DNA of 64,000 nucleotides from contig OY282360.1 in NCBI GenBank assembly GCA_958295675.1, positions 195,580 to 259,579 on the forward strand, given 5' to 3'. Of the stretch, positions 1-64,000 are shown one piece after another. The position numbers and the translations under genes were made by a program. Below the pieces are notes generated by a model. That model was not told where the DNA came from. It ran no database searches and worked only from the letters and a program-made list of their open reading frames with translations. The stretch is from Minisyncoccota bacterium. Its GTDB lineage: Bacteria; Patescibacteriota; Minisyncoccia; Phycocordibacterales; JABAAK01. Numbering within the stretch: position 1 is the first letter of the stretch; each line of letters opens with the position of its first letter.

Positions 1-63
1 GCGCTATCTGGATGATTAGTCAGGTTGTGCGTTCTCCGTTCTTCGTACTATCATGCCGATATG

Positions 64-135
64 TGCCGGGTCGTCTAATTGGTAGGACGACGGGTTTTGG
101 TCCCGTTAATCTAGGTTCGAGTCCTAGCCCGGCAG
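64..135 (+). tRNA. tRNA-Gln (anticodon TTG)
   Basis: Cloverleaf read by eye: acceptor TGCCGGG/CCCGGCA, anticodon stem ACGGG/CCCGT with loop TTTTGGT, T-arm CTAGG-TTCGAGT-CCTAG. No encoded CCA. Confidence 0.6.
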
Positions 136-136
136 C

Positions 137-1192
137 ATGAGGACAGATAACCGAAAAATAGCGGTCGCCGTGTCGGGCGGGGTGGATTCATCGGTTGCCG
201 CGCATGTGCTCAAGGAGCAGGGGTGCGATGTGCACGGTGTGTTCATCGCCATCCGTAATCCGGCGCACATTCCCTGCACCCACGAGCAGGACAGGCAGGA
301 TGCCATGCGCGCTTGTGCCGCGCTCCGCATTCCGTTCGCGGAGTATGATGCGACTGAAACATACAGGAAACAGGTTATTGAACCGTTTGTAGAGGCGTAC
401 CGCCGCGGAGAGACACCGAATCCGGATATTCTCTGCAACACATACATAAAATTCGGCGTGCTGTGGGAATATTTGAAAGATAGGGGGTACGATACAGTCG
501 CGACCGGTCACTATGCCCGGGTGCGTGAGCGGAACAGCCGCGTTCAGCTCTGTCGCGCGAACGATGAGGAGAAGGATCAGACCTATTTTATACACGCTAT
601 AGCGCAGGAAGCACTGGATGCCGCACTGTTTCCAATCGGAGAGCGCACAAAAACGCAGGTACGCGCCATGGCGCGGAAAGCAAACCTCCCTGCAGCGGAC
701 AAAAAGGACAGTACGGGACTCTGTTTTCTCGGTGATGTGTCCATGCAGGATTTTCTCTCGGCGTACATTGAGCCGAAAAAAGGGGAGGTGGTGCTGGCGG
801 GTTCTGGAGAGAATATCGGTGAACATGACGGCGCGGCATTCTACACGCTCGGGCAGCGGCACGGGTTTACCGTCACCGCGAAAGAGCGTGGTCCGTACAT
901 AGTGACCGGCAAAGATGTTCATGCAAACACGCTGTTCGTTGCTCGCAAGGATGCAGAAGCGCAAGGGACGACGGTGTTCACGATCGTGGACACGGTGTTC
1001 CGTGAGCGACCGGACGGTGCGTTTCTCGCGCGCCATCGCCATCGCGGCGCGTTGTATCCCGTCTCCGCGCGCGCGGAAAAAGGAGATGAAGCGACTGTCA
1101 CCTATGAAACGCTGGTTACCGTCGCACCTGGTCAGTCAATCGTACTCTATACCGAAGACGGCGTGTGCATCGGCGGCGGTGCGGTGCGGTAG
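137..1192 (+). CDS. mnmA: tRNA-specific 2-thiouridylase MnmA
   Basis: N-terminal PP-loop motif AVAVSGGVDSSVAA, length 351 aa, and C-terminal features typical of MnmA. Confidence 0.85.
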   Translation: MRTDNRKIAVAVSGGVDSSVAAHVLKEQGCDVHGVFIAIRNPAHIPCTHEQDRQDAMRACAALRIPFAEYDATETYRKQVIEPFVEAYRRGETPNPDILCNTYIKFGVLWEYLKDRGYDTVATGHYARVRERNSRVQLCRANDEEKDQTYFIHAIAQEALDAALFPIGERTKTQVRAMARKANLPAADKKDSTGLCFLGDVSMQDFLSAYIEPKKGEVVLAGSGENIGEHDGAAFYTLGQRHGFTVTAKERGPYIVTGKDVHANTLFVARKDAEAQGTTVFTIVDTVFRERPDGAFLARHRHRGALYPVSARAEKGDEATVTYETLVTVAPGQSIVLYTEDGVCIGGGAVR

Positions 1193-1212
1193 CGGTGGTA
1201 TACTGCATACCG

Positions 1213-2046
1213 GTGAAAAAGAAAGTTTTAAAACGGAACGGAACAGTTGTTAATTTTGAAAAAGGCATACTTGAGCGGTCGCTCCGCCGATCCGGCGCGC
1301 CGCATGATCTTGCCCAAACTATCGCGGCGGATATAGAAAAGGGGATGGCTGACGGTGATTCTACCGATATGGTGTACAAGGAGGCGTTTGAAATTCTTAA
1401 CGAACGCGCGAAAAATGTGGCGATGCAGTATTCGCTGAAAAAAGCGCTCTTCAATCTGGGACCGACCGGTTTTCCGTTTGAGCGATTTGTCTCCGAGATA
1501 TTCAAACGAAAAGGGTACGCCACGGCGACCAATGTGCATGTGAAGGGGCATTGTATAACGCATGAGGTGGATGTACTCACGACGGAACCGGAACGGATAG
1601 CCATGGAGGTGAAGTTTCATAATGATATGCACACCAGAACGGATGTGAAATCCGTGCTCTATATTAAAGCGCGCTTTGACGATCTCACGAGCAGAACAGC
1701 CGGCATGTTTTCAAAAAGGAAAGGCGCGGTGGACAAGTGTATCCTCATCACAAACACAAAGTTCACGCGGAGTGCCATCACCTATGCCGACTGCGCCGGG
1801 GTGTCGCTGTTAGGGTGGGGGTATCCGTACAGCAACAATCTCCAAACCTGTATTCAGGAAGTGGATGCGCATCCGATCACCTGTTTGCCGTCGCTGTCGC
1901 AATCGGCGGCGAGAGATTTGTTCAGTGAAGATGTCGTTACCTGCCGCGGTTTGCTGGAGCGGGAAGATCTGCTCAGCAACATGCAGAACGCCGACACGAT
2001 AGCCGCGGAAGCGGAGATGCTCTGCACGCCGTCGGGCAGGCGATAG
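1213..2046 (+). CDS. ATP-cone domain fused to Mrr-like restriction-endonuclease-fold domain protein
   Basis: ATP-cone-like N-terminus (VKKKVLKRNGTVVNFEKGILERSL). It is followed by an Mrr/REase-like core (GFPFERFVSEIFKRKGYATATNVHVKGHCITHEVDVLT). The ORF is open from 1165, but a GTG at 1213 fits the domain start, so the start is uncertain. Confidence 0.6.
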   Translation: MKKKVLKRNGTVVNFEKGILERSLRRSGAPHDLAQTIAADIEKGMADGDSTDMVYKEAFEILNERAKNVAMQYSLKKALFNLGPTGFPFERFVSEIFKRKGYATATNVHVKGHCITHEVDVLTTEPERIAMEVKFHNDMHTRTDVKSVLYIKARFDDLTSRTAGMFSKRKGAVDKCILITNTKFTRSAITYADCAGVSLLGWGYPYSNNLQTCIQEVDAHPITCLPSLSQSAARDLFSEDVVTCRGLLEREDLLSNMQNADTIAAEAEMLCTPSGRR

Positions 2047-2051
2047 CACGG

Positions 2052-2852
2052 ATGTCGGCGATAGCATATACTACAGACATGCTTCAGCACGCCACGAGAA
2101 AGAGTAATATTTTTAATCCGGATAGTGATGAGCCGTTTGCTCTTTCCAGAAGTAAGATAGATTTATTTTTTAACTGTCCCCGCTGTTTCTACCTGGACAG
2201 GCGGTTGGGTGTCGCACCGCCGAAGGGATTTCCGTTCAATTTAAACGATGCGGTGGATACACTTTTTAAAAAGGAATTTGACAAGTACAGAGAGAAACAG
2301 GAGCCGCACCCGCTGGTGAAGGAAGCGGGGCTGGATCTCGTGCCGTTTCCGCATGCGGACTTGGAAACATGGCGCGCGCCGTTCACCGGTATTCGTTTTC
2401 ACCACAAAGATTCAAATTTCATAGTGTTCGGCGGCGTGGATGATGTGTGGCACGACACCAAAGAGACACTCACTGTAGTTGATTACAAGGCGACCAGCAA
2501 AAAAGATGGAGAGGAGGTGTCCATAGACGCACCGTGGCAGAGAGGGTATAAAAGGCAGATTGAAGTATATCAATGGTTGTTCGGACAGAACGGCTTTACG
2601 GTCTCGGATACCGGCTATTTTGTCTACGCCAACGCCGACCGCGCAAAAGAAGATTTCAGTGATACCCTCTCGTTTGTGACAAAACTCATCCCGTACACCG
2701 GCAGTGTCGGTTGGATAGAGGAGACGCTTATGAAAGCGAAAGAAACACTCCTTGCGGACACGATTCCGGAGGCGGGGCAGTATTGCGACTTCTGTCCGTA
2801 TCGCGATGCGGCGGGAAAATCATTCCGCGATCATGTGACGAGAGGTCAGTAG
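2052..2852 (+). CDS. Cas4-like / RecB-family PD-(D/E)XK nuclease, probably Fe-S (stand-alone)
   Basis: Motifs GGVDDVWH, VVDYKATSK (D-x-K) and RQIEVYQWL (QhxxY). Four Cys arranged CPRC near the N-terminus and CDFCPY near the C-terminus. No CRISPR array nearby. Confidence 0.65.
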   Translation: MSAIAYTTDMLQHATRKSNIFNPDSDEPFALSRSKIDLFFNCPRCFYLDRRLGVAPPKGFPFNLNDAVDTLFKKEFDKYREKQEPHPLVKEAGLDLVPFPHADLETWRAPFTGIRFHHKDSNFIVFGGVDDVWHDTKETLTVVDYKATSKKDGEEVSIDAPWQRGYKRQIEVYQWLFGQNGFTVSDTGYFVYANADRAKEDFSDTLSFVTKLIPYTGSVGWIEETLMKAKETLLADTIPEAGQYCDFCPYRDAAGKSFRDHVTRGQ

Positions 2853-2911
2853 CGGTGTTTTCCACTGTAACATAGTACGAAATCACAAAGACATACTACA
2901 CTGCATATAGT

Positions 2912-3814
2912 ATGCGAAAAAGAATTGTCTCTTCATGTGTAAGCGTGTTATTGTTTGCAGCATTAGCGGGTATAGCCACATTGTTCGTAACGGTATCGGT
3001 AGCAGCACAAGTAACACCAACACCGTCCTGCACAGTGTCCGCCAATCCGAGTACGGTAACAACAGGGCAAGGATTCACGCTGACAGTGACACCTTCTAAC
3101 TTTATGGTCGGTACCAATTTCGCCTACAAATGGCAGCAGGTTTCTCCAACAGAGCATGTTTTTACTAACGCAACCACCGCGACATTTACACATTCAGGTT
3201 TTTCAGAAATAGGTGTGAAAACATTTCGAGCCACTGTGACCAAATCAGGTGAGCGCGCAATGTGTACAGTATCTGTGACAGTGCATCCACAGACCTGCGA
3301 TGCCGGAGAGGTTGCCGTGCTTACCACAACCGGTCTGGAATGCCAGTCGGTGGGATCGCAGTTGTTAACGGATACGACGACATTCAGCGCGACCACATGC
3401 CCGGACGGACAATTTCTCTCAATCAAAACAACGAACGGTGTAAAGAGTGTCGGTTGCACGAGTGCGAGCGGAACCCAATTCTCCACGGTTTCCGACTGTG
3501 ATAGCGGGAAATATAGAATAGGTTTCTCGGGGGATTCCTCGGTAGATTGTACTCCAGCAAGTGTTTCCTGCACTGTTTCGGCAATCAGTGTCACGGCAGG
3601 CACCTTTGTCACTTGGACGGCGACCGCGCACGGGTTTACTCCGACAGGATATTCATGGAGTGGTAGTGCAAAAGGTATACCAGCGAGTGTCAATGTCGCA
3701 AGCGTCACAAAGCGCCTAACTACCCCAGGATCAAAAACCGCATCAGTGGTTGTGAGCCGAAGCGGCGGTTCAAACATCACCAAAAGTTGTCTGCCGCCAG
3801 TATCAGTAAATTAA
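2912..3814 (+). CDS. secreted Thr/Ser-rich Cys-containing repeat protein (Ig-like repeats, surface protein)
   Basis: N-terminal signal peptide/TM (VSSCVSVLLFAALAGIATLFV). Three repeats each containing CTVS, with abundant T/S/G. Confidence 0.5.
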   Translation: MRKRIVSSCVSVLLFAALAGIATLFVTVSVAAQVTPTPSCTVSANPSTVTTGQGFTLTVTPSNFMVGTNFAYKWQQVSPTEHVFTNATTATFTHSGFSEIGVKTFRATVTKSGERAMCTVSVTVHPQTCDAGEVAVLTTTGLECQSVGSQLLTDTTTFSATTCPDGQFLSIKTTNGVKSVGCTSASGTQFSTVSDCDSGKYRIGFSGDSSVDCTPASVSCTVSAISVTAGTFVTWTATAHGFTPTGYSWSGSAKGIPASVNVASVTKRLTTPGSKTASVVVSRSGGSNITKSCLPPVSVN

Positions 3815-3971
3815 ATGCCGCAACATCATAATACACAATAGTTATACAGCATATCCAACATGGTATGGCTTGAAAATGTTATTTTTAAATCCCGGTGGCG
3901 AGGCCTTGTATTTTTTACTTTTTATGGTAAAATATCATTAGAAACCACACAGTTTAAATTGGAGGTCTATA

Positions 3972-4766
3972 GTGAACACATCATTCCTTATGACAACAGT
4001 ATTGCTGGGAGTTGCCGTATTCGCGGAATTCGCAGCAGGCGATACGAACAGGATGCTTGTACCGGGTACGGTGCATGCCGAATCGGGAGAATCAAAAGGG
4101 TTGTTCAACACATCCTACAAATACATCTCTAGCATGCCAAAACCGAGGGAAAACGGTCTATCGCTTCTGTTTGCTGATAGCAGGCGGAATAAGATGATCG
4201 GTCTGCAAATCGGTCTACCGGACGGTCTTTTCATCGTGGGTGGCTATATGCCGAGAGAGAATTTTTTCGGTCTCAGCAGAGGATACGGTGATATCACCAG
4301 ATTCGGTGTGGAAGCGGGAAGTAAGAAACTCTCCGTGAAACTCGTGCATGAGCGCGCCGACGGTGAAGACATCATTGACGAGGCGAACGGCACCGCTTTG
4401 GAAGTCGCTTTTCGGAAGAAATTCTATCCGGTATCCGGTATGAGTTTCGATTTCTCCATGACCGCGCAACAATTTCTCGGCGGTGATGTGAAGACTGAAT
4501 TCGGTTTTTGTCACAGGATGGAACCGAGCGAGATGAATCTGCGGACCAATGTCGCCATCAAGACCAAATTGAGCAATAGGATTTCTTTTTCGGCGAACGC
4601 GAAGCATGACATCATCAGCGGGCGGAATGCACGCGACACAAAAGTGCGTACCAAATTCAGTATTATGATGAACGAATTTCTTTCGTTCAGAATTAATACA
4701 AGCAACCATCTGCGCGGTCGTGAAAATCGTTTCAGCGCAAATGTTCAGATTATGGTGCGGGCATAA
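3972..4766 (+). CDS. hypothetical secreted protein
   Basis: GTG start 6 nt after GGAGGT. Signal peptide MNTSFLMTTVLLGVAVFAEFAAG. Beta-rich composition. Terminator immediately downstream. Confidence 0.5.
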   Translation: MNTSFLMTTVLLGVAVFAEFAAGDTNRMLVPGTVHAESGESKGLFNTSYKYISSMPKPRENGLSLLFADSRRNKMIGLQIGLPDGLFIVGGYMPRENFFGLSRGYGDITRFGVEAGSKKLSVKLVHERADGEDIIDEANGTALEVAFRKKFYPVSGMSFDFSMTAQQFLGGDVKTEFGFCHRMEPSEMNLRTNVAIKTKLSNRISFSANAKHDIISGRNARDTKVRTKFSIMMNEFLSFRINTSNHLRGRENRFSANVQIMVRA

Positions 4767-4772
4767 CCTTCT

Positions 4773-4803
4773 ATCACGCGGTGTATACCGCGTGATATTT
4801 TTT
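4773..4803. terminator. bidirectional Rho-independent terminator hairpin
   Basis: atcacgcggtgtataccgcgtgat followed by T-run. Sits between convergent genes. Confidence 0.6.
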
Positions 4804-5086
4804 AAAATACCTTAAACAAACCGAGGAGCCGTGTTTTGTAAATTGATTCAATCAGGTCGGACCCGGCATAGCCGGCGAGGAGGGAAATACGCCAGTCACC
4901 GCCCGACATTGTGGCGGCGACACCGCCGACAACAGACGCGATGATAATAGTAAACAAGAATTTTGAAATATCAAATGCCTCTTTATTCTTTAGAATATGT
5001 TTTCTGATACCGACCAATCCGCGAACAAGACCGCCCACCATGCCGGGAAGAATGAACATCGCGAGCATTGTAAGTGTCTCTGCCAT
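4802..5086 (-). CDS. small two-TM membrane protein (holin-like topology)
   Basis: Internal start MAETLTMLAMFILPGMVGG. Two hydrophobic helices with a charged C-terminus. The ORF is open to 5185. Confidence 0.35.
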   Translation of the reverse strand: MAETLTMLAMFILPGMVGGLVRGLVGIRKHILKNKEAFDISKFLFTIIIASVVGGVAATMSGGDWRISLLAGYAGSDLIESIYKTRLLGLFKVF

Positions 5087-5169
5087 ACACAAAAAGTATA
5101 CCACAGGTGTGCCGCGTATTATCCACAACACCACCTCGTTTTTGTTTTTCCGTTGCACACTGAATATAT

Positions 5170-5583
5170 ATGCGCAATGCGGCACTTATAAAAATCAGCA
5201 CTCTTTGTGCGTTTATTCTTATTGTAATGTTGCTCTTGACGATGCATATTTCCGCTCAGACATCTCAGACAGCAAGAACAAATCCGAGAAATGCGATTGC
5301 ACCGTGCGCGGTCGGTTATGCAGCCACAATCAAACAGGACAGCAGCAATAGAATATACCTCACCTGTACAGCAGTCAATAGTGTGCTCATACAAGGATCA
5401 ATTAATTCAGATACAGAATGTAACAGCAATAACATACTTGGAAGAAAGCAGACAGACAGCACCGTGCAACTTGATTGCGTATCAACTTCCGGTGTGAAAA
5501 CAACACCGCGAGGTGACTGTTCAAATGGACAGTATGTGTATGGCATCAAAAGTGACGGCACGCCGTTGTGTCGGTCGTTTTAA
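5170..5583 (+). CDS. small secreted cysteine-rich protein
   Basis: Signal peptide (ISTLCAFILIVMLLLTMHISAQT). Eight Cys in the mature part. Confidence 0.45.
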   Translation: MRNAALIKISTLCAFILIVMLLLTMHISAQTSQTARTNPRNAIAPCAVGYAATIKQDSSNRIYLTCTAVNSVLIQGSINSDTECNSNNILGRKQTDSTVQLDCVSTSGVKTTPRGDCSNGQYVYGIKSDGTPLCRSF

Positions 5584-5654
5584 CGCATATTTATAACAGT
5601 CCGAGCGGGATGCTATGGAGGTGATACAGAGGATGTGTGCTACATTCTTTGTAT

Positions 5655-7508
5655 ATGGAACTGAACGAAGTCCGGAAACGGTATCTGGATTATATGCGCG
5701 ATCGCGGGCATAGTGTGCTGGCATCAGCACCGCTGGTGCCGCGGGAAGACAGTACGACATTATTCACCGGATCCGGCATGCAACCGCTGGTGCCGTACCT
5801 GCTGGGAAAGGAGCATCCGAAGGGTACGCGGCTGGCGAATGCGCAGAAATGTTTCCGGGCGAATGATATTGATGAGGTCGGGGACAACAGACATACAACA
5901 TTTTTTGAAATGCTCGGAAACTGGTCGCTCGGCAGTTACTTTAAGAAAGAACAGATAGAACAGTGCTTTTTATTCCTCACCGATCCGAACAGCGGACTCG
6001 GATTGAATCCGGAACGGCTGTATGTGTCGGTGTTCGCGGGCGATAAGTTGCTCAATATTCCGCGCGATGAAGAATCAGCGGAGGTGTGGCGGCAGTTATT
6101 TACCAGTGCCGGTGTCACTGCCGAAACAGCACATATCGGCTCAAAAGAGAACGGAGACCGGCGCGGCATAAAGAATGGTGAACGCATTTTTTTCTATGAC
6201 GCGGATGAAAATTGGTGGAGCAGATCCGGTTCACCGGATACCATGCCTGTCGGTGAGCCGGGCGGTCCGGATACCGAGGTGTTCTATGATTTCGGCGATT
6301 CCGCGGCAGACCCCGCGTACGCGGATATGAAACCGCATCCCGCATCCGATTCCGGTCGGTTTGTGGAGATAGGGAACTCTGTTTTTATGCAGCACATCCG
6401 TACGAAGAACGGATTCACGCAACTGCCGAAGAAAAATGTTGATTTTGGCGGCGGTCTGGAACGGTTGGTTGCCGCGACGGAGGATACCGCGGATATATTC
6501 CGGATTGATGCGTTCGCATCATGTATCTCGGCACTTGCCGAGCGTTCCGGTATCGCATACGATACCCGCCCAAGACCGTTCAGGATAGTTGCCGATCATC
6601 TACGCGCCGCTATGTTCATTGCTGCGGACGGAGTATCGCCGTCAAATACGGATCAAGGATATGTTCTGCGCCGGCTCGTGCGCAGTGCGGTCTACAATGT
6701 GCAGTACGGGCTCGGTATCGCGGATCTGCCGCTCACGGTACTGGTGCCGTCTATGGTCTCAATGTATGCGGATCGGTATCCTGAGATTGCGGAAGAGAGG
6801 GTCGTTCAGACCATTGGAGATGAGGAGGAGCGATTTATAACGACCTTGCAAAAGGGTACAAAGGTATTTGATGCCATAGCAAAAAAGGGTGCAATCACCG
6901 GCGAGGAGATGTTCACGCTGCAGAGTACCTACGGATTCCCGAAAGAGTTGACGATATCGCTTGCCCGGGAGAAACATGTTTCGGTATCATCAGACGGCTA
7001 TGTCAGCGCGATGCACCGGCATCGTGAGTCGTCCCGTCAGGCGAGTGAGCGGAAGTTCAAAGGCGGTCTCGCTGACGCGAGCGATATGAGCGTAAAGTAT
7101 CACACCGCGACACATCTATTACATCAGGCACTGCGGGATGTTCTCGGAAACACGGTGGAACAGCGCGGATCAAACATCACACCGGAACGGTTGCGGTTTG
7201 ATTTTTCATACGATAGAAAATTAACTGATGAGGAAAAAAAACAGGTGGAGACCGTTGTAAACGACAAGATTCAGGAAGGACTGGAAGTACGGTGCATGGA
7301 TATGCCGCTTGAAGAAGCCCGGCGGCTCGGTGCTATCGGCACATTTGAATACGGCGACACGGTACGTGTCTACTGCATCGGCGAGTACAGTAAGGAGTTC
7401 TGTGGCGGTCCCCATGTCGGCAATACCGCGGATCTCGGCTCATTCCGCATTACAAAAGAGGAGTCAGTCGCTGCCGGAATCCGCCGTATTAAAGCGGTAT
7501 TAGAATGA
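5655..7508 (+). CDS. alaS: alanine--tRNA ligase (short form)
   Basis: N-terminal class II core: LFTGSGMQ, FRANDIDEVGDNRHTTFFEMLGNWSLGSYFK. Editing-domain HxxxH (HTATHLLHQALRDVLG). Preferred start is MELNEV at 5655; the ORF is open from GTG 5637. Confidence 0.85.
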   Translation: MELNEVRKRYLDYMRDRGHSVLASAPLVPREDSTTLFTGSGMQPLVPYLLGKEHPKGTRLANAQKCFRANDIDEVGDNRHTTFFEMLGNWSLGSYFKKEQIEQCFLFLTDPNSGLGLNPERLYVSVFAGDKLLNIPRDEESAEVWRQLFTSAGVTAETAHIGSKENGDRRGIKNGERIFFYDADENWWSRSGSPDTMPVGEPGGPDTEVFYDFGDSAADPAYADMKPHPASDSGRFVEIGNSVFMQHIRTKNGFTQLPKKNVDFGGGLERLVAATEDTADIFRIDAFASCISALAERSGIAYDTRPRPFRIVADHLRAAMFIAADGVSPSNTDQGYVLRRLVRSAVYNVQYGLGIADLPLTVLVPSMVSMYADRYPEIAEERVVQTIGDEEERFITTLQKGTKVFDAIAKKGAITGEEMFTLQSTYGFPKELTISLAREKHVSVSSDGYVSAMHRHRESSRQASERKFKGGLADASDMSVKYHTATHLLHQALRDVLGNTVEQRGSNITPERLRFDFSYDRKLTDEEKKQVETVVNDKIQEGLEVRCMDMPLEEARRLGAIGTFEYGDTVRVYCIGEYSKEFCGGPHVGNTADLGSFRITKEESVAAGIRRIKAVLE

Positions 7509-7766
7509 TCAGGAGCATTGCCAGTAGAGATATACCCGTTTTTCACATTCAGGGCTTCTCCACAGCGGTCTTGTTGATTTAAGCAGTAGATATATAATAC
7601 ACAATGTATGGAAGAAGAAGGAGAAAACGGTGGATTGCGCTCAATTGAGCGGTCAAATTTGCGCGGTGCGCAGGATAGGAACGGTTTGCGGAAAAGACCG
7701 GCGCAGCAGCAACGACGGCGTGCACCGGCAGCGCAGCCGAGGCGTACTGTCAGAAGAAAGAGTCCT

Positions 7767-9032
7767 ATGAAAAGAATAATTATTTTTTCCGTTATTATTT
7801 TTGTAATTGTTCTTGTTCTTGTGACTACCACATTCGCGACTACCACACTTCGTTTGACGCTCACTAGCGCAGAACTTTCAGTTGACGGGGTATTCTCTGC
7901 AATCCGAGAACCGGCGCAATCAGCGGATATCGCGTACGGCAAGGTCGGTCCGTACACTGAAACTCGGTCGGCAACAATAACAAACATAACAAGAGAGCGG
8001 CAGAACAGCTATGCTGAAGGCACCATCATGGTGCATAACACGAATACATCCGGTGAGAAACTTGATTTAGTGAATCGGACGCGGTTTCAGACAAAAGACG
8101 GCAGAATATACCGGCTGAGCGGCAAACAGATTATTCCCGGCGGCAAGACCGTGAACGGCGAATTTGTGCCGGGCAGAAAAGAAGTGAGAGTGGTGGCCGA
8201 TGCTATCGGTAATGAGTTTAATTTAAAGGAGAAAGGAGTACGATTCACCATTCCTGGTTTGGCGAAGTACAAGGAGTTTTCATCCTCATACGCTGTTTCA
8301 ACGACAAAGATTGTAGGCGGCTTCAGCGGTGAACGGTTTATTCCCGATGCAGCGGAAGAAAAGGCGGCGCGGGAGAAACTGCGCGGAGACATCGCATCCG
8401 CTTTGGAACAGAAACTTACAGAAGCACTGCAGACCAACACACTTTCAAAGAAGATTGTTTTTGACAGCGCGAAATTTATCACATACGAGTCGCTGGAGAA
8501 TAAACAGGTTGACGATGCGGTGATGATTCAGGAAAAAGGTGAGATGTACGCGGTTTCGTTCAGGGAGACGGAACTTGCGTCTTTGCTCGCGAAATCCGAG
8601 AGTATGTCGGTCGGCGTGCCGAGCTCGGTGACACCGACTGAGGTGACAGTGGTGAATCTGGCAATGGAAATGGTTGACGCGAATGAGTTTGAAGTGACCA
8701 CATCAACTGAGTTTGATTTCCGTCTGTCCGGTGTGGCGAAAGTGTACTGGACGGTGGACGAAGTGCTATTCCTGGGCGACATAGCCGGTAAGAAGAGGAT
8801 TGAGGTTGAGGATATTATTCTTAACCGGTATCCGCAGGTGCAGAAGATTAATGTGTTCTCAATCTTCCCGCCGTGGCGGACAAGCGTACCCGGCAACAGG
8901 AAGAAAATCAATGTTACCGTGGGATACAGCAGAGGGGATGAGCGACAGGAAATGCCGCTGACTGGCGACAGGGAGGAAGAGGAGGAAAAGACAGAAGAAG
9001 AGAAAGAAGAAGGGGAAGATCAGGAGGAATAA
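7767..9032 (+). CDS. hypothetical membrane-anchored protein with acidic C-terminal tail
   Basis: Start MKRIIIFSVIIFVIVLVLV (TM). C-terminal EEEEKTEEEKEEGEDQEE. The ORF is open from 7608 but the upstream part is Arg/Gln-rich and unlikely to be coding. Confidence 0.5.
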   Translation: MKRIIIFSVIIFVIVLVLVTTTFATTTLRLTLTSAELSVDGVFSAIREPAQSADIAYGKVGPYTETRSATITNITRERQNSYAEGTIMVHNTNTSGEKLDLVNRTRFQTKDGRIYRLSGKQIIPGGKTVNGEFVPGRKEVRVVADAIGNEFNLKEKGVRFTIPGLAKYKEFSSSYAVSTTKIVGGFSGERFIPDAAEEKAAREKLRGDIASALEQKLTEALQTNTLSKKIVFDSAKFITYESLENKQVDDAVMIQEKGEMYAVSFRETELASLLAKSESMSVGVPSSVTPTEVTVVNLAMEMVDANEFEVTTSTEFDFRLSGVAKVYWTVDEVLFLGDIAGKKRIEVEDIILNRYPQVQKINVFSIFPPWRTSVPGNRKKINVTVGYSRGDERQEMPLTGDREEEEEKTEEEKEEGEDQEE

Positions 9033-9035
9033 TCA

Positions 9036-9704
9036 CTACCGAGCCAACGCGATAGTGATAACAGCACTCGCACCGGCAGCGGTCAATGCTCGTCGTGCCT
9101 CGGAGAGAGTCGCACCGGTAGTGGTCACATCATCAATGACGAAACACACAGTATTGTCCGGCACAGGGTGCGATGCACGCATCGCACCGGTAACATTTTT
9201 CATCCGATCCGTCCGTCGTTTTAATCCGCTTTGCCGGACGACTGCCCGTGTCCATACAAGCATATCCCGGGCATCTGTTATGTCCGACAACGAAAACAAA
9301 TCCGATGATGCGTCGCGGTATATCGCATCCAATACGGCATACATATGATTGTATCCTTCTTTTTCTTTCCGCGCGGCAGTAATTGGTACGGTACAGAGCA
9401 GATACCCATTTTTTTCAAGCGATTCCATTTCATGGTATTCACCGAGCAGACAGTCGCACAGCATATTCGCGGCGAGCGTGATGCTCTCCGCATGTTTTTC
9501 ATACTTTACCGCGCGTATAAGGTGTTTTACCGAAGGATGTTGATAGGGTAGAAGCGATATATGCCCGTTCCGCATTTCCTGTGTTCTGTGCTTCAGGACG
9601 GCATCAGTACCGAGCGCGGTCATACGCTCGCTGTGCGGCGGCTCAGGGAAGATGCTGCGCAGAAAAGCAATGCATACCGCTCTGATGTATTCGATAAAAC
9701 GCAT
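9036..9704 (-). CDS. comFC: ComF family phosphoribosyltransferase-domain protein (ComFC)
   Basis: PRTase motif VCFVIDDVTTTGATLSEA. Cys/His-rich N-terminal part. Divergent from pilM. Confidence 0.75.
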   Translation of the reverse strand: MRFIEYIRAVCIAFLRSIFPEPPHSERMTALGTDAVLKHRTQEMRNGHISLLPYQHPSVKHLIRAVKYEKHAESITLAANMLCDCLLGEYHEMESLEKNGYLLCTVPITAARKEKEGYNHMYAVLDAIYRDASSDLFSLSDITDARDMLVWTRAVVRQSGLKRRTDRMKNVTGAMRASHPVPDNTVCFVIDDVTTTGATLSEARRALTAAGASAVITIALAR

Positions 9705-9711
9705 AATTATG

Positions 9712-9728
9712 TGCGCATAGAATGCGCA
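9712..9728. promoter_or_regulatory. perfect inverted repeat TGCGCAT-AGA-ATGCGCA in the comFC/pilM divergent promoter region (candidate operator)
   Basis: 7-bp arms and a 3-bp spacer, within the 60-bp AT-rich intergenic region between the divergent comFC and pilM starts. Confidence 0.4.
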
Positions 9729-9764
9729 ATATATGATATACTACAATTATACTATTCAATATAA

Positions 9765-10898
9765 ATGGCGTTTTCAGATTTATTCTCATCGATAGGCTCA
9801 CTGTTTTCCGGCGGCAGGGCTGCCGCGGTCGGTATTGATATCGGCTCATCTTCGGTGAAGATAGTGCAAATACACAAAGAAAAAGGGGCGGCAGTTCTGG
9901 ACACATACGGCTCGCTGGCGATAGGTCCGTATGTGGAAAATGCTGAGATAGGACAGTACACGAACGCGAGCGAGGAGGTACTGCATACGGTACTCACGGC
10001 ACTGATAAAAGAGGCACAGATCACCGCGACCTCGGTTTGCGTGTCAATTCCGTTTCATTCAAGCTTAATATCGCTTATTGATGTACCGCCGCTGAGTGAC
10101 GAAAAAATAGCACAGGTGATACCGTTTGAAGCGAAGCGGTACATACCGGTGCCGCTTGAGGATGTATCCATTGATTGGTTCGTGGTGCCGAAGGCACTGC
10201 TGGACCGCGATGACATGTCATTGTTCCATAAAGATAAACCGACCGCGATGCCGGCGAAAGAAGAAAAGCGGAAAGTGCTGCTAATCGCTATCCATAATCA
10301 TGAGCTTTTGAAGCACAAAAATATTCTCAGCCGAACCGAACTGAACACGAAATATTTTGAAATTGAGATTTTCAGCACACTCCGGTCCTCAGTATACGAA
10401 ACTCGCCTGCCCATCATCCTTATTGACATCGGTGCCCGCACCACAAAGTTTTATATAGTTGACCACGGCATTATTCTTCGCTCGCTGTTTATTAATCAGG
10501 GCGGACAGTCAATAACGCAGGCAATAGTACATGCCGAGAACATACCGTTCAAAGAAGCGGAGCATAAAAAACGGGAACTCGGTTTTGACATACCGGATAA
10601 AAACACAAAAGAGGCGATGGCTCTCGTGACGGACGAAATGTTTTCCGAAGCGAATAACGCGATTGTTGATTTTGAGCAGCGCTATCACCGGTCTATTTCA
10701 AAAATTGTACTGACCGGCGGCGGTGCGGTGATGAAGGGGATATTGGAAGAAGCGAAGAAAAAAACTAATATAGCGGTTGAAATGGCAAATCCATTCGGAC
10801 GATTACGGCATCCGGCATTTCTCAGTGATGCTCTGAAAGAATCAGGATCTGAATTTGCCGTGGCGGTCGGCAGTGCCATGCGCGCTCTAAATGAGTGA
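9765..10898 (+). CDS. pilM: type IV pilus assembly protein PilM (actin-like ATPase)
   Basis: N-terminal AVGIDIGSSSVKIVQI motif, 377 aa, followed by pilN/O/B/T/C genes. Confidence 0.85.
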   Translation: MAFSDLFSSIGSLFSGGRAAAVGIDIGSSSVKIVQIHKEKGAAVLDTYGSLAIGPYVENAEIGQYTNASEEVLHTVLTALIKEAQITATSVCVSIPFHSSLISLIDVPPLSDEKIAQVIPFEAKRYIPVPLEDVSIDWFVVPKALLDRDDMSLFHKDKPTAMPAKEEKRKVLLIAIHNHELLKHKNILSRTELNTKYFEIEIFSTLRSSVYETRLPIILIDIGARTTKFYIVDHGIILRSLFINQGGQSITQAIVHAENIPFKEAEHKKRELGFDIPDKNTKEAMALVTDEMFSEANNAIVDFEQRYHRSISKIVLTGGGAVMKGILEEAKKKTNIAVEMANPFGRLRHPAFLSDALKESGSEFAVAVGSAMRALNE

Positions 10899-11228
10899 AT
10901 ATGGCGGTTATAGAACAGATTTTTCACCATTGACCGGTACAAATAATTAAAGTACCATGATGTATAGGTGAGCAAAATGGGGTGTGTGGTGTGCAGCCCG
11001 CCCTCCGTACAATTCTTCCGATCCGGCTGTTTAGCCTCACTCTTACGTTTGAAGGGGACGAGAGATGAGAAGAGACCTGCACCGAACAGAGAAGCGATCA
11101 TATGCCGTCTCTGATGATCGTGAAAGAAGGGAGGGAAGCGGTAATACGGTTTACCACCTCTTTTCCCGTGAATCGGAGGACTCACCTCATCCCGCACAGG
11201 ACTACGGTCTTGTGCGGGATTTTCTTTT
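10899..11228 (+). other. GC-rich noncoding segment ending in a Rho-independent terminator (candidate structured RNA)
   Basis: No + strand ORF of at least 60 aa across ~440 bp. Local hairpins (gatcat..atgatc; cctc..gagg). Terminator cccgcacagg-actacggtct-tgtgcggg plus T-run at 11191-11228. Confidence 0.25.
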
Positions 11229-11338
11229 GCGTGATTGATACCATATTGCACACAGTTCAAACGATACGAATTCGGTAAGTTAACCACATAGCGCATTCAT
11301 GGTTCTTTTTAATCGGTATACTACACATATAGTACGAT

Positions 11339-12007
11339 ATGTTACCAACCTTTTCAAAGAATCTCGGCAAGAGTTCAAGCGATATTTCACTCTCGGCATC
11401 ACAGAAGCCGCAGGATTTCGGTTCGGAAAGCGGTCACTCGGTCAAGAAAAAAAGGGATATACGGACTGTCCTCTCTGTTATAATATTTATTTTCACCTTA
11501 CTCGCGGCAGGTACGGTATTCGGTCTTAATTTCTATCTGGATGCCCGCATAGCGAATATTGAGCGGCTTTTGGTGCAGCATGAGGAGGATATTCAAATCG
11601 CCACGATAGAGAGTTTAATTCGGTTTGATCAGGGTATTGATGCGCTGAAGGTGCTGATTGACTCGCGTGCCGGATACCGCGCGGTAATAGATGCCATGGC
11701 AAGTATTATCATACCGAATGTGCGATACTCAAGCGCGAGTATTGAGCTAAATGAGAATGAGGAATACCGAATTGTTATAAACGCGACCGCTCGTTCTCTC
11801 AATGCGTACCGTCAGCAGGTGGTGACAATCCGCTCGCAGGAACCGACCAATCTAATGAGAGGCGTGACTATCAAAAACTACACCATAGAAAAAGGCGGAG
11901 ATAATAGCGCGACGGTCTCATTTGAGATGGAAATACAGGTACCGGTCGCCGCCGCGGTTCAGTCAAGAAATGGGGTTACGACGGAACAGACCAATCAACA
12001 AGCATAG
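11339..12007 (+). CDS. PilN-like pilus assembly protein (single TM plus coiled coil)
   Basis: TM helix VLSVIIFIFTLLAAGTVFGL followed by a coiled-coil/periplasmic domain. Positioned after pilM. Confidence 0.55.
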   Translation: MLPTFSKNLGKSSSDISLSASQKPQDFGSESGHSVKKKRDIRTVLSVIIFIFTLLAAGTVFGLNFYLDARIANIERLLVQHEEDIQIATIESLIRFDQGIDALKVLIDSRAGYRAVIDAMASIIIPNVRYSSASIELNENEEYRIVINATARSLNAYRQQVVTIRSQEPTNLMRGVTIKNYTIEKGGDNSATVSFEMEIQVPVAAAVQSRNGVTTEQTNQQA

Positions 12008-12010
12008 CGT

Positions 12011-12571
12011 ATGGTAAGTAATTTTATTCCAATTATCCTACTACTTCTGCTTTCCGCAGTACTATACGCGGTATTCATTTCACCGCAGTACGGCGACGCA
12101 AAAGCGCGGTTTAATCACATAACGGAACTGGAGGAGGCACTGTCACACAGCGACCTGCTTCAGGAGCGCAGAGATGAACTGCTCGCCCAGAAAAACAGTA
12201 TTCCGCAGGAACAACAGAATCTCGTAGACAAGCAGGTCGCGGAATACTCGTCAGAGTCAGTGGTAACATTCATATTGTCGCTCAATAACCTGCTGCTCAA
12301 CAGCGGTTTCGGCGGTGATGAATATATCATCGGTGCTGAACAAAAAGACCTTGACGGCATTGTGCTTATTCCGATAACATTCAATTTTGAAACCGTAGAA
12401 TACGCGGAAATACTGAGATTTATAGGCGTACTTGAGAATTGGGAGCGGGGCATACGAATTGTTTCAATTCGAATAAACACATCATCCGAGGAGCGTGATG
12501 CCGATTCAACCCGCGTGAACGCTGTTGTGTTGATAGAAGCGCTTTTTTCTGAAGAGGGTGCGGTACAATAA
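12011..12571 (+). CDS. PilO-like pilus assembly protein
   Basis: N-terminal TM IPIILLLLLSAVLYAVFI and a coiled coil. Operon position. Confidence 0.5.
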   Translation: MVSNFIPIILLLLLSAVLYAVFISPQYGDAKARFNHITELEEALSHSDLLQERRDELLAQKNSIPQEQQNLVDKQVAEYSSESVVTFILSLNNLLLNSGFGGDEYIIGAEQKDLDGIVLIPITFNFETVEYAEILRFIGVLENWERGIRIVSIRINTSSEERDADSTRVNAVVLIEALFSEEGAVQ

Positions 12572-12582
12572 TTGTAAGGAAT

Positions 12583-13113
12583 ATGACAAAAGAGCAATTA
12601 AAATCAATGATCATTTTCCTGGTACTGCTTGCTGTCACGGCGTATGTTGCGCACGCATTCGCGGTAGAGTCAGAAAAAAAATTTGAAACGATTGAATCAC
12701 AATCAACAACATTTCTTGATTTGATTGATCGGTTAAACAATGTTGAATTCGATCTTGAATTTGTCAGATCATTTACCGGATCAGGTTCCGCGGCGCGTAC
12801 GCGTACGGAGCCGGGTGCAGTTGCGCGCGTGCCGGAAAATCAAGTTGGAAGGGTAAATCCGTTTTCAGACACGATAGAACCGCTGACTCAGCGGAGCAGT
12901 TTTACCAATTCGCCATTGAATGAGAATCAAAATACAGCGGTCAGAAACTTTGAGAGCGCGTTCCTGAGCGCGGTTGAGGATCTCACCACTCAGACGGAAC
13001 AGGAAGCCGAAGATGAAACCGAAACTGAAACTGAAACTGAAATCAAAACTGAAATCGAAACCGAAGCCGACCAATCGCCTCCGCAGCAGCAAGCACAAAC
13101 CTTAACATTATAG
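12583..13113 (+). CDS. hypothetical pilus-operon membrane protein with acidic ETE repeat tail
   Basis: N-terminal TM. C-terminal ETETETETEIKTEIETE low-complexity region. Confidence 0.45.
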   Translation: MTKEQLKSMIIFLVLLAVTAYVAHAFAVESEKKFETIESQSTTFLDLIDRLNNVEFDLEFVRSFTGSGSAARTRTEPGAVARVPENQVGRVNPFSDTIEPLTQRSSFTNSPLNENQNTAVRNFESAFLSAVEDLTTQTEQEAEDETETETETEIKTEIETEADQSPPQQQAQTLTL

Positions 13114-13119
13114 CCGCAT

Positions 13120-15069
13120 ATGCCGCCGCTTCGCACAACAAAAACAAACCAACCGGACAACGCAGACGGCGGCGCGCAGGATTCGGTTAACGCGTTCGGC
13201 GTGCAGCCCGGACCCGATGCAGCGATACCTCCGGCGGATGCAGATAGTGCCGCGATATCTCCGAAAAAAAATGCACCGTCTGCAGCAACGAAAAAGACGG
13301 CGGGAAAAACAGCGCAAAAAAAAGGCGATAAGATTGCTGTAGATAAAGAGTATAAAATACCGAAAGATTTGTTCAGTTTTATTCCCAGAGATTCCGCGGA
13401 TCTCTATAAAATCGTGCCGCTTGAAAAAAAGGATAATGTGCTGTATGTCGGCACGGTGAATGAGAATAATCTTGACGCGCGGGATGCCCTCAACTTCATT
13501 ACAACCAGTCAGGGAATGGAGTACAAGATGCAGCAGATAACGGAAGAACAGTTCTCCGAGTTAGTCCAGCAATACGAACAGGCGAGTGAGACGATGAGCG
13601 ACGCACTGAGTCAATTGGAAGATCAATATGATGTGATGATTGATACCGGCAGTGATAAAGAGGACGAGAGATCGGCGGAGGCACTCATTCAGGAAGAAGC
13701 GCCGATTATAAAATTACTGAGCACGATTCTCGGGCAGGCGGTTGAAAAAGGCACCTCTGATGTTCATATTGAGGCGCAGGATAAAAAATCCGTCGTTCGG
13801 TACCGCATTGACGGCGTACTGGTTAAGCAGCTGGAATTCATACCGCGGGTTCACGATTCCATTGTCGCGCGCATAAAAATCGTGTCCAATCTGCGCCTTG
13901 ATGAGCGCCGTCGACCGCAGGACGGCAGATTTTCAAGCATAATCAGAAATAATCGCGTTGATTTTCGTGTCGCGACATTTCCGACACCGAACGGCGAAAA
14001 AGTAGTTCTTCGCGTACTGGACACGGCAAAAGGGTTGCGGTCACTGGGCGATCTCGGACTGGAAGAGAACATGTACGATAAAGTATTGCGCGCGATTAAG
14101 CGACCGTACGGACTCATTCTTGCGACCGGTCCGACCGGTGCCGGCAAAACAACAACACTGTACGCGCTGCTGAATATGCTGGATAGAAAATCACAGAACA
14201 TTGTGTCGCTGGAGGATCCGGTAGAGTATCAGCTGGAAGGTATTAACCAATCCAATATCCGCCCGGAAATCGGTTACAGCTTCGCGACCGGATTGCGTTC
14301 CGTACTCCGCGGCGACCCGGATCAGATTTTGGTTGGTGAGATTCGGGACAAGGAAACAGCGCAGCTCGCCATACAGGCGGCACTTACGGGACATTTAGTG
14401 TACTCCACACTCCATACGAATACCGCCATTGGCGCGGTGTCCCGTCTTGCACATTTCGGCATTGAACCGTTCCTGTTAGCGCCGACACTTCTGCTTATCG
14501 TCGGACAGCGCATGGCACGCCGTCTTGACGGCGAGGGTAAGGAGATGCCGGTGTCCGGCTCAATGCTCACATATCTTGAGGACAAGTTCAGTGATTTGCC
14601 GCAGCTCTACAGAAGTCAAATACCTGATTTTAGGGCATTTAAGGATGTGATACCGACTGAAGAGAATCCGTCCGGAATGAAAGGCAGAATCGGCGTGTTT
14701 GAAGTGCTTGAGGTAAACGATGAGATCCGTTCAATCATTATGAAACAGCCGGATGAAAGAGAAATATACAAAGCTGCCAGGAAAACCGGTTTTATCACCA
14801 TGGGTGAGGATGCCATCACCAAAGGTCTGAGAGGTCTTATGCCGTTTTCCGAGGTGGCAAAAATCAGCAATGAGGATGTGTTAGGCGAGGAAGAACCGGA
14901 AGCAGACAATATACCGAACGCGGAGAAAATGCCGGAGATAGAGAAAACGAAAAACATGCCGACGGAAACGGAAGAGCATATCAAGGCACCGCCGGGCGCG
15001 CGCAATCGGTCTGCGCCGCCGGCAATAAAAAAAGCATTCAGCAAGGAACGCGCGACGGACTTGTTTTAA
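13120..15069 (+). CDS. pilB: type IV pilus assembly ATPase PilB (GspE family) with long low-complexity N-terminal extension
   Basis: Walker A GPTGAGKTTTLYALL. GspE N-domain motifs. 649 aa. Confidence 0.85.
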   Translation: MPPLRTTKTNQPDNADGGAQDSVNAFGVQPGPDAAIPPADADSAAISPKKNAPSAATKKTAGKTAQKKGDKIAVDKEYKIPKDLFSFIPRDSADLYKIVPLEKKDNVLYVGTVNENNLDARDALNFITTSQGMEYKMQQITEEQFSELVQQYEQASETMSDALSQLEDQYDVMIDTGSDKEDERSAEALIQEEAPIIKLLSTILGQAVEKGTSDVHIEAQDKKSVVRYRIDGVLVKQLEFIPRVHDSIVARIKIVSNLRLDERRRPQDGRFSSIIRNNRVDFRVATFPTPNGEKVVLRVLDTAKGLRSLGDLGLEENMYDKVLRAIKRPYGLILATGPTGAGKTTTLYALLNMLDRKSQNIVSLEDPVEYQLEGINQSNIRPEIGYSFATGLRSVLRGDPDQILVGEIRDKETAQLAIQAALTGHLVYSTLHTNTAIGAVSRLAHFGIEPFLLAPTLLLIVGQRMARRLDGEGKEMPVSGSMLTYLEDKFSDLPQLYRSQIPDFRAFKDVIPTEENPSGMKGRIGVFEVLEVNDEIRSIIMKQPDEREIYKAARKTGFITMGEDAITKGLRGLMPFSEVAKISNEDVLGEEEPEADNIPNAEKMPEIEKTKNMPTETEEHIKAPPGARNRSAPPAIKKAFSKERATDLF

Positions 15070-15128
15070 ATGTATCATTGTTGATAGCAGGTTTCTGAAG
15101 CATAATCGCGTACTATACTACAGACAGT

Positions 15129-16214
15129 ATGACTGAATATCAAAAAGAGATACAGGATTATATTGACACAATCGCGACTCGCGAAGGGTCTGATATTCAT
15201 CTTATGACACACACAAAGCCGTTTCTGCGGGTAAAACGCGAACTGGTGCCGTTCATACAGAAAGAGCCGCTCATGCCCGAGGATACACTGGCATTCCTTC
15301 GCATACTTCTTCGGTCGGACACGGAAGATGTTGAAGCAAGAATACAGAAGGAGAAGCACATCTTATTCAGTTACCAGCACAAGACGCAGAGCGAGCGGGT
15401 GATGAACTTTCGGGTCACGGCATACCTTGAAAAGGGGGATATCGCGATAGCGATGCGGCTCATAGAGGAGACAGAGCGGACAATTGAGGAGCTCGGTCTG
15501 CCGCCCATACTGAAAAATGTAATGCAGGAGCCGAACGGTCTGTTCATAGTTATCGGTCCCGCCGGCAACGGAAAATCAACAACACTCGCCTCCATGGTGA
15601 ACCATTGCAACACCACGCTTCGCAGACACATTCTCACTATTGAGGATCCGATTGAGTTCATCTTTAAAAACAAAAAGTCAATTATCACGCAGCGAGAAGT
15701 GCCGTCCGATGTGCCCACATTCCGCTCAGCGTTGGATAGTGCTCTCCGCGCGGATGCGGATATCCTGATGATTGGCGAGATGCGGGAGACAGTAACCATG
15801 CAGGCAGTGATGACAGCCGCGGAAGTAGGGCATCTGGTGCTCTCAACGGTGCATGCAAATGACGCGGAGGGCGCGGTACACCGCATTGTGGATTCATTTC
15901 CGGGCGGTCAGCAGCAACAGATTGCGCAGCAGCTCGCGGGTGCGCTGCTCGGCATCTGCTCGGTGCGCCTCCTGCCGCGCACGACGGGCGGTCTCGTGCC
16001 GGCGTGTGAAGTGCTGTTCAACACGAATGCGGTCGCGAATCTCATCCGCGAAATGCGCGTCGCCGGACTGAGGACAGTCATGCAGACAGGAAAAGAAGAG
16101 GGCATGATAACTCTGGAACAGTCGCTCGCTGAATTGGTGAAACAGAACGAAATTTCCCTGGAGACGGCGAAGTTGTACGCGCCGGACGAGCGGTCGCTCA
16201 TGAGGTACCTCTAA
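15129..16214 (+). CDS. pilT: twitching-motility/retraction ATPase PilT
   Basis: Walker A GPAGNGKSTTLASMV. 361 aa, PilT/PilU-like. Confidence 0.8.
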   Translation: MTEYQKEIQDYIDTIATREGSDIHLMTHTKPFLRVKRELVPFIQKEPLMPEDTLAFLRILLRSDTEDVEARIQKEKHILFSYQHKTQSERVMNFRVTAYLEKGDIAIAMRLIEETERTIEELGLPPILKNVMQEPNGLFIVIGPAGNGKSTTLASMVNHCNTTLRRHILTIEDPIEFIFKNKKSIITQREVPSDVPTFRSALDSALRADADILMIGEMRETVTMQAVMTAAEVGHLVLSTVHANDAEGAVHRIVDSFPGGQQQQIAQQLAGALLGICSVRLLPRTTGGLVPACEVLFNTNAVANLIREMRVAGLRTVMQTGKEEGMITLEQSLAELVKQNEISLETAKLYAPDERSLMRYL

Positions 16215-16220
16215 CATACT

Positions 16221-17417
16221 ATGTTTTTCACATACACCGCAATTGACAAGGATAACAAGGAGATCAAAGGTCGTGTTGACGCGTCAAACCGGACGAGTGC
16301 GATAACGGTGCTGCTGAATAAGGGGTACACGGTTGTGTCGCTCAAGGAGGCAGATGATACGAAGGCATTCTCGGGCATATTTCTCCGCGTCAGGACGAAA
16401 GATATGGTCATCTTCTCACGGCAGATAGCGACACTCTTTGAAGCGGAGGTGTCAGCGCTGCGAGCGTTCAACCTTATTGCGGAAAATGTGCAGAATAAAT
16501 ATTTTCAGGGAATACTTCGCGATATCGCCAAGCATATTGAACAGGGATTTTCTATAGAAAGAGCATTCATGCAGCACAAAGACATCTTCGGTGAATTCTT
16601 CATATCCGTGATTTCAGTCGGAGAGCGGTCGGGAACACTCCCGAAGTCGTTTCTCTATCTTGCCGACTATGTGGAGCGCAACGCGGAGATAACAGCGAGA
16701 ATCAAAAAGGCACTCACCTATCCGGTTTTCGTGATCTTGATATTTATCGCGGTGATGGTGCTGATGTTAGTAACAGTAATTCCACAGATTGCCACTATTC
16801 TGACAGATTCCGGGGCAGAATTGCCGTTCGTTACCAAAATGGTTATCGGCGCCAGTGAATTTTTCAAAGCAAATATAGCGATTATACTCATCGCGTTCGC
16901 CGCGTTTGTTGCCGGCGGTATATACTGGGCGCGCACAAAAGACGGCAAACGCGCGCTGGATGAAACGGTTGTCACGCTCCCGATGCTCGGCGCGCTGTTC
17001 AGAAACTTTTACATCGTTCGTTTCTCACGGAATATCGGCGTGATGCTCACCAGCGGTGTGCCGATTGTCTCCGCGCTACAGACAATCAGCAGGGTGATGG
17101 GCAATGCGGTGTATACGGATATCGTGCTTGATGTGACAAAGAAAATGCAAGAAGGCACCACATTATCGGTCGCACTGGAAAACCAACCGCTCATCAGCAA
17201 AAACATCGCACAGATTATAAGGATAGGAGAGGAAACGGGAAAACTGCCGCAAATGTTTGAAGTGATTACTGATTTCTACGAAAAACAGCTGCAGAACACT
17301 ATAGACACGGCACTGGATCTCATTCAACCGACCATTATCGTGGCACTCGGTGCCAGTGTCGGATTGCTCATCGGCTCGGTTATCATTCCGATTTATTCAG
17401 TTACCAGTTCGCTGTAG
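16221..17417 (+). CDS. pilC: type IV pilus platform protein PilC (GspF family)
   Basis: Two GspF-type repeats and polytopic membrane topology. 398 aa. Confidence 0.8.
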   Translation: MFFTYTAIDKDNKEIKGRVDASNRTSAITVLLNKGYTVVSLKEADDTKAFSGIFLRVRTKDMVIFSRQIATLFEAEVSALRAFNLIAENVQNKYFQGILRDIAKHIEQGFSIERAFMQHKDIFGEFFISVISVGERSGTLPKSFLYLADYVERNAEITARIKKALTYPVFVILIFIAVMVLMLVTVIPQIATILTDSGAELPFVTKMVIGASEFFKANIAIILIAFAAFVAGGIYWARTKDGKRALDETVVTLPMLGALFRNFYIVRFSRNIGVMLTSGVPIVSALQTISRVMGNAVYTDIVLDVTKKMQEGTTLSVALENQPLISKNIAQIIRIGEETGKLPQMFEVITDFYEKQLQNTIDTALDLIQPTIIVALGASVGLLIGSVIIPIYSVTSSL

Positions 17418-17542
17418 TAAAAATGAAAAAACGCAGTTTTCCACATACCCAAGAAACAGACGGTATATACAAGGTAGCGTGTATAGTAAGTGGTTTCAGT
17501 AACCGCTTATAAAAATATTACTATAGATCTATATTAATAAAT

Positions 17543-18175
17543 ATGATGAATAATTACAGAAAAGGTTTTACCCTCATAGAACTGCTGATTGTCATTGCGA
17601 TTATCGGTATTCTTGCGGGTATTGTGGTTGTGTCCCTGTCCGGATCAACGGCAAGCGCGACCGAAGCGCGAATCAAAACAGCGCTGCGATCGGTGGACAC
17701 ATTATGGAAAGATAAAGCGATTAAGGACAGTACCAGTGGTCAGACAATTCCCTCAAATGACATTTGCAATGAATCCAATGTGAAAGCGTTGATGGATGCT
17801 GTCTTTGCTGATGTGGTAGTACTACATGGCACGACCGCTACTCCCAATGTTCCCGCTGTTGCTGCCGCAAGCCGCACAACAGGTAGCAACTATGCTGGGG
17901 TGTATGTGATAAGTGCTTCACCTACAGCTGAGGATATAACCGGTACCGGTAACGCTGGTGCTGGTGGTAAAAAAACACCAGCTGCCGGATGTGTTTCAAG
18001 CAAAGAAGGATGGGCTGTATGGGCGCGGGTGATTAATGATGGTACTGATGACAAGTACCATTGCATTGATACCACCGGATTCAACGGAGAGAAAACGACA
18101 CAAAATGGCACAGGCGATGCATCAAATCCTGCAGTCAAGACTGATGAGGTGAAATGTGGTACTTTGTTAGGATAG
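17543..18175 (+). CDS. type IV pilin (prepilin, class III signal peptide)
   Basis: KGFTLIELLIVIAIIGILAGIVVV N-terminus. Confidence 0.8.
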   Translation: MMNNYRKGFTLIELLIVIAIIGILAGIVVVSLSGSTASATEARIKTALRSVDTLWKDKAIKDSTSGQTIPSNDICNESNVKALMDAVFADVVVLHGTTATPNVPAVAAASRTTGSNYAGVYVISASPTAEDITGTGNAGAGGKKTPAAGCVSSKEGWAVWARVINDGTDDKYHCIDTTGFNGEKTTQNGTGDASNPAVKTDEVKCGTLLG

Positions 18176-18293
18176 TTTATTCACGGCATAAGATTGTTCT
18201 TGACATATCACACAAAAACGGCGCGGCGCAAGCCGCCCGTTTTTGTTGTGTACAGCACTTTGCACCACCAAAGCATGCCGTATACTATCATAT

Positions 18294-18794
18294 ATGCGTT
18301 CAAACGCTTTCACTCTTATAGAACTCCTTATTGTTATCGCCGTTCTCAGTGTTTTGGTCGGTTTGGTCATCGTCCAGTTCGGCGACGAGCTGAAGTTCGC
18401 GGATGACGGTGTTACCAAGGTGCGTGTCGTCTCAATAAGCAATCATGCGGTAAAGAAATCGTTCACATCGCCGCCGCCGACCGGAAACGCTATCTGCGAT
18501 GCTGTGCGCGATCAAGTACGGGATGGCAAGAATCAGATTTCATCTGATTGGACATCTACAACCGGCTGTACGGGTCGGGATGACGCAAACGACCCCGGTG
18601 AACTGTGCTGCGCTTCTGATGGTACGGAGTGGGTGGTATGGGGAGCGTACGAGGATTTTGATTACACGACGACCGGCGCTCTGAACGATGTCTACTGCAC
18701 CGATGATGACGAGTTTTCAAACGATATCAATGTGACTTCCGGCAACAGTGCTGCTGTATTGGTCATCACCGGCTCGGACTACAAATGCGAATAA
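18294..18794 (+). CDS. type IV pilin-like protein 2
   Basis: MRSNAFTLIELLIVIAVLSVLVGLVIV. Cys pair in the C-terminal domain. Confidence 0.75.
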   Translation: MRSNAFTLIELLIVIAVLSVLVGLVIVQFGDELKFADDGVTKVRVVSISNHAVKKSFTSPPPTGNAICDAVRDQVRDGKNQISSDWTSTTGCTGRDDANDPGELCCASDGTEWVVWGAYEDFDYTTTGALNDVYCTDDDEFSNDINVTSGNSAAVLVITGSDYKCE

Positions 18795-18840
18795 ATACTA
18801 TGATGCCCGTATAGGGAAATGAAGTATATACTGGCAGTAT

Positions 18841-20013
18841 ATGTTTTTTCACAGCAGTAACACGCGCTCAGGCACCAAGTCAGGATTCACACTTATTGAG
18901 ATGATTATTGTGCTCGGCATTATCATTGTCATCACACTGCTCGTTTTCACAAATTTTAATACCTTTACCTCCCGCTCCAATCTGCGCATCCGCACTTCCG
19001 AAATAGTTGGATATATTCGATTCGCGCAGGAGCGATCCGCATCATCCGAACATCTTCCCGGCGCGCTGTCATCGACACCGACCATCGGCTTTCAAGTTGT
19101 ACGCCTCAAGGTGCGTGACGGCGTGCTTCAGGAATATCGCCTTGAAAAAGTACCGGGAAAATTCAGCAGTTTTTCGGCAACAGTCGCTCAGGGCAGCGCT
19201 GATTTTCACGCGCAGGGACAGGTTGCTGTGTCTGATGCGCGGCATGTTATTCTTGACGGGCAGGAGACCTACTATGTGAATGTCTGTTTTATTGATACGA
19301 ACTCCACAGCCGTCTATCAACTGGAACCGCTGGAGACAAAACCAGCGACGGTTAACAGATGTTCAAAAACGCCGAAGACGACAGACAGAGATCTCTTCTG
19401 CGAACTCAACAATCCTTCCACCTCTGAAGGCAGGAATGAAATGCAAAGAAACAATTTTGACATACATCTCTCCATTGAGCAGCCGACACGGGAGGTGCAT
19501 GCGAACATATTCGCGGTCAGAAGTGACGGCAGCACCTACCAGTATACGAACGGCGGCGTGCGCCCGAACGGAACAAGCAATCGGATTTCCGGCATGTATG
19601 AGGGTCTGCGGATAGCGCTTATAACCCCGACCGGTGAGAAACGCAGCATTGATGTGTATCACACCGGTCTGGTCAGCACCAAGGCGAATGATGCGAGATC
19701 AGGATGCGGTGTGCCTCCTATTACCGGCTTAACGGCACAGTTGACCGCATCATCGGTATCGCTGGAATGGAAACATACGAGTCCCGATGTAACCGGTTAT
19801 AAACTGCGGATCAAGAAAGGAAGCTATCCTTTCGATCTGTGGACGGGAATAACGCCTGCAAGAAACGGTAACAATCGCACACATACCGTCACCACAGTCA
19901 ACAGAAGCGCACTGACACTGCCTACAAGTTATACATTTGAGGTGCGACCGGTAATAGGATCAATTTCCGCGCCCGCGATAAGTGTACAGATATTAGTACC
20001 ACCGAGCGGATAG
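18841..20013 (+). CDS. minor pilin / pseudopilin with C-terminal Ig- or FN3-like domain
   Basis: SGFTLIEMIIVLGIIIVITLLVF class III signal. 390 aa. Confidence 0.7.
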   Translation: MFFHSSNTRSGTKSGFTLIEMIIVLGIIIVITLLVFTNFNTFTSRSNLRIRTSEIVGYIRFAQERSASSEHLPGALSSTPTIGFQVVRLKVRDGVLQEYRLEKVPGKFSSFSATVAQGSADFHAQGQVAVSDARHVILDGQETYYVNVCFIDTNSTAVYQLEPLETKPATVNRCSKTPKTTDRDLFCELNNPSTSEGRNEMQRNNFDIHLSIEQPTREVHANIFAVRSDGSTYQYTNGGVRPNGTSNRISGMYEGLRIALITPTGEKRSIDVYHTGLVSTKANDARSGCGVPPITGLTAQLTASSVSLEWKHTSPDVTGYKLRIKKGSYPFDLWTGITPARNGNNRTHTVTTVNRSALTLPTSYTFEVRPVIGSISAPAISVQILVPPSG

Positions 20014-20067
20014 CAGCACTCACTCGTTTGCATATATGATATCTCGCCGGATATTAAGCGTATACTG

Positions 20068-22365
20068 TTGGTATGTATGTTCATTGAAGGAAGAAAAACA
20101 GACACTAATTCAGAATTGCACAGCGGTTTCACATTGATTGAACTACTGGTCGCCATCGCGCTTACCGGTATTATTATGTCGGCACTGCTGACGGTGTTCT
20201 TTTCCTTCATTCAGTCCCAGGCGACATCGCAAGATCGCAGTGATGCGCTTGAATCGGTCCGTTTTATGCTCTCTGACATCGCCCGTGAGGTATCATTCGG
20301 AAGCAATTATCGCTGTCCGGGCAGTGCCGCAACCTGCGCCTGTCTTATCTTCACCGACCAGCTGAACAGACGGGTAAAAATACAGCGCGCCGCCAATGGC
20401 GTGGTTGAAAAAAGTGTGAAACTATACGACAGTGCTCCGAATGACTGCTCTTCCGGCAATTGGGCACCGCTTACCGACACATCCACGAATATAACCGCGC
20501 TCTCGTTTGAAATTGAAACCGATAGTAACAAACAGCCGCGGGTGAAGATATCGGCTGATGCGGAATACGATTATGACGGCACCCAGCAGACCTTCTCAGT
20601 GAAAACGCAGATAACGAAACGCATCCTTGAGCCGTCCCAAAATGTCGCGAGTACATTTCGCATCGGATCCGAAAGCAATATCGCTGACGATTCCGTCAAT
20701 TTTGCCGTCTTCACAGAGCGTAGCAGCAGCGACAGCACCGTAGTGTGTAAGACCGGGGATGGTTTTGAGCTGGGAGGCGCAGCAGCAAGTGCTTGTGAGA
20801 GGAAACAATCGCCTGTCGCCGCGGAATTCACCACAAAAGGATTGTATGTGCTGACGGACAGTCGACTCATCTTCTTCATTCCGCAGGCGGATATTGACAG
20901 CGCGCTGCAGGCAAGCGGCGCGACAACCGATTCCGGCACTGCGGTCTACAGGAAATTCGGCACAACTTCCGGTGGTGAAACCATACAAAAGAAGCCGAGC
21001 CGGGTTGTCGGATACAGAGGATGCAAAATTTGCAATGACAATCCGAACAATATCACATCACTGCATCAGGGAGAACGGTACCTTTATGCGCGCGGCTTCA
21101 ACGGCTCGGTGTATCAGGTATGGGACGGTGCTTCAGCGACAATATACGCCACGCGTCGTGTTACGGGCGGCGTGATCAGAAACACCATGAGCCATATCAG
21201 CACACTATCGCAACCTGACGGGCACCACCGTCTTTTCACGCTATTCAGGGATGCGGACGGCATCAACAAACTGCGGTTGTATACAATACATAGCAGTGAT
21301 TTTGGCAAGAGTTATCTGACCAACAGGGACATACTCAGCGATAGCGACAGCACCGCACAGCCATGCGAAGAATTTGTAGGTATACCAAATTCTGGAAGCG
21401 CGCGTTGCAGACAGCTATGGCCTGATGACAGCGACAGCACCAATGTGGCACCGGCGAACCTCAAAACAGCACTGAGCAGCATATCGTTAGCAAGTATTGA
21501 TCGGCTGCAGGTACTCAATATCAGCAACACTAATATAGCACCAACAGACAGTATTCATATATGGTATTTCTCCGGCGGGAAAAAACATCTGCTTTCTTTT
21601 AAAGGAGATCGTCCGACTGGTCAGACAGAATATAAACTGCAGAACAGAGCGTCCCAGAGCGGTGCGAATCATCCGGACACGCTGCTCGCGTCCGGCGGTC
21701 CGTTTTCATACAGCAACGGACTCAATACATATACTTTTGTATGCGATAGTGCCGGCGCGCTGTGCAATATTGATCCCTTCACCCTCCCGTCAACCGCCCC
21801 ATCCGCGAGTGTGGGAGCAAATAACAAGATAGCACTGCCGTCAGGCATACGGTTTTTGGACAGCGGCAGAGACACAACCCCGCACCTGCATTTTAACGGC
21901 TATCCGATTGGTGTGGACAACAAGGGGCGTTTGATATATTTCAAAAATACATTCAACAGTACGAGATTTTCGGACAACAATGCGTACTTCACCGCACCTG
22001 TTTACAATACAACAGCAAAACGGGTATTATGCGATGCGCTGCCATATAAAAATGATCCGACAGATTCCGAGCGCACACGACAGGTAGCGTTTGAATATAT
22101 TTCTAAAAAGCATCCGTCAAGAGATATTGTCGCGCTTGTCGGTGCCGTGGTGCGCGACAATACCACGATGCACGAGGTATTTCTTTTAGTACCGACTGAC
22201 AAGACAGCCAGGGTACAATTCGGTCAGGAGGATACTACCGTATGTGGCAGAACCGGATCGGAGGAGTATGTTGAGCGGTTCCACCTTGACGCGCCGACCG
22301 GTGAATCAGGTCTCGCATTTGATCTCATTCGTTTGCGGGGATTTGAATTTAAAGACACAAAGTAG
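20068..22365 (+). CDS. giant pilin-like protein (765 aa; pilin N-terminus fused to a large, possibly adhesin/PilY1-like domain)
   Basis: SGFTLIELLVAIALTGIIMSALLTVFFSF class III signal followed by ~700 aa of Cys-containing beta-rich sequence. Confidence 0.65.
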   Translation: MVCMFIEGRKTDTNSELHSGFTLIELLVAIALTGIIMSALLTVFFSFIQSQATSQDRSDALESVRFMLSDIAREVSFGSNYRCPGSAATCACLIFTDQLNRRVKIQRAANGVVEKSVKLYDSAPNDCSSGNWAPLTDTSTNITALSFEIETDSNKQPRVKISADAEYDYDGTQQTFSVKTQITKRILEPSQNVASTFRIGSESNIADDSVNFAVFTERSSSDSTVVCKTGDGFELGGAAASACERKQSPVAAEFTTKGLYVLTDSRLIFFIPQADIDSALQASGATTDSGTAVYRKFGTTSGGETIQKKPSRVVGYRGCKICNDNPNNITSLHQGERYLYARGFNGSVYQVWDGASATIYATRRVTGGVIRNTMSHISTLSQPDGHHRLFTLFRDADGINKLRLYTIHSSDFGKSYLTNRDILSDSDSTAQPCEEFVGIPNSGSARCRQLWPDDSDSTNVAPANLKTALSSISLASIDRLQVLNISNTNIAPTDSIHIWYFSGGKKHLLSFKGDRPTGQTEYKLQNRASQSGANHPDTLLASGGPFSYSNGLNTYTFVCDSAGALCNIDPFTLPSTAPSASVGANNKIALPSGIRFLDSGRDTTPHLHFNGYPIGVDNKGRLIYFKNTFNSTRFSDNNAYFTAPVYNTTAKRVLCDALPYKNDPTDSERTRQVAFEYISKKHPSRDIVALVGAVVRDNTTMHEVFLLVPTDKTARVQFGQEDTTVCGRTGSEEYVERFHLDAPTGESGLAFDLIRLRGFEFKDTK

Positions 22366-22374
22366 CACTCAAAG

Positions 22375-23247
22375 ATGCTGCATGTCCGCCTAAAAATACG
22401 GTATCATACATCGTATATGATATATGAACCGTTCATAGTACAACCCGTGACGGCTGCTGTGACTGTTGCGGTATTGTTTCTGTTCGGTGCTGTTATCGGC
22501 AGTTTTATTGATGTCGTCCGTGTGCGTGAGTCATGGAAATCATCACTCAAGGGCAGATCACACTGCACTAATTGCGGGAGTACGCTGACATGGCAGATGC
22601 TGGTGCCGATAGTGTCATACATATATCTCAGGGGTAAGTGCGCTTCCTGCAAATATCCGATCCCATCTCATCATCTGTTGTCCGAAATGTTGATGGGATT
22701 GGCATTCGCATCTTCTTTTTTCTTCGCGGACTCACTGTATATAGCCGGTATCGGTATTGTTTCGGCAGTTTTTTTGGTGCCGATAGTGATCTCTGATATA
22801 GAGAAAATGGAAGTGCCGGAATATTTTTCCGTGCCATTCGCGTATATCTCACTTGGTGTCGCTATCGTCATAACGCTGCAGACAGGAAGCATTGTGCCCG
22901 TACTCGGCGGCGTGCTGCTTGCCGTTCCATTTTTCCTGATGTGGCTGTGTTCGTCCGGCAGAGCAATGGGACTCGGTGACGCAAAAGTCGCGGTATCGCT
23001 CGGTTTCCTGTTGCCGGTATGGCACGCGGCGATTTCTGTTTTTGTGTTCACTTTCTGGATAAGCACGCTCGGTCTTCTGTGCTATGTGCTGTACATGAAA
23101 ACACGAGTGCGGTCATTCCGCCTGAAACGGAACACTCGCATGCCATTGGTACCAGGTATGGTCGTGGCGTACGCTGTCGTACTCTTCAGCGATGTGTCAT
23201 TCTTCAACATTGTCTCCTGGGGAGAGCAGGCGTTTATCAGCGTATAG
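22375..23247 (+). CDS. pilD: prepilin peptidase PilD (A24 family)
   Basis: Zn-binding CTNCGS...CASCKYPI pair. Catalytic GLGDAKV. Polytopic membrane topology. Confidence 0.8.
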   Translation: MLHVRLKIRYHTSYMIYEPFIVQPVTAAVTVAVLFLFGAVIGSFIDVVRVRESWKSSLKGRSHCTNCGSTLTWQMLVPIVSYIYLRGKCASCKYPIPSHHLLSEMLMGLAFASSFFFADSLYIAGIGIVSAVFLVPIVISDIEKMEVPEYFSVPFAYISLGVAIVITLQTGSIVPVLGGVLLAVPFFLMWLCSSGRAMGLGDAKVAVSLGFLLPVWHAAISVFVFTFWISTLGLLCYVLYMKTRVRSFRLKRNTRMPLVPGMVVAYAVVLFSDVSFFNIVSWGEQAFISV

Positions 23248-23282
23248 ATTAGAAGACGGGTGTGTGCTACACTGGCGCTGTT

Positions 23283-23357
23283 GCAGCGGTAGCTCAGCCC
23301 GGTTAGAGCGCCTGCCTGTCACGCAGGAGGTCGCGGGTTCAACTCCCGTCCGCTGCG
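23283..23357 (+). tRNA. tRNA-Asp (anticodon GTC)
   Basis: Acceptor GCAGCGG/CCGCTGC, anticodon loop CTGTCAC, T-arm GCGGG-TTCAACT-CCCGT, discriminator G. Confidence 0.75.
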
Positions 23358-23401
23358 CTGCTATACAATCTACACATTGATGCACGCTGAAGACAGTCCG
23401 G

Positions 23402-23845
23402 CTATCTGCCGTACAGACCCATGTAGTCCGCCTGTCCGATACTGTGACCTTCTATTGTGTCCATGAACTGCTTGGTGTCGGGCGGCGCGGAAAAATCAAA
23501 CATAGTGTCAAGCGCGTAGAGTGTGAATATATACCGATGCGCTCGCGCGCCGCGAGGAGGGCAGGGGCCGCCATATCCCGTATTGCCCCAACTGTTCACG
23601 CCGCTTGCGCACGAAGCAATGACACCGGCATCCAAGCGATCAGTGTCCGCGGGTATGTTGTACGCGACACAATGATTCCACACCCCGCCGTTTGACGCAT
23701 CCGGATCATCAATAATGAGTGCGAGAGAAACAGTTTTTTCCGGAACATCAGAAATGGTGAGAGTCGGCATGCAATCCTCGCCGTCGCAGGTATATTCCCG
23801 CGGTATCATGCCGCCGTTTTTGAACATGTCGCAACGCATATCCAT
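23402..23845 (-). CDS. YbhB/YbcL family PEBP (Raf-kinase-inhibitor-like) protein
   Basis: PEBP hallmarks: DPDAxxG (IIDDPDASNGGVWNHC) and HRY motif (AHRYIFTLYALD). Start likely MDMRCDM. Confidence 0.7.
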   Translation of the reverse strand: MDMRCDMFKNGGMIPREYTCDGEDCMPTLTISDVPEKTVSLALIIDDPDASNGGVWNHCVAYNIPADTDRLDAGVIASCASGVNSWGNTGYGGPCPPRGARAHRYIFTLYALDTMFDFSAPPDTKQFMDTIEGHSIGQADYMGLYGR

Positions 23846-23903
23846 ATATCCCAGTATACACTCTCCTTGCAAAACAAGCATTTTTTCGTTATAGTTAGTA
23901 CTG

Positions 23904-24461
23904 ATGACAGAAAAGGATAAAAATGAAGCAGAGGAGGAAATAATCGTTTCTGATCATGACGATGAGACCGCGAATGCTACGCTGCGCAAGGTGAAAAAAG
24001 CGCTTAAAGAGTGCGAAAAGGAAAAGAAAGAGTACTTAGACGGCTGGAAACGGGCAAAGGCGGACGCGATTAACGACAGGAAACGACAGCAGAAACTTCT
24101 GGAAACCGAACAAAGAAACGCGCTCGCGCGATATGCATCGGCAATGTTGCCGGTGCTTGATTCCGTCCGCAATGCCATGAATGAATCATCCGGAGCGGCA
24201 TTGCAATCCGGCATAGAGCGGATACATACACAGTGTGTGCAATCCCTCACGAGTATCGGTGTAGAGATTATAGATCCGCTCGGCGAACCGTTTGACCCGC
24301 ACCGCCATGAGGCGGCTGGCGAACGGTCGGTATCAAGTGAAAAACAGAAAGACACAGTCGTTGAGGTTGTCCGCGTCGGCGCGGTAGGCGGAAATACGAT
24401 CATACGACCGGCAATGGTGTATGTGGGATCATACAATCCGGAGGAAGACCTTGAAAAATGA
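23904..24461 (+). CDS. grpE: nucleotide exchange factor GrpE
   Basis: Coiled-coil N-terminus with KKEYLDGWKRAKADAINDRKRQ, and a beta-domain C-terminus. Sits upstream of dnaK. Confidence 0.85.
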   Translation: MTEKDKNEAEEEIIVSDHDDETANATLRKVKKALKECEKEKKEYLDGWKRAKADAINDRKRQQKLLETEQRNALARYASAMLPVLDSVRNAMNESSGAALQSGIERIHTQCVQSLTSIGVEIIDPLGEPFDPHRHEAAGERSVSSEKQKDTVVEVVRVGAVGGNTIIRPAMVYVGSYNPEEDLEK

Positions 24462-24582
24462 TGAGTAAATGTTTATTATTACTTTTATCAGCAGCAGACA
24501 ATGACAGAAGGATCAGTATGATACGAGATGAGGTGATAATATTATTTTTACTATTTTTTAATTTGAAACACACAAAAAACAT

Positions 24583-26496
24583 ATGAGCAAAATAATAGGT
24601 ATAGATTTAGGAACAACAAACTCAGCTGTCGCGGTGATGGAATCATCCGCGCCTGAAATTATTGAAAACGCTGAGGGAGCGCGTACCACACCGTCCGTGA
24701 TAGCAATATCAAAAACAAAAGATCGTTTGGTCGGTGTTGCCGCGCGGCGACAGGCGGTTACTAATCCCACCAACACGGTCTACGGCATCAAACGCTTTAT
24801 CGGACATACTTTTGACGATTCCGCGGTGCAGGAGGATATAAAAAACGCGCCGTTTTCGGTTTCAAAAGCACCGAACGGCGGTGTGCTGGTAAAACTGGAC
24901 GACAAAGATTACAGTCCGGAAGAGATATCCGCGATGCTGCTCCGCAAGTTGAAAGATGACGCGGAGATGCGGCTCGGCACTGAAATAAAGGAAGCGGTAG
25001 TAACCGTGCCGGCGTACTTCAATGATGCGCAGCGAAAAGCGACGAAGGATGCGGGAAAGATAGCAGGACTTGAGGTGAAACGCATTATCAACGAGCCGAC
25101 TGCAGCGGCACTCGCGTACGGTTTTGATAAGAAGAAGAACGAAAAGGTGGTCGTGTTTGACTTCGGCGGCGGTACATTTGATGTGTCCATTCTGCAGGTC
25201 AGCGATGATGTTGTGGAGGTAAAGTCAACAGGCGGCGATTCACATCTCGGCGGCAGGGATATAGACAGAAAATTGCTTGAGCATATTATTGCGGAGTATA
25301 AAAAGGAGAGCGGTGTTGATTTGTCCGGCGATTCGCTTGCGGTGCAGCGGCTTGACGAGGAAGTGGAACGCGCGAAGAAAGAACTGTCTCAGGCGCAGGA
25401 AACGGAGGTAAATATTCCGTTTATCACTTCAACTTCCGCCGGTCCGCAGCACCTGCTGATGAAGATTACCCGGGCAAAACTTGAGGATTTAGCGAAACCG
25501 TATATAGATAAGGCATTGAATATCACCAAACAAGTGCTGGATGACGCGTCTTCCACGGTTACCGATATCAATGAAGTGATTCTCGTCGGCGGTCAAACGC
25601 GCATGCCCGCGGTTATACAGGCGGTGGAAGAATTATTCGGCAAACAGCCTAACCGCTCAATCAACCCGGACGAAGTGGTCGCGCTCGGAGCGGCGATTCA
25701 GGGCGGCATCCTCAGCGGCGATGTACGGGATGTTCTGCTTCTGGATGTGACTCCTCTGTCGCTCGGCATTGAAACACTCGGCGGTGTCGCGACCAAACTG
25801 GTTGAAAAAAATACAACACTGCCGACCAGTGCGTCACAGGTATTTTCCACAGCGGCAGATAATCAGACCTCAGTTGAAATTCATGTCGTGCAGGGTGAGC
25901 GGTCCATGGTTGTTGATAATAAAAGCTTGGGACGGTTTATCCTTGACGGAATAGAGACATCACCGCGCGGCGCGCCGCAGATTGAGGTTGAATTTGATCT
26001 GGACACGGACGGCATTCTGAATGTGACTGCAAAAGATAAAAAGACGAACAAGACACAATCAATCCGCATTGAAGCGAGTTCCGGTCTGTCAGATGACGAT
26101 ATAGCGAAAATGCAGCACGATGCCGAAACGCACGCCGGTGAAGATACAAAGAAAAAGGAACTTGCAGAAACGCGCAATATCGCCGAACAAGCGGTATACG
26201 AAGGGGAGAAAATAGCAAAACAGGACGGTTTATCCGCGGAAGCGAAAAAAGAAGTTGAGGATGCGCTCGCGAAACTGCGTACCGAGAAAGATAAAGACGA
26301 TAAGGATGCCGTGCAGGCGGCAATTACCGAAGCGTCGCAGGTATTCGCGAAACACCGCAATGCCGGAACACAAGACGCGGCACAGGATACCGCGCAACAG
26401 GATGAAAACACGAAAACCGGCGGAACGGAAGATGCTGAAAAAAATGAAGATACACAGGACGGAAACGCATCACAGGACGATGGCAAGGGGAAGTAG
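24583..26496 (+). CDS. dnaK: molecular chaperone DnaK (Hsp70)
   Basis: [37 protein letters not shown]. 637 aa. Confidence 0.95.
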
Positions 26497-26553
26497 CAAG
26501 GCGCAAGAGGATTGTTTTGTATTCCTGCGGCGCGGTATGATACCGATATACAT

Positions 26554-27411
26554 ATGAAGGATTACTACAGCATACTCGGTGTGGACAAAAACGCATCGCA
26601 GGAAGATATACAAAAGGCATTCCGCAAGTTAGCGCACAAGTACCATCCGGACAAGAAAGACGGCGATGTCAATAAGTTTAAGGAAGTGAACGAGGCCTAT
26701 CAGGTGCTGAGCAATCAGCAAAAGCGAGCGCAGTATGATGCCGGATTCGGCGGAGGATTCAGCGGCGACAATTTTAACGGTTTTGACGGATTTGATTTTT
26801 CAAATTTTGATATTAAATTTTCCGGCGGTGAGCACGCCGGAGGTAATTTTGCCGATATGATAAACTCTATATTCCGCGGTGCTATGAATCGCGGTGCGGA
26901 TGCACAGGTAGATATTATTATTTCATTTGAAGAATCTATATTCGGCGCGCAAAAAAAAATAAGAATTCCGTACCGAAGAAAGGCGGAGGAAACTATAGAG
27001 GTACAGATTCCTGCCGGCACGGAATCAGGCACCGCACTGCGGCTCTCCGGCAGAGGAGAACCTTCAAAAGACGGCAGGTCGCAGCCGGGTGATTTGTATA
27101 TACGGGTACGGGTGCAGGAAGACAATAACTTTCAGAGGCACGGCGGTGATATCGTGACTGTGCTGGAACTTATGCCGACAGAAGCATTGCTCGGCGCGAA
27201 AAAAGAGATTCGTGATGTGCGCGGTGAAAAACTTATCGTGGTAGTGCCGAAAATGAGCACTGACGGCACGACTATTGTTTTTTCAGATAAAGGAATACCC
27301 CGACCGGCGGGAACCGGACGGCTTGTGGTGCTGTGCAAAATTGTGTACCCGAAAAGTATGACCGGAAAAGTTCAAACATTACTTGAAAGTTTACAGAAGG
27401 AAGGGTGGTAA
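26554..27411 (+). CDS. dnaJ: J-domain co-chaperone (DnaJ/CbpA-like, lacks the zinc-finger domain)
   Basis: DYYSILGV...KYHPDK J-domain with G/F-rich linker. No CxxCxGxG repeats. Confidence 0.8.
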
Positions 27412-27423
27412 TGCCGATTAGCG

Positions 27424-28200
27424 TTACCGCAACTCATATGTGATAGTCGCCGTTTGTATCAGTTTATTTTCACCTTGCTCTATGGGTGTTTTAGGCGCAG
27501 CACCTCCTACGGATCCTTCTGAAGCAGACAGCGCGTACTCAGAATACTGTTTATACCGGTATCCGCCACCCGAATGAATATTGACACCGACAATCCGTTT
27601 CAACTTTAAACCGCTTTGTTTTGCGATTCGTTTTGCCCGTTCCTTTGCGTTTTTTATGGCGAGAGCCGCTGCCTGTTCCTCCGCCTGTTCCTGCAGTTCA
27701 TCGTCAGGGGTGAACATCAAACTGCCGACACGGTGCGGTTTCAATGCTGAGATACTATCAAGGATATTTCCTACTTGATCTATATCCCGTATACGAACCG
27801 AGGAGGTGTGCGACACACGGTATCCGCGCAGTTCGCTCCTGCCGGATTTTCCGGGCGCAGGACGAATATAATCATACTCTGGATAAATAGTGAAACTTGT
27901 CGTAGTAATATCCCGTTTCTGAATACCGGATTGCTCCAAGTTCGCATACGCCTTTTCTGCCTGCCTGCTCACCATTTGCCGCGCTTTTGCAACATTTTTA
28001 TCTGTTTCTGAGAAAGTGAATGAGAAAGTCGCGACATCGTTTGTTATGACAACCTCGCCCGTTCCGGAAAACGAAACAGTCGCGGTTTGTTTAACCGAGT
28101 TACCGTACTGCACGATAGCCCATGCGCCAAACACCAAAAAAATAATAATTGCGATAAACAGCAACTGTAAAAGGAGTGTATTATTTTGTAGAAATTTCAT
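27424..28200 (-). CDS. SIMPL/DUF541 domain protein
   Basis: N-terminal TM and a SIMPL-like body (resembles the 26 kDa periplasmic immunogenic protein family). Start MKFLQNN at 28198-28200. Confidence 0.55.
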   Translation of the reverse strand: MKFLQNNTLLLQLLFIAIIIFLVFGAWAIVQYGNSVKQTATVSFSGTGEVVITNDVATFSFTFSETDKNVAKARQMVSRQAEKAYANLEQSGIQKRDITTTSFTIYPEYDYIRPAPGKSGRSELRGYRVSHTSSVRIRDIDQVGNILDSISALKPHRVGSLMFTPDDELQEQAEEQAAALAIKNAKERAKRIAKQSGLKLKRIVGVNIHSGGGYRYKQYSEYALSASEGSVGGAAPKTPIEQGENKLIQTATITYELR

Positions 28201-28275
28201 ATACATGTACCATAACATAGGTAGGTACAGTCCACAAACACATTCTCTCGTTCCGGGAATACACACTATGTATGC

Positions 28276-28785
28276 TTATCCGGCAGCGGAAAGGTCGGTA
28301 AAAATCGCATACCCCCGCCAGGCACGCGCGAACGCGTCAAATGCCACGCTTATATGTTCACCGCCGCCATCATAATCAGGATCGTCGGCGACAAATCCGT
28401 CCTGAGTAATGGCGACGAGCAGGGCTACATGCGTTGATGCCGCATCAGGTGTAAATCCTCTGAACACCGACACCATAACAGGATTACCTATTCTTACTTG
28501 TTCTTTTATTTTTTCAATGCCAATAGCGAGCAATGTCGTATCATCGGTCGGAGAAGTGAATTCTTGGGCATATGCGGGAATATTTCTGTTCGCGATAACG
28601 CGCGCGAGAACCGCATGCCGCCAGCCGACACCTTCTATGTAGCCATTCAAATTGAGTGCTTCTTTAACAAGAGCATCTGTTGAAAATTCCTTATTCGCGC
28701 GACTGAGTACCATGCCGACACAGGCAATGCCGCATCCTTTCTTTTCCCAGCCGGCAATATCCTTCTGATTGATATACATACTCAC
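28276..28785 (-). CDS. peptidase C39-like (papain-fold) domain protein
   Basis: Cys in GCGIACVGMVL, with downstream His/Asp (THVALLV...DDPDYDGG). Confidence 0.55.
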   Translation of the reverse strand: MSMYINQKDIAGWEKKGCGIACVGMVLSRANKEFSTDALVKEALNLNGYIEGVGWRHAVLARVIANRNIPAYAQEFTSPTDDTTLLAIGIEKIKEQVRIGNPVMVSVFRGFTPDAASTHVALLVAITQDGFVADDPDYDGGGEHISVAFDAFARAWRGYAIFTDLSAAG

Positions 28786-28867
28786 AGTGTATCAGGTGAT
28801 ACAGCAGCACAATCTTGCCACTGTCCCGCACCTGTTTAGCCGTATGTGATGTGTTTATAAAAAAGCG

Positions 28868-28896
28868 AAGGGGTGCGTAGTGATAACGCACCCCTT
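28868..28896 (-). terminator. palindromic terminator AAGGGGTGCGT..ACGCACCCCTT
   Basis: Hairpin followed on the - strand by CGCTTTTTTAT. A near-identical motif recurs at 29298-29320. Confidence 0.55.
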
Positions 28897-28917
28897 AAGA
28901 TCGCATGATGATAAAGG

Positions 28918-29190
28918 TCATGGTGTATGTCTCGCGAGCAATTCAACCGCGTGAGACAATCTCTCTGTCTTCTTGTCCTGATTTACGAACAGTACATCAT
29001 CCCCATGCTTTACCCATAGATCACGACAGACACTTAGCAGTGCTTCTTCCACACTGTTTTTCGGTTTACTGAGTGCGACCACCGTTTGCCCGCCTAAAAA
29101 TACAGTGATCCGGACAACTATGCCAGTTTCCTCAACACCGTGTAAAAATTCCGGCAATTCTGCCGAATCCATGTGTGTTTTTGTGGACAT
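28918..29190 (-). CDS. hypothetical protein
   Basis: 90-aa ORF with its own terminator. No recognised motif. Confidence 0.4.
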   Translation of the reverse strand: MSTKTHMDSAELPEFLHGVEETGIVVRITVFLGGQTVVALSKPKNSVEEALLSVCRDLWVKHGDDVLFVNQDKKTERLSHAVELLARHTP

Positions 29191-29291
29191 TTTTCAATAT
29201 CCCCTTAAAAAGTGAATCTAATGATATTATATAACTTTTATAAAAAAATAGCAAGATAACCCACAGGGTATCGTCTATAATGTATATATAT

Positions 29292-29322
29292 AAAAAAAAG
29301 GGGTGTATAACACCCCTTAAAG
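29292..29322 (-). terminator. palindromic terminator AAGGGGTGTATAACACCCCTT
   Basis: Hairpin plus A/T run. Same core as the 28868 copy. Confidence 0.55.
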
Positions 29323-29323
29323 T

Positions 29324-29677
29324 TCATGCCTTCCGCATCTTGTGGACAAAGGAAACCTTGCCACCCGGCACACTCTCCAGAATCCGTTCAATGGCTTTGC
29401 TGACCGGTTCTATTGAGTTATTCTCATGATTCCGGAATACAGCGTTTTCACCATGCCGATTGAACACATGACTGCACACAGCAAGGAGATACAACAACCC
29501 GCTCTGTTCCGCCCTCACCGAGTCATCATCAGGAAACGGTATGGTTACCTTAATCACCATGTCCTCATCCCCAATGCGGTACTCCATGCTCACCTTAACC
29601 ACACTGTCAAGGTACTCAAAACTTGCTTTCGGCAATCCTGCAAAAAGCAAATTTTCCTCCCCATCCGTTTCAGTCAT
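29324..29677 (-). CDS. hypothetical protein
   Basis: 117-aa ORF. No recognised motif. Confidence 0.4.
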   Translation of the reverse strand: MTETDGEENLLFAGLPKASFEYLDSVVKVSMEYRIGDEDMVIKVTIPFPDDDSVRAEQSGLLYLLAVCSHVFNRHGENAVFRNHENNSIEPVSKAIERILESVPGGKVSFVHKMRKA

Positions 29678-29867
29678 GACACAACCTCCTTGTCTAAAGT
29701 GTTATAGAACACCATACTCTATATTTTCGGAAAAAGCAAGATAATAATGGAGTTATGTTCATAAAAGAAAAATTATTATTACATGAAAAGTATCCTATAT
29801 CGGCGCACAAAAGACAGTATGACAATCAGATAGAGCATATGCTGCTGCATATGTCATACTATTACAT

Positions 29868-31544
29868 ATGAAGTCCCGTATCAAAGAATCTTTGGCAGAT
29901 GCACTTCACACGATAGGTGCAGGCGGGGTTGAGAGCGTCGTTGAGCACCCGAGCAGTGCTGAACACGGGGACTATACTGCCAATGCCGCGATGATTGCTG
30001 CACAGAAGCTGAAAAAATCTCCGCATGAGTGTGCTGAAATACTCCGATCAGCGATGCTGAAGCGTATCGGCAATGAAGTGAATATAGAGATAGCTAATCC
30101 AGGATTCCTGAACTTCCGTCTCAATAGGGATTTTTTCACCGATACGATACGACAAGTGATCTCGGATGATCGTTGGTACTGCAATGCATCTGAGCAGGGG
30201 AAGGAAGTGCTTATTGAATATGGAAATCCGAATTTATTCAAACCGCTGCATGTCGGCAATTTAGTCGGTGTCATCTTCGGGGAGTCAATAAGTCGGATAT
30301 TTGAGACACATGGCGCGACTGTCAGGCGGTTGACCTATTCTTCTGATATCGGACTGACAGTCGGAAAGGCGGTATGGGGACTCAAGAATATCGGCGGTAA
30401 TCCGAATAGTATTGAAGATTTGGGCAGAGCATATCGCGCGGGCAACGACGCGTATGAATCAGATCAGGATGCGCGGAGCACGATAGAAAAGGTGAACACA
30501 TCTCTGTATGATAAATCGGATACTGATTTGACACAGTTTATGGAACAGGGCAAGGCGACTTCACTGCGTCATATTGAGGAACTGTGCCGGGTATTAGGAA
30601 CAACTTTTGATATGACTATATTTGAAAGCGAAACCGCGCCGGTCGGACTGGATATTGTGCGGCAACATACACCCGGTATCTTTGAGGAAGATGCAGGCGC
30701 GATTATATTTCGCGGTGAAGAGCGCGGTCTGCATACCCGTGTGTTTGTGAACGCAAAGGGATTGCCGACATATGAAGCGAAAGATATCGGCAATTTCAGC
30801 ATAAAGCGGGAGCGGTATCCGAATCAGGACATGTCAATAATCATTACCGGCGCGGAACAGCGCGAATATTTCAATGTTATTATTACCGCACTGAGCGAAG
30901 TATTCCGTTTGCCGCCGGAACAGCAAGTGATGCATATCGCCACCGGATTTCTGACACTGAGTACCGGAAAAATGTCATCCCGCGCGGGTAATGTTCTCAC
31001 CGGAGAATCCGTCATTGCCGATTTACGCGCTGAGGCAATGAAACGGGCCGAAACGATGCGTGCGAAAGACCGGGAGACACTGAGCAGGCACATTGCAGTT
31101 GCCGCGCTGAAGTACTGGATACTTCGCCAGCGTGTCGGTTCGGATATCGTGTTCGATATGCAACAAGCATTTTCATTTGAAGGGAACTCCGGTCCGTATC
31201 TGCAGTACACCCATGCCCGAACCGCATCAGTGCTGCGAAAAGCAGAGGAAGGAGGTATAGCACCTTCGACGGAAAACCCGCCCGAAACCGTGTACACATG
31301 TGAGAGATTGCTCCACCAGTTCAGCGAAGCTATTGAATTAGCATTTCAAAACCGATCGCCGCATCACATTGTCACCTACCTCATTGATATCGCGGCCGCA
31401 TTCAACACATTTTACGCGAAAGAACGCATTGCCGATACTAATGACACAGATGCGCCGTATAAAATTGCGCTGACACTGGCGGTAAACAGAACATTGGAAC
31501 GCGGGTTATGGATACTCGGCATTCCCGCGCCGGAAGAAATGTAG
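29868..31544 (+). CDS. argS: arginine--tRNA ligase
   Basis: Class I core with PLHVGNLVG, and a DALR anticodon-binding C-terminus (YLQYTHARTASVLRKA). 558 aa. Confidence 0.85.
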   Translation: MKSRIKESLADALHTIGAGGVESVVEHPSSAEHGDYTANAAMIAAQKLKKSPHECAEILRSAMLKRIGNEVNIEIANPGFLNFRLNRDFFTDTIRQVISDDRWYCNASEQGKEVLIEYGNPNLFKPLHVGNLVGVIFGESISRIFETHGATVRRLTYSSDIGLTVGKAVWGLKNIGGNPNSIEDLGRAYRAGNDAYESDQDARSTIEKVNTSLYDKSDTDLTQFMEQGKATSLRHIEELCRVLGTTFDMTIFESETAPVGLDIVRQHTPGIFEEDAGAIIFRGEERGLHTRVFVNAKGLPTYEAKDIGNFSIKRERYPNQDMSIIITGAEQREYFNVIITALSEVFRLPPEQQVMHIATGFLTLSTGKMSSRAGNVLTGESVIADLRAEAMKRAETMRAKDRETLSRHIAVAALKYWILRQRVGSDIVFDMQQAFSFEGNSGPYLQYTHARTASVLRKAEEGGIAPSTENPPETVYTCERLLHQFSEAIELAFQNRSPHHIVTYLIDIAAAFNTFYAKERIADTNDTDAPYKIALTLAVNRTLERGLWILGIPAPEEM

Positions 31545-31587
31545 TAGTTGCGCGTGATCGCTTTCTTTCCTTGCTATACTAACCGTA

Positions 31588-34308
31588 GTGAAAACACATT
31601 CTATGAACAATGACCGTGCGTCAGCATCCGAATCATTTAAATTCGCTGAGCATACAGGTGAAGAAGTGCTTGATATACTCAGATCAGCAAAGACAGGACT
31701 CACACAAACAGAAGCCGAGCGCCGGCTTACCGAATACGGAAAAAATACAGTCAATCAAAAGAGGCGTTTTGTGTGGTTACGCCGTATTTTCGGACAGTTG
31801 AAAAGTCCGGTTGTTTCCATTTTACTCATTTCCAGCATCGTTCTGTTCATTATTGAATACTATACGGACGCGTTTGTTATCCTTGCCGCGCTTATTATCA
31901 ATCTTACGGTCGCACTGATGCAGGAGGAGAAAGTATCAAATGCGTTTAAACTGCTTCGAGATGCTGATAAGCTATATGCCCATGTCATGCGCGACGGACG
32001 GAAGATAAGAATTCCCGCGGAGGATTTGGTACCCGGCGATATCGTATTGCTGGAAACCGGGTCAAAAGCTCCGGCAGATATCCGTCTGTTATGGGAGAGC
32101 GATTTGGAGGTGGACGAGTCAGCACTCACGGGAGAATGGGCACCCGTAAAGAAAAGTAAGACCACACTGGCGGCAAACAGAACGCTCGCTGAGCAGGTAA
32201 ACATGGTGTGGAAAGGGACAACTGTCGTGGAAGGGAAGGGACGCGGTGTTGTCATCCGTACCGGCATCCATACGGCAGTCGGTGAAATTGCTGCCAACCT
32301 CTACGAAACGCATGAAAAAACGCCGCTGCAGTTGCAGATACAGAGATTAGCGCAACTTATCATGATACTTGTTGTTGTATCGGTTTTAATTATTGTCGGC
32401 ATAGCACTGCTGCAGAATCTGTCATTCATGGATGTGATTATAACCGCCATAGCGGTTGCAGTTGCCGGTATACCGTCCGGACTGCCGGCAGCAATAACAG
32501 TGGTACTGGTTGTCGGTATGCAGGCGGTGCTGAAGCGTCACGGTTTGATGCGAAATTTGCTCGCCGCGGAAACACTCGGCGGCACCACCTGGATTCTGAC
32601 TGATAAGACAGGGACCCTAACCAGAGGTGATATGACACTGCGCAACATTATTTTCGCGGACAGGCAAGAAAAAGCGTCAGATGACTCATTATCACCGGTC
32701 GGTCGTGATGTCGTACTCAGCACGTATCTGGCGACTGACGGTAAGCGTATTAAAAAGAAAGATAGTGAGAGCGAAGGAACCGAACTGACCGGAACGCCGA
32801 TAGAGAAGGCGATTGTATACGCTTGTGAGGAATTATGTGTTGACACGCCAACTCGCGAACCGAGAATAATGTACAAAGCATTTAGTTCAAAAAACCGGCA
32901 TTCTTCGGCATTTGTGCGGAAACAGGACGGCACGGTACGCTATTACATCGTCGGTTCGCCGGAAACTGTTCTGGAAAGATCAGATATGGTGTACTGCAAT
33001 GATCGTACACAGGTTCTCACCACAGCACTGCAGAAGAATTTGGAAAAAAATCTTATGAATGAAGCGGAAAAGGGAAGGCGTGTCATTGCTGTTGCGGCTG
33101 CCGATGCGGCATTATTTGAAGAACAGAATGTGACCGAGAATCCTAAAAGTGCTCCGGAATACAATCCGGATTCCATAACCTTTTTGGCATTTCTTTCTTT
33201 TGAAGACGGTATTCGGGATGATGTGCCGGAAGCAATTAACCGGATCCGCAAGGCGCATGTCATGGTAAATATGGTGACGGGTGACAACCATCACACCGCA
33301 CTGCAGATAGCGAAAGAAAGCGGTATTGTCAGACCGGGAGAATCAGAGGAAACACTGCTCGGTGATGCGGTACGCGAACTCAGCGACGAAGCACTGTTTG
33401 AGAAAGCAAAAACAGTGCGGGTATTCGCGCGCATGCTTCCCGATCAGAAATCACGCCTTCTTCGCGTGCTGCTCGCGCAAAATGAAGTTGTCGCAATGAC
33501 CGGCGACGGTATCAATGACGCGCCGGCACTGCATCGCGCTTCCATCGGCATTGCGATGTCATCAGGAACCGATGTCGCGAAAGAAGCATCCGATTTAATA
33601 CTACTTAAAAATTCCTTTTCAACTATTACCGCGTCTATTATTGAAGGGAAGAGAATTATCCGCAACCTGAAAAAAATATTAATTTACCTATTATCCACAT
33701 CGTTCAGTGAGGCGATGTTGGTTGCCGGCGGTCTGCTCGCGACCGCAACCCTGCCCATCACACCGGTGCAGATTCTATGGGCAAATATTGTTGAGGAAGC
33801 ATTCATAGCATTCGCATTCGCGTTTGAAAAAGAGGATATTGATATTACGACCGGCAACCCGAGAAGTAAAGAGAACACCAGCATTATCAGTAAAAGCGTG
33901 CGGCGCACGGTTGTGCTGTTAGTCCTGCTAACCGGCACATTTCTCCTCGCCATGTACTATTTCTTTACTACATTCACATCGCTCACGCAGGAGCAGATAC
34001 AGACAGTCATGTTTCTCACCGTTTCCATTGATTCCGTATTTCTCGCGCTCTCACTCAAACATCTCGGTAAAAGTGTGTTTGCCACAAACCCGTTCAGTAA
34101 TATGTGGCTGATAGGAGCGATAGTAATCAGTGTTATGATCCTCATAATCGCGTTTGTTACACCGTTCTTCGCTGATATTCTTACGCTTAAGTCGGTTCCG
34201 TTGTGGGCGTTTTCGGTGATACCAATAAGCGCACTGTTCCATATCACAGTGATAGAAACCATCAAGATTGCTCTGTTTAAGAAAGAGTACAAAGAAAAAG
34301 AAATATAA
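31588..34308 (+). CDS. cation-transporting P-type ATPase (Ca2+/Mg2+-type)
   Basis: LTDKTGTLT phosphorylation motif, TGDNHHTA, MTGDGINDAPAL hinge. 906 aa with ten predicted TM segments. Confidence 0.85.
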   Translation: MKTHSMNNDRASASESFKFAEHTGEEVLDILRSAKTGLTQTEAERRLTEYGKNTVNQKRRFVWLRRIFGQLKSPVVSILLISSIVLFIIEYYTDAFVILAALIINLTVALMQEEKVSNAFKLLRDADKLYAHVMRDGRKIRIPAEDLVPGDIVLLETGSKAPADIRLLWESDLEVDESALTGEWAPVKKSKTTLAANRTLAEQVNMVWKGTTVVEGKGRGVVIRTGIHTAVGEIAANLYETHEKTPLQLQIQRLAQLIMILVVVSVLIIVGIALLQNLSFMDVIITAIAVAVAGIPSGLPAAITVVLVVGMQAVLKRHGLMRNLLAAETLGGTTWILTDKTGTLTRGDMTLRNIIFADRQEKASDDSLSPVGRDVVLSTYLATDGKRIKKKDSESEGTELTGTPIEKAIVYACEELCVDTPTREPRIMYKAFSSKNRHSSAFVRKQDGTVRYYIVGSPETVLERSDMVYCNDRTQVLTTALQKNLEKNLMNEAEKGRRVIAVAAADAALFEEQNVTENPKSAPEYNPDSITFLAFLSFEDGIRDDVPEAINRIRKAHVMVNMVTGDNHHTALQIAKESGIVRPGESEETLLGDAVRELSDEALFEKAKTVRVFARMLPDQKSRLLRVLLAQNEVVAMTGDGINDAPALHRASIGIAMSSGTDVAKEASDLILLKNSFSTITASIIEGKRIIRNLKKILIYLLSTSFSEAMLVAGGLLATATLPITPVQILWANIVEEAFIAFAFAFEKEDIDITTGNPRSKENTSIISKSVRRTVVLLVLLTGTFLLAMYYFFTTFTSLTQEQIQTVMFLTVSIDSVFLALSLKHLGKSVFATNPFSNMWLIGAIVISVMILIIAFVTPFFADILTLKSVPLWAFSVIPISALFHITVIETIKIALFKKEYKEKEI

Positions 34309-34452
34309 AATTCGTTCAATAAAAAAATTCCCCAAGCACACGGTGCTATGGAATTGATCAACTTGCAATGTAAGAGTATTATTGACAATAAATATTATAT
34401 ATTATAAAATATAGTCAGATACGGATGTTCAACACCAACAGGAGGGTTGATA

Positions 34453-34797
34453 ATGGGCGTGCGGATAAAACGAAGGAATGACGGCAGAGAAGAAATTCTT
34501 TGCCGATGTGATCATCCCGGATGCGGCAAAACTGCATCCAGGATTAGCGGTGAAATAACCCGCTATTGTCAAAGGACCGGCGAGTATATAACATACTCAA
34601 GAAACCCTGTCAAACCGTTTCCATACTGGAAAAAAGTGTTTAGGAATGGCGGCAAAAGAAGCAGCAAGTTTATGTTGTATGACAGGAAAGGAGAACAGAG
34701 GCGGGTATGGACCGATGATGTATCCGCTTACTGCCTTGAACACGAATATATTTCGCCGTCAGTACAACATACCGGATGGGAATGGCTGAATAATTAG
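34453..34797 (+). CDS. small Cys/His-rich protein with CDHPGCGKT motif (paralog A)
   Basis: Strong promoter TTGACA-N17-TATAAAAT at ~34383-34412, RBS AGGAGGG. Paralogous to the 34918 ORF. Confidence 0.5.
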   Translation: MGVRIKRRNDGREEILCRCDHPGCGKTASRISGEITRYCQRTGEYITYSRNPVKPFPYWKKVFRNGGKRSSKFMLYDRKGEQRRVWTDDVSAYCLEHEYISPSVQHTGWEWLNN

Positions 34798-34917
34798 CAT
34801 GACCGTCTGCATCGCGCACTCAGTGCGCGATGTTTTTTTATAGTGTAAAAATTTGCAAAAATATTTTTTATACTGTACAATTTCTATTACCCGATAAACA
34901 CCAAGGGAGGGATAAAT

Positions 34918-35319
34918 TTGAGTGTTGAGTTTTCTCTTAACGAGGATTCTGGGGAGGGTGAAATTTCCTTTTCCTGCGACCAACCGGGTTGTAGGAGAAC
35001 GAGAATTTCTTCTGTTGTTCAAGTGGAGGCCGCCAACGCTGTTTCTGTGTCAAGCGAACTTCTTCGCTCTTACCAGGAAGTTTTGCGCAGGCCGCCGGAT
35101 ATCCGTGATACATGTCACGGATTGAAAGATAGACGGCGGAGGGTCGTCAGGTTTCACTTGTTTCCTGTTGATGGGTTTACTGAGCACAATTGCTGGCCAA
35201 ATCATGTCCGGGTGATGTGTGACGGCTGTTTGCGTGCAAGTAAGAAAGCAGTTTCGGTCAAAAGAGGAAACGGACGGACCCAAAGGAGGAACGGACGTCG
35301 AGACCGCAGACACCCATAA
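34918..35319 (+). CDS. small Cys/His-rich protein with CDQPGCRRT motif (paralog B; TTG start)
   Basis: Promoter TTGCAA-N17-TATACT at ~34846-34875, RBS GGGAGGG. Basic C-terminal tail. Terminator downstream. Confidence 0.45.
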
Positions 35320-35359
35320 GTAAGGAACCACAAGAAGTTCCGGCTAACACAGCAACAAA

Positions 35360-35396
35360 ATGCTGCACATGTTCGCATGTGCAGCATAATTTTTTA
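35360..35396 (+). terminator. Rho-independent terminator ATGCTGCACATG-TTCG-CATGTGCAGCAT plus T-run
   Basis: Perfect 12-bp-arm hairpin followed by TTTTTTAT. Confidence 0.7.
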
Positions 35397-35414
35397 TACT
35401 ATACTAACAATAGC

Positions 35415-35891
35415 ATGAAGGAAAAAGCGACATTTGCCGCGGGATGTTTTTGGGGTGTTGAAAATGCGTTTATGAATCTTCCGGGTGTCATACAAACACG
35501 GGTTGGCTACATCGGCGGTACCACAAAAAATCCGACATACGAAGAAGTATGTGACGGCGGCACAGGACATAAGGAGGCGGTTGAGGTGCTATATGACCCG
35601 GATCGCATCACATATAAACAACTGCTGAAAACGTTTTGGAGCGCGCATAATCCGACAACACGGGATAGGCAGGGAGCGGATATCGGTGAGCAGTACCGTT
35701 CCGTCATTTTTTATCATTCCATCGCGCAGCGCGCGGCGGCGGAACAGTCAAAAAAAGAACTGCAGGAATCAGGTATATACAAACAAAATATTATAACGGA
35801 GATTGTTGAAGCACTGGATTTTTATGAAGCGGAGGAATACCACCAGAAGTATTTACAGAAGAAAGGTGTCGCCGCGGCATGCGGTATATGA
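35415..35891 (+). CDS. msrA: peptide methionine (S)-sulfoxide reductase MsrA
   Basis: [12 protein letters not shown] active-site motif. Confidence 0.9.
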
Positions 35892-35897
35892 ATAGGT

Positions 35898-36296
35898 ATG
35901 AATAAGGACGGGATCAAAGAAAAATTGTCGGAAGAAGCGTATAAGGTGACGCAGGAGGGAGCGACTGAACCGGCGTTTAGCGGCGAGTATCACGCAACAA
36001 AGGATGACGGAATGTATCATTGCATTGTGTGCGGTGCCTCTCTGTTTGATTCAAATACCAAATTTGATTCGCGTACCGGTTGGCCGAGTTTTTATGATAC
36101 CGCGCATAACGATGCGGTACGCCTTGCCGCTGATGATTCGGCGGATGTCTCCCGCACTGAAGTAACCTGCGCGAAATGCGGCGCGCATCTCGGACATGTG
36201 TTTGAAGACGCTCCGGAGATGCCGACCGGTCAGCGGTACTGTATTAATTCCTGCGCGCTGTTGTTTGGGGAGCGGAAAAATGAAGGGAAAGAATAA
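35898..36296 (+). CDS. msrB: peptide methionine (R)-sulfoxide reductase MsrB
   Basis: CxxC..CxxC zinc site (CIVCGASL...CAKCGAHLGHVFED), GWPSF motif. Confidence 0.9.
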   Translation: MNKDGIKEKLSEEAYKVTQEGATEPAFSGEYHATKDDGMYHCIVCGASLFDSNTKFDSRTGWPSFYDTAHNDAVRLAADDSADVSRTEVTCAKCGAHLGHVFEDAPEMPTGQRYCINSCALLFGERKNEGKE

Positions 36297-36300
36297 GATC

Positions 36301-36801
36301 ATGAGGAAAAATAAAGTAGTAAGTATTCTTTATATCCCTGTGTTTATTTTTGTTATAACTGCAATCCTTATTTTTTACTCAGTACTCGCTGGTAGATCAA
36401 TACCTGCTGCTGTTGATCAAGCGGTATCAACGGCAACACAGACCGACACAAAAACTGTGACCATCGGCAACGCTGAAATCATGGCTGAAGTCGCTCAATC
36501 AGATGAAAAGCGCGCGCTTGGTCTTTCCGGTAGACAATCGCTTGAAAAAGAGGAAGGTATGCTGTTTGTATTTCCGAATGACAGGGAACACGGTATATGG
36601 ATGAAAGACATGCAGTTTCCTATAGATATCATTTGGATAGACAGTGCAAAACAGATTATACACATAAAAAAGAATGTACAGCCGGAATCATATCCGGAGA
36701 CATTCAGACCCGGCAGTCCGGCTCGGTATGTGCTGGAAATACCTGCCGGCACATCGGAAGAAAGTGGTATCGCAATCGGTGCCACGGCCGTGTGGGAGTA
36801 G
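36301..36801 (+). CDS. DUF192 domain protein
   Basis: N-terminal TM. GMLFVFPNDREHGIWMKDMQFPIDIIWID matches the DUF192 (COG1430) core. Confidence 0.6.
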   Translation: MRKNKVVSILYIPVFIFVITAILIFYSVLAGRSIPAAVDQAVSTATQTDTKTVTIGNAEIMAEVAQSDEKRALGLSGRQSLEKEEGMLFVFPNDREHGIWMKDMQFPIDIIWIDSAKQIIHIKKNVQPESYPETFRPGSPARYVLEIPAGTSEESGIAIGATAVWE

Positions 36802-36861
36802 GAATAGTACGCATCATCTCACGGTACTTGCGCTTCCTTGCAAATTTTATATACTACATGC

Positions 36862-37199
36862 ACCCAAGCGGGTAATCGCCCGCGAAACAAAAAGTTTCAT
36901 GGGAGGAAAGTCCGGACACTCCCGCACCGAAATTCGGCGCGGAGCAGGGCAGCGGGTAACACCCGTCCGCCGAAAGGCGAGGGATGCGAACAGTGACGCT
37001 CAACCCGAGAGGGAAGAGTGCCTCTCCGAGGCAAACGCTATGGCGACATGGCGATGAAACGGCTAAATTCCTGTCCGGGTGCAAGGCCGTGCCGCGACTA
37101 TTTTTTAGTGGCGGAGTGCCGCATTGAGGATACCGGCGACGGTATTCCCAGATAAATGATTACCGCCTTCGGGTACAGAATCCGGCTTATAACTTGGGT
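36862..37199 (+). ncRNA. rnpB: RNase P RNA, bacterial type A
   Basis: P4 5' strand GAGGAAAGTCCGGACACTCC, AGGGCAGCGGGTAAC, GCAAGGCC. P4 3' strand ACAGAATCCGGCTTATAAC. P1 pairing ACCCAAG/CTTGGGT. Terminator follows. Confidence 0.8.
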
Positions 37200-37209
37200 C
37201 AAATGGAAA

Positions 37210-37235
37210 AGGACGCTGAAAAAGCGTCCTTTTTC
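37210..37235 (+). terminator. rnpB terminator GGACGCT-GAAAA-AGCGTCC plus TTTTT
   Basis: Hairpin followed by T-run. Confidence 0.7.
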
Positions 37236-37352
37236 ACATAGTAGCATGGAAAATATTGACTGTAATACATACTTTATATATAATATACCTCAGGTGAGCA
37301 GAGGGTGATACAGTAACCCTTTGCTTGTAATGTTCCTATAAAGGAGAAACAA

Positions 37353-37907
37353 ATGAAAAGATACCTCATCACGGTGCCTTTTTTCGCCGTTTGTTGTGTC
37401 GTTTGGACTGCCGGATGTGCTTCTACGCCTCACACACCGACTGGGTACGAGCGTGAAGAGCGCGGTATACTCGGAGGCTTGTCAAAGCTGTTCAGAATCG
37501 GTCGAAAAGACGAACGAATGGCAATGGCATCGCAGCCAGTCGAACCCGTTGTTGACCCTATGCAGGAACAAGCCGCGCCAGTCGTAGTACAGGACGATCC
37601 GGACGATGTTGCAGTAGTTCATGGTCCGGTTATTCTGACCGAGTACGGGGTTCCGCAGTGCATTCGTGAGAAAGAAATCTCTCGCGAAGAACTTGAGCGC
37701 CGTCTCAGTCTGCAGACCAAGGCGGATATCGCCGGTGCGACGGACGAAGAGCTGGGTGTTCTGGGAACGCTTGTGCTGCGCATCAAGATGGTGCCGCAAG
37801 CAGGCGAAAACGGCGCGTCGTTCCTGGGCGACATGTATCCGTTTCTGCAAGTTCCCGTTGATGCCGAGGAGTGCATCAGGGTCCTGAACAGAACGCGAAC
37901 GGACTGA
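37353..37907 (+). CDS. hypothetical lipoprotein
   Basis: Signal peptide with lipobox (VVWTAGC). RBS AAGGAG. Confidence 0.5.
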   Translation: MKRYLITVPFFAVCCVVWTAGCASTPHTPTGYEREERGILGGLSKLFRIGRKDERMAMASQPVEPVVDPMQEQAAPVVVQDDPDDVAVVHGPVILTEYGVPQCIREKEISREELERRLSLQTKADIAGATDEELGVLGTLVLRIKMVPQAGENGASFLGDMYPFLQVPVDAEECIRVLNRTRTD

Positions 37908-37911
37908 TATT

Positions 37912-37952
37912 CCGCCTCTGTGAGAGTAATCTTACAGAGGCGGTACTTTTTT
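37912..37952 (+). terminator. Rho-independent terminator
   Basis: CCGCCTCTGTGAGAGTAATCTTACAGAGGCGG followed by TACTTTTTT. Confidence 0.7.
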
Positions 37953-38002
37953 ATACATGTATACATGCGCGTTTCAATGGTACACTACAAAAGTTACACG
38001 CC

Positions 38003-39646
38003 ATGCTGAAATTATTAGATAAATCGCACACTGATGTGCATAAAATAGCGTATATTCTGGGGACGGTCAGTATTTTCGGTTATATTATTTCGTTCCTCCG
38101 CGACCGTGCGTTCGCGCATTACTTCGGTCCGAGTGAATTGTTGGATATATATATCGCCAGTTTTCGGATACCGGACACACTGTTCATTATCGCGACGGCA
38201 TTCATTTCTGTATATGCAATTCTGCCGATGTTTGAACAGAAACAGAAGCAGGGAAAGAACAAACTACAGGAATTCATAAATACCTCATTCTATTTTCTCG
38301 TGCTGTTTCTTGTGTTCGGTGTTACAGCGTTGTTTTTTGCCATCCCATTTCTCGCGGACACCCTTTTTCAGAGTTTTTCCGGCGACGCGCGCGATACTTT
38401 TGTTTCGTTCAGCCGTATCTTCCTTATACAGGCGGCATTGTTCGCTGTTTCAAGTTTCTTCACCGCCATATTGCAGCTAAAAAGAAAGTTTTTCCTGTAT
38501 TCACTGCTTCCCATTCTTTATAATGTGGGCATCATAGCCGGTGTGGTGTTCCTCTATCCTATCTACGGAACTTTCGGATTAGCGGGAGGCGTGGTGTTGG
38601 GTGCTCTGATGAGTGTGTGCATACAGATTCCAATTATCCTGCGCAACCGTATCATGCCGATTCTCGCTCCGACAAAGCAAATGCTGTCTGAGACATGGCG
38701 CGCTGTGAAACTCTCAGTACCTCGCGCATCAGCATTGCTCTCGCACGGTGTGGGAAATATTATTATTTTCAGCGTCATTATGTCCCTTTCCGAGGGTGCG
38801 TTAAGCGTTTACTATTTCGCGGAAAACCTCAAAACCGTGCCGCTGATTATCGTCGGCACCGCCTATGCGGTCGCCACATTCCCGATTCTGGTGAATTACT
38901 GCACTGAAAACAAGATGGACAAATTCCGGGAAACCATAGAAAGCGCGTTCCGCCGCTTATTCTTCTTTATTTTTCCGCTCATTGCGTATATTTTCATACT
39001 CCGTGAGCCGCTCATCAGTTTCTTTTTTGAAACCGGATACTTCACGGAAGAGACAACTTTCATTACCGGCACTATGCTCGGCATGTTTGTCTTCAGCGCG
39101 CTGGCTATGAGTGTGCTCATTATTTGCGCCCGGGCACTGTACGCGTGCGGTCGCTCACTGCTGCCGTTTCTGGTATTTTTCGCGCTCTCAGTCGCGGAAG
39201 TCGTCGGAGTTTTCGCGGTAGTTGAATTTTTACGGGAGAATTACAGTTCACTGACAATCATACTGGAATGGACAAATCTCACCACCGGCGGTTTCGGCAT
39301 TCTGTTCGCGACCATTGCGACTATTGTTGTAATGGAAACGATTGCCGGCATCGCGATATTTATTATACTCATGCGCATCATCAAACAGCGAATTGCTCCG
39401 ATTGCCCGTTCATTGTTTGAGCATGCTCTCGCCACTGGCGTTTTTGCGACGGTAATAGTCAGCATGCAGGTGACATTTTTCAGCGATATTCAATACAACA
39501 CATTTGAGGGCGCGTGCGCGTTAATCGCAATGACCGCTATCGGCACGGCACTGTGGTACATTGTTTTGTTACTGCTGAAAAATAAGGAAAGTGATATCGT
39601 GCGGGAACAGATGCAGCGGTGCGCGCAACTGATACGGCGCAATTAG
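38003..39646 (+). CDS. murJ: lipid II flippase MurJ (MviN family)
   Basis: 14-TM MOP-family topology. N-terminus MLKLLDKS..AYILGTVSIFGYIISFLRDRAFAHYFG. Confidence 0.75.
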   Translation: MLKLLDKSHTDVHKIAYILGTVSIFGYIISFLRDRAFAHYFGPSELLDIYIASFRIPDTLFIIATAFISVYAILPMFEQKQKQGKNKLQEFINTSFYFLVLFLVFGVTALFFAIPFLADTLFQSFSGDARDTFVSFSRIFLIQAALFAVSSFFTAILQLKRKFFLYSLLPILYNVGIIAGVVFLYPIYGTFGLAGGVVLGALMSVCIQIPIILRNRIMPILAPTKQMLSETWRAVKLSVPRASALLSHGVGNIIIFSVIMSLSEGALSVYYFAENLKTVPLIIVGTAYAVATFPILVNYCTENKMDKFRETIESAFRRLFFFIFPLIAYIFILREPLISFFFETGYFTEETTFITGTMLGMFVFSALAMSVLIICARALYACGRSLLPFLVFFALSVAEVVGVFAVVEFLRENYSSLTIILEWTNLTTGGFGILFATIATIVVMETIAGIAIFIILMRIIKQRIAPIARSLFEHALATGVFATVIVSMQVTFFSDIQYNTFEGACALIAMTAIGTALWYIVLLLLKNKESDIVREQMQRCAQLIRRN

Positions 39647-39648
39647 GT

Positions 39649-47386: not shown

Positions 47387-49699
47387 GTGGTGTATATGTT
47401 ATTACTGGACAGAATATTCGGGACTGAATCAGAAAAATATGTCAAACGGGCCGAACAAATGGTACAGGATGTTCAGGCGCATCGGAAACATATAGCCGAG
47501 CTTTCTGATGAAGCACTGCAAAAAAAGACAGAGGAGTTCAAAACATCACTTACATCAGGAAAATCTTTGGATGATTGCATGTCCGAAGCGTGTGCCGTGG
47601 TGAGCGAGGCGGCGAAACGGACGACGGAGATGGATCCGTTTAATGTGCAGATAATCGGTTCGTCAGTGCTGCACAGGGGATCCATAGCGGAAATGCGCAC
47701 CGGTGAGGGAAAAACATTGGTGGCGGTGCCGGCAGCATACCTAAACGCACTCACCGGAAAACCGGTGCATATTGTCACGGTAAACGATTATCTCGCACGC
47801 AGGGATGCGGTGTGGATGGGACAAATTTTCTCGTTATTAGGCATGTCAGTCGGTGTGATCAATTCACAGAACCAATCCTTTGAATATGATCCCGGACATA
47901 CCGAAAAAGATAAGGAACGGGACACAAAAGGGGAATATAAGGTGATGTATGATTTTCTCCGGGAAACCACGCGTCAGAATGCGTACCGATGTGATATTGT
48001 ATACGGCACCAACAATGAGTATGTTTTTGACTACTTGCGGGACAATATTGAATACGACAGCGGCAATATTCGCCATCGGGGATTCCACTTCGCTATTGTT
48101 GACGAGGTTGATTCAATCCTCATTGATGAGGCGCGCAGTCCGCTTATTATCTCAAGCGCGGCGAATATTCCGGCATCACACTATATACAGTTCGCGCAGT
48201 TCGCGGAAACATTGCAGGAAAAAGAAGATTATACTATCGATGAGAAACATCGGGGAGTGTCGCTGACTCAATCCGGTATACAGAAGTTTGAAACAGCACT
48301 GAAAGTACAAAACGCGTTTGTAGAAGGGGGTCAGCGTACCGTGCACTATCTTCAGAATGCGCTGAAAGCAAAGTCATTGTTTAAAAAGGATAAACAGTAT
48401 GTGGTACAGGACAATAAAATTGTCATTGTAGATGAATTTACGGGACGATTGCAGCACGGTCGGCAATGGAGCGAGGGATTGCATCAGGCAATAGAAGCGA
48501 AGGAGGGGGTCGCAATACAGCAGGAAACGCGCACCTATGCCTCAATAACCTATCAGAACTATTTCAGAATGTACGACAAACTCGCCGGCATGACCGGCAC
48601 CGCGGCATCATCCGCGGAAGAATTTTTGAAAGTGTACAAAATGGAGGTGGTCAGCATTCCGACAAACAAACCGTCACACCGCATTGATCATCCGGACATT
48701 ATCTATCAGACACAAGCGGCGAAACTGCGCGCAACGGTAAAAAAAATTAAAGAACTGCATGAAAAAGGACAGCCGGTACTGGTCGGCACCGCATCCATAG
48801 AGCATAATGAAGCTCTTTCAAAACGGTTGAAGAAGGCAAAAGTGCCGCATGAAATATTGAACGCGAAAAACCACGAACGCGAAGGTGAAATTATCGCGCA
48901 GGCCGGCAAGAAGGGCATGGTAACCGTGGCAACCAACCTTGCAGGGCGGGGTGTGGATATAAAATTAGGCGGTCCGACCGGCGAGGCATCGGAAAAGGAT
49001 GCGGAAGAGGTCAAGAACCTCGGCGGACTCTTTGTGCTCGGCACTGAACGGCACGAATCACGGCGCATTGACAACCAGCTGCGCGGTCGTTGCGGTCGGC
49101 AGGGAGATGCGGGAGAAACACAGTTTTTTATATCGCTTGAAGATGATCTGACGCGAGTCTTCGGCTCTGAGCAAGTGCTCAATATAGCGAAACGGCTCGG
49201 TCTGCCGGAAGATCAGGCGATACAGAACAGGATTATAACAAAATCCATAGAAAGCGCTCAGCAACGGATTGAAGGACATCATTTTGATGCGCGACGATTC
49301 AGCTTGCAGTACGATACAGTGCTGAACACCCACCGATCGGAAGTATACACCCGACGGCAGGCAGTGTTGTCTGCAGATAAGGAAACGGCATTTTCTGAAT
49401 ATATGTCCGGAGAATATGTGGCGCGCATACAGGAGAAACACGGAAAGGAATCTTTTGAAACAATAAAAAAGATTATATTGAGAAGTATTGATATGGGATG
49501 GATGGAGCATCTGGAACTGATGGATTACGCGAAAAGCAGCGCCAATCTTCGGTCTTACGGTCAGCGCGAACCGCTTATGGAGTACAGAAAAGAAAGCATC
49601 CGTCTTTTTGAGGGATTCTGGAAACGGGTGAACAATATCGTTGGACAGACGATACAGGAGGAACGGAAAAAACAGAATACGGATTCTCAGCCCGCATAA
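47387..49699 (+). CDS. secA: preprotein translocase ATPase SecA
   Basis: DEAD-like motor domains (MRTGEGKTLVA, DEVDSILIDEARSPLII), preprotein cross-linking domain. 770 aa. Confidence 0.9.
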   Translation: MVYMLLLDRIFGTESEKYVKRAEQMVQDVQAHRKHIAELSDEALQKKTEEFKTSLTSGKSLDDCMSEACAVVSEAAKRTTEMDPFNVQIIGSSVLHRGSIAEMRTGEGKTLVAVPAAYLNALTGKPVHIVTVNDYLARRDAVWMGQIFSLLGMSVGVINSQNQSFEYDPGHTEKDKERDTKGEYKVMYDFLRETTRQNAYRCDIVYGTNNEYVFDYLRDNIEYDSGNIRHRGFHFAIVDEVDSILIDEARSPLIISSAANIPASHYIQFAQFAETLQEKEDYTIDEKHRGVSLTQSGIQKFETALKVQNAFVEGGQRTVHYLQNALKAKSLFKKDKQYVVQDNKIVIVDEFTGRLQHGRQWSEGLHQAIEAKEGVAIQQETRTYASITYQNYFRMYDKLAGMTGTAASSAEEFLKVYKMEVVSIPTNKPSHRIDHPDIIYQTQAAKLRATVKKIKELHEKGQPVLVGTASIEHNEALSKRLKKAKVPHEILNAKNHEREGEIIAQAGKKGMVTVATNLAGRGVDIKLGGPTGEASEKDAEEVKNLGGLFVLGTERHESRRIDNQLRGRCGRQGDAGETQFFISLEDDLTRVFGSEQVLNIAKRLGLPEDQAIQNRIITKSIESAQQRIEGHHFDARRFSLQYDTVLNTHRSEVYTRRQAVLSADKETAFSEYMSGEYVARIQEKHGKESFETIKKIILRSIDMGWMEHLELMDYAKSSANLRSYGQREPLMEYRKESIRLFEGFWKRVNNIVGQTIQEERKKQNTDSQPA

Positions 49700-49746
49700 C
49701 AATGTAAAAAAGAAAGGGCTACCTTGTCGGTAGCCCTTAACAGGGT

Positions 49747-50130
49747 TCAACGGCAACCCCTGTTCACATCCCAGAACAGGTAGCCCTGATGCTGCCTACC
49801 GTTCAGACCGGGATGTTCCGGATCAAAGTAGTGGCGAAAGACAGAGTGCTGGTATTGCGCCGGCGTCCACTCCTGGGATGCCGACTGTACTGGCATTTCA
49901 ACTCCATGGACCATCTGTGTCGGGGTGTCCTGGATGAAGTAGGTCATTGCCGCACCAGCCGCAAACGCAAGGACACCGACCATCGCCGACGCCAAAACGG
50001 AACTACGCGCACCACTACGACTAGCCGGCGCAGGTGCCGGATCTTGATCAGACGAAGCCATCATTACCTCCTGGGTTTGTTGAGAAAAAGCTCCAAATAG
50101 AAGTATAGTATACCTTTGTGGATTGAACAA
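49747..50130 (-). CDS. hypothetical membrane-anchored protein
   Basis: Pro/Ala-rich N-terminus, one TM (VLASAMVGVLAFAAGAAM). Start may be MMASSDQD near 50064. Confidence 0.35.
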   Translation of the reverse strand: MFNPQRYTILLFGAFSQQTQEVMMASSDQDPAPAPASRSGARSSVLASAMVGVLAFAAGAAMTYFIQDTPTQMVHGVEMPVQSASQEWTPAQYQHSVFRHYFDPEHPGLNGRQHQGYLFWDVNRGCR

Positions 50131-50316
50131 GATATAAGAAATTAATGTGGAAAACTAATTAATAGAATAATTAAATGCAACATATTCAATGCAGATATTT
50201 ATACAGGGAAGCAAAAAATATTCAGTAAAATAAAGAGAAAAATGTAAGATATAGTTGACAAATACACCATTTTTATATATTATAGATACTAGGTTCTTTC
50301 AACAAAGGAGGTCACT

Positions 50317-51252
50317 ATGAAGACCCTATTCTTGATACTGTTCGTTGCAGTATCGTCCATGGTGTCGACACCAACAGCAGCAGCGGATGGCACCACACTC
50401 ACCGAATCCTCACAGTTCATTGTGGATTTGGTGCGAACCTCTTCTGATGCGGAGAAAGCCAGAATACTGGCTGGGTCCGTGCCGCAGGAGGTGCTCGTGT
50501 ATCTTGCGAGCGATACCGATGCCACAATTCGAGCAAGTGTTGCTGCAAGCAGCTTCACACCCAGTGAAGTTCTCAAAATGCTGGCAAGGGACGATGACCA
50601 AAATGTGCTGCTTGCACTAGCACGGAATCCGAACACGCCGAGCGAAACCATAAACCGTATGGCGAAGCATCAGAATACATTCGTTCGGAGAGCGGTCGCC
50701 GGCAATACCGGACTGTCTGCTAAAACCTTGGCAAGGTTGTCCGAGGATGTTGACTGGATTGTTCGGTTGACTGTTGTTGAGAATCCGAACGCACCGGCAG
50801 ATGTCCTGAACGCCATGACCGAATCCGGGGATCTGGCGGAACATGTGCGTTGGGCATTGGCAAGAAGTACAACCACAAGCGTACAGGTGAGGAGTGCACT
50901 GATACGGGACGAAAGCATCCATGTGCGCTTTGCAGTTGCCAGTAATCCGACGACACCTCCCGATGTTCTGCGCAGTATCGCACAGGATGGGGATGAGGCA
51001 ATGCTGTGGACTCTTGCGAGTAATCCGGCAACGCCGCCTGATGTACTGAGTGATCTGGTCGAGAACTCTGTTGCAGCTATACGGATTGCCGTTGGCGGTA
51101 ACAGCAACACGCCGGTTGCAGTGCGACTTCAGTTGATGACGGACGAAAACAAATTTGTCCGATTTACCGTGCTTCGTGACATGCCTGTCACGACAGTTGT
51201 TGAAACGCGCGATCAGCGCCGAACCAACAAGGCTAACGCTGACGGTGAATAA
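50317..51252 (+). CDS. secreted leucine-rich-repeat-variant (LRV)/HEAT-like repeat protein
   Basis: Signal peptide. About eight repeats of the consensus (A/V)xNPNTPxxVLxxLAxDxDxxVRxxVA. Strong promoter and RBS AAGGAGG. Confidence 0.6.
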   Translation: MKTLFLILFVAVSSMVSTPTAAADGTTLTESSQFIVDLVRTSSDAEKARILAGSVPQEVLVYLASDTDATIRASVAASSFTPSEVLKMLARDDDQNVLLALARNPNTPSETINRMAKHQNTFVRRAVAGNTGLSAKTLARLSEDVDWIVRLTVVENPNAPADVLNAMTESGDLAEHVRWALARSTTTSVQVRSALIRDESIHVRFAVASNPTTPPDVLRSIAQDGDEAMLWTLASNPATPPDVLSDLVENSVAAIRIAVGGNSNTPVAVRLQLMTDENKFVRFTVLRDMPVTTVVETRDQRRTNKANADGE

Positions 51253-51327
51253 CCCGCAATCCCGCATGTGAAAACATGCGGGATTATTTTTATTCGGCAA
51301 AAAGTGAAAGTAGCGTATACTGTATGT

Positions 51328-51690
51328 ATGCTGATGAAGCTTGTGCATATAGGGTTGATAGGAGTTGTGCTGTATTTCACCATTGTTTTTATAGACGGCG
51401 TTTCATTGGAAACGCAGGCATACCCGTTTGTGCCTCCTTTTATTTCTCCGTTCGCGCAGTCCTTTTCGCTCTTACTGGCACTATGTGCCATTGTTGAGAT
51501 GATCATACATCCGATACTGCGTCTCATCCTTCTGCCGATCAGATTTATTACATTCGGCATCGCGTCTATTATTCTCTCAGCCGTGTTGGTCTCAGCTGTG
51601 GTGTTCATCTATCCGCCTTTCAACGCTTCAATATTTTGGATTTTCGCGATAGGTTTTGCGTTCGCGCTGTTTCAAAAGGTGACAAAATAG
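51328..51690 (+). CDS. small 4-TM membrane protein (DUF360/phage-holin-4-like topology)
   Basis: MLMKLVHIGLIGVVLYFTIVFIDG... Four hydrophobic helices. The ORF is open from 51268. Confidence 0.4.
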   Translation: MLMKLVHIGLIGVVLYFTIVFIDGVSLETQAYPFVPPFISPFAQSFSLLLALCAIVEMIIHPILRLILLPIRFITFGIASIILSAVLVSAVVFIYPPFNASIFWIFAIGFAFALFQKVTK

Positions 51691-51691
51691 T

Positions 51692-52669
51692 ATGTTCGTG
51701 GACGAAAGAACAATCACAATTTCCGGCGGTGCTGGCGGCGACGGAGCGGTGCATTGGCATCGGGAAAAATTCATCGCGAAAGGCGGACCGGACGGCGGTA
51801 ACGGCGGCAAGGGCGGTGATGCGTACATAGAAGCCGTTCGGGATCTTCGCGCGCTTGAGCGGTACCGGCAGGGTGATGTGCTGAAAGCGACGGACGGCGC
51901 GCCCGGCAGCGGCTCGTTAAAAAGCGGTCAGAACGGCGGTGATCTGACAGTATATGTGCCGATCGGATCTATTGTAAAGAACTTAAGAACACAGGAACGA
52001 TTTGAGTTGACACAGGAAGGACAGCGGGTGATGATTGCAGCCGGCGGACAGGGCGGATTCGGCAATGCGCATTTCAAAAGTTCAGTGAACACCACGCCGC
52101 AAACCGCGACATCGGGAGAACGCCCGCAGACATATCGGTTTCATATTGAACTGAATATAATTGCCGATGCCGGTATCATCGGCCTGCCGAATGCCGGCAA
52201 ATCAACCCTGCTGAACACACTCACCGCGGCATCTGTCCGCACCGCGGCATATCCGTTTACCACACTTGAACCGAACCTCGGCATGTTCCACGGTTTTGTA
52301 CTCGCGGATATTCCCGGTGTGATTGAGCATGCGTCACAGGGAAAGGGTTTGGGACATAAGTTTCTGCGCCATATCGCCCGTACCGGAGTGCTGGTGCATC
52401 TTGTCGCCGCGGATGAACCGGATGTCGCGCGCGCATACCATATTGTTCGCAAAGAACTGGAGACATACAATATGATGCTGATAAAAAAGAAAGAAATAGT
52501 GGTGCTGTCAAAGACAGACACAGTTTCCGAGGAACAAAAAAACATGCTGCTCACAATATTGCCGAAGGGGGCGATACCGCTGACTGTTTTGGATGATGCA
52601 TCGGTCGCGGCATTCAGCGCTGAACTTTCAAGAATGCTCGGCAAGGATGCAGTGAATACAAACGGGTAG
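51692..52669 (+). CDS. obg: GTPase Obg/CgtA
   Basis: Gly-rich Obg fold N-terminus (ISGGAGGDGAVHW...GGPDGGNGGKGGD). G-domain GLPNAGKSTLL, DIPGVIEHA. Confidence 0.9.
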   Translation: MFVDERTITISGGAGGDGAVHWHREKFIAKGGPDGGNGGKGGDAYIEAVRDLRALERYRQGDVLKATDGAPGSGSLKSGQNGGDLTVYVPIGSIVKNLRTQERFELTQEGQRVMIAAGGQGGFGNAHFKSSVNTTPQTATSGERPQTYRFHIELNIIADAGIIGLPNAGKSTLLNTLTAASVRTAAYPFTTLEPNLGMFHGFVLADIPGVIEHASQGKGLGHKFLRHIARTGVLVHLVAADEPDVARAYHIVRKELETYNMMLIKKKEIVVLSKTDTVSEEQKNMLLTILPKGAIPLTVLDDASVAAFSAELSRMLGKDAVNTNG

Positions 52670-52692
52670 TTTTTGCTACACTATACACATAT

Positions 52693-54111
52693 ATGTACAC
52701 ACCGACCATAGGACTTGAAATACATGCCGAACTGCTCACCGACAGCAAATTATTCTGCGGGTGCAGAAACGAGCCGAATGAAGTGCCGCCGAACACACAT
52801 ATCTGTCCGGTGTGTGTCGGGTATCCGGGTGCGCTGCCGTTTCTGAATAAGCAGGCAGTGGAACATGTGCTCCGTATCGGCACGGCACTAAACGGTACTG
52901 TAGCGACTGCGACAGAATTTGATCGTAAACATTATTTTTATCCGGACATACCGAAAGGGTATCAAATCAGTCAGTACCCGTATCCGCTGATTCAGAAAGC
53001 GAAACTGGCAGGTGTCGGTATTCAGCGGGTGCATTTGGAGGAGGACACCGCGAAAAGTTCGCATGATGTGACCGCACAGGGTTCAGTCATTGATTTCAAC
53101 CGATCGGGAGTACCGTTAATGGAGCTGGTGACGGATCCGGTTATGCACACGGCAGAAGAAGCGAAACACTTCGCCGAAACTCTGCAGATGACTCTCCGTT
53201 ATCTCGAAGCCGCACGCGCTCGCATGGAATGGGGTGAGATGCGGGTAGAGGCGAATATCTCAGTCAGCAAGACAGAAAAACTCGGTACCAAGGTTGAGAT
53301 TAAAAACCTAAATTCATTTAAGGCGGTAACCGGTGCTATTGAGTTTGAAATACAGCGCCACATTGAAGCATTAGAGAATGGTGAGCGCATTGTGCAGGAA
53401 ACTCGCGGCTGGAATGAAAACACCGGCAAAACTTTTTCCCAGCGTCTGAAAGAGACATCAGCGGAATATCGGTACATGCCCGAGCCGGACTTGCCGAAGT
53501 ATCGCATTGACACCGTACCCGGATGGGATGCGGTATCGCTGAAAGCGACTATTCCAGAACTTCCGGAGCAGAAATTGAAACGGTATATTGAGGAAACGGA
53601 AATACCGGAAGGTCAGGCGGATATTCTGGTGCGGCATAAACAGCTTGCGGATGTGTTTGACGGTACGATAGCAGCGGTCCGGCATAAAGATGCGGTGCGG
53701 CTGACCGCGAACTATCTTTCTACTGATGTGATGCAGTACATGGAGACAGACGGTGAAACATTGTTTGACGGCATCACAGTTGCAACAATAACGGAGTTGA
53801 TACAACTCATTATTGACGGCGAACTGTCATCGCGCGGCGCGAAAGACATTATTGCCGTTCTGGTACAGGATGGCGGCAGTCCGCGGACAATCGCGGAACA
53901 GAAAGGTCTCTTTCAACAGTCCGATGAGCGCGTACTCGGTGAGATTGTTGAACGGGTTGTGCGGGGACATACTGACATGGTCGATGAATATCGCGCCGGT
54001 AAAGAACAGGTGCTGAAATTTCTTGTCGGACAGGTGATGAAAGAAACAAAAGGGTCGGCAAATCCAGAAGTCGCGAGCGAACTTCTGAAAAAACATTTAA
54101 ATAAAAAATAA
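52693..54111 (+). CDS. gatB: Asp/Glu-tRNA(Asn/Gln) amidotransferase subunit B
   Basis: PTIGLEIHAELLTDSKLFCGC..CPVCVGYPGALP N-terminus. 472 aa. Confidence 0.85.
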   Translation: MYTPTIGLEIHAELLTDSKLFCGCRNEPNEVPPNTHICPVCVGYPGALPFLNKQAVEHVLRIGTALNGTVATATEFDRKHYFYPDIPKGYQISQYPYPLIQKAKLAGVGIQRVHLEEDTAKSSHDVTAQGSVIDFNRSGVPLMELVTDPVMHTAEEAKHFAETLQMTLRYLEAARARMEWGEMRVEANISVSKTEKLGTKVEIKNLNSFKAVTGAIEFEIQRHIEALENGERIVQETRGWNENTGKTFSQRLKETSAEYRYMPEPDLPKYRIDTVPGWDAVSLKATIPELPEQKLKRYIEETEIPEGQADILVRHKQLADVFDGTIAAVRHKDAVRLTANYLSTDVMQYMETDGETLFDGITVATITELIQLIIDGELSSRGAKDIIAVLVQDGGSPRTIAEQKGLFQQSDERVLGEIVERVVRGHTDMVDEYRAGKEQVLKFLVGQVMKETKGSANPEVASELLKKHLNKK

Positions 54112-54251
54112 AATCATTGACAAAATTATTTCTTTTGATAAAACAAATATTCTATTGCGATTATGCGAAACATTTGATACTATACCAGTGGGTAACGATT
54201 ACCCGTCCGTGACAATATCACCTTAGCAGGTCAACAGAGGAGGACAGGAGG

Positions 54252-54470
54252 ATGCAGGAGAGTGGAACGATGCGGCAGCATGATGGAGAAGAGCGGGAAG
54301 ACATGTCGCTGTTGGACATTGGATTCATAAGCCGGATCCGTCAGCAAATAAGGGGGCTACAAACTCACGGTATCACAAGCAGGCATCGTGATTACCGGTT
54401 GAAGCGGATGGCATACAGATTGGAAGATTTGCTGTGGGATATCAGGCATGATAAGCCCGTGATGCACTAA
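54252..54470 (+). CDS. hypothetical small protein (72 aa) with own promoter, RBS and terminator
   Basis: Promoter TTGACAAAATTATT..TAAAAC at ~54117-54148. Palindrome GGGTAACGATTACCC. RBS AGGAGG 5 nt before the ATG. Terminator at 54492-54527. Confidence 0.4.
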   Translation: MQESGTMRQHDGEEREDMSLLDIGFISRIRQQIRGLQTHGITSRHRDYRLKRMAYRLEDLLWDIRHDKPVMH

Positions 54471-54491
54471 CAGCCGATTCCGCACATCAAG

Positions 54492-54527
54492 CCCACCGTG
54501 TGTACAAGAGACATACGGTGGGTTTTT
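54492..54527 (+). terminator. Rho-independent terminator
   Basis: CCCACCGTGTGTACAAGAGACATACGGTGGG plus TTTTT. Confidence 0.7.
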
Positions 54528-54575
54528 CCTCAATATAGTGCGACCGATTTTTTCTGTGTCATACTGCCTACAGGT

Positions 54576-55577
54576 ATGAAAAAAGTTGCAATTAACGGTT
54601 TCGGCAGAATAGGACGCGCGTATGTCCGCCTTGCGCATGCGTGCAAAGATATAGAAATTGCGGCAATCAATGATCTCATGGACACGGAAACGGGCGCGTA
54701 CTTACTGCAATACGATACTACATACGGCATGTTTGAGGAAAAAGTTTCCGCGGACGGGAACAGCGCGCTCCGTATCGGTTCAAAAAAAATAGCATGGTTT
54801 TCAATAAAAACACCGACTGAGCTTCCGTGGCGCGCGCTCGGTATTGATGCGGTGATAGAGGCGACCGGCATGTTCGCTTCGTATGAAAAGGCGTATGCGC
54901 ATAATATGGCCGGCGCGAAACATACTATCATCACCGCACCGGTAAAAGACGAACCGCCGGCGAATGTGGATGCGGCAACCGTTCTTATAGGTATTAACGG
55001 CAATCAGGCGAAACAGTGTTCAATTACTTCCAACGCGTCGTGTACCACGAACGCGGTCGGTATTCCGCTCGCGCTGCTGACGGAGAAAATAGGAGTGGAG
55101 AGCGCGATACTCAGCACGGCGCACGGTTACACAGCGACACAGCAGCTGGTTGACAGTCCGACAAAAAAGAAAAGCAATCTTCGCGACGGCAGGGCGGGCG
55201 CGATGAACATCATACCGTCGTCAACCGGCGCGGCGATAGCGACGACAAAAGTGGTGTCGTCATTGGAACACTGCTTTGACGGTATCGCTCTGCGCGTGCC
55301 GACTGTCGCGGGTTCCGTGGCTGATCTCACCATGGTTATGAATAGAAACACCACCGTGGAAGAAGTGAACAGAATCCTGGAATCCTGCGATAAAAAACTC
55401 TTCACCACAACAAAAGAACAGGTAGTGTCATCGGATATTATCGGCAGACCGTTCGTTTCAATCGCCGATCTCAGCATGACACGGGTGGTAAACGGCAATC
55501 TCGTTAAAATTCTTCTATGGTACGACAACGAGATGGGATACACGCAGTCGCTCATTGAGCATACCAGAGCGGTGTAA
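54576..55577 (+). CDS. gap: glyceraldehyde-3-phosphate dehydrogenase
   Basis: VAINGFGRIGR NAD-binding motif, SNASCTTNA catalytic Cys region. Confidence 0.9.
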   Translation: MKKVAINGFGRIGRAYVRLAHACKDIEIAAINDLMDTETGAYLLQYDTTYGMFEEKVSADGNSALRIGSKKIAWFSIKTPTELPWRALGIDAVIEATGMFASYEKAYAHNMAGAKHTIITAPVKDEPPANVDAATVLIGINGNQAKQCSITSNASCTTNAVGIPLALLTEKIGVESAILSTAHGYTATQQLVDSPTKKKSNLRDGRAGAMNIIPSSTGAAIATTKVVSSLEHCFDGIALRVPTVAGSVADLTMVMNRNTTVEEVNRILESCDKKLFTTTKEQVVSSDIIGRPFVSIADLSMTRVVNGNLVKILLWYDNEMGYTQSLIEHTRAV

Positions 55578-55588
55578 TATAAAAATAT

Positions 55589-56038
55589 ATGGCTATGCAC
55601 ATTTTTCTTGCGGCAGATCATGCGGGGTTTGAGATGAAAGAACGCATCAAAAAGATTCTTCTGAAACAGGCGCACACGGTGGAAGATATCGGCGCGAATG
55701 CCTTTAAACCGATTGATGATTATCCGCAGTACATGCACGCGCTGGCAAAGCAGGTGTTGCGGCACGGCAGGTCATTCGGCATCATGTTCGGCGGTTCCGG
55801 TCAGGGAGAGGCGATAGTCGCGAACAGGTATCCCGGCATCCGAGCGGTGGTCTATCCGGCACCGAATCCCGAATTGATAGTACTCGGACGGGAACACAAT
55901 GACGCGAATGTGCTTTCCGTCGGCGCGCGGTTCCTGGCGAATGAGGAGGCGGAGCAGGCGGTAAAAACATTTTTAAACACACCATTTCCCGGCGAAGACA
56001 GGCACACACGCCGCATAGCGCAGATAGACGCCGCATAG
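55589..56038 (+). CDS. rpiB: ribose-5-phosphate isomerase B (RpiB/LacAB family)
   Basis: IFLAADHAGFEMKE...GIMFGGSGQGEAIVANRYPGIRA. Confidence 0.85.
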   Translation: MAMHIFLAADHAGFEMKERIKKILLKQAHTVEDIGANAFKPIDDYPQYMHALAKQVLRHGRSFGIMFGGSGQGEAIVANRYPGIRAVVYPAPNPELIVLGREHNDANVLSVGARFLANEEAEQAVKTFLNTPFPGEDRHTRRIAQIDAA

Positions 56039-56044
56039 CAATAT

Positions 56045-56704
56045 ATGGAGGCAATCATTCCCGCAATTTTAAAAACATCATTCACGGAGATAGCGGATGC
56101 CGCGCACAGTGTATCTGATTTCGCGGCGTATGTGCAGATAGATATAGTTGACGGTCTGCATGCGCCGGACATGACATGGCCGTACACGACCGCGGTCATA
56201 CAGGAGGAAATCGGACGATTGGATAATCTGCCTGTCACCTACGAATTGGATCTGATGATAGAGAAGCCGGAGCGAACACTCGGTTTGTGGCTGTCTACAG
56301 GAGCGAAACGCTGCATCATTCATCTCACTTCAACAGAACGGTTGTCAGAATGTGTCCGACGCGTCAAGGAGGCGGGTAAAGAGGTATATATCGGTGTGAC
56401 TATAGCCGATAACCTTTCGGCACTGGAACCGGTAATCAACGAGATAGACGGTGTGCAATGCATGGGTATCGCGCATATCGGCAGGCAGGGTGAACCGTTT
56501 GATGACCGCGTACTTGCTCTCATACGGACAGTGAAAGATATGAAACCGGCATTGCCGATCAATGCGGACGGCGGTGTGTCAATAAACACTGCTCCGATGT
56601 TCGCAGATGCGGGCGTATCGCAGTTCGCGGTCGGGTCCGCGCTCTTTCAGGGTGACCGAGAAAGCAACTTTCTCACTTTAACCGAGATAACCCGGCGCGA
56701 TTAA
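56045..56704 (+). CDS. rpe: ribulose-phosphate 3-epimerase-like TIM-barrel protein
   Basis: IIPAIL...VQIDIVDGLHAPDMTWP resembles Rpe (IAPSILSADF..HVDVMDGHFVPN). C-terminal GGV..N..GA. Confidence 0.65.
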   Translation: MEAIIPAILKTSFTEIADAAHSVSDFAAYVQIDIVDGLHAPDMTWPYTTAVIQEEIGRLDNLPVTYELDLMIEKPERTLGLWLSTGAKRCIIHLTSTERLSECVRRVKEAGKEVYIGVTIADNLSALEPVINEIDGVQCMGIAHIGRQGEPFDDRVLALIRTVKDMKPALPINADGGVSINTAPMFADAGVSQFAVGSALFQGDRESNFLTLTEITRRD

Positions 56705-56727
56705 GAGTATAGAGCGATAGTACATAC

Positions 56728-57153
56728 TTATTCTTCTACAGCAGCGGACTCACCGTCGTTATTCGTCGCATCGTTCGGTCCCGTTTCAGATTGTTCGGTT
56801 TCCAATGCAGATGTCTCATCGTTGCGTTTTGTTTGTTCATCAACAGCATCAGAATCCTCCTTCGCTTGTGCATCCGCGGCATCACTTTCTTCATCAGTTT
56901 CTTTTTCTTCCGCATCAGCATCACCTTCCTCATCCGTCATTTCTTCCGCCTGTTCATCCTCAGTATCACCTTCCTCATCCGTAAGCAGTGAGGAAACATC
57001 GGAAGTAAAGTCAGAAAAGTTCCCCTGATTTTCCTGCACCCCTCGTATTGACTCCCGCGCGCGCATCCGCATCTCATCTATCGGAGCGAATATATACACA
57101 ATAATCGCGAGAAGTATGATAGCAAAAAACACGGGCGGTCCGATAGTGTACAT
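56728..57153 (-). CDS. membrane-anchored highly acidic (D/E-rich) protein
   Basis: N-terminal TM (PPVFFAIILLAIIVYIFAPI). The remaining ~100 aa are ~45% D/E. Confidence 0.4.
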   Translation of the reverse strand: MYTIGPPVFFAIILLAIIVYIFAPIDEMRMRARESIRGVQENQGNFSDFTSDVSSLLTDEEGDTEDEQAEEMTDEEGDADAEEKETDEESDAADAQAKEDSDAVDEQTKRNDETSALETEQSETGPNDATNNDGESAAVEE

Positions 57154-57190
57154 ATATTCTCATACTACCCGTATATTCACCGACTGTCCA

Positions 57191-58006
57191 TCACATCACT
57201 TTTTTAATTTTTTCCCTGTTTTTTATATCACAGTAGGTGCAGTACTGCTCCGTATAAATTTCCCTGAGGTCGCGCTGCGACAGTTTTTTCTTCCGTCCCT
57301 TCTTCTTTCTCCGTAAAATAGCCTGCTGCACCTGCTGCGCGGTGTCCCATATCTGCACGAAGACAGAAACGCTCAGGAATGCCATAAGAAGAGTGAGAAT
57401 GCGCCCGCCCGCTCCCGTTAATTCTATATCACTCCCCGCCTGTGTGATAGCATTCGTGGTGAAGTAAAACGCGTCAAACCGAGTTTCAATAGCGGAATTG
57501 TTCCCAGCGTGAAAAAGAAACACAATCTCGGAAATGACAAAAATAAGCACAAACACATGAAATATCAGCGCGAATAATTTTTCCCAGATAATCACGCGAT
57601 TGGTAATTAACCGTATGTCGGGAATAATTTGATAGAGGTGTATGATACGCAGGATACGCAGGAAGCGCAGGATTCCGAGGTTCCAGAACGGTGCCACTAA
57701 ATAGCCGATAATGATCAGCACATTTGAGAGCGCGAGCGGATGCCGTACATACGCGCGCCGATCTTCACTCGCTATGAGCAGTAGGACATATTCCGCGAGA
57801 AAGTAGAAACCGAGGAATAGCTCAAACGCGATGAGCGGTGTCTCAAAATAAAAGAAGGAGATAAAAAAATATCCGATACTGACAAAGTCAAATAAAACAG
57901 AGACAATGTGAAACAGGCGCGTATAGGTAATAGAGACCGCAAGAGTGTGCATACATCGGCAGTATACAGGAAACGCATTACATACATTCACCATTGTAGA
58001 AAACAT
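57191..58006 (-). CDS. voltage-gated ion channel-like protein (Ion_trans family)
   Basis: S4 voltage sensor RFLRILRIIHLYQ. Pore region FYFTTNAITQAGSDIELTG, which is neither TVGYGD nor TLESW. Confidence 0.55.
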   Translation of the reverse strand: MFSTMVNVCNAFPVYCRCMHTLAVSITYTRLFHIVSVLFDFVSIGYFFISFFYFETPLIAFELFLGFYFLAEYVLLLIASEDRRAYVRHPLALSNVLIIIGYLVAPFWNLGILRFLRILRIIHLYQIIPDIRLITNRVIIWEKLFALIFHVFVLIFVISEIVFLFHAGNNSAIETRFDAFYFTTNAITQAGSDIELTGAGGRILTLLMAFLSVSVFVQIWDTAQQVQQAILRRKKKGRKKKLSQRDLREIYTEQYCTYCDIKNREKIKKVM

Positions 58007-58041
58007 GGGAAAGCGTCTTCTTCTGTGCTAAAATATAAAAA

Positions 58042-58932
58042 ATGGAGCATTTACAGGACAGAGAAGTCGCGGTAATAGAGAAAAAAGCGAATCAGATTCG
58101 TGTTTCAATCATTGAATCGCTCATTGAAGCCGGGTCAGGACACACGGCAGGACCGCTCGGTATGGCGGATGTATTCGCCACACTCTTTTTTTCAGTGATG
58201 AACTATGATCCGAAGAATCCGTATACCGACCACCGTGACCGTCTGATTCTTTCAAACGGACATATCTGCCCGGTACTCTACGCGACCATGGCACATGCCG
58301 GCTATTTCCCGGTAAAAGAATTGCAAACACTCAGAAAATTCGGATCCAGATTGCAGGGACATCCGCACCGCGAATTTCTGCCGGGCATAGAAACAAGCTC
58401 CGGCCCGCTCGGATCAGGGCTCTCTCAGGCACTCGGTATGACATTGGCGGACAGGATAGACCGACCGCAGTCCTCAACATACTTCTACTGCATGATGGGG
58501 GACGGCGAACTGAACTGCGGACAGGTATGGGAGGCGGTGATGATGGCAGGCAAGGAACAGCCGCACAATCTCATCGCGGTCATAGATCGCAACGGTATAC
58601 AGATAGACGGTTTTACTCGCGATGTCATGCCGCTTGAGCCGCTCCGGGAGAAATTTGAATCGTTCAATTGGCATGTCATTGACGCTGACGGGCACAGTAT
58701 TCAGGAACTCTACGGCGCGTTCGGCGAAGCGCAGTCAGTATCACAGCCCGCCGTGATTATCGCGCACACGATTCCCGGCAGGGGCGTACCGCAATTTGAA
58801 CGGGATTACCGTTGGCACGGCACGCCGCCCGGCAAGGGACCGGAAGACATACTTACGAAAGACAAGCAGGGCGAGTGCGCGCTGAAACAGTTGAGAAGTT
58901 TAAAGGGCACCATTGTGTCGGAATGCGAATAA
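58042..58932 (+). CDS. transketolase, N-terminal (TPP-binding) subunit
   Basis: SGHTAGPLGMADVFATLFF, GDGELNCGQVWEA. Split-transketolase arrangement. Confidence 0.85.
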   Translation: MEHLQDREVAVIEKKANQIRVSIIESLIEAGSGHTAGPLGMADVFATLFFSVMNYDPKNPYTDHRDRLILSNGHICPVLYATMAHAGYFPVKELQTLRKFGSRLQGHPHREFLPGIETSSGPLGSGLSQALGMTLADRIDRPQSSTYFYCMMGDGELNCGQVWEAVMMAGKEQPHNLIAVIDRNGIQIDGFTRDVMPLEPLREKFESFNWHVIDADGHSIQELYGAFGEAQSVSQPAVIIAHTIPGRGVPQFERDYRWHGTPPGKGPEDILTKDKQGECALKQLRSLKGTIVSECE

Positions 58933-58939
58933 ATATAGT

Positions 58940-59920
58940 ATGCTGCAGGAAAATATACATTTTCATAAAAAGACCTTCACGGAACAGAAAGATATGCTCC
59001 CTATCAGAGAGGGGTACGGCAGAGGACTGCTTGAAGCGGCGGAGAAAGATATCAGAGTCGTGGCACTCTGCGCGGATCTGACTGACTCAACTAAAACAAA
59101 CTATTTTAAAGAAAAATTTCCTGGCAGATTTGTGGAGATGGGTATCGGCGAACAGTCGATGGCATCGGTCGCGTCCGGCATGGCGGCAATGGGCAAAGTA
59201 CCGTTCTTCACTTCGTACGCCATGTTCTCCCCGGGCCGCAATTGGGAACAGATTCGCACGACAATTTGCTACAACAATGTGAACGCGAAGGTGGTCGGTT
59301 CACACGCGGGTGTGTCGGTCGGTCCTGACGGCGGCACGCATCAGGCGCTTGAGGATATCGCCATCACCAGAGTCATTCCCCGCATGACCGTGCTGGTGCC
59401 GTGCGATTCTGAAGAGGCGCGCAAGGCGACACTCGCCGCCGCGGAGCACGAGGGACCGGTGTATATCCGCCTGCAGCGGGAGGCGACACCGGTGATAACC
59501 ACTGACGCTTCACCGTTTGAAATCGGTAAAGCACAGTGTTTCTACCGCGCAAAAAAACCGCAGGTTACCGTGTTTGCCTGCGGCGCGCTCCTGTATACCG
59601 CGCTTGAAATGGCTCGGGAGATGGAGGAAGAAGTCGGTATGCTGGTAGTGAATGTGCCGACCGTCAAACCGCTGGACAGCGCGATCTGCGCGTTCGCGCG
59701 GGAAAGCGGACGGGTGCTCACCATGGAAGAACACCAGCGCATAGGCGGTCTCGGTTCAGCGATAGCGGAGCGGCTTGTTGAAGAGTGCCCGATGCCGGTG
59801 CATCGTATCGGTGTTGATGATATGTTCGGTCAATCAGGCGAACCGGACGAACTCCTCGTGCATTACGGTCTCACAAAGGAACACGGTATCAGTGTTATAC
59901 GGGCTATGATCAGCGAATAA
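58940..59920 (+). CDS. transketolase, C-terminal (pyrimidine-binding) subunit
   Basis: MGIGEQSMASVASGMAAMG, GPDGGTHQALEDIA. Confidence 0.85.
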   Translation: MLQENIHFHKKTFTEQKDMLPIREGYGRGLLEAAEKDIRVVALCADLTDSTKTNYFKEKFPGRFVEMGIGEQSMASVASGMAAMGKVPFFTSYAMFSPGRNWEQIRTTICYNNVNAKVVGSHAGVSVGPDGGTHQALEDIAITRVIPRMTVLVPCDSEEARKATLAAAEHEGPVYIRLQREATPVITTDASPFEIGKAQCFYRAKKPQVTVFACGALLYTALEMAREMEEEVGMLVVNVPTVKPLDSAICAFARESGRVLTMEEHQRIGGLGSAIAERLVEECPMPVHRIGVDDMFGQSGEPDELLVHYGLTKEHGISVIRAMISE

Positions 59921-59923
59921 TGT

Positions 59924-60622
59924 ATGTACGATTTCCTATCCCTTCTGACATTTCAGGATATTTCCTCTTTCATTCAGCAGTATCAATATTTTGTCGCGGT
60001 GCTTACACCGCTTGTCTTCGGCGAAATAGCCATTTACCTGTTCGGTGTTTTTATCGGAGCGGGGGACGCGTCGCCGTTAGCAGTATTCGTCGCGTTTGTA
60101 AGCATTATTTTCTATGAAGCGTTAGTGCTCATCGGCGTTCAATTCCTCCGCCGGCATGACATGTTTCCGAAATCATGGGTTCAAAAGACGGCATCATTTC
60201 CGCTCATAGCGAAATTAGAGCGCGCGTTCACGGCATACGAAGAAAAGTACCGGGCATTCCCGCTGTTCCTGCTATTCGCGCTGAAAACAATGCCGTTCAC
60301 CAAAGTGACCATTTTCTTTTTCACAATTCGGTATCCCATGCCCCTCCTGCAGTTCATCATCAAGGATTGCATCGTCACCGTTATTTGGGCATCGTTCATA
60401 TTCGTACCCGGTTTTCTGGTCGGTAAAGGGATACTCACCGAAACGGAAGGACAATCAATCGGCACATTCTTTCTGTTCCTGGTTCTCTTTTTGATTGCCA
60501 CGATGATACTCGGGAAGTACATTGAATGGTTTGTGCACCGCATTATGGAAAAAATAATGCAGTTAAAAAACAGGAACAAACAGCCGCGAGAAAAAGAAAA
60601 CAGTACCGAAGAAAACAACTGA
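59924..60622 (+). CDS. hypothetical polytopic membrane protein (possible DedA/VTT-like)
   Basis: Five or six hydrophobic helices. Basic C-terminal tail. Confidence 0.4.
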   Translation: MYDFLSLLTFQDISSFIQQYQYFVAVLTPLVFGEIAIYLFGVFIGAGDASPLAVFVAFVSIIFYEALVLIGVQFLRRHDMFPKSWVQKTASFPLIAKLERAFTAYEEKYRAFPLFLLFALKTMPFTKVTIFFFTIRYPMPLLQFIIKDCIVTVIWASFIFVPGFLVGKGILTETEGQSIGTFFLFLVLFLIATMILGKYIEWFVHRIMEKIMQLKNRNKQPREKENSTEENN

Positions 60623-60655
60623 GTCATAGCAATATCTGCCACTTTTCAAAACTGC

Positions 60656-61645
60656 TCACAATACCGACACCTGATATTCTTTCGGCGCCCGTTTCAGATA
60701 CTCCTCAATGTCCGTTTCATGCAACAGCCCTTTCTGCGCCCCGATGTGCTGCACAACCGACATAGAATTAATCGGCGCGCGCAACAGCGCCTCACGCAAC
60801 GGCAGTCCTTTGGCGAGAAAGGTAGCGAGCGTTGAGGTAAACGCATCACCGGCACCTGTCCGCTCTTTCGGCGGCGCGATATCCGGATACTGCGGAACGA
60901 AGAATGTGCTTGAGCCGTCAAACGCGTACGCGCCGTTCGGTCCGTCGCTGATTGAGACAATAGCAGGACCGCGCCCGTGCATTTCCCGCAGCAGCACTCG
61001 TATATCATTTTCCTGTGATGCAAGAATACGCTGCGCCTCCTGTTTGTTACAGATAAAAAGATGGGTGCGCGCGTAAATATCTTTAAGCCGGTCATACCCG
61101 AGCTGCATCTGAAATGTACCCGGCTGAAACACCAGTTTCACATCAGGATGTTTTTCAAGCCACTCCGCGATCTCATCGTGCAATGTCTCCGCCGCCTCGC
61201 CGACTGAGGAAAAATACAGCCATGCGACGCTATCCGGCAACTCCGGCAGGGAATAGGTAAAGTGCTCATGCCGCACCAAAATAGTCCGCTCCGCCTCATA
61301 CGAAAGCACATAGTGGTAGTTGGTATTTTTCCCCGATTCTTTGGTGATGAACTCCGTGCCGACTCCCTCACGCTCCAGCGCCGTGATGCACTCCTCGCCA
61401 TGCGCGTCATTGCCGACGAATGACACAAAACTGACCGGCAGTCCGAGCCGAGCAACCGACACCGCCGCGTTCGCGCTGTTGCCGACAGCCGGAACAACCG
61501 TCACATTTTTATACGGAATCTTATCCCCCCAGCGCATGCAAATAGTACACGATTCGGATTCAATGTCGCAGTGCACCTTCGCGTCCTGCAGTGTGATAAA
61601 CGCATCGCTAGTAACATCCCCTATACACATAAAAGTCGAATCCAT
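60656..61645 (-). CDS. PfkB-family carbohydrate kinase (ribokinase-like)
   Basis: N-terminal GDVTSDAF and C-terminal GAGDAFTSTLATFL anion-hole motifs. Start MDSTFMCIGDV. Confidence 0.75.
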   Translation of the reverse strand: MDSTFMCIGDVTSDAFITLQDAKVHCDIESESCTICMRWGDKIPYKNVTVVPAVGNSANAAVSVARLGLPVSFVSFVGNDAHGEECITALEREGVGTEFITKESGKNTNYHYVLSYEAERTILVRHEHFTYSLPELPDSVAWLYFSSVGEAAETLHDEIAEWLEKHPDVKLVFQPGTFQMQLGYDRLKDIYARTHLFICNKQEAQRILASQENDIRVLLREMHGRGPAIVSISDGPNGAYAFDGSSTFFVPQYPDIAPPKERTGAGDAFTSTLATFLAKGLPLREALLRAPINSMSVVQHIGAQKGLLHETDIEEYLKRAPKEYQVSVL

Positions 61646-61731
61646 ACAACCGAAGTATACACCGTTACGGTGTGTATTATGCTGTTTGAGGTAAAAAGTG
61701 TGTGTAATACTGAAAACAGTAAACGAATGAT

Positions 61732-62691
61732 ATGAAAGTTCTTGTAACACAACACATTCCTGAAGCGGGATTACAGATACTGCGCGGAGAAAATATAGAG
61801 GTGACTGTTCTGAAAGGCAGACCGAGAAAGAACCGCATTATCAGTGAACTCAAAAAAGAGCCGTATGACGGTATGATTGTGCTGCTTACTGACACAATTG
61901 ACGGGGAAGTGATAGCAGCCACAGGAAGCAATATGCGCATCATCGCCAACTACGCGGTCGGATTCAACAACATAGCAGTCGCCGCGGCGAAAGAAAAGCA
62001 CATAGCGGTCACAAATACGCCGGGCGTACTCACCGAAACGGTCGCGGAACACGCAGTCGCGCTCATACTCGCCGCAGCGACCCGCACTATTGAAGCGGAT
62101 GCGTTCGTGCGCAACAACAAATTCACCGGCTGGGAGCCGGAACTGCTTTTAGGTATTGATCTGCAGGGAAAAACACTCGGCATCCTCGGTGCGGGACGGA
62201 TCGGCAGCCGCGTCGCGGAGATTATGACCGGATTCGGCATGAATATTGTCTACTATGATGTGCGCGCGAATCAGGCACTGGAGCAAGCGACAGAAGCGAA
62301 ACAATATGACGCGCCGGAGGAAGTGCTGAAAACTGCTGATGTTATCTCAGTACACCTGCCGCTGAACGAGCAGACACATCACTTCCTGAACGCCGAACGA
62401 CTTGCGCTGCTCAAACCGGCCGCGATACTGGTGAACACCTCGCGCGGTCCCGTCATTGATGAAAAAGCCCTTATAGCAGCACTGCAGGAAAGAAAGATAT
62501 TCGGCGCGGCACTGGATGTGTTTGAGCATGAACCGAAAGTACCCCGCGCGCTCCGCCGACTGCCTAATGTCGTGTTGACTCCGCACACCGCCTCAGCGAG
62601 CATTACCACGCGGAATCGCATGGCGGAAATTGCCGCGCAGAATGTCATCGCCGTCCTGCACGGCGGCACACCGCTCAATCCGGTGGAATAG
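61732..62691 (+). CDS. D-isomer-specific 2-hydroxyacid dehydrogenase (glycerate/hydroxypyruvate reductase-like)
   Basis: NAD-binding GILGAGRIGSRVAEI. Catalytic R/E/H region (NTSRGPVID...LDVFEHEP...TPHTAS). Confidence 0.85.
   Translation: MKVLVTQHIPEAGLQILRGENIEVTVLKGRPRKNRIISELKKEPYDGMIVLLTDTIDGEVIAATGSNMRIIANYAVGFNNIAVAAAKEKHIAVTNTPGVLTETVAEHAVALILAAATRTIEADAFVRNNKFTGWEPELLLGIDLQGKTLGILGAGRIGSRVAEIMTGFGMNIVYYDVRANQALEQATEAKQYDAPEEVLKTADVISVHLPLNEQTHHFLNAERLALLKPAAILVNTSRGPVIDEKALIAALQERKIFGAALDVFEHEPKVPRALRRLPNVVLTPHTASASITTRNRMAEIAAQNVIAVLHGGTPLNPVE
62647..62690 (+). repeat. direct repeat copy 1 (44 bp; 3' end of dehydrogenase gene)
   Basis: ATCGCCGTCCTGCACGGCGGCACACCGCTCAATCCGGTGGAATA is identical to 63481-63524. 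Confidence 0.9.
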
Positions 62692-62754
62692 CAAGATTAG
62701 TGCGAAACAAGAATACTTTTACGGATGAGGAAAATGCGGTTACACCTGTTAATC

Positions 62755-63228
62755 CTACGATGATGCTGTCAGAACATGGTAACTTCCGATTGGTGGTCCG
62801 ACAGCAAGAGTAACAGTTGCAATAATTACAAAGAAAGGGACAATATATATAAGACTTTCCTTAAACCAAGATTGACTGGAAGTAGTCGGTGGTTTTCCGT
62901 ACATATTCGTTTTTTTGACACCAGGAACGCATAGCAGGAGCAGGAAGAAAAGAAGATTAATTAGCGGGATGACAGCAAAAACGGCAAACCACCTCGACTG
63001 TCCGATATCGTGTAACCTTTTCACTGCTATCGGTACAAGAATCAAAGGAAACAAAACAGCAAACCACCCAGCTCCGATAGCAGTGAATGTGTACGGGCTG
63101 AAAATATCATAGATATATGGCAGTACAACAAAGAGAAACACAGGTAACACGAGCTGTTTTCTCCCCATGCGATCCTGCAATATATTTTTGAAAAAGTGTG
63201 TGTTCATACATTGTATACAGTAACACAA
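62755..63228 (-). CDS. DUF805 family inner-membrane protein
   Basis: KRLHDIGQSRWFAVF motif (DUF805 RLHD..SGWW). Four TM helices. Lies between the two direct-repeat copies. Confidence 0.6.
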   Translation of the reverse strand: MCYCIQCMNTHFFKNILQDRMGRKQLVLPVFLFVVLPYIYDIFSPYTFTAIGAGWFAVLFPLILVPIAVKRLHDIGQSRWFAVFAVIPLINLLFFLLLLCVPGVKKTNMYGKPPTTSSQSWFKESLIYIVPFFVIIATVTLAVGPPIGSYHVLTASS

Positions 63229-63467
63229 CTGTCAACAACGGAATCGGTAACGGTTTGTTCGGTGGTGCCGGCAGCATAATATACTCCAGCATCGCCGTTA
63301 CCAACAGTTACTACAACAAGGATATTGCGCGCGCTGCCGAGCAGTACAGCGCGGGAAGGACGGCGGCACAGATGCAATCCGGAACGCCGAGCAGTACGAT
63401 ATACACCAATTGGGACACGGATGTTTGGAACTTCGGTACCGCTACTGAGTATCCGATATTGCGTTAA
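63198..63467 (+). CDS. hypothetical small Gly/Ser/Thr-rich protein
   Basis: 89-aa ORF ending just before repeat copy 2. Low-complexity; weak. Confidence 0.25.
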   Translation: MCSYIVYSNTTVNNGIGNGLFGGAGSIIYSSIAVTNSYYNKDIARAAEQYSAGRTAAQMQSGTPSSTIYTNWDTDVWNFGTATEYPILR

Positions 63468-63480
63468 TCGCCCAACTATC

Positions 63481-63524
63481 ATCGCCGTCCTGCACGGCGG
63501 CACACCGCTCAATCCGGTGGAATA
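63481..63524 (+). repeat. direct repeat copy 2 (44 bp)
   Basis: Identical to 62647-62690. Recreates the IAVLHGGTPLNPVE-stop coding tail. Confidence 0.9.
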
Positions 63525-63611
63525 ATGACAGGTAATAGAACTTGACAAAATTATTATATATCCTAAAATAGTATTAGATTGCTTTTTCTAATAATCCACA
63601 TAAGGAGGGAT

Positions 63612-64000
63612 TATGACAATGCCACTCACATCCGCCAGCTCGCAAAAGGCGAGCATTGAAGCAGACATACTACCAATACCCTGCTCCTGCTGCGGAAGCG
63701 GAAAGAAGTTTGACCACTTCCACCATTTCTTTCTGGAGGAACCGATCAATATCGCCCCATCCGATTTGACGAAGTTTGTCCGTCGAATTGAGGCCGCTGA
63801 ACAGGAATACCTTGAGATAAGACGACAAAACGGCGATTTGGCACAGATCGCGCTGCTAGATTTGGGAAACGGTCCCTTGGCTGTCGTGTGTACCACGCAA
63901 ATGGTGCACATACTCCGCTGTTTCTACGACAATGTCGGAGTATACAACCAGAATGTAGGAAGATTCGTTATCATTGGCGGAAAAGATGATAACAGTTGCT
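63612..64000 (+). CDS. hypothetical protein, 5' partial view (runs off window end)
   Basis: ATG after strong RBS AAGGAGGG. Promoter TTGACAAAATTATT-N-TAAAAT at ~63542-63570. Open frame to the window end. Preferred over the 63588-63911 - strand ORF. Confidence 0.45.

Follow-up and report, generated by a model that had tools for sequence, protein, structure and literature searches.

Genes and features of the locus

The genes described here lie close to the beginning of the window, by which we mean the whole stretch of 64,000 nucleotides that was analysed, and all of them are read on the forward (+) strand. A gene for tRNA-Gln(UUG) (64..136; ARAGORN), a tRNA of the type that serves as a substrate of MnmA, abuts the start of mnmA (137..1192), which encodes the tRNA 2-thiouridylase (Pfam tRNA_Me_trans, 237 bits). 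Next come the two genes under study, referred to as G1 (gene 1) and G2 (gene 2). G1 (1213..2046; GTG start, 277 aa) combines an ATP-cone, a PD-(D/E)XK nuclease domain of the Mrr/AF1548 type and an AF1548-like C-terminal domain; G2 (2052..2852; 266 aa) encodes a solo Cas4/RecB-like PD-(D/E)XK nuclease. Further downstream is alaS (5637..7508; 623 aa; Pfam tRNA-synt_2c, 357 bits). A preliminary description of this DNA had placed the pair next to mnmA and a tRNA gene, with G2 starting 5 bp after G1, and both points hold: the G2 frame runs from an ATG at 2052 to a TGA at 2850-2852, its start being 5 nt past the G1 stop. Since the homologues of G2 begin at the position of M10 (2079), however, the gap may really be 32 nt. 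The two genes are probably co-transcribed in this genome.

The same description was also correct in stating that there is no CRISPR array or cas gene in the window. A repeat search of the window yielded no CRISPR-like repeats, and no cas genes were recognized either in the window (PADLOC, 46 other ORFs of at least 150 aa) or in the related loci; the sole defence matches among these 46 ORFs were to the PRTase-like ShosT/PsyrT systems, one member each. Also encoded in the window are two components of DNA-uptake machinery, PilM and a ComF-like PRTase.

Domains and conserved residues of G1 and G2

G1 consists of an N-terminal ATP-cone (aa 1-86; 1213..1470), a nuclease core matched above cutoff by Mrr_cat (PF04471; aa 87-205; 1471..1827) and a helical C-terminal domain, AF1548-like_C (aa 206-277; 1828..2043); no further domain was recognized by Pfam. 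The evidence for the cone is of several kinds. The Pfam model PF03477 scores 27.5 bits with residues 1-90 alone, against a gathering score of 25.8, and 24.4 bits, slightly below that cutoff, with the whole protein; a precomputed PF03477 match is present in most homologues, and the N-terminus has the β-hairpin and helical-bundle fold of the cones of ribonucleotide reductase (RNR) and NrdR. Residues K7, T51, Y55, Y73 and K/R76-77 are conserved among 79 G1 sequences; compared by eye, they may be the counterparts of K9, T55, H59, F87 and K91 of E. coli NrdA. The comparison was made by eye because BLASTP gave no alignment between the G1 cone and the NrdA N-terminus, and because a profile of 28 G1 cones gave weak matches to the RNR/NrdR cones of the PDB (E = 0.03-0.3), which ranked below spurious hits to designed helical repeats. 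In the clade of the window two consensus positions of the ATP-cone are changed, E13 being V and K19 being I; given these changes and the sub-cutoff score of the whole protein, ligand binding in this particular G1 could be altered.

The catalytic residues of the nuclease core are E90 (1480-1482), D120 (1570-1572), E132 (1606-1608) and K134 (1612-1614). E90, D120 and E132-x-K134 are invariant in all 79 G1 homologues aligned, whose identities range from 39 to 100%; a catalytically dead G1 was rejected on this ground. The structures nearest to G1 are those of DNA enzymes (AF1548, AspBHI, MspJI, NucS), with tRNA endonucleases far lower in score. Pfam, fold and residue evidence thus agree with the initial reading of G1 as an ATP-cone joined to a Mrr-cat-like nuclease, and it is predicted to cleave DNA as an endonuclease that needs Mg and belongs to the Mrr/AF1548 type. 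Four cysteines are conserved in the family (C114, C194, C224 and C244, the last two in the C-terminal domain), and they might give the enzyme a further input, metal-based or redox-based.

Among the closest known architectures is that of AF1548 of Archaeoglobus fulgidus (PDB 1Y88), a structural-genomics protein that, like G1, carries Mrr_cat and AF1548-like_C. The alignment of G1 to 1Y88 reaches aa 250, PF22357 is above cutoff in two G1 homologues (P0062 and P0388), and the C-terminal 77 residues of the window protein, taken alone, gave no Pfam match. Unlike G1, AF1548 has neither an ATP-cone (the alignment starts at its residue 22) nor an equivalent of C224; as its own function is unknown, the match assigns no activity to G1. 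From the type IV enzymes Mrr, MspJI and AspBHI, G1 differs in that it has an ATP-cone and no modified-DNA reader (winged-helix or SRA-like); a modified-DNA recognition domain is absent from its N-terminus, which is the cone itself. In the ligand-activated PD-(D/E)XK defence nucleases Can2, Card1, NucC and Cap4 the sensor is a CARF, SAVED or NucC-type pocket, whereas in G1 it is the ATP-cone; G1 is accompanied neither by a cyclase nor by CBASS or type III CRISPR genes, and PADLOC gave no match at the level of a system.

The cone itself invites a comparison with NrdR, in which, as reported, ATP/dATP acts through the ATP-cones to shift both the oligomeric state and the binding to DNA (bioRxiv 10.1101/2024.05.27.596032). 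G1 could accordingly be seen mainly as a nucleotide-responsive DNA-binding regulator, its nuclease fold and C-terminal helices serving only to bind DNA, with G2 unrelated to it: an ATP-cone attached to a DNA-binding module is the logic of NrdR, and in Mariniflexile the gene for the RNR large subunit is found about 5 kb upstream of a G1 homologue. We consider this reading quite improbable. The invariance of the four catalytic residues is expected of an active enzyme and not of a binding-only fold, so that G1 is not merely a regulator, and neither a conserved operator nor linkage to RNR was seen in the Patescibacteria loci (the best 80 of more than 596). The output domain of G1 also differs from those joined to the known cones, being a nuclease where theirs is a reductase or a zinc ribbon that binds DNA. 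By analogy with the cones of NrdR and RNR, the G1 cone would bind ATP/dATP and toggle the enzyme through nucleotide-dependent oligomerisation; on this analogy G1 is probably a DNA endonuclease gated by (d)ATP.

The assignment of G2 as a PD-(D/E)XK nuclease of the RecB/Cas4 kind is also borne out. PDDEXK_1 (PF12705) is the best model (42.2 bits, cutoff 22), and it is found in all G2 homologues among the matches listed. The RecB-type motifs D...D/E-x-K...QxxxY are represented by D131 (2442-2444), D144-Y-K146 (2481-2489) and Q169...Y173 (2556-2570). Four cysteines are spaced as two CxxC pairs, C42/C45 (2175-2186) and C245/C248 (2784-2795), the 2+2 arrangement reported at the outset; none of these residues (C42, C45, C245, C248, D131, D144, K146, Q169, Y173) varies among 72 homologues. 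To judge by where the cysteines fall in the sequence and by the secondary structure of the model, the putative Cys4 site sits roughly where Cas4, AddB and Dna2 carry the Fe-S 'staple'. In Cas4 and AddB the pattern is 1+3 (C...CxxCx5C, as in SSO0001 and AddB), and since that of G2 is 2+2, its metal could be zinc instead of an Fe-S cluster. The cysteine pattern also sets G2 apart from the Cas4 and solo-Cas4 proteins SSO0001, Pcal_0546, type I-C Cas4 and M. mazei Solo-Cas4, as do a sub-cutoff score with the Cas4 model TIGR00372 (31.4 bits, cutoff 65), the lack of a match to PF01930 (Cas4) at E≤1 and the absence of cas1/cas2 genes and of a CRISPR array. The nuclease domains of AddB, AdnA, Dna2, EXO5 and MGME1 are of a related type, and G2 has no fused helicase.

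Synteny and inheritance

G1 belongs to a family with more than 596 species representatives in Paceibacteria-type Patescibacteria. The best 80 of these loci by similarity to the query, each from a species-level genome, were surveyed by reading 8 kb on each side. Their genes fall in the order leuS-sigma-DUF8128-mltG-mnmA-G1-[DUF7282]-[MgtC]-[G2]-[ogt]-[udg]-[YfbR-like HD]-alaS-...-infA-rpsM-rpsK-rpsD, a long, co-directional array of conserved core genes that extends from leuS and sigma through alaS, its downstream anchor, to the rpsM-rpsK-rpsD cluster. The statement that the pair does not look like housekeeping and is not in a core operon finds no support in this arrangement, which encloses the pair. 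By ORF order, mnmA is the conserved gene before G1 in 63 of 79 loci, and in 59 of 69 it is found no more than 1.5 kb upstream; alaS is downstream of G1 in 46 of the 80. In five loci (L046, L055, L073, L075 and L080) G1 is outside the array; there it has no common partner, being found instead with PilB/secretin, AAA_14/DUF4143, beta-CASP, oxidoreductase or ZIP transporter genes.

The near-constant adjacency of mnmA and G1 would be accounted for if G1 worked on RNA or tRNA alongside mnmA, for example in processing or quality control; some PD-(D/E)XK folds are indeed RNA nucleases, and in the window the tRNA-Gln(UUG) gene is directly upstream. This possibility is barely credible in view of two loci (L002 and L088) in which mnmA is missing and G1 is still in its slot, of flavobacterial homologues that are away from mnmA, and of the ranking of DNA enzymes over tRNA endonucleases among the nearest structures.

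The pair had also been regarded as tightly coupled, and its conservation as neighbours in related genomes had been named in advance as a point to be checked. By tblastn, G2 is directly behind G1 (<300 bp) in 12 of 75 loci, and by ORF order in 13 of 79; it is within 3 kb of G1 in 25 of 61 loci and within 8 kb in 19 of 50, the remaining 31 having no G2 in the 8 kb downstream of G1. Over the 79 loci, the gene that follows G1 is MgtC in 18, G2 in 13, DUF7282 in 12, udg in 10, and HD or alaS in 7 each, while G2 is followed by ogt in 17, udg in 5 and alaS in 1, that is, by ogt or udg in 22 of 23. Each gene also occurs alone. In one locus (L084) G2 is without G1, behind uvrB-uvrA-CYTH-uvrC, and in another (L086) it is in the same array with the G1 slot occupied by other genes; in cultured Flavobacteriaceae, where G1 homologues are common (P0512 of Maribacter is an example), G1 is without G2, beside genes for a LOG-like nucleotide hydrolase, a beta-CASP nuclease, Usp and HSP20. 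No G1-G2 fusion was found among the best 150 cluster representatives (215-335 aa). Tight coupling is therefore not upheld. Since the adjacency recurs in scattered lineages, with G1 identities of 39-68%, it may nevertheless be ancestral, which leaves room for some cooperation.

One form that such cooperation could take is a loose pathway of DNA degradation and salvage, in which G1 would nick or cut imported or damaged DNA at low (d)ATP, as sensed by its ATP-cone, G2 would resect it to mononucleotides, and the YfbR-like HD 5'-deoxynucleotidase and others would feed salvage, the genes cooperating without being obligate partners. Such bacteria are not known to make nucleotides de novo, and a pathway of this kind would suit them. 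The variable segment between mnmA and alaS holds almost only genes for DNA or deoxynucleotide metabolism (G1, G2, ogt, udg and the YfbR-like HD gene); the counts for G2 and the HD protein directly after G1, and for G2 within 3 kb, are in the same direction, as are the PilM and ComF-like genes of the window and the company of G1 in Flavobacteriaceae. We nonetheless hold the pathway to be unlikely: the majority of the neighbourhoods are without G2, which is better linked to ogt, udg and uvrABC; there are no fusions; all the evidence of association comes from inside a single block conserved in its entirety; and the salvage role itself is something that we purely infer.

As for inheritance, the matrices of pairwise identities of G1 and of mnmA, mltG and sigma have Spearman correlations of 0.43-0.64, and those of G2 and alaS one of 0.49, against 0.46-0.51 for pairs of housekeeping genes. 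The median conservation of G1 (0.46) and G2 (0.54) is at the level of mnmA (0.51) and alaS (0.55), and the GC z-scores of the pair (0.74 and 0.12) are normal. A recent horizontal acquisition of G1 and G2 was rejected on the basis of this normal GC content and of a divergence congruent with that of the housekeeping neighbours. No relatives of G1 were found in 2.9 million viral contigs. Relatives of G2, with 36-58% identity, were found on 13 contigs predicted to be viral. At least one of these is a real phage, in which G2, without G1, has a methylase, a Res-like helicase and a Pif1/RecD helicase as neighbours; the G2 family is thus not purely cellular.

These data bear directly on the suggestion that the two genes form a module for defence or DNA processing. 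As a two-gene anti-phage or anti-plasmid system, G1 would be triggered by a nucleotide pool altered by infection, and G2 would degrade the DNA that had been cut. We regard this as very unlikely. The genes are separable and sit in a fixed slot of an array of core genes, with vertical inheritance, housekeeping-level conservation and normal GC; G1, unlike the type IV enzymes mentioned above, belongs to the vertically inherited core and is no mobile defence gene, and it is missing from the viral contigs. No DNA methyltransferase was found in the neighbourhood within the window or among the conserved gene families of the 80 related loci, and no toxin-antitoxin partner or other defence gene near G1 and G2. 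PADLOC gave only 15-19 bits for G1 and only Cas4 domain models for G2, with no match to a defence system above the domain level for either gene. The defence half of the suggestion is thus not supported, the marks of a defence island being absent, and DNA processing stands as plausible.

Proposed roles of the two genes and their significance

The explanation that we favor, with somewhat better than even confidence, is that G1 and G2 are core genes of DNA metabolism, each inherited vertically and separately, and that neither needs the other; they adjoin because both are members of an old, conserved, co-directional array of Paceibacteria-type Patescibacteria. G2 would be a solo Cas4-like nuclease, predicted to act as a 5'-3' exonuclease on single strands or DNA ends, and would process DNA ends or flaps in repair or recombination alongside its alkyltransferase, uracil glycosylase or UvrABC neighbours. 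This putative part in repair is drawn from the genes around G2, and as these stand in an array that is conserved throughout, the adjacency may reflect synteny and not function. Solo-Cas4 proteins are enriched in CPR bacteria, with a role in repair or defence having been proposed (Hudaiberdiev et al. 2017, PMC5704561); the best reading of G2, a solo Cas4-like DNA-repair exonuclease, is thus of a type already reported in this group.

G1, for its part, would couple DNA cleavage in repair, recombination or turnover and salvage to the nucleotide or energy state of the cell. To our knowledge, experimental work on ATP-cones has dealt only with their regulation of ribonucleotide reductases and NrdR, and our search for literature on AF1548, or on ATP-cones combined with a nuclease, an endonuclease or Mrr, brought up no relevant work; in the literature searched, this large and well-conserved family, in which an ATP-cone is joined to an intact restriction-fold nuclease, is without published characterisation. 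It is a rather speculative idea that G1 is the first ATP-cone-controlled nuclease, cutting DNA only at certain levels of ATP/dATP and so tying the breakdown of DNA to the nucleotide pool, be it in the salvage of DNA that is imported or damaged or in a self-limiting cleavage in starvation or infection. As members of the family are present in culturable Flavobacteriaceae, nucleotide-gated DNA cleavage is directly testable.

A two-gene defence system would have been a new form of immunity in bacteria with few known defences, and the evidence speaks against it. The repair capacity of Patescibacteria is poorly understood, and the array G1-G2-ogt-udg-HD offers a compact list of candidate genes for DNA repair and deoxynucleotide metabolism in these organisms.

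Domain architecture and active sites of the two nuclease genes

In the window the tRNA-Gln(UUG) gene (64-136) ends one base ahead of the start codon of mnmA (tRNA 2-thiouridylase; 137-1192, + strand); MnmA thiolates U34 in a set of tRNAs that includes tRNA-Gln. Gene 1 follows mnmA on the + strand (GTG at 1213, TAG at 2044-2046; 277 codons), and its product matches database protein P0001 exactly in both sequence and length. The ATG of gene 2 (2052, end at 2852, + strand; 266 codons) lies 5 nt past gene 1, as the preliminary description had it, but the homologues of gene 2 begin at the residue equivalent to M10 (2079), so the real gap may be 32 nt. No terminator-like site was found between the two genes.

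The domains named in the preliminary description were recovered for both proteins. In gene 1 the Pfam Mrr_cat profile scores 30.6 bits (cutoff 21), and the ATP-cone profile 24.4 bits over the whole protein and 27.5 bits over residues 1-90 alone (cutoff 25.8). By sequence, its sole relative with a solved structure is AF1548 (1Y88; E=1.8e-20, residues 91-250). The structural matches of the AF2 model (79 homologues, mean pLDDT 93.5) include the restriction-fold nucleases AspBHI (10.5), NucS (9.8), MspJI (9.2), Can2 (9.2), NucC (8.1) and Card1 (8.0). Residues E90, H117, E118, D120, E132 and K134 do not vary across 79 sequences of 39-100% identity, and the active site is thus intact; D120, E132 and K134 supply the D and E-x-K on which the earlier assignment as an endonuclease, rather than a mere regulator, depended. 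The ATP-cone conserves K7, T51, Y55, Y73 and K/R76-77. The window's clade (22 sequences of at least 55% identity) has R8, V13 and I19 (1234-1236, 1249-1251, 1267-1269) where distant members mostly have A/R/S8, E13 and K19, a concerted exchange at charged positions of the ATP-cone hairpin that may alter ligand binding. Four cysteines, C114 (79/79 homologues; 1552-1554), C194 (78/79; 1792-1794), C224 (73/79; 1882-1884) and C244 (79/79; 1942-1944), are scattered across the nuclease core and the C-terminal domain and could represent a metal or redox site; AF1548 shares three of them.

For gene 2 the PDDEXK_1 profile scores 42.2 bits (cutoff 22), while the Cas4 model TIGR00372 reaches only 31.4 bits, under its cutoff of 65, and the profile search gave no match to PF01930. 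The D-x-K, QhxxY and 2+2 cysteine motifs previously read in this gene are all invariant (D144-Y-K146; Q169, Y173; C42-x2-C45, C245-x2-C248), as is D131, and the AF2 model has a pLDDT of 94.2. Scores, motifs and model together identify an end-processing nuclease of the Cas4/RecB superfamily, in the PF12705 branch, that is not a true Cas4; its 2+2 cysteines differ from the 1+3 spacing of Cas4 and AddB.

A conserved gene array in Patescibacteria

With each GTDB species represented by one genome, a pattern scan returned at least 600 candidate stretches, at least 596 of them encoding a relative of gene 1; we compared the best 80 of the latter, mostly from Patescibacteria-group (CPR) lineages, with gene order derived from ORF clustering and Pfam checks. 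One co-directional array recurs: leuS - sigma-70-like - DUF8128 - mltG/YceG - mnmA - gene 1 - [DUF7282] - [MgtC] - [gene 2] - [ogt, alkyltransferase] - [udg, uracil glycosylase] - [YfbR-like HD] - alaS - two unknowns - infA - rpsM - rpsK - rpsD. The conserved gene preceding gene 1 is mnmA in 63/79 loci, and the next one after it is MgtC (18 loci), gene 2 (13), DUF7282 (12), udg (10), HD (7) or alaS (7). Of the conserved genes that come after gene 2, mostly abutting it, ogt accounts for 17 loci, udg for 5 and alaS for 1. The preliminary description had proposed a defence or DNA-processing module outside any core operon, with conservation of the pair across relatives as a check; both genes lie instead within this housekeeping array, and gene 2 is found within 300 bp of gene 1 in 12/75 loci, the corresponding counts for distances of 3 kb and 8 kb being 25/61 and 19/50. 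Adjacency is dispersed among lineages with 39-68% identity in gene 1 and is kept in close relatives of the window, with shared contigs of 2-12 kb among them, suggesting that the order may be ancestral and since disrupted where genes were inserted or gene 2 was lost or moved.

An HD_3/YfbR-like 5'-deoxynucleotidase, a deoxynucleotide-turnover enzyme, lies directly 3' of gene 1 in seven Patescibacteria loci (L010, L013, L015, L036, L042, L053 and L081; for example, L081 8824-9441), joining the segment of gene 1, gene 2, ogt and udg. The alaS of the window (5637-7508) encodes just 623 aa, catalytic core plus tRNA_SAD (587-615 aa in related loci); bacterial AlaRS is typically ~870 aa.

The correlations between pairwise-identity matrices of gene 1 and of mnmA, mltG and sigma (Spearman 0.43-0.64) can be set against those among housekeeping genes (0.46-0.51); that of gene 2 with alaS is 0.49. 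Median pairwise identities are 0.46 for gene 1, 0.54 for gene 2, 0.39 for mltG, 0.51 for mnmA and 0.55 for alaS, and in GC and GC3 neither gene departs by more than 1.5 sd from the genes of the window.

Occurrence of each gene without the other

Clustered at 90% identity, gene 2 forms more than 7,981 clusters versus 2,066 for gene 1. The 357 strong 50%-identity clusters of gene 1 are all about 275-290 aa long, and no fusion to gene 2 appears among the best 150 of its 50%-identity clusters. At locus L084, from another Patescibacteria lineage, a homologue of gene 2 (60% identity) stands behind uvrB-uvrA-CYTH-uvrC with no gene 1, a second, independent tie of gene 2 to DNA excision repair; it ends the co-directional run (836-8816), two small unknown genes after uvrC. 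At L086 gene 2 occupies the usual array with ogt, and other genes fill the slot of gene 1.

Conversely, gene 1 is frequent among cultured Flavobacteriaceae (Flagellimonas, Gelidibacter, Mariniflexile, Kordia, Maribacter, Salinimicrobium, Xanthomarina, Confluentibacter), annotated as 'ATP cone domain-containing protein' or 'restriction endonuclease', and none of these loci has gene 2. In Flavobacteriaceae/Bacteroidia (L090 7235-8837; L092 2400-5849; L091 5001-7215; L073 7866-10217) it lies beside a LOG-like SLOG-cluster4 gene, which in Flagellimonas overlaps it by 17 nt, or immediately 5' of a beta-CASP metallo-beta-lactamase nuclease, and in Mariniflexile its company also includes four Usp genes, HSP20 and an RNR gene; this neighbourhood resembles a cluster for stress or dormancy.

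Among 2.9 million viral contigs there are no relatives of gene 1 and 13 of gene 2. One, with 58% identity, adjoins the terminase gene of a phage-like contig (L093 69-8891, IMGVR_UViG_3300042876_001093), flanked by a DNA methylase, a Res-like helicase that carries a TnsA-like endonuclease domain and a Pif1/RecD helicase; the other twelve contigs carry relatives at 36-55% identity. The terminase-bearing contig indicates that phages share this branch, in line with an earlier remark on PF12705 (PMC5704561).

Defence or DNA metabolism

The reported lack of CRISPR-Cas in the window was confirmed: tandem- and direct-repeat scans found no array, and PADLOC gave no cas or defence match in the window's 46 other ORFs of 150 aa or more, except for PRTase-like matches to ShosT and PsyrT (a single member each, about 1e-8). 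These probably originate from a ComF-like phosphoribosyltransferase-domain protein (9036-9704, - strand) that adjoins the gene (9765-10898) for PilM, of the type IV pilus and DNA-uptake machinery. Elsewhere, an A/G-rich unit of 45-48 nt is repeated in tandem about five times (47017-47261; copies 71-100% identical) just upstream of a long ORF (47387-49699), whose frame may start earlier, the repeats then encoding a charged repeat. PADLOC matched gene 1 at domain level (15-19 bits) and gene 2 with Cas4 domain models only.

Given the housekeeping array and the separate occurrence of each gene, we consider a dedicated defence pair very improbable. A looser cooperation in DNA turnover and salvage deserves somewhat more credit, but it too is unlikely given how often the genes are apart. 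The interpretation with the best support is that the two are core genes of DNA metabolism, independent of each other, within a conserved array. The neighbours of gene 2 (ogt, udg, uvrABC) favour a role in repair. It is a solo Cas4-like nuclease, a kind known to be enriched in CPR genomes, with the choice between repair and defence left undefined (PMC5704561). For gene 1, a preprint (bioRxiv 10.1101/2024.05.27.596032) describes ATP and dATP switching the oligomeric state and DNA binding of the NrdR ATP-cone; by analogy, nucleotides would gate oligomerisation and cleavage. In the literature searched no paper ties an ATP-cone to a nuclease, and the combination of domains in the ATP-cone-Mrr/AF1548 nuclease is catalogued yet unstudied; with gene 2 of a known kind, it is in gene 1 that the novelty lies.

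Follow-up and report, generated by a model that had tools for sequence, protein, structure and literature searches.

Type IV pili are thought to be used by CPR bacteria for contact with their hosts and for DNA uptake, and streamlined genomes are expected to shed DNA that has no use. Intrinsic terminators consist of a GC-rich hairpin with an immediate U-tract; they share the orientation of the upstream gene, on whose strand the hairpin is more stable, and they are usually found within a few tens of nucleotides past the stop codon. Small RNAs that derive from 3′ untranslated regions (3′ UTRs), or that share the terminator of an mRNA, form a general class known from enterobacteria. Here we analysed a long gap within a type IV pilus gene cluster of a Candidatus Kaiserbacteria-like genome from the CPR (Patescibacteria), contained in a stretch of DNA of 64,000 nucleotides, referred to as the window, to which all positions refer unless a related locus is named. 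The gap, at 10899-11338, holds nothing more unusual than an intrinsic terminator, which sits in non-coding DNA inserted specifically in this lineage. Its elements and its two flanking genes are the following.

9765-10898, plus strand: pilM, encoding 377 aa (Pfam PF11104 PilM_2, E 4.9e-39).
10899-11277, no strand: non-coding insertion, about 379 nt long, lineage-specific and absent from relatives; its right boundary is approximate.
11189-11229, plus strand: Rho-independent terminator with a 14-bp stem (11189-11202 / 11207-11220), the loop CTAC and the tail TTTTCTTTT.
11278-11338, plus strand: ancestral pilM-pilN spacer, the putative promoter region of the PilN-like gene, which aligns with the short spacers of relatives.
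11339-12007, plus strand: PilN-like gene (222 aa), an open reading frame (ORF) and the first gene of the downstream unit.

The identity of the cluster as one for type IV pili follows from the PilM_2 domain and from downstream ORFs of 649, 361 and 398 aa in one orientation. Along its full length, PilM shares 69-77% of its residues with PilM proteins from Kaiserbacteria and Paceibacterota MAGs; its C-terminus, which ends in ALNE before the stop codon, matches ALGE or ALEE at the same place in the alignment with relatives, and the neighbours of pilM in these relatives carry T2SSE/MshEN domains. The names PilN and PilO, on the other hand, are assigned by position, and in the case of the PilN-like protein also by one N-terminal hydrophobic segment, since Pfam gives no PilN match for this 222-aa protein. 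The N-terminus MLPTFSKN is common to the gene that follows pilM in four of the related loci (L003, L004, L005 and L008). None of the three genes after the gap (11339-13113; 222, 186 and 176 aa) has a Pfam match, the sole match of the PilN-like protein at E ≤ 1e-5 in a word-indexed database is itself (P0124), and the 176-aa protein ends in an acidic repeat (ETETETE/KTEIETE). The proteins of the pilus alignment complex are very fast-evolving here. Upstream of the cluster, a 474-aa ORF (7608-9032) encodes a protein whose N-terminus is very basic and whose C-terminus is poly-acidic (EEEEEKTEEEKEEGEDQEE), with a single hydrophobic segment, and it has no Pfam match either. Syntenic ORFs without Pfam matches occur in relatives, for example L006 1011-2330 (439 aa) and L011 670-2271 (533 aa), which are likened to it by size and position.

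The stop codon of pilM lies at 10898 and the next co-oriented start at 11339, leaving a gap of 440 nt in surroundings that are otherwise tightly packed, as the other pil genes nearby are separated by 3 to 60 nt. These features had been recorded in a preliminary description of the same DNA, together with the absence of ORFs of at least 60 aa in the coding direction and with an AT-rich stretch ahead of the PilN-like start. Both of these also hold: the longest plus-strand ORFs of the gap have 48, 57 and 58 aa, and the GC content falls to 0.37 at 11225-11374, past the terminator. However, the gap does not form the GC-rich island that had been claimed, given that its GC content is 45.7% against 48.6% for the window, with 52.5% in its core (10966-11228) and 0.45-0.59 in the flanking genes. 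The several local inverted repeats of the same account are present, albeit short (8-15 nt, 77-92%), but they do not confer a fold stability above background once the terminator is left out. The earlier observation is therefore partly confirmed, the gap and the terminator being real and the GC-rich island and special structure not. Its interpretation is likewise partly supported, in that a real terminator lies between pilM and the other pilus genes.

Three further gaps in the window, at 46860-47386, 49700-50316 and 54112-54497 (386-617 nt), lack both an ORF that scores as coding and an Rfam match, so that the gap between pilM and the PilN-like gene is not unique there. Another region, of 1070 nt (34309-35378), has no ORF of typical codon usage; it does hold two ORFs, 34447-34797 (116 aa) and 34918-35319 (133 aa), with a common Cys motif (CDHPGCGKT and CDQPGCRRT, respectively), and these perhaps encode small zinc-binding paralogues of foreign origin.

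Among the terminator-like sites in the first 20 kb of the window, the hairpin at 11189-11220 is the strongest, and it is located 290 nt past the stop codon of pilM and 110 nt ahead of the ATG of the PilN-like gene. Eight of its 14 stem pairs are G-C, its loop has 4 nt, and its fold on the plus strand has a stability of −26.9 kcal/mol, with a z of −8.6. The U-rich tract TTTTCTTTT starts directly 3′ of position 11220 and extends to about 11229; the canonical terminator previously placed at 11191-11228 was thus correctly recognised, with limits that we adjust slightly. On the minus strand, where one G-U pair of the stem becomes a C-A mismatch, the hairpin reaches only −21.7 kcal/mol, that is, about 5 kcal/mol weaker, and is followed by GAGGTGAGT, which has no U-run. 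The weaker fold together with the missing U-tract indicates that the terminator is unidirectional and belongs to the plus strand. A similar hairpin is found in the same genome directly after the gene ending at 4766. We infer that the predicted terminator is functional; the transcript that reads into it is most likely that of pilM, which it probably ends. No other functional element can be recognised in 10899-11277, and the body of the insertion appears to have no function of its own.

Twelve related loci, among them ten syntenic pilM loci with a PilM identity of 69-77%, were available for comparison, and they were obtained by a scan of genome contigs (n = 3), a scan of metagenome contigs (n = 1) and look-ups of PilM homologues (n = 7). 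The segment 10899-11295 is absent from 12 out of 12 (nhmmer at E ≤ 10, blastn at E ≤ 1), which is the outcome named in the preliminary description as speaking against its candidate RNA; nevertheless, the nearest relatives compared are only 69-77% identical in PilM, and an RNA confined to the genus would escape such a comparison. A contig of the same species (838 bp, 99% identity) reaches no further than the 5′ part of pilM, and look-ups of the exact sequences of PilM, of the PilN-like protein and of P0124 gave no match. Searches of phage and plasmid collections in a distant mode yielded no match to the insertion, and three 24-28-mers taken from it, used as exact or degenerate patterns, gave 0 matches among viral contigs.

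The spacers between pilM and pilN are 54-66 nt long in L003, L004 and L005, and they align only with 11278-11338 of the window, from which it follows that a lineage-specific insertion occupies the gap from 10899 up to about 11277. The gap therefore consists of two parts, an insertion of about 379 nt (10899-11277) followed by an ancestral spacer of about 61 nt (11278-11338). Spacers of the short type lack an equivalent of the terminator of pilM, their single motif match being a 6-bp stem in L003 that overlaps the start region of pilN.

The junction between pilM and pilN is a hot spot for rearrangement and insertion among these relatives, as three cases indicate. First, the spacer of L008 (4126-4438) has 313 nt, a GC content of 69% and repeat units, for example CATCGGTGACGGTCGCGGTCGGT and ACACACCGTCACCCACACCCGTCCG, that are unrelated to the insertion in the window; only its last 50 nt or so match the promoter-proximal part of the gap. 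Second, in L002 (5096-6482) an ORF of 400 aa is inserted on the opposite strand between pilM and pilN, and its C-terminal half, judged by eye, looks like a trypsin-like serine protease; a terminator with a 17-bp hairpin (5140-5179, −30.3 kcal/mol) lies there between the convergent genes. Third, in L013 (4132-4390) pilM is detached from the pilus cluster and followed by argS. In L006 and L007 (4159-6030), pilM is also detached, and what follows are small ORFs, a gene for a NYN-domain protein and a gene for a cadherin-like protein of more than 1500 aa.

The conserved part of the gap, 11278-11338, aligns with the spacers of L003, L004 and L005 in their entirety and, in L008, with the 3′ end of the spacer, and across this alignment GTTAACCACA, a TATACT box and the start ATGTT / ATGTTACC are kept. 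In the window, TATACT occupies 11317-11322 as a −10 box, with the PilN-like ATG 16 nt further on; the same box is present in L003, L004, L005 and L008, with a distance to the ATG of 16-17 nt in L003, L005 and L008. We infer that this box is the promoter of the PilN-like gene, whose mRNA would then have a very short leader. Similar arrangements occur throughout the window, where 139 TAYAMT hexamers were counted: such hexamers are located at most 40 nt upstream of 16 start codons, an enrichment of about 7-fold over what is expected from the share of sequence involved. Among these genes are the PilN-like gene, pilT and pilM, each with a box of the TATACT type 9-16 nt before its start codon, which in pilM is a TATACT box 11 nt ahead of the ATG. 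Across the window, −10 boxes of the TATACT/TACACT type lie 0-22 nt before starts, for example those at 2897, 7593, 9748, 11317, 15114, 18827, 31575, 45389 and 52677. Since −10 boxes are so close to the starts, and since Shine-Dalgarno sites are rare in this genome, mostly leaderless mRNAs, or mRNAs with very short leaders, are suggested; our literature search found no work on leaderless mRNAs in Patescibacteria.

What we observe, namely the hairpin, the lack of coding signal and of homologues in the gap, the absence of the insertion from relatives and the conservation of the −10 box, is best explained by an unconserved insertion that ends in the terminator of pilM and is followed by the own promoter of the PilN-like gene. 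We hold this reading with somewhat more confidence than doubt. According to it, transcription from the promoter of pilM would run through an untranslated tail of about 290 nt and stop at the hairpin (11229), such that pilM would be effectively monocistronic, with a long 3′ UTR. The genes pilN, pilO, pilB, pilT and pilC would be transcribed separately, starting at about 11329, just past the terminator, and further internal promoters, for example before pilT, could also serve the downstream pilus genes. A 3′ UTR of 290 nt is long for a streamlined genome of about 0.7 Mb, and for this reason the body of the insertion may have some function. At most, the arrangement means that an acquired terminator has uncoupled the transcription of pilM from that of the other pilus genes in a Kaiserbacteria-like genome. 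The promoter layout is a general by-product of this analysis, which helps to annotate transcription units in CPR genomes.

The alternative that survives best deals with the origin of the insertion, and is therefore compatible with the explanation just given. The insertion would be the relic of a gene or a mobile element that was lost from between pilM and pilN and decayed past recognition, the terminator being left over. We consider this rather unlikely, even if a decayed gene or element is a plausible origin given the unrelated inserts that the same junction holds in L002 (the 400-aa ORF with its terminator) and in L008 (the repeat spacer). The position of the terminator would fit the 3′ end of a former unit on the plus strand, and the minus strand has a long open frame:

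10685-11296, minus strand: ORF of 203 aa, absent from the preliminary description, that extends across the gap and into pilM for 214 nt, rejected as a gene.

Inside the gap, this frame is free of stops for 132 codons, which was seen in only 1% of dinucleotide shuffles. However, protein comparisons do not point to any ancestor. A concatenated translation of the gap in six frames had 0 matches at E ≤ 10 among 5.8 billion clusters, and tblastx of the gap against the window and the related loci gave nothing. An exhaustive HMMER search of the minus-strand ORF against 1.84 billion representatives returned 3 weak matches, all of them within the portion of the ORF that is antisense to pilM. A 12-nt inverted repeat near the ends of the insertion (10949-10960 / 11297-11308) seemed to favour a mobile element, but its right arm sits in the conserved ancestral spacer and hence is not the end of an element, which makes a MITE bounded by this repeat improbable. 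Moreover, the sequence occurs as a single copy in the 64-kb window, and no target-site duplication is seen. The earlier suggestion of a decayed gene thus fails in what concerns protein similarity, of which there is none in any frame, although such a gene may still be the origin of the insertion.

A somewhat more doubtful alternative is that the insertion contains an orphan, lineage-restricted gene for a small RNA of about 210-270 nt, with a promoter of its own, which would act in trans or on the expression of the pilus genes. Several features are in line with this: the terminator is strong and orientation-specific, and it lies 290 nt past the nearest stop codon; the gap is devoid of coding signals; 380 nt of non-coding DNA have been kept in a reduced genome, which hints at function; and candidate −10 elements are present in the insertion, as follows.

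10930-10958, plus strand: weak sigma-70-like match (TTGACC-17-TACCAT, 9 of 12 positions), a possible promoter.
11008-11013, plus strand: TACAAT, the sole TAYAMT match inside the insertion, from which a transcript reaching the terminator would measure about 210 nt.

These matches do not exceed chance. Sigma-70-like matches were as frequent in shuffled sequence (7.2 expected, 9 found), and the one at 10930-10958 is therefore no evidence by itself; TACAAT at 11008-11013 may also be a chance match, considering the number of such hexamers in the window. As for structure, the whole segment, including the terminator, has a fold z of about −3.6 on the plus strand and about −3.2 on the minus strand, the former mostly because of the terminator hairpin. 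Without the terminator, the segments 10960-11188 and 11005-11188 have z values of −1.8 and −0.8, respectively. Both values are inside the background given by 116 random windows of 229 nt (mean z −0.73, sd 1.37, 20% at or below −1.8), from which we conclude that the body of the gap is not unusually structured. For the RNase P RNA, used as a control, z was between −2.8 and −4.8.

Comparison with known RNA families leads to a similar conclusion. Using Rfam 15 on the whole window, no family matched in the gap at its gathering score, and ARAGORN found no tmRNA; the proposal that the gap might encode 6S, SRP or tmRNA accordingly finds no support. The best matches below threshold, at E ≤ 10 within 10700-11500, were RAGATH-25 with 19.6 bits (gathering score 49) and sR17, a model of an archaeal snoRNA, with 19.0 bits (gathering score 36). 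These are unrelated families at chance level. The same scan did detect four tRNAs and the RNase P RNA (118 bits). The latter is a bacterial class A RNA at 36860-37205 on the plus strand (gathering score 100), several helices of which are shortened or missing with respect to the consensus; such shortening is typical of a reduced genome. A novel structured RNA, as had also been proposed, is supported neither by fold stability, which is within background without the terminator, nor by conservation, as the segment is absent from the 12 loci. Furthermore, no homologous sequence turned up in any related locus or collection searched. Finally, the duplexes predicted by RNAduplex with 21 neighbouring gene starts were no better than those of shuffled sequences, of which 21 out of 24 were at least equal. 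The most specific version of this idea seems less probable still, namely an orphan RNA of about 210-270 nt with a promoter near 10930-11013 and an end at 11229, restricted to the Kaiserbacteria lineage and perhaps modulating the pilus genes. If the orphan RNA were nonetheless real, it would join a very short list of regulatory RNAs that have been suggested in CPR bacteria.

Very improbable, in our view, is an attenuator or riboswitch within a single operon from pilM and pilN to pilC, which would tune read-through into the downstream genes. It is true that the terminator stands between co-oriented genes of one functional cluster, and that an alternative pairing (11064-11078 with 11177-11191) touches the terminator stem; however, this pairing overlaps only the first 3 nt of it, no riboswitch family matches in the gap (Rfam, E ≤ 10), and the terminator is 110 nt away from the ATG. 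Moreover, the conserved −10 box between the terminator and the start of pilN would make the downstream genes independent of read-through, and its position downstream of the terminator implies that the latter closes the pilM unit rather than lying in a leader. The relatives with spacers of 54-66 nt, which lack an equivalent terminator after pilM, show in addition that this is not a conserved feature of the cluster. The earlier suggestion of an attenuator that sets the stoichiometry of pilM:pilNOBTC is therefore unlikely.

The weakest alternative is a gene for a small protein, encoded either by the 203-aa ORF of the minus strand or by the following ORF.

10977-11114, plus strand: ORF of 45 codons with AGGTGA 5 nt upstream and a codon score of −0.19, rejected as a gene.

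The codon score, a log-odds measure trained on the long genes of the window, has a value of +0.27 ± 0.13 in true frames (5th percentile +0.03), and is +0.01 or lower for every ORF of the gap. The plus-strand ORF has in its favour AGGTGA before the ATG at 10977, a promoter-like match upstream and a terminator downstream, and the minus-strand frame its 132 open codons, but the scores of both (−0.19 and −0.04) fall outside the range of true genes, neither has homologues or a Pfam match, and the longer one would overlap pilM by 214 nt, so that we find hardly any room for this possibility. Regarding the 45-codon ORF, a Shine-Dalgarno-like sequence carries little weight in a genome where such sites are rare. 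At −0.039, the 203-aa ORF scores lower than any of 519 true windows of 130 codons, a value typical of stop-free wrong frames, and its amino-acid composition is atypical.

When compared with known systems, the gap resembles 6S, SRP and tmRNA in approximate size and in its non-coding nature only, and differs from them in having no covariance-model match at E ≤ 10 and in a fold stability that does not rise above background. The likeness to small RNAs derived from 3′ UTRs is that here, too, a stable RNA could arise from non-coding sequence that separates a stop codon from a terminator; unlike in those, there is no sign of an internal promoter, a processing site, conservation, seed-target pairing or unusual structure. 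Closest are the intrinsic terminators, with which 11189-11229 shares the GC-rich hairpin, the immediate U-tract, the co-orientation with the upstream gene and the greater stability on that strand. It departs from the usual case in its distance of 290 nt from the stop codon, across a lineage-specific insertion. The locus can also be compared with type IV pilus clusters subdivided by internal promoters, as boxes of the TATACT type precede pilM, the PilN-like gene and pilT, that of pilN being kept in relatives. In contrast to the relatives that retain pilN, however, an extra terminator here visibly divides pilM from pilN.

Follow-up and report, generated by a model that had tools for sequence, protein, structure and literature searches.

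The closest described systems are the CIMEs, which are defined as elements that retain attL and attR and have lost their integration and transfer genes (PMC5704250). CIMEs derived from ICESt1 and ICESt3 were found at the 3′ end of fda in Streptococcus thermophilus, according to the account of Pavlovic et al. 2004 and Bellanger et al. 2011 that is given in PMC5704250. Tyrosine integrases are known to target the 3′ ends of genes or of tRNA/tmRNA genes; the ssrA-targeted islands of Dehalococcoides are one example (PMC3146451).

The locus studied here resembles the CIMEs in several respects. A short cargo lies between direct repeats, and one repeat forms the 3′ end of a housekeeping protein gene, whose ORF is preserved. 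Integrase and transfer genes are absent, and the structure can be read as the decay product of a larger integrated element. By analogy, it might be excised or mobilised in principle only by a recombinase acting in trans. The differences are that no autonomous relative sharing the att sites is known for this locus, although such relatedness is what identifies CIMEs, and that the host is Patescibacteria-like and not a Firmicute as for the fda CIMEs. In addition, the islet is much smaller, with a length of only 0.8 kb. Described CIMEs span kilobases to tens of kilobases. Compared with prophages and islands that integrate at 3′ ends, the locus is similar in that the att-like segment duplicates the end of a target gene that stays functional, and in that the identity is perfect, sharply bounded and of the typical tens-of-bp length. 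Unlike them, it lacks phage or island genes, and neither att-like site has an integrase beside it. To our knowledge, no att site has been described in a dehydrogenase gene.

Target gene and direct repeat

We analysed a window of 64 kb, by which we mean the whole stretch of DNA at its full length. Near its right end, the gene for a 2-hydroxyacid dehydrogenase is followed by a short insert (Table 1). The dehydrogenase was assigned by the Pfam domains 2-Hacid_dh_C (E 3.5e-62) and 2-Hacid_dh (E 5e-29). The synteny upstream of it (gap, rpiB, rpe, tktN, tktC, a membrane-protein gene and pfkB) was kept in two relatives, L045 and L046, and its downstream side was a synteny breakpoint among relatives.

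Table 1. Features around the 3′ end of the dehydrogenase gene, with positions counted from the first letter of the window
Feature	Position	Strand	Basis or remark
D-isomer-specific 2-hydroxyacid (D-glycerate/glyoxylate-type) dehydrogenase, 319 aa, intact, target gene	61732..62691	+	Pfam
Repeat copy 1, attL-like	62645..62690	+	Final 46 nt of dehydrogenase ORF
Inserted segment, 788 bp, low-GC/high-GC mosaic	62691..63478	.	Between repeat copies
DUF805 membrane-protein gene, 150 aa, intact, cargo	62755..63207	-	Pfam PF05656, E 3.9e-13
GLUG-type module remnant, 5′-truncated, last ~83 codons and native stop, pseudogene fragment	63216..63467	+	phmmer, BLASTP
Repeat copy 2, attR-like	63479..63524	+	Displaced or duplicated dehydrogenase 3′ end
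Promoter-like site TTGACA-16-TAAAAT (11/12), candidate for downstream gene	63542..63569	+	Native-type motif
Downstream ORF, presumed native right flank, runs to window end	63613..64000	+	Typical composition

A preliminary description of this DNA had reported a perfect repeat of 44-46 bp, with copies about 834 bp apart, that duplicates the 3′ end of the dehydrogenase gene. The repeat proved to be real. It was perfect over the full 46 nt (TCATCGCCGTCCTGCACGGCGGCACACCGCTCAATCCGGTGGAATA; 100% identity, 834 from start to start), slightly longer than 44, and copy 1 did form the end of the ORF. A search for further copies within the window, with up to three mismatches allowed, returned exactly two, and the expected number was 0 (100 dinucleotide-preserving shuffles). 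The 46-mer was the sole long perfect dispersed repeat within the 64 kb, and no tandem repeat was found. When the two copies were compared in register, identity was 25% over the 60 nt to the left, 100% over the repeat and 35% over the 60 nt to the right. Both edges of the repeat are thus sharp, as identity falls to random outside the 46 nt.

Copy 1 reaches the second base of the stop codon, and the next base, G, completes TAG. By comparison, the base after copy 2 is A, which gives TAA. The encoded C-terminus, NVIAVLHGGTPLNPVE, was conserved among homologues at 58-71% identity. This conservation marks copy 1 as the native 3′ end of the dehydrogenase gene, shared across its family. Because the 46-mer encodes the native C-terminus, the dehydrogenase stays intact, as in elements that integrate at gene 3′ ends.

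The 46-mer holds two small hairpins, one with a 6-bp stem and a 5-nt loop and the other with a 5-bp stem and a 7-nt loop (DNA fold z-score -3.05, a statistically unusual value). We discounted them as a recombinase core site, since the arms have just 5-6 bp and lie within conserved coding sequence. Rfam gave no match at E<=1, by which a reading as ncRNA or riboswitch was rejected, and the insert was also without an Rfam family.

Content of the insert

The GC content of the insert was about 0.40-0.44 between 62700 and 63200 and about 0.53-0.55 between 63200 and 63500. There were no inverted repeats at its ends, and no paralogue of it was found inside the window by blastn or tblastn. The preliminary description had placed a minus-strand DUF805 membrane-protein gene and a small low-complexity ORF between the copies. 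The first of these was confirmed by Pfam PF05656. An alternative start at 63168 would shorten the DUF805 protein to 137 aa. The GC of this gene (0.413) was lower than that of all 49 other genes in the window (z -2.5), and its GC3 (0.404) was lower than that of 47 of them. The protein matched PHROG 12855, a membrane protein of the moron category (E 6.7e-7), and had no relatives in IMG/VR. Only a single close relative was revealed among 5.8 billion proteins. This protein, P0121, was 99% identical and came from a sister-strain sample.

The supposed low-complexity ORF was instead a genuine, 5′-truncated remnant of a GLUG surface protein. A word-indexed homologue search gave no matches for this fragment, and it was identified later by exhaustive phmmer, with 372 matches at E<=1e-3 among 1.84 billion representatives (best 8.5e-54). 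The matched module has about 75 aa and is present in 5-14 repeats in proteins of 2-7 kaa, often at the extreme C-terminus. These proteins bear the Pfam domains Glug, Peptidase_S8 and fn3. In BLASTP, the remnant was 52-56% identical to the extreme C-terminal residues of P0176 and P0141. The homology begins at residue 7 of the ORF (nt 63216), 8 nt from the ATG of DUF805, which places an internal breakpoint at about 63208-63215. As the remnant is truncated and its native stop lies 11 nt before copy 2, the insert itself is the product of a deletion or fusion, which a decayed island would be expected to be. Annotations should treat the GLUG piece as a pseudogene fragment and call no gene at the second 46-mer.

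Copy 2 is followed by AT (TAA-T), like the gene end of the sister strain. The word TTGACAAAATTATT in the promoter-like site further to the right recurs at 54117, with a near variant at 34382, and is common to other native genes. The downstream ORF had a GC of 0.488 and a GC3 of 0.558, both inside the genome range. It had no match in Pfam, PHROG or PADLOC and no relatives in IMG/VR or JGI metagenomes. By promoter motif and composition, the DNA to the right of copy 2 looks native.

Related genomes and the sister strain

We found no homologue of the insert in 50 related loci, and among the 46 related loci that carry the dehydrogenase gene none had its gene tail duplicated (0/46). These results implied a recent, lineage-specific event. 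In the five closest relatives with long contigs, no integrase, DUF805 or GLUG gene adjoined the dehydrogenase.

A sister strain was represented by one sample (ENA ERZ27241690 / ERZ23493506, SAMN10953135). Two of its contigs, L043 and L044 (97.3% nt identity), had the dehydrogenase and a single 46-mer, after which a flank other than the insert follows; this junction is a single k=141-assembled sequence from one sample, with only 30 nt of flank. The two contigs matched copy 2 over 48 nt (63479-63526, TAAT), compared with 46 nt for copy 1. The sister flank and the copy-2 flank shared the 9-mer AATAGAACT (P about 0.006-0.007, or about 0.001 with the 2-nt match), and the longest word common to the sister flank and the copy-1 flank was 5. 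An anchored global alignment of the 30-nt sister flank with the copy-2 flank was weak (P 0.03-0.12). The empty site that related genomes might be expected to hold may have a counterpart in the sister strain, with a single 46-mer and a copy-2-like flank, as far as 30 nt of flank in one sample can tell.

The DUF805 segment was also present in the sister sample, on contig L047. Its identity there was 99.4%, compared with 97.4% for the dehydrogenase region (Fisher p=0.003), and this higher identity fits a younger or exchanged segment. L047 extends to 63233, and so the DUF805/GLUG junction is present in the sister sample too. A presence/absence polymorphism between close strains is suggested by these contigs, with the reservation that L043 and L047 are not necessarily from one genome.

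Search for mobile-element genes

No gene for a recombinase, transposase, excisionase or transfer function was found in the insert or elsewhere in the 64 kb, in agreement with the preliminary description, which saw no integrase or transposase. No recombinase domains were detected in window ORFs of at least 150 aa, and the small ORFs in the gaps do not look recombinase-like. The sole Cas4-like PD-(D/E)XK match was at 2052-2852, 60 kb from the insert.

The 46-mer had 0 matches in IMG/VR, and a 38-mer subsequence of it had 0 matches in JGI metagenome contigs. A distant blastn search with 62640-64000 as query likewise gave no match among INPHARED phages or PLSDB plasmids, and the insert had none in the IMG/VR or JGI collections either. 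No free or integrated element bearing an attP was found in IMG/VR, JGI metagenomes, INPHARED or PLSDB, collections that hold few Patescibacteria elements.

We also considered transposable elements. A transposon, IS, MITE or casposon was rejected, as there were no terminal inverted repeats, a 46-bp duplication, and no transposase or Cas1. Target-site duplications of the transposon type are short, about 2-15 bp. An integron gene cassette was rejected as well, because the repeats are identical coding sequences and not the imperfect palindromes of attC, and there was no IntI-like gene.

As regards site-specific integration, the repeats that flank the insert matched at 46/46 positions and copy 1 completed an intact 319-aa ORF, but no tyrosine or serine recombinase gene lay inside the insert. 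The structure of a CIME was present, with both att-like repeats perfect and no genes left for recombination or transfer. The preliminary description had suggested that an integrase might lie beyond the window. This is unlikely, because copy 2 is followed by the TTGACAAAATTATT promoter and a typical next ORF, a flank of native type, and the gene of the enzyme should lie between the two sites.

Origin of the insert

We hold with moderate confidence that the insert is a small integrated genomic islet, that is, circular DNA which recombined into the 3′ end of the gene and has since decayed into a CIME-like, integrase-less form. A circle carrying its own copy of the final 46 nt of the dehydrogenase gene would have undergone a Campbell-type crossover with the end of the gene on the chromosome. 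This crossover would most likely have been the work of a tyrosine or serine integrase, for which the 46 bp served as att identity segment, or otherwise of RecA, which would have used the same 46-bp homology. The product would have the order gene, copy 1, insert, copy 2, then the native promoter that serves the next gene, with the dehydrogenase ORF preserved apart from a change of its stop codon from TAA to TAG. The element would then have decayed, leaving the low-GC DUF805 gene joined to the final ~83 codons of the gene for a giant GLUG-type surface protein, with the fusion point 8 nt upstream of the DUF805 ATG. Without a recombinase provided in trans, the islet would now be unable to move; recombination between the two 46-mers could delete it. 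An empty-site junction would read gene-46-mer-ATGACAGG, and the circle or attP junction would read GLUG remnant-46-mer-GCAAGATTAG.

Decay is a necessary extra assumption of this reading, since 788 bp is far below the size of any autonomous integrative element. The locus is like the result of Campbell-type homologous integration, where a single crossover in a short shared segment leaves an insert between direct repeats. The minimal processing segment of RecA in E. coli is roughly 25-30 bp, which 46 bp exceeds. This route requires that the circle already bore the last 46 nt of the gene, which implies an earlier association with the locus. The actions of RecA and of an integrase are indistinguishable from sequence alone. 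We infer an insertion rather than a deletion in the sister strain, a circular intermediate, a role of an integrase and decay from a larger element; alternatively, recombination between the repeats could have removed the segment from the sister. Of the site-specific integration proposed in the preliminary description, the insertion beside a regenerated gene 3′ end with sharp edges stands, but neither a recombinase nor an element with attP was found. Its reading as a non-autonomous cassette is the part that survives. The duplication or deletion junction that it also named remains a rival to insertion.

An accident of repair or replication is unlikely to have produced the locus. It would consist of the capture of DNA from another place at a staggered double-strand break, where two nicks 46 bp apart were filled in to leave a 46-bp target duplication, or of a template switch, in which 788 nt were copied from another locus before synthesis resumed 46 nt upstream. 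The lack of a recombinase and of terminal inverted repeats is in line with such an accident, and so is the uniqueness of the event, as no tail was duplicated in the 46 gene-carrying related loci. The insert is also pieced together from unrelated parts, one of them a gene fragment, which is common in filler DNA. However, the DUF805/GLUG junction of the sister sample makes this mosaic older than the event. The duplication stops within the stop codon and keeps the ORF exactly, which would be rare for a random break, and no microhomology was seen at the junction of insert and copy 2 (CCCAACTA, compared with the native GCAGAATG upstream of copy 1). A duplication of 46 bp is also much above the known footprints of transposases and repair.

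We regard as similarly improbable that the locus is the relic of a segmental duplication, whose second copy lost its first ~914 nt together with most of the intervening DNA, so that 46 nt were left. Several independent events would be needed. The 46-mer is dehydrogenase sequence by origin, the interval contains at least one internal deletion or fusion breakpoint (63208-63215), and the downstream side of the gene is a synteny breakpoint among relatives, all as this history would have it. However, one deletion endpoint would need to coincide precisely with the onset of identity, to the left of which no similarity remains (25%), and no second dehydrogenase copy or tail was present in any related locus. 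The single copy with a copy-2-type flank in the sister is not predicted either, unless the segment was lost there too.

There is also a small chance that the 834-bp unit of 46-mer, DUF805 gene and GLUG remnant still moves, as an active mini-cassette without an integrase, in a Patescibacteria population. Such a unit, analogous to integron cassettes or pdif modules, might enter and leave the end of the dehydrogenase gene through a recombinase whose gene lies at another place in the tiny genome, for example one of Xer type or the integrase of a resident element. It would explain why an empty-type site and a 99.4%-identical cassette are present in the same sister sample.

It is very unlikely that the arrangement is an assembly artefact, in which a loop from a mixture of strains was threaded through the shared 46-mer and no single molecule carries the tandem arrangement. 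The true state might then be an empty chromosome and a separate molecule or locus with the 46-mer, the DUF805 gene and the GLUG remnant. The source contig does appear to be metagenome-derived, as P0273 and P0274, which are identical to proteins of the window, are on a 724,510-bp NCBI/ENA contig, and the sister sample has both the empty-type junction and the DUF805 segment. However, a contig of 724.5 kb implies an assembly of high contiguity, probably from long reads, and the window has no Ns or other anomalies. The length of 46 fits no common assembler default of k-1; the k-1/k values are 20/21, 28/29, 32/33, 38/39, 54/55, 58/59 and so on. The 46-mer is found in two sequence contexts in any case, so the recombination junction would be real either way.

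Tandem accretion, in which the islet would be the decayed first member of an array and an intact integrase-bearing element, bounded by a third 46-mer, would follow past 64000, is highly improbable too: accretion of an incoming element beside a CIME at a gene-end att site is well documented (PMC5704250) and the ORF after copy 2, without homologue in relatives or databases, could be accessory DNA, but the copy-2 flank bears the TTGACAAAATTATT promoter word of native housekeeping genes, the GC and GC3 of that ORF are genome-typical, and a related flank follows the single-copy gene end of the sister, so that the flank behaves as chromosome.

Biological meaning

The insert has the appearance of an integrated mobile element that has decayed to a remnant, an ordinary and common kind of genomic scar. 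Integrated elements and att sites are poorly catalogued in Patescibacteria, a group with small genomes that are thought to contain little mobile DNA. Beyond the hotspot, the polymorphism and the cargo named below, the finding opens no new question. If the reading as a decayed integrated islet is true, the DUF805 membrane protein would be flagged as strain-variable cargo, and the 3′ end of the dehydrogenase gene would be a recombination hotspot with presence/absence polymorphism in a Patescibacteria (CPR)-like organism.

A perfect direct repeat at the 3′ end of the dehydrogenase gene

The perfect direct repeat that the preliminary description placed at the end of the 2-hydroxyacid dehydrogenase gene is real, although it measures 46 rather than 44 nt. 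Exactly two copies of the 46-mer occur in the 64 kb at up to three mismatches, and none was expected by chance (dinucleotide-preserving shuffles). It is the sole long perfect dispersed repeat of the window. Aligned in register, the two copies are 100% identical, and their 60-nt flanks share 25% (left) and 35% (right). Identity thus ends sharply on each side, unlike the graded decay of an old duplication. The repeat reaches base 2 of the stop codon, after which copy 1 continues with G (stop TAG) and copy 2 with A (TAA). It codes for ...VIAVLHGGTPLNPVE, the native C-terminus that the enzyme family conserves (NVIAVLHGGxPxNxV in relatives); by origin, then, it is dehydrogenase sequence. The gene itself is intact; the nearest dehydrogenases are 58-71% identical, and the few named ones are annotated as Kaiserbacteria or Patescibacteria group.

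Coordinates of the repeat, the insert and other features of the window
Feature	Position	Strand	Description
Dehydrogenase gene	61732-62691		D-isomer-specific 2-hydroxyacid dehydrogenase, 319 aa; Pfam 2-Hacid_dh_C, E 3.5e-62; ends in copy 1
Direct repeat TCATCGCCGTCCTGCACGGCGGCACACCGCTCAATCCGGTGGAATA	62645-62690 (copy 1, attL-like); 63479-63524 (copy 2, attR-like)		46 nt, perfect; start-to-start spacing 834
Insert	62691-63478		788 bp; two-part mosaic, DUF805 gene and GLUG remnant
DUF805 membrane-protein gene	62755-63207	-	Pfam E 3.9e-13
GLUG-type surface-protein gene remnant	63216-63467	+	last ~83 codons and native stop (phmmer, BLASTP)
Promoter-like word TTGACAAAATTATT(ATATAT)..TAAAA(T)	63542-63571; 54117-54143; 34382-34411		shared by three sites
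Mrr-type and Cas4-like genes	1165-2852	+	Mrr-type restriction endonuclease domain gene beside Cas4-like PD-(D/E)XK nuclease gene, adjoining mnmA
Type IV pilus cluster	9765-23247	+	large; PilM, two PilB/PilT-type ATPases, PilC, prepilin peptidase, several N-methyl pseudopilins (one of 765 aa)
Basic ORF	47011-47280	+	89 aa, extremely basic, K/R/T-rich (units like TTKRRTAKKS); about five imperfect 45-48-nt tandem repeats; just upstream of secA
Acidic-tail ORF	56728-57153	-	141 aa; N-terminal hydrophobic anchor, highly acidic repetitive D/E-rich tail (imperfect 30-nt repeats)

Content of the insert

The DUF805 gene reported earlier between the two copies was confirmed and is intact. With a GC content of 0.413 (z -2.5) it ranks lowest in the window, all 49 other genes being richer, and 47 of the 49 exceed its GC3 of 0.404. 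Its protein weakly matches a PHROG 'moron' membrane-protein family and has essentially one relative among 5.8 billion proteins, from the sister strain.

The small plus-strand ORF was previously taken for low-complexity sequence, but it is a GLUG pseudogene fragment. An exhaustive phmmer search gave 372 matches (best E 8.5e-54) to a ~75-aa module that is repeated 5-14 times in giant proteins of 2,000-7,000 aa, often at the extreme C-terminus; these proteins carry Glug, subtilase and fn3 domains. Residues 7-89 of the ORF align by BLASTP with the very last residues of two of the giant proteins, P0176 and P0141, at 52-56% identity. Therefore, the ORF represents the 3′ end of a GLUG-type surface-protein gene. 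With a GC3 of 0.62 it falls at the upper end of the genome range. Its 5′ part is missing, and the truncation lies just 8 nt from the start codon of DUF805; the insert therefore has an internal fusion or deletion breakpoint at ~63208-63215. No terminal inverted repeats, tandem repeats or Rfam family were found in the insert. Within the remnant, 14 nt (63352-63365) are 86% complementary to the 5′ part of the 46-mer (62649-62662 / 63483-63496; CGGGAAGGACGGCG / CGCCGTCCTGCACG), probably by chance.

Right flank and genomic setting

Directly after copy 2 there is a strong promoter-like site, TTGACA-16-TAAAAT (11/12). Its TTGACAAAATTATT word is also found upstream of other native genes, just after gatB and ~380 nt upstream of the ORF containing gap, and, as a close variant, upstream of a small ORF at about 34450. 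This word is probably the housekeeping promoter consensus of the organism. The ORF from 63613 onward has genome-typical composition. By these two features the right flank looks like native chromosome, which argues against an integrase-bearing element just past the window; the earlier suggestion of an integrase there is unlikely. We agree that no integrase or transposase is in view: recombinase and transposase domains were absent from all window ORFs examined. A cognate autonomous element or attP was not found with the 46-mer in IMG/VR, with a 38-mer part of it in JGI contigs, or by blastn against INPHARED and PLSDB.

The window is an ordinary stretch of chromosome from a Patescibacteria/CPR-like bacterium with a small genome, and carries tRNA genes, AlaRS, ArgRS, a type IV pilus cluster, GrpE-DnaK-DnaJ, MurJ, LepA, SecA, Obg, GatB and a pentose-phosphate/glycolysis block. 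Large type IV pilus clusters are typical of episymbiotic Patescibacteria. The basic 89-aa ORF may encode a histone-like or nucleic-acid-binding protein. The acidic-tail ORF sits between rpe and an ion-channel gene, where the long-contig relative L045 carries a 116-aa gene that lacks annotation. The Mrr-type protein weakly matches ZorD and PDC-S02 in PADLOC, and it may form, with its Cas4-like neighbor, a small pair that serves in defence or repair. Neither cas1 nor a CRISPR array was seen.

Comparison with relatives and the sister strain

In none of the 46 related loci with the dehydrogenase gene, including five long-contig relatives at 68-71% identity, is the gene's own tail duplicated, and the DUF805 gene, the GLUG piece and the downstream ORF were found in none of 50 related loci. 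Gene order upstream of the dehydrogenase is kept in L045 and a second long-contig relative, L046, whereas the downstream order differs between relatives. In the window, Obg and GatB (51692-54111) are found upstream of the gap-tkt-pfkB-dehydrogenase block; in L045 (71% identity; 10589-15745) they are inverted and downstream of the dehydrogenase. The dehydrogenase 3′ end thus coincides with a synteny or inversion breakpoint between lineages.

The sister strain is known from one ENA sample (ERZ27241690). Its contigs L043 and L044 match the window at 97.3% identity across the pfkB-dehydrogenase region and have one copy of the 46-mer, unchanged, at the dehydrogenase end, followed by ATAGGCGAATAATGAGCAATAGAACTACAC and, in L043, by Nextera adapter. 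This flank clearly differs from that of copy 1, with which its longest common word is 5. On the copy-2 side the match extends for two more bases (GGAATA+AT, stop TAA), and the 9-mer AATAGAACT is shared with the copy-2 flank. In composition-matched controls the 9-mer had P ~0.006-0.007, and ~0.001 combined with the 2-nt match, although anchored global alignment with the copy-2 flank was only weakly significant (P 0.03-0.12). An empty-type site in the sister strain, for which the preliminary description advised looking in relatives, is by this flank probable rather than proven.

L047, from the same sample, is one tagmentation fragment that begins and ends in adapter and spans 62716-63233 at 99.4% identity, including the DUF805/GLUG junction. 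The sister contigs are low-coverage fragments with non-biological termini, their ends being untrimmed Nextera adapter (CTGTCTCTTATACACATCT..., CAAGCAGAAGACGGCATACGAGAT...; L043 1-8 and 1397-1423, L047 both ends). Window and sister differ at 3 of 519 nt in the insert and at 35 of 1340 in the dehydrogenase region (Fisher p=0.003), in keeping with a segment that is younger or was exchanged; L043 and L047 may come from different genomes. The insert appears polymorphic between close strains.

Origin of the arrangement

The order is gene, repeat, insert, repeat and native flank, with the ORF preserved and sharp edges. A single recombination between a circular DNA carrying the repeat and the chromosomal copy would produce it. 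Integrases do this at att sites in the 3′ ends of genes or tRNAs; RecA acting on 46 bp of homology could have done so too, and the sequence is compatible with both. Since no recombinase is present and a truncated gene abuts one repeat, the simplest history would be a larger integrated island, with attP just after a GLUG surface-protein gene, later shrunk to 0.8 kb through deletion or replacement. We lean slightly towards this decayed integration. The integration footprint proposed earlier is partly supported, as the trace of a now non-autonomous insertion into a gene end; a recombinase and a cognate element or attP were not found.

Template switching during replication, or filler DNA captured at a staggered break, is improbable: the junction lacks microhomology, a 46-bp duplication is unusually long, and the ORF-preserving placement would be coincidence. 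We also doubt that a duplicated dehydrogenase copy was pared down by deletions, which requires several events and predicts residual similarity that is absent. There is similarly little chance of an assembly artefact in a strain mixture, as the 46-mer must even so have two contexts, 46 does not equal k-1 for the usual assemblers, and the presumed source contig runs to 724 kb. An intact element past 64000, added by tandem accretion, is likewise improbable, since both the native-looking right flank and the sister flank speak against it.

CIMEs are elements without integration or transfer genes that still have attL and attR (PMC5704250). With its att-like repeats kept, the decayed integration considered here would resemble them structurally and make the locus a candidate member; no cognate autonomous element or attP turned up in the collections searched. 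The locus would be one more case of a familiar type of genomic scar, of modest extra interest for its Patescibacteria-like genome and its apparent polymorphism between close strains.
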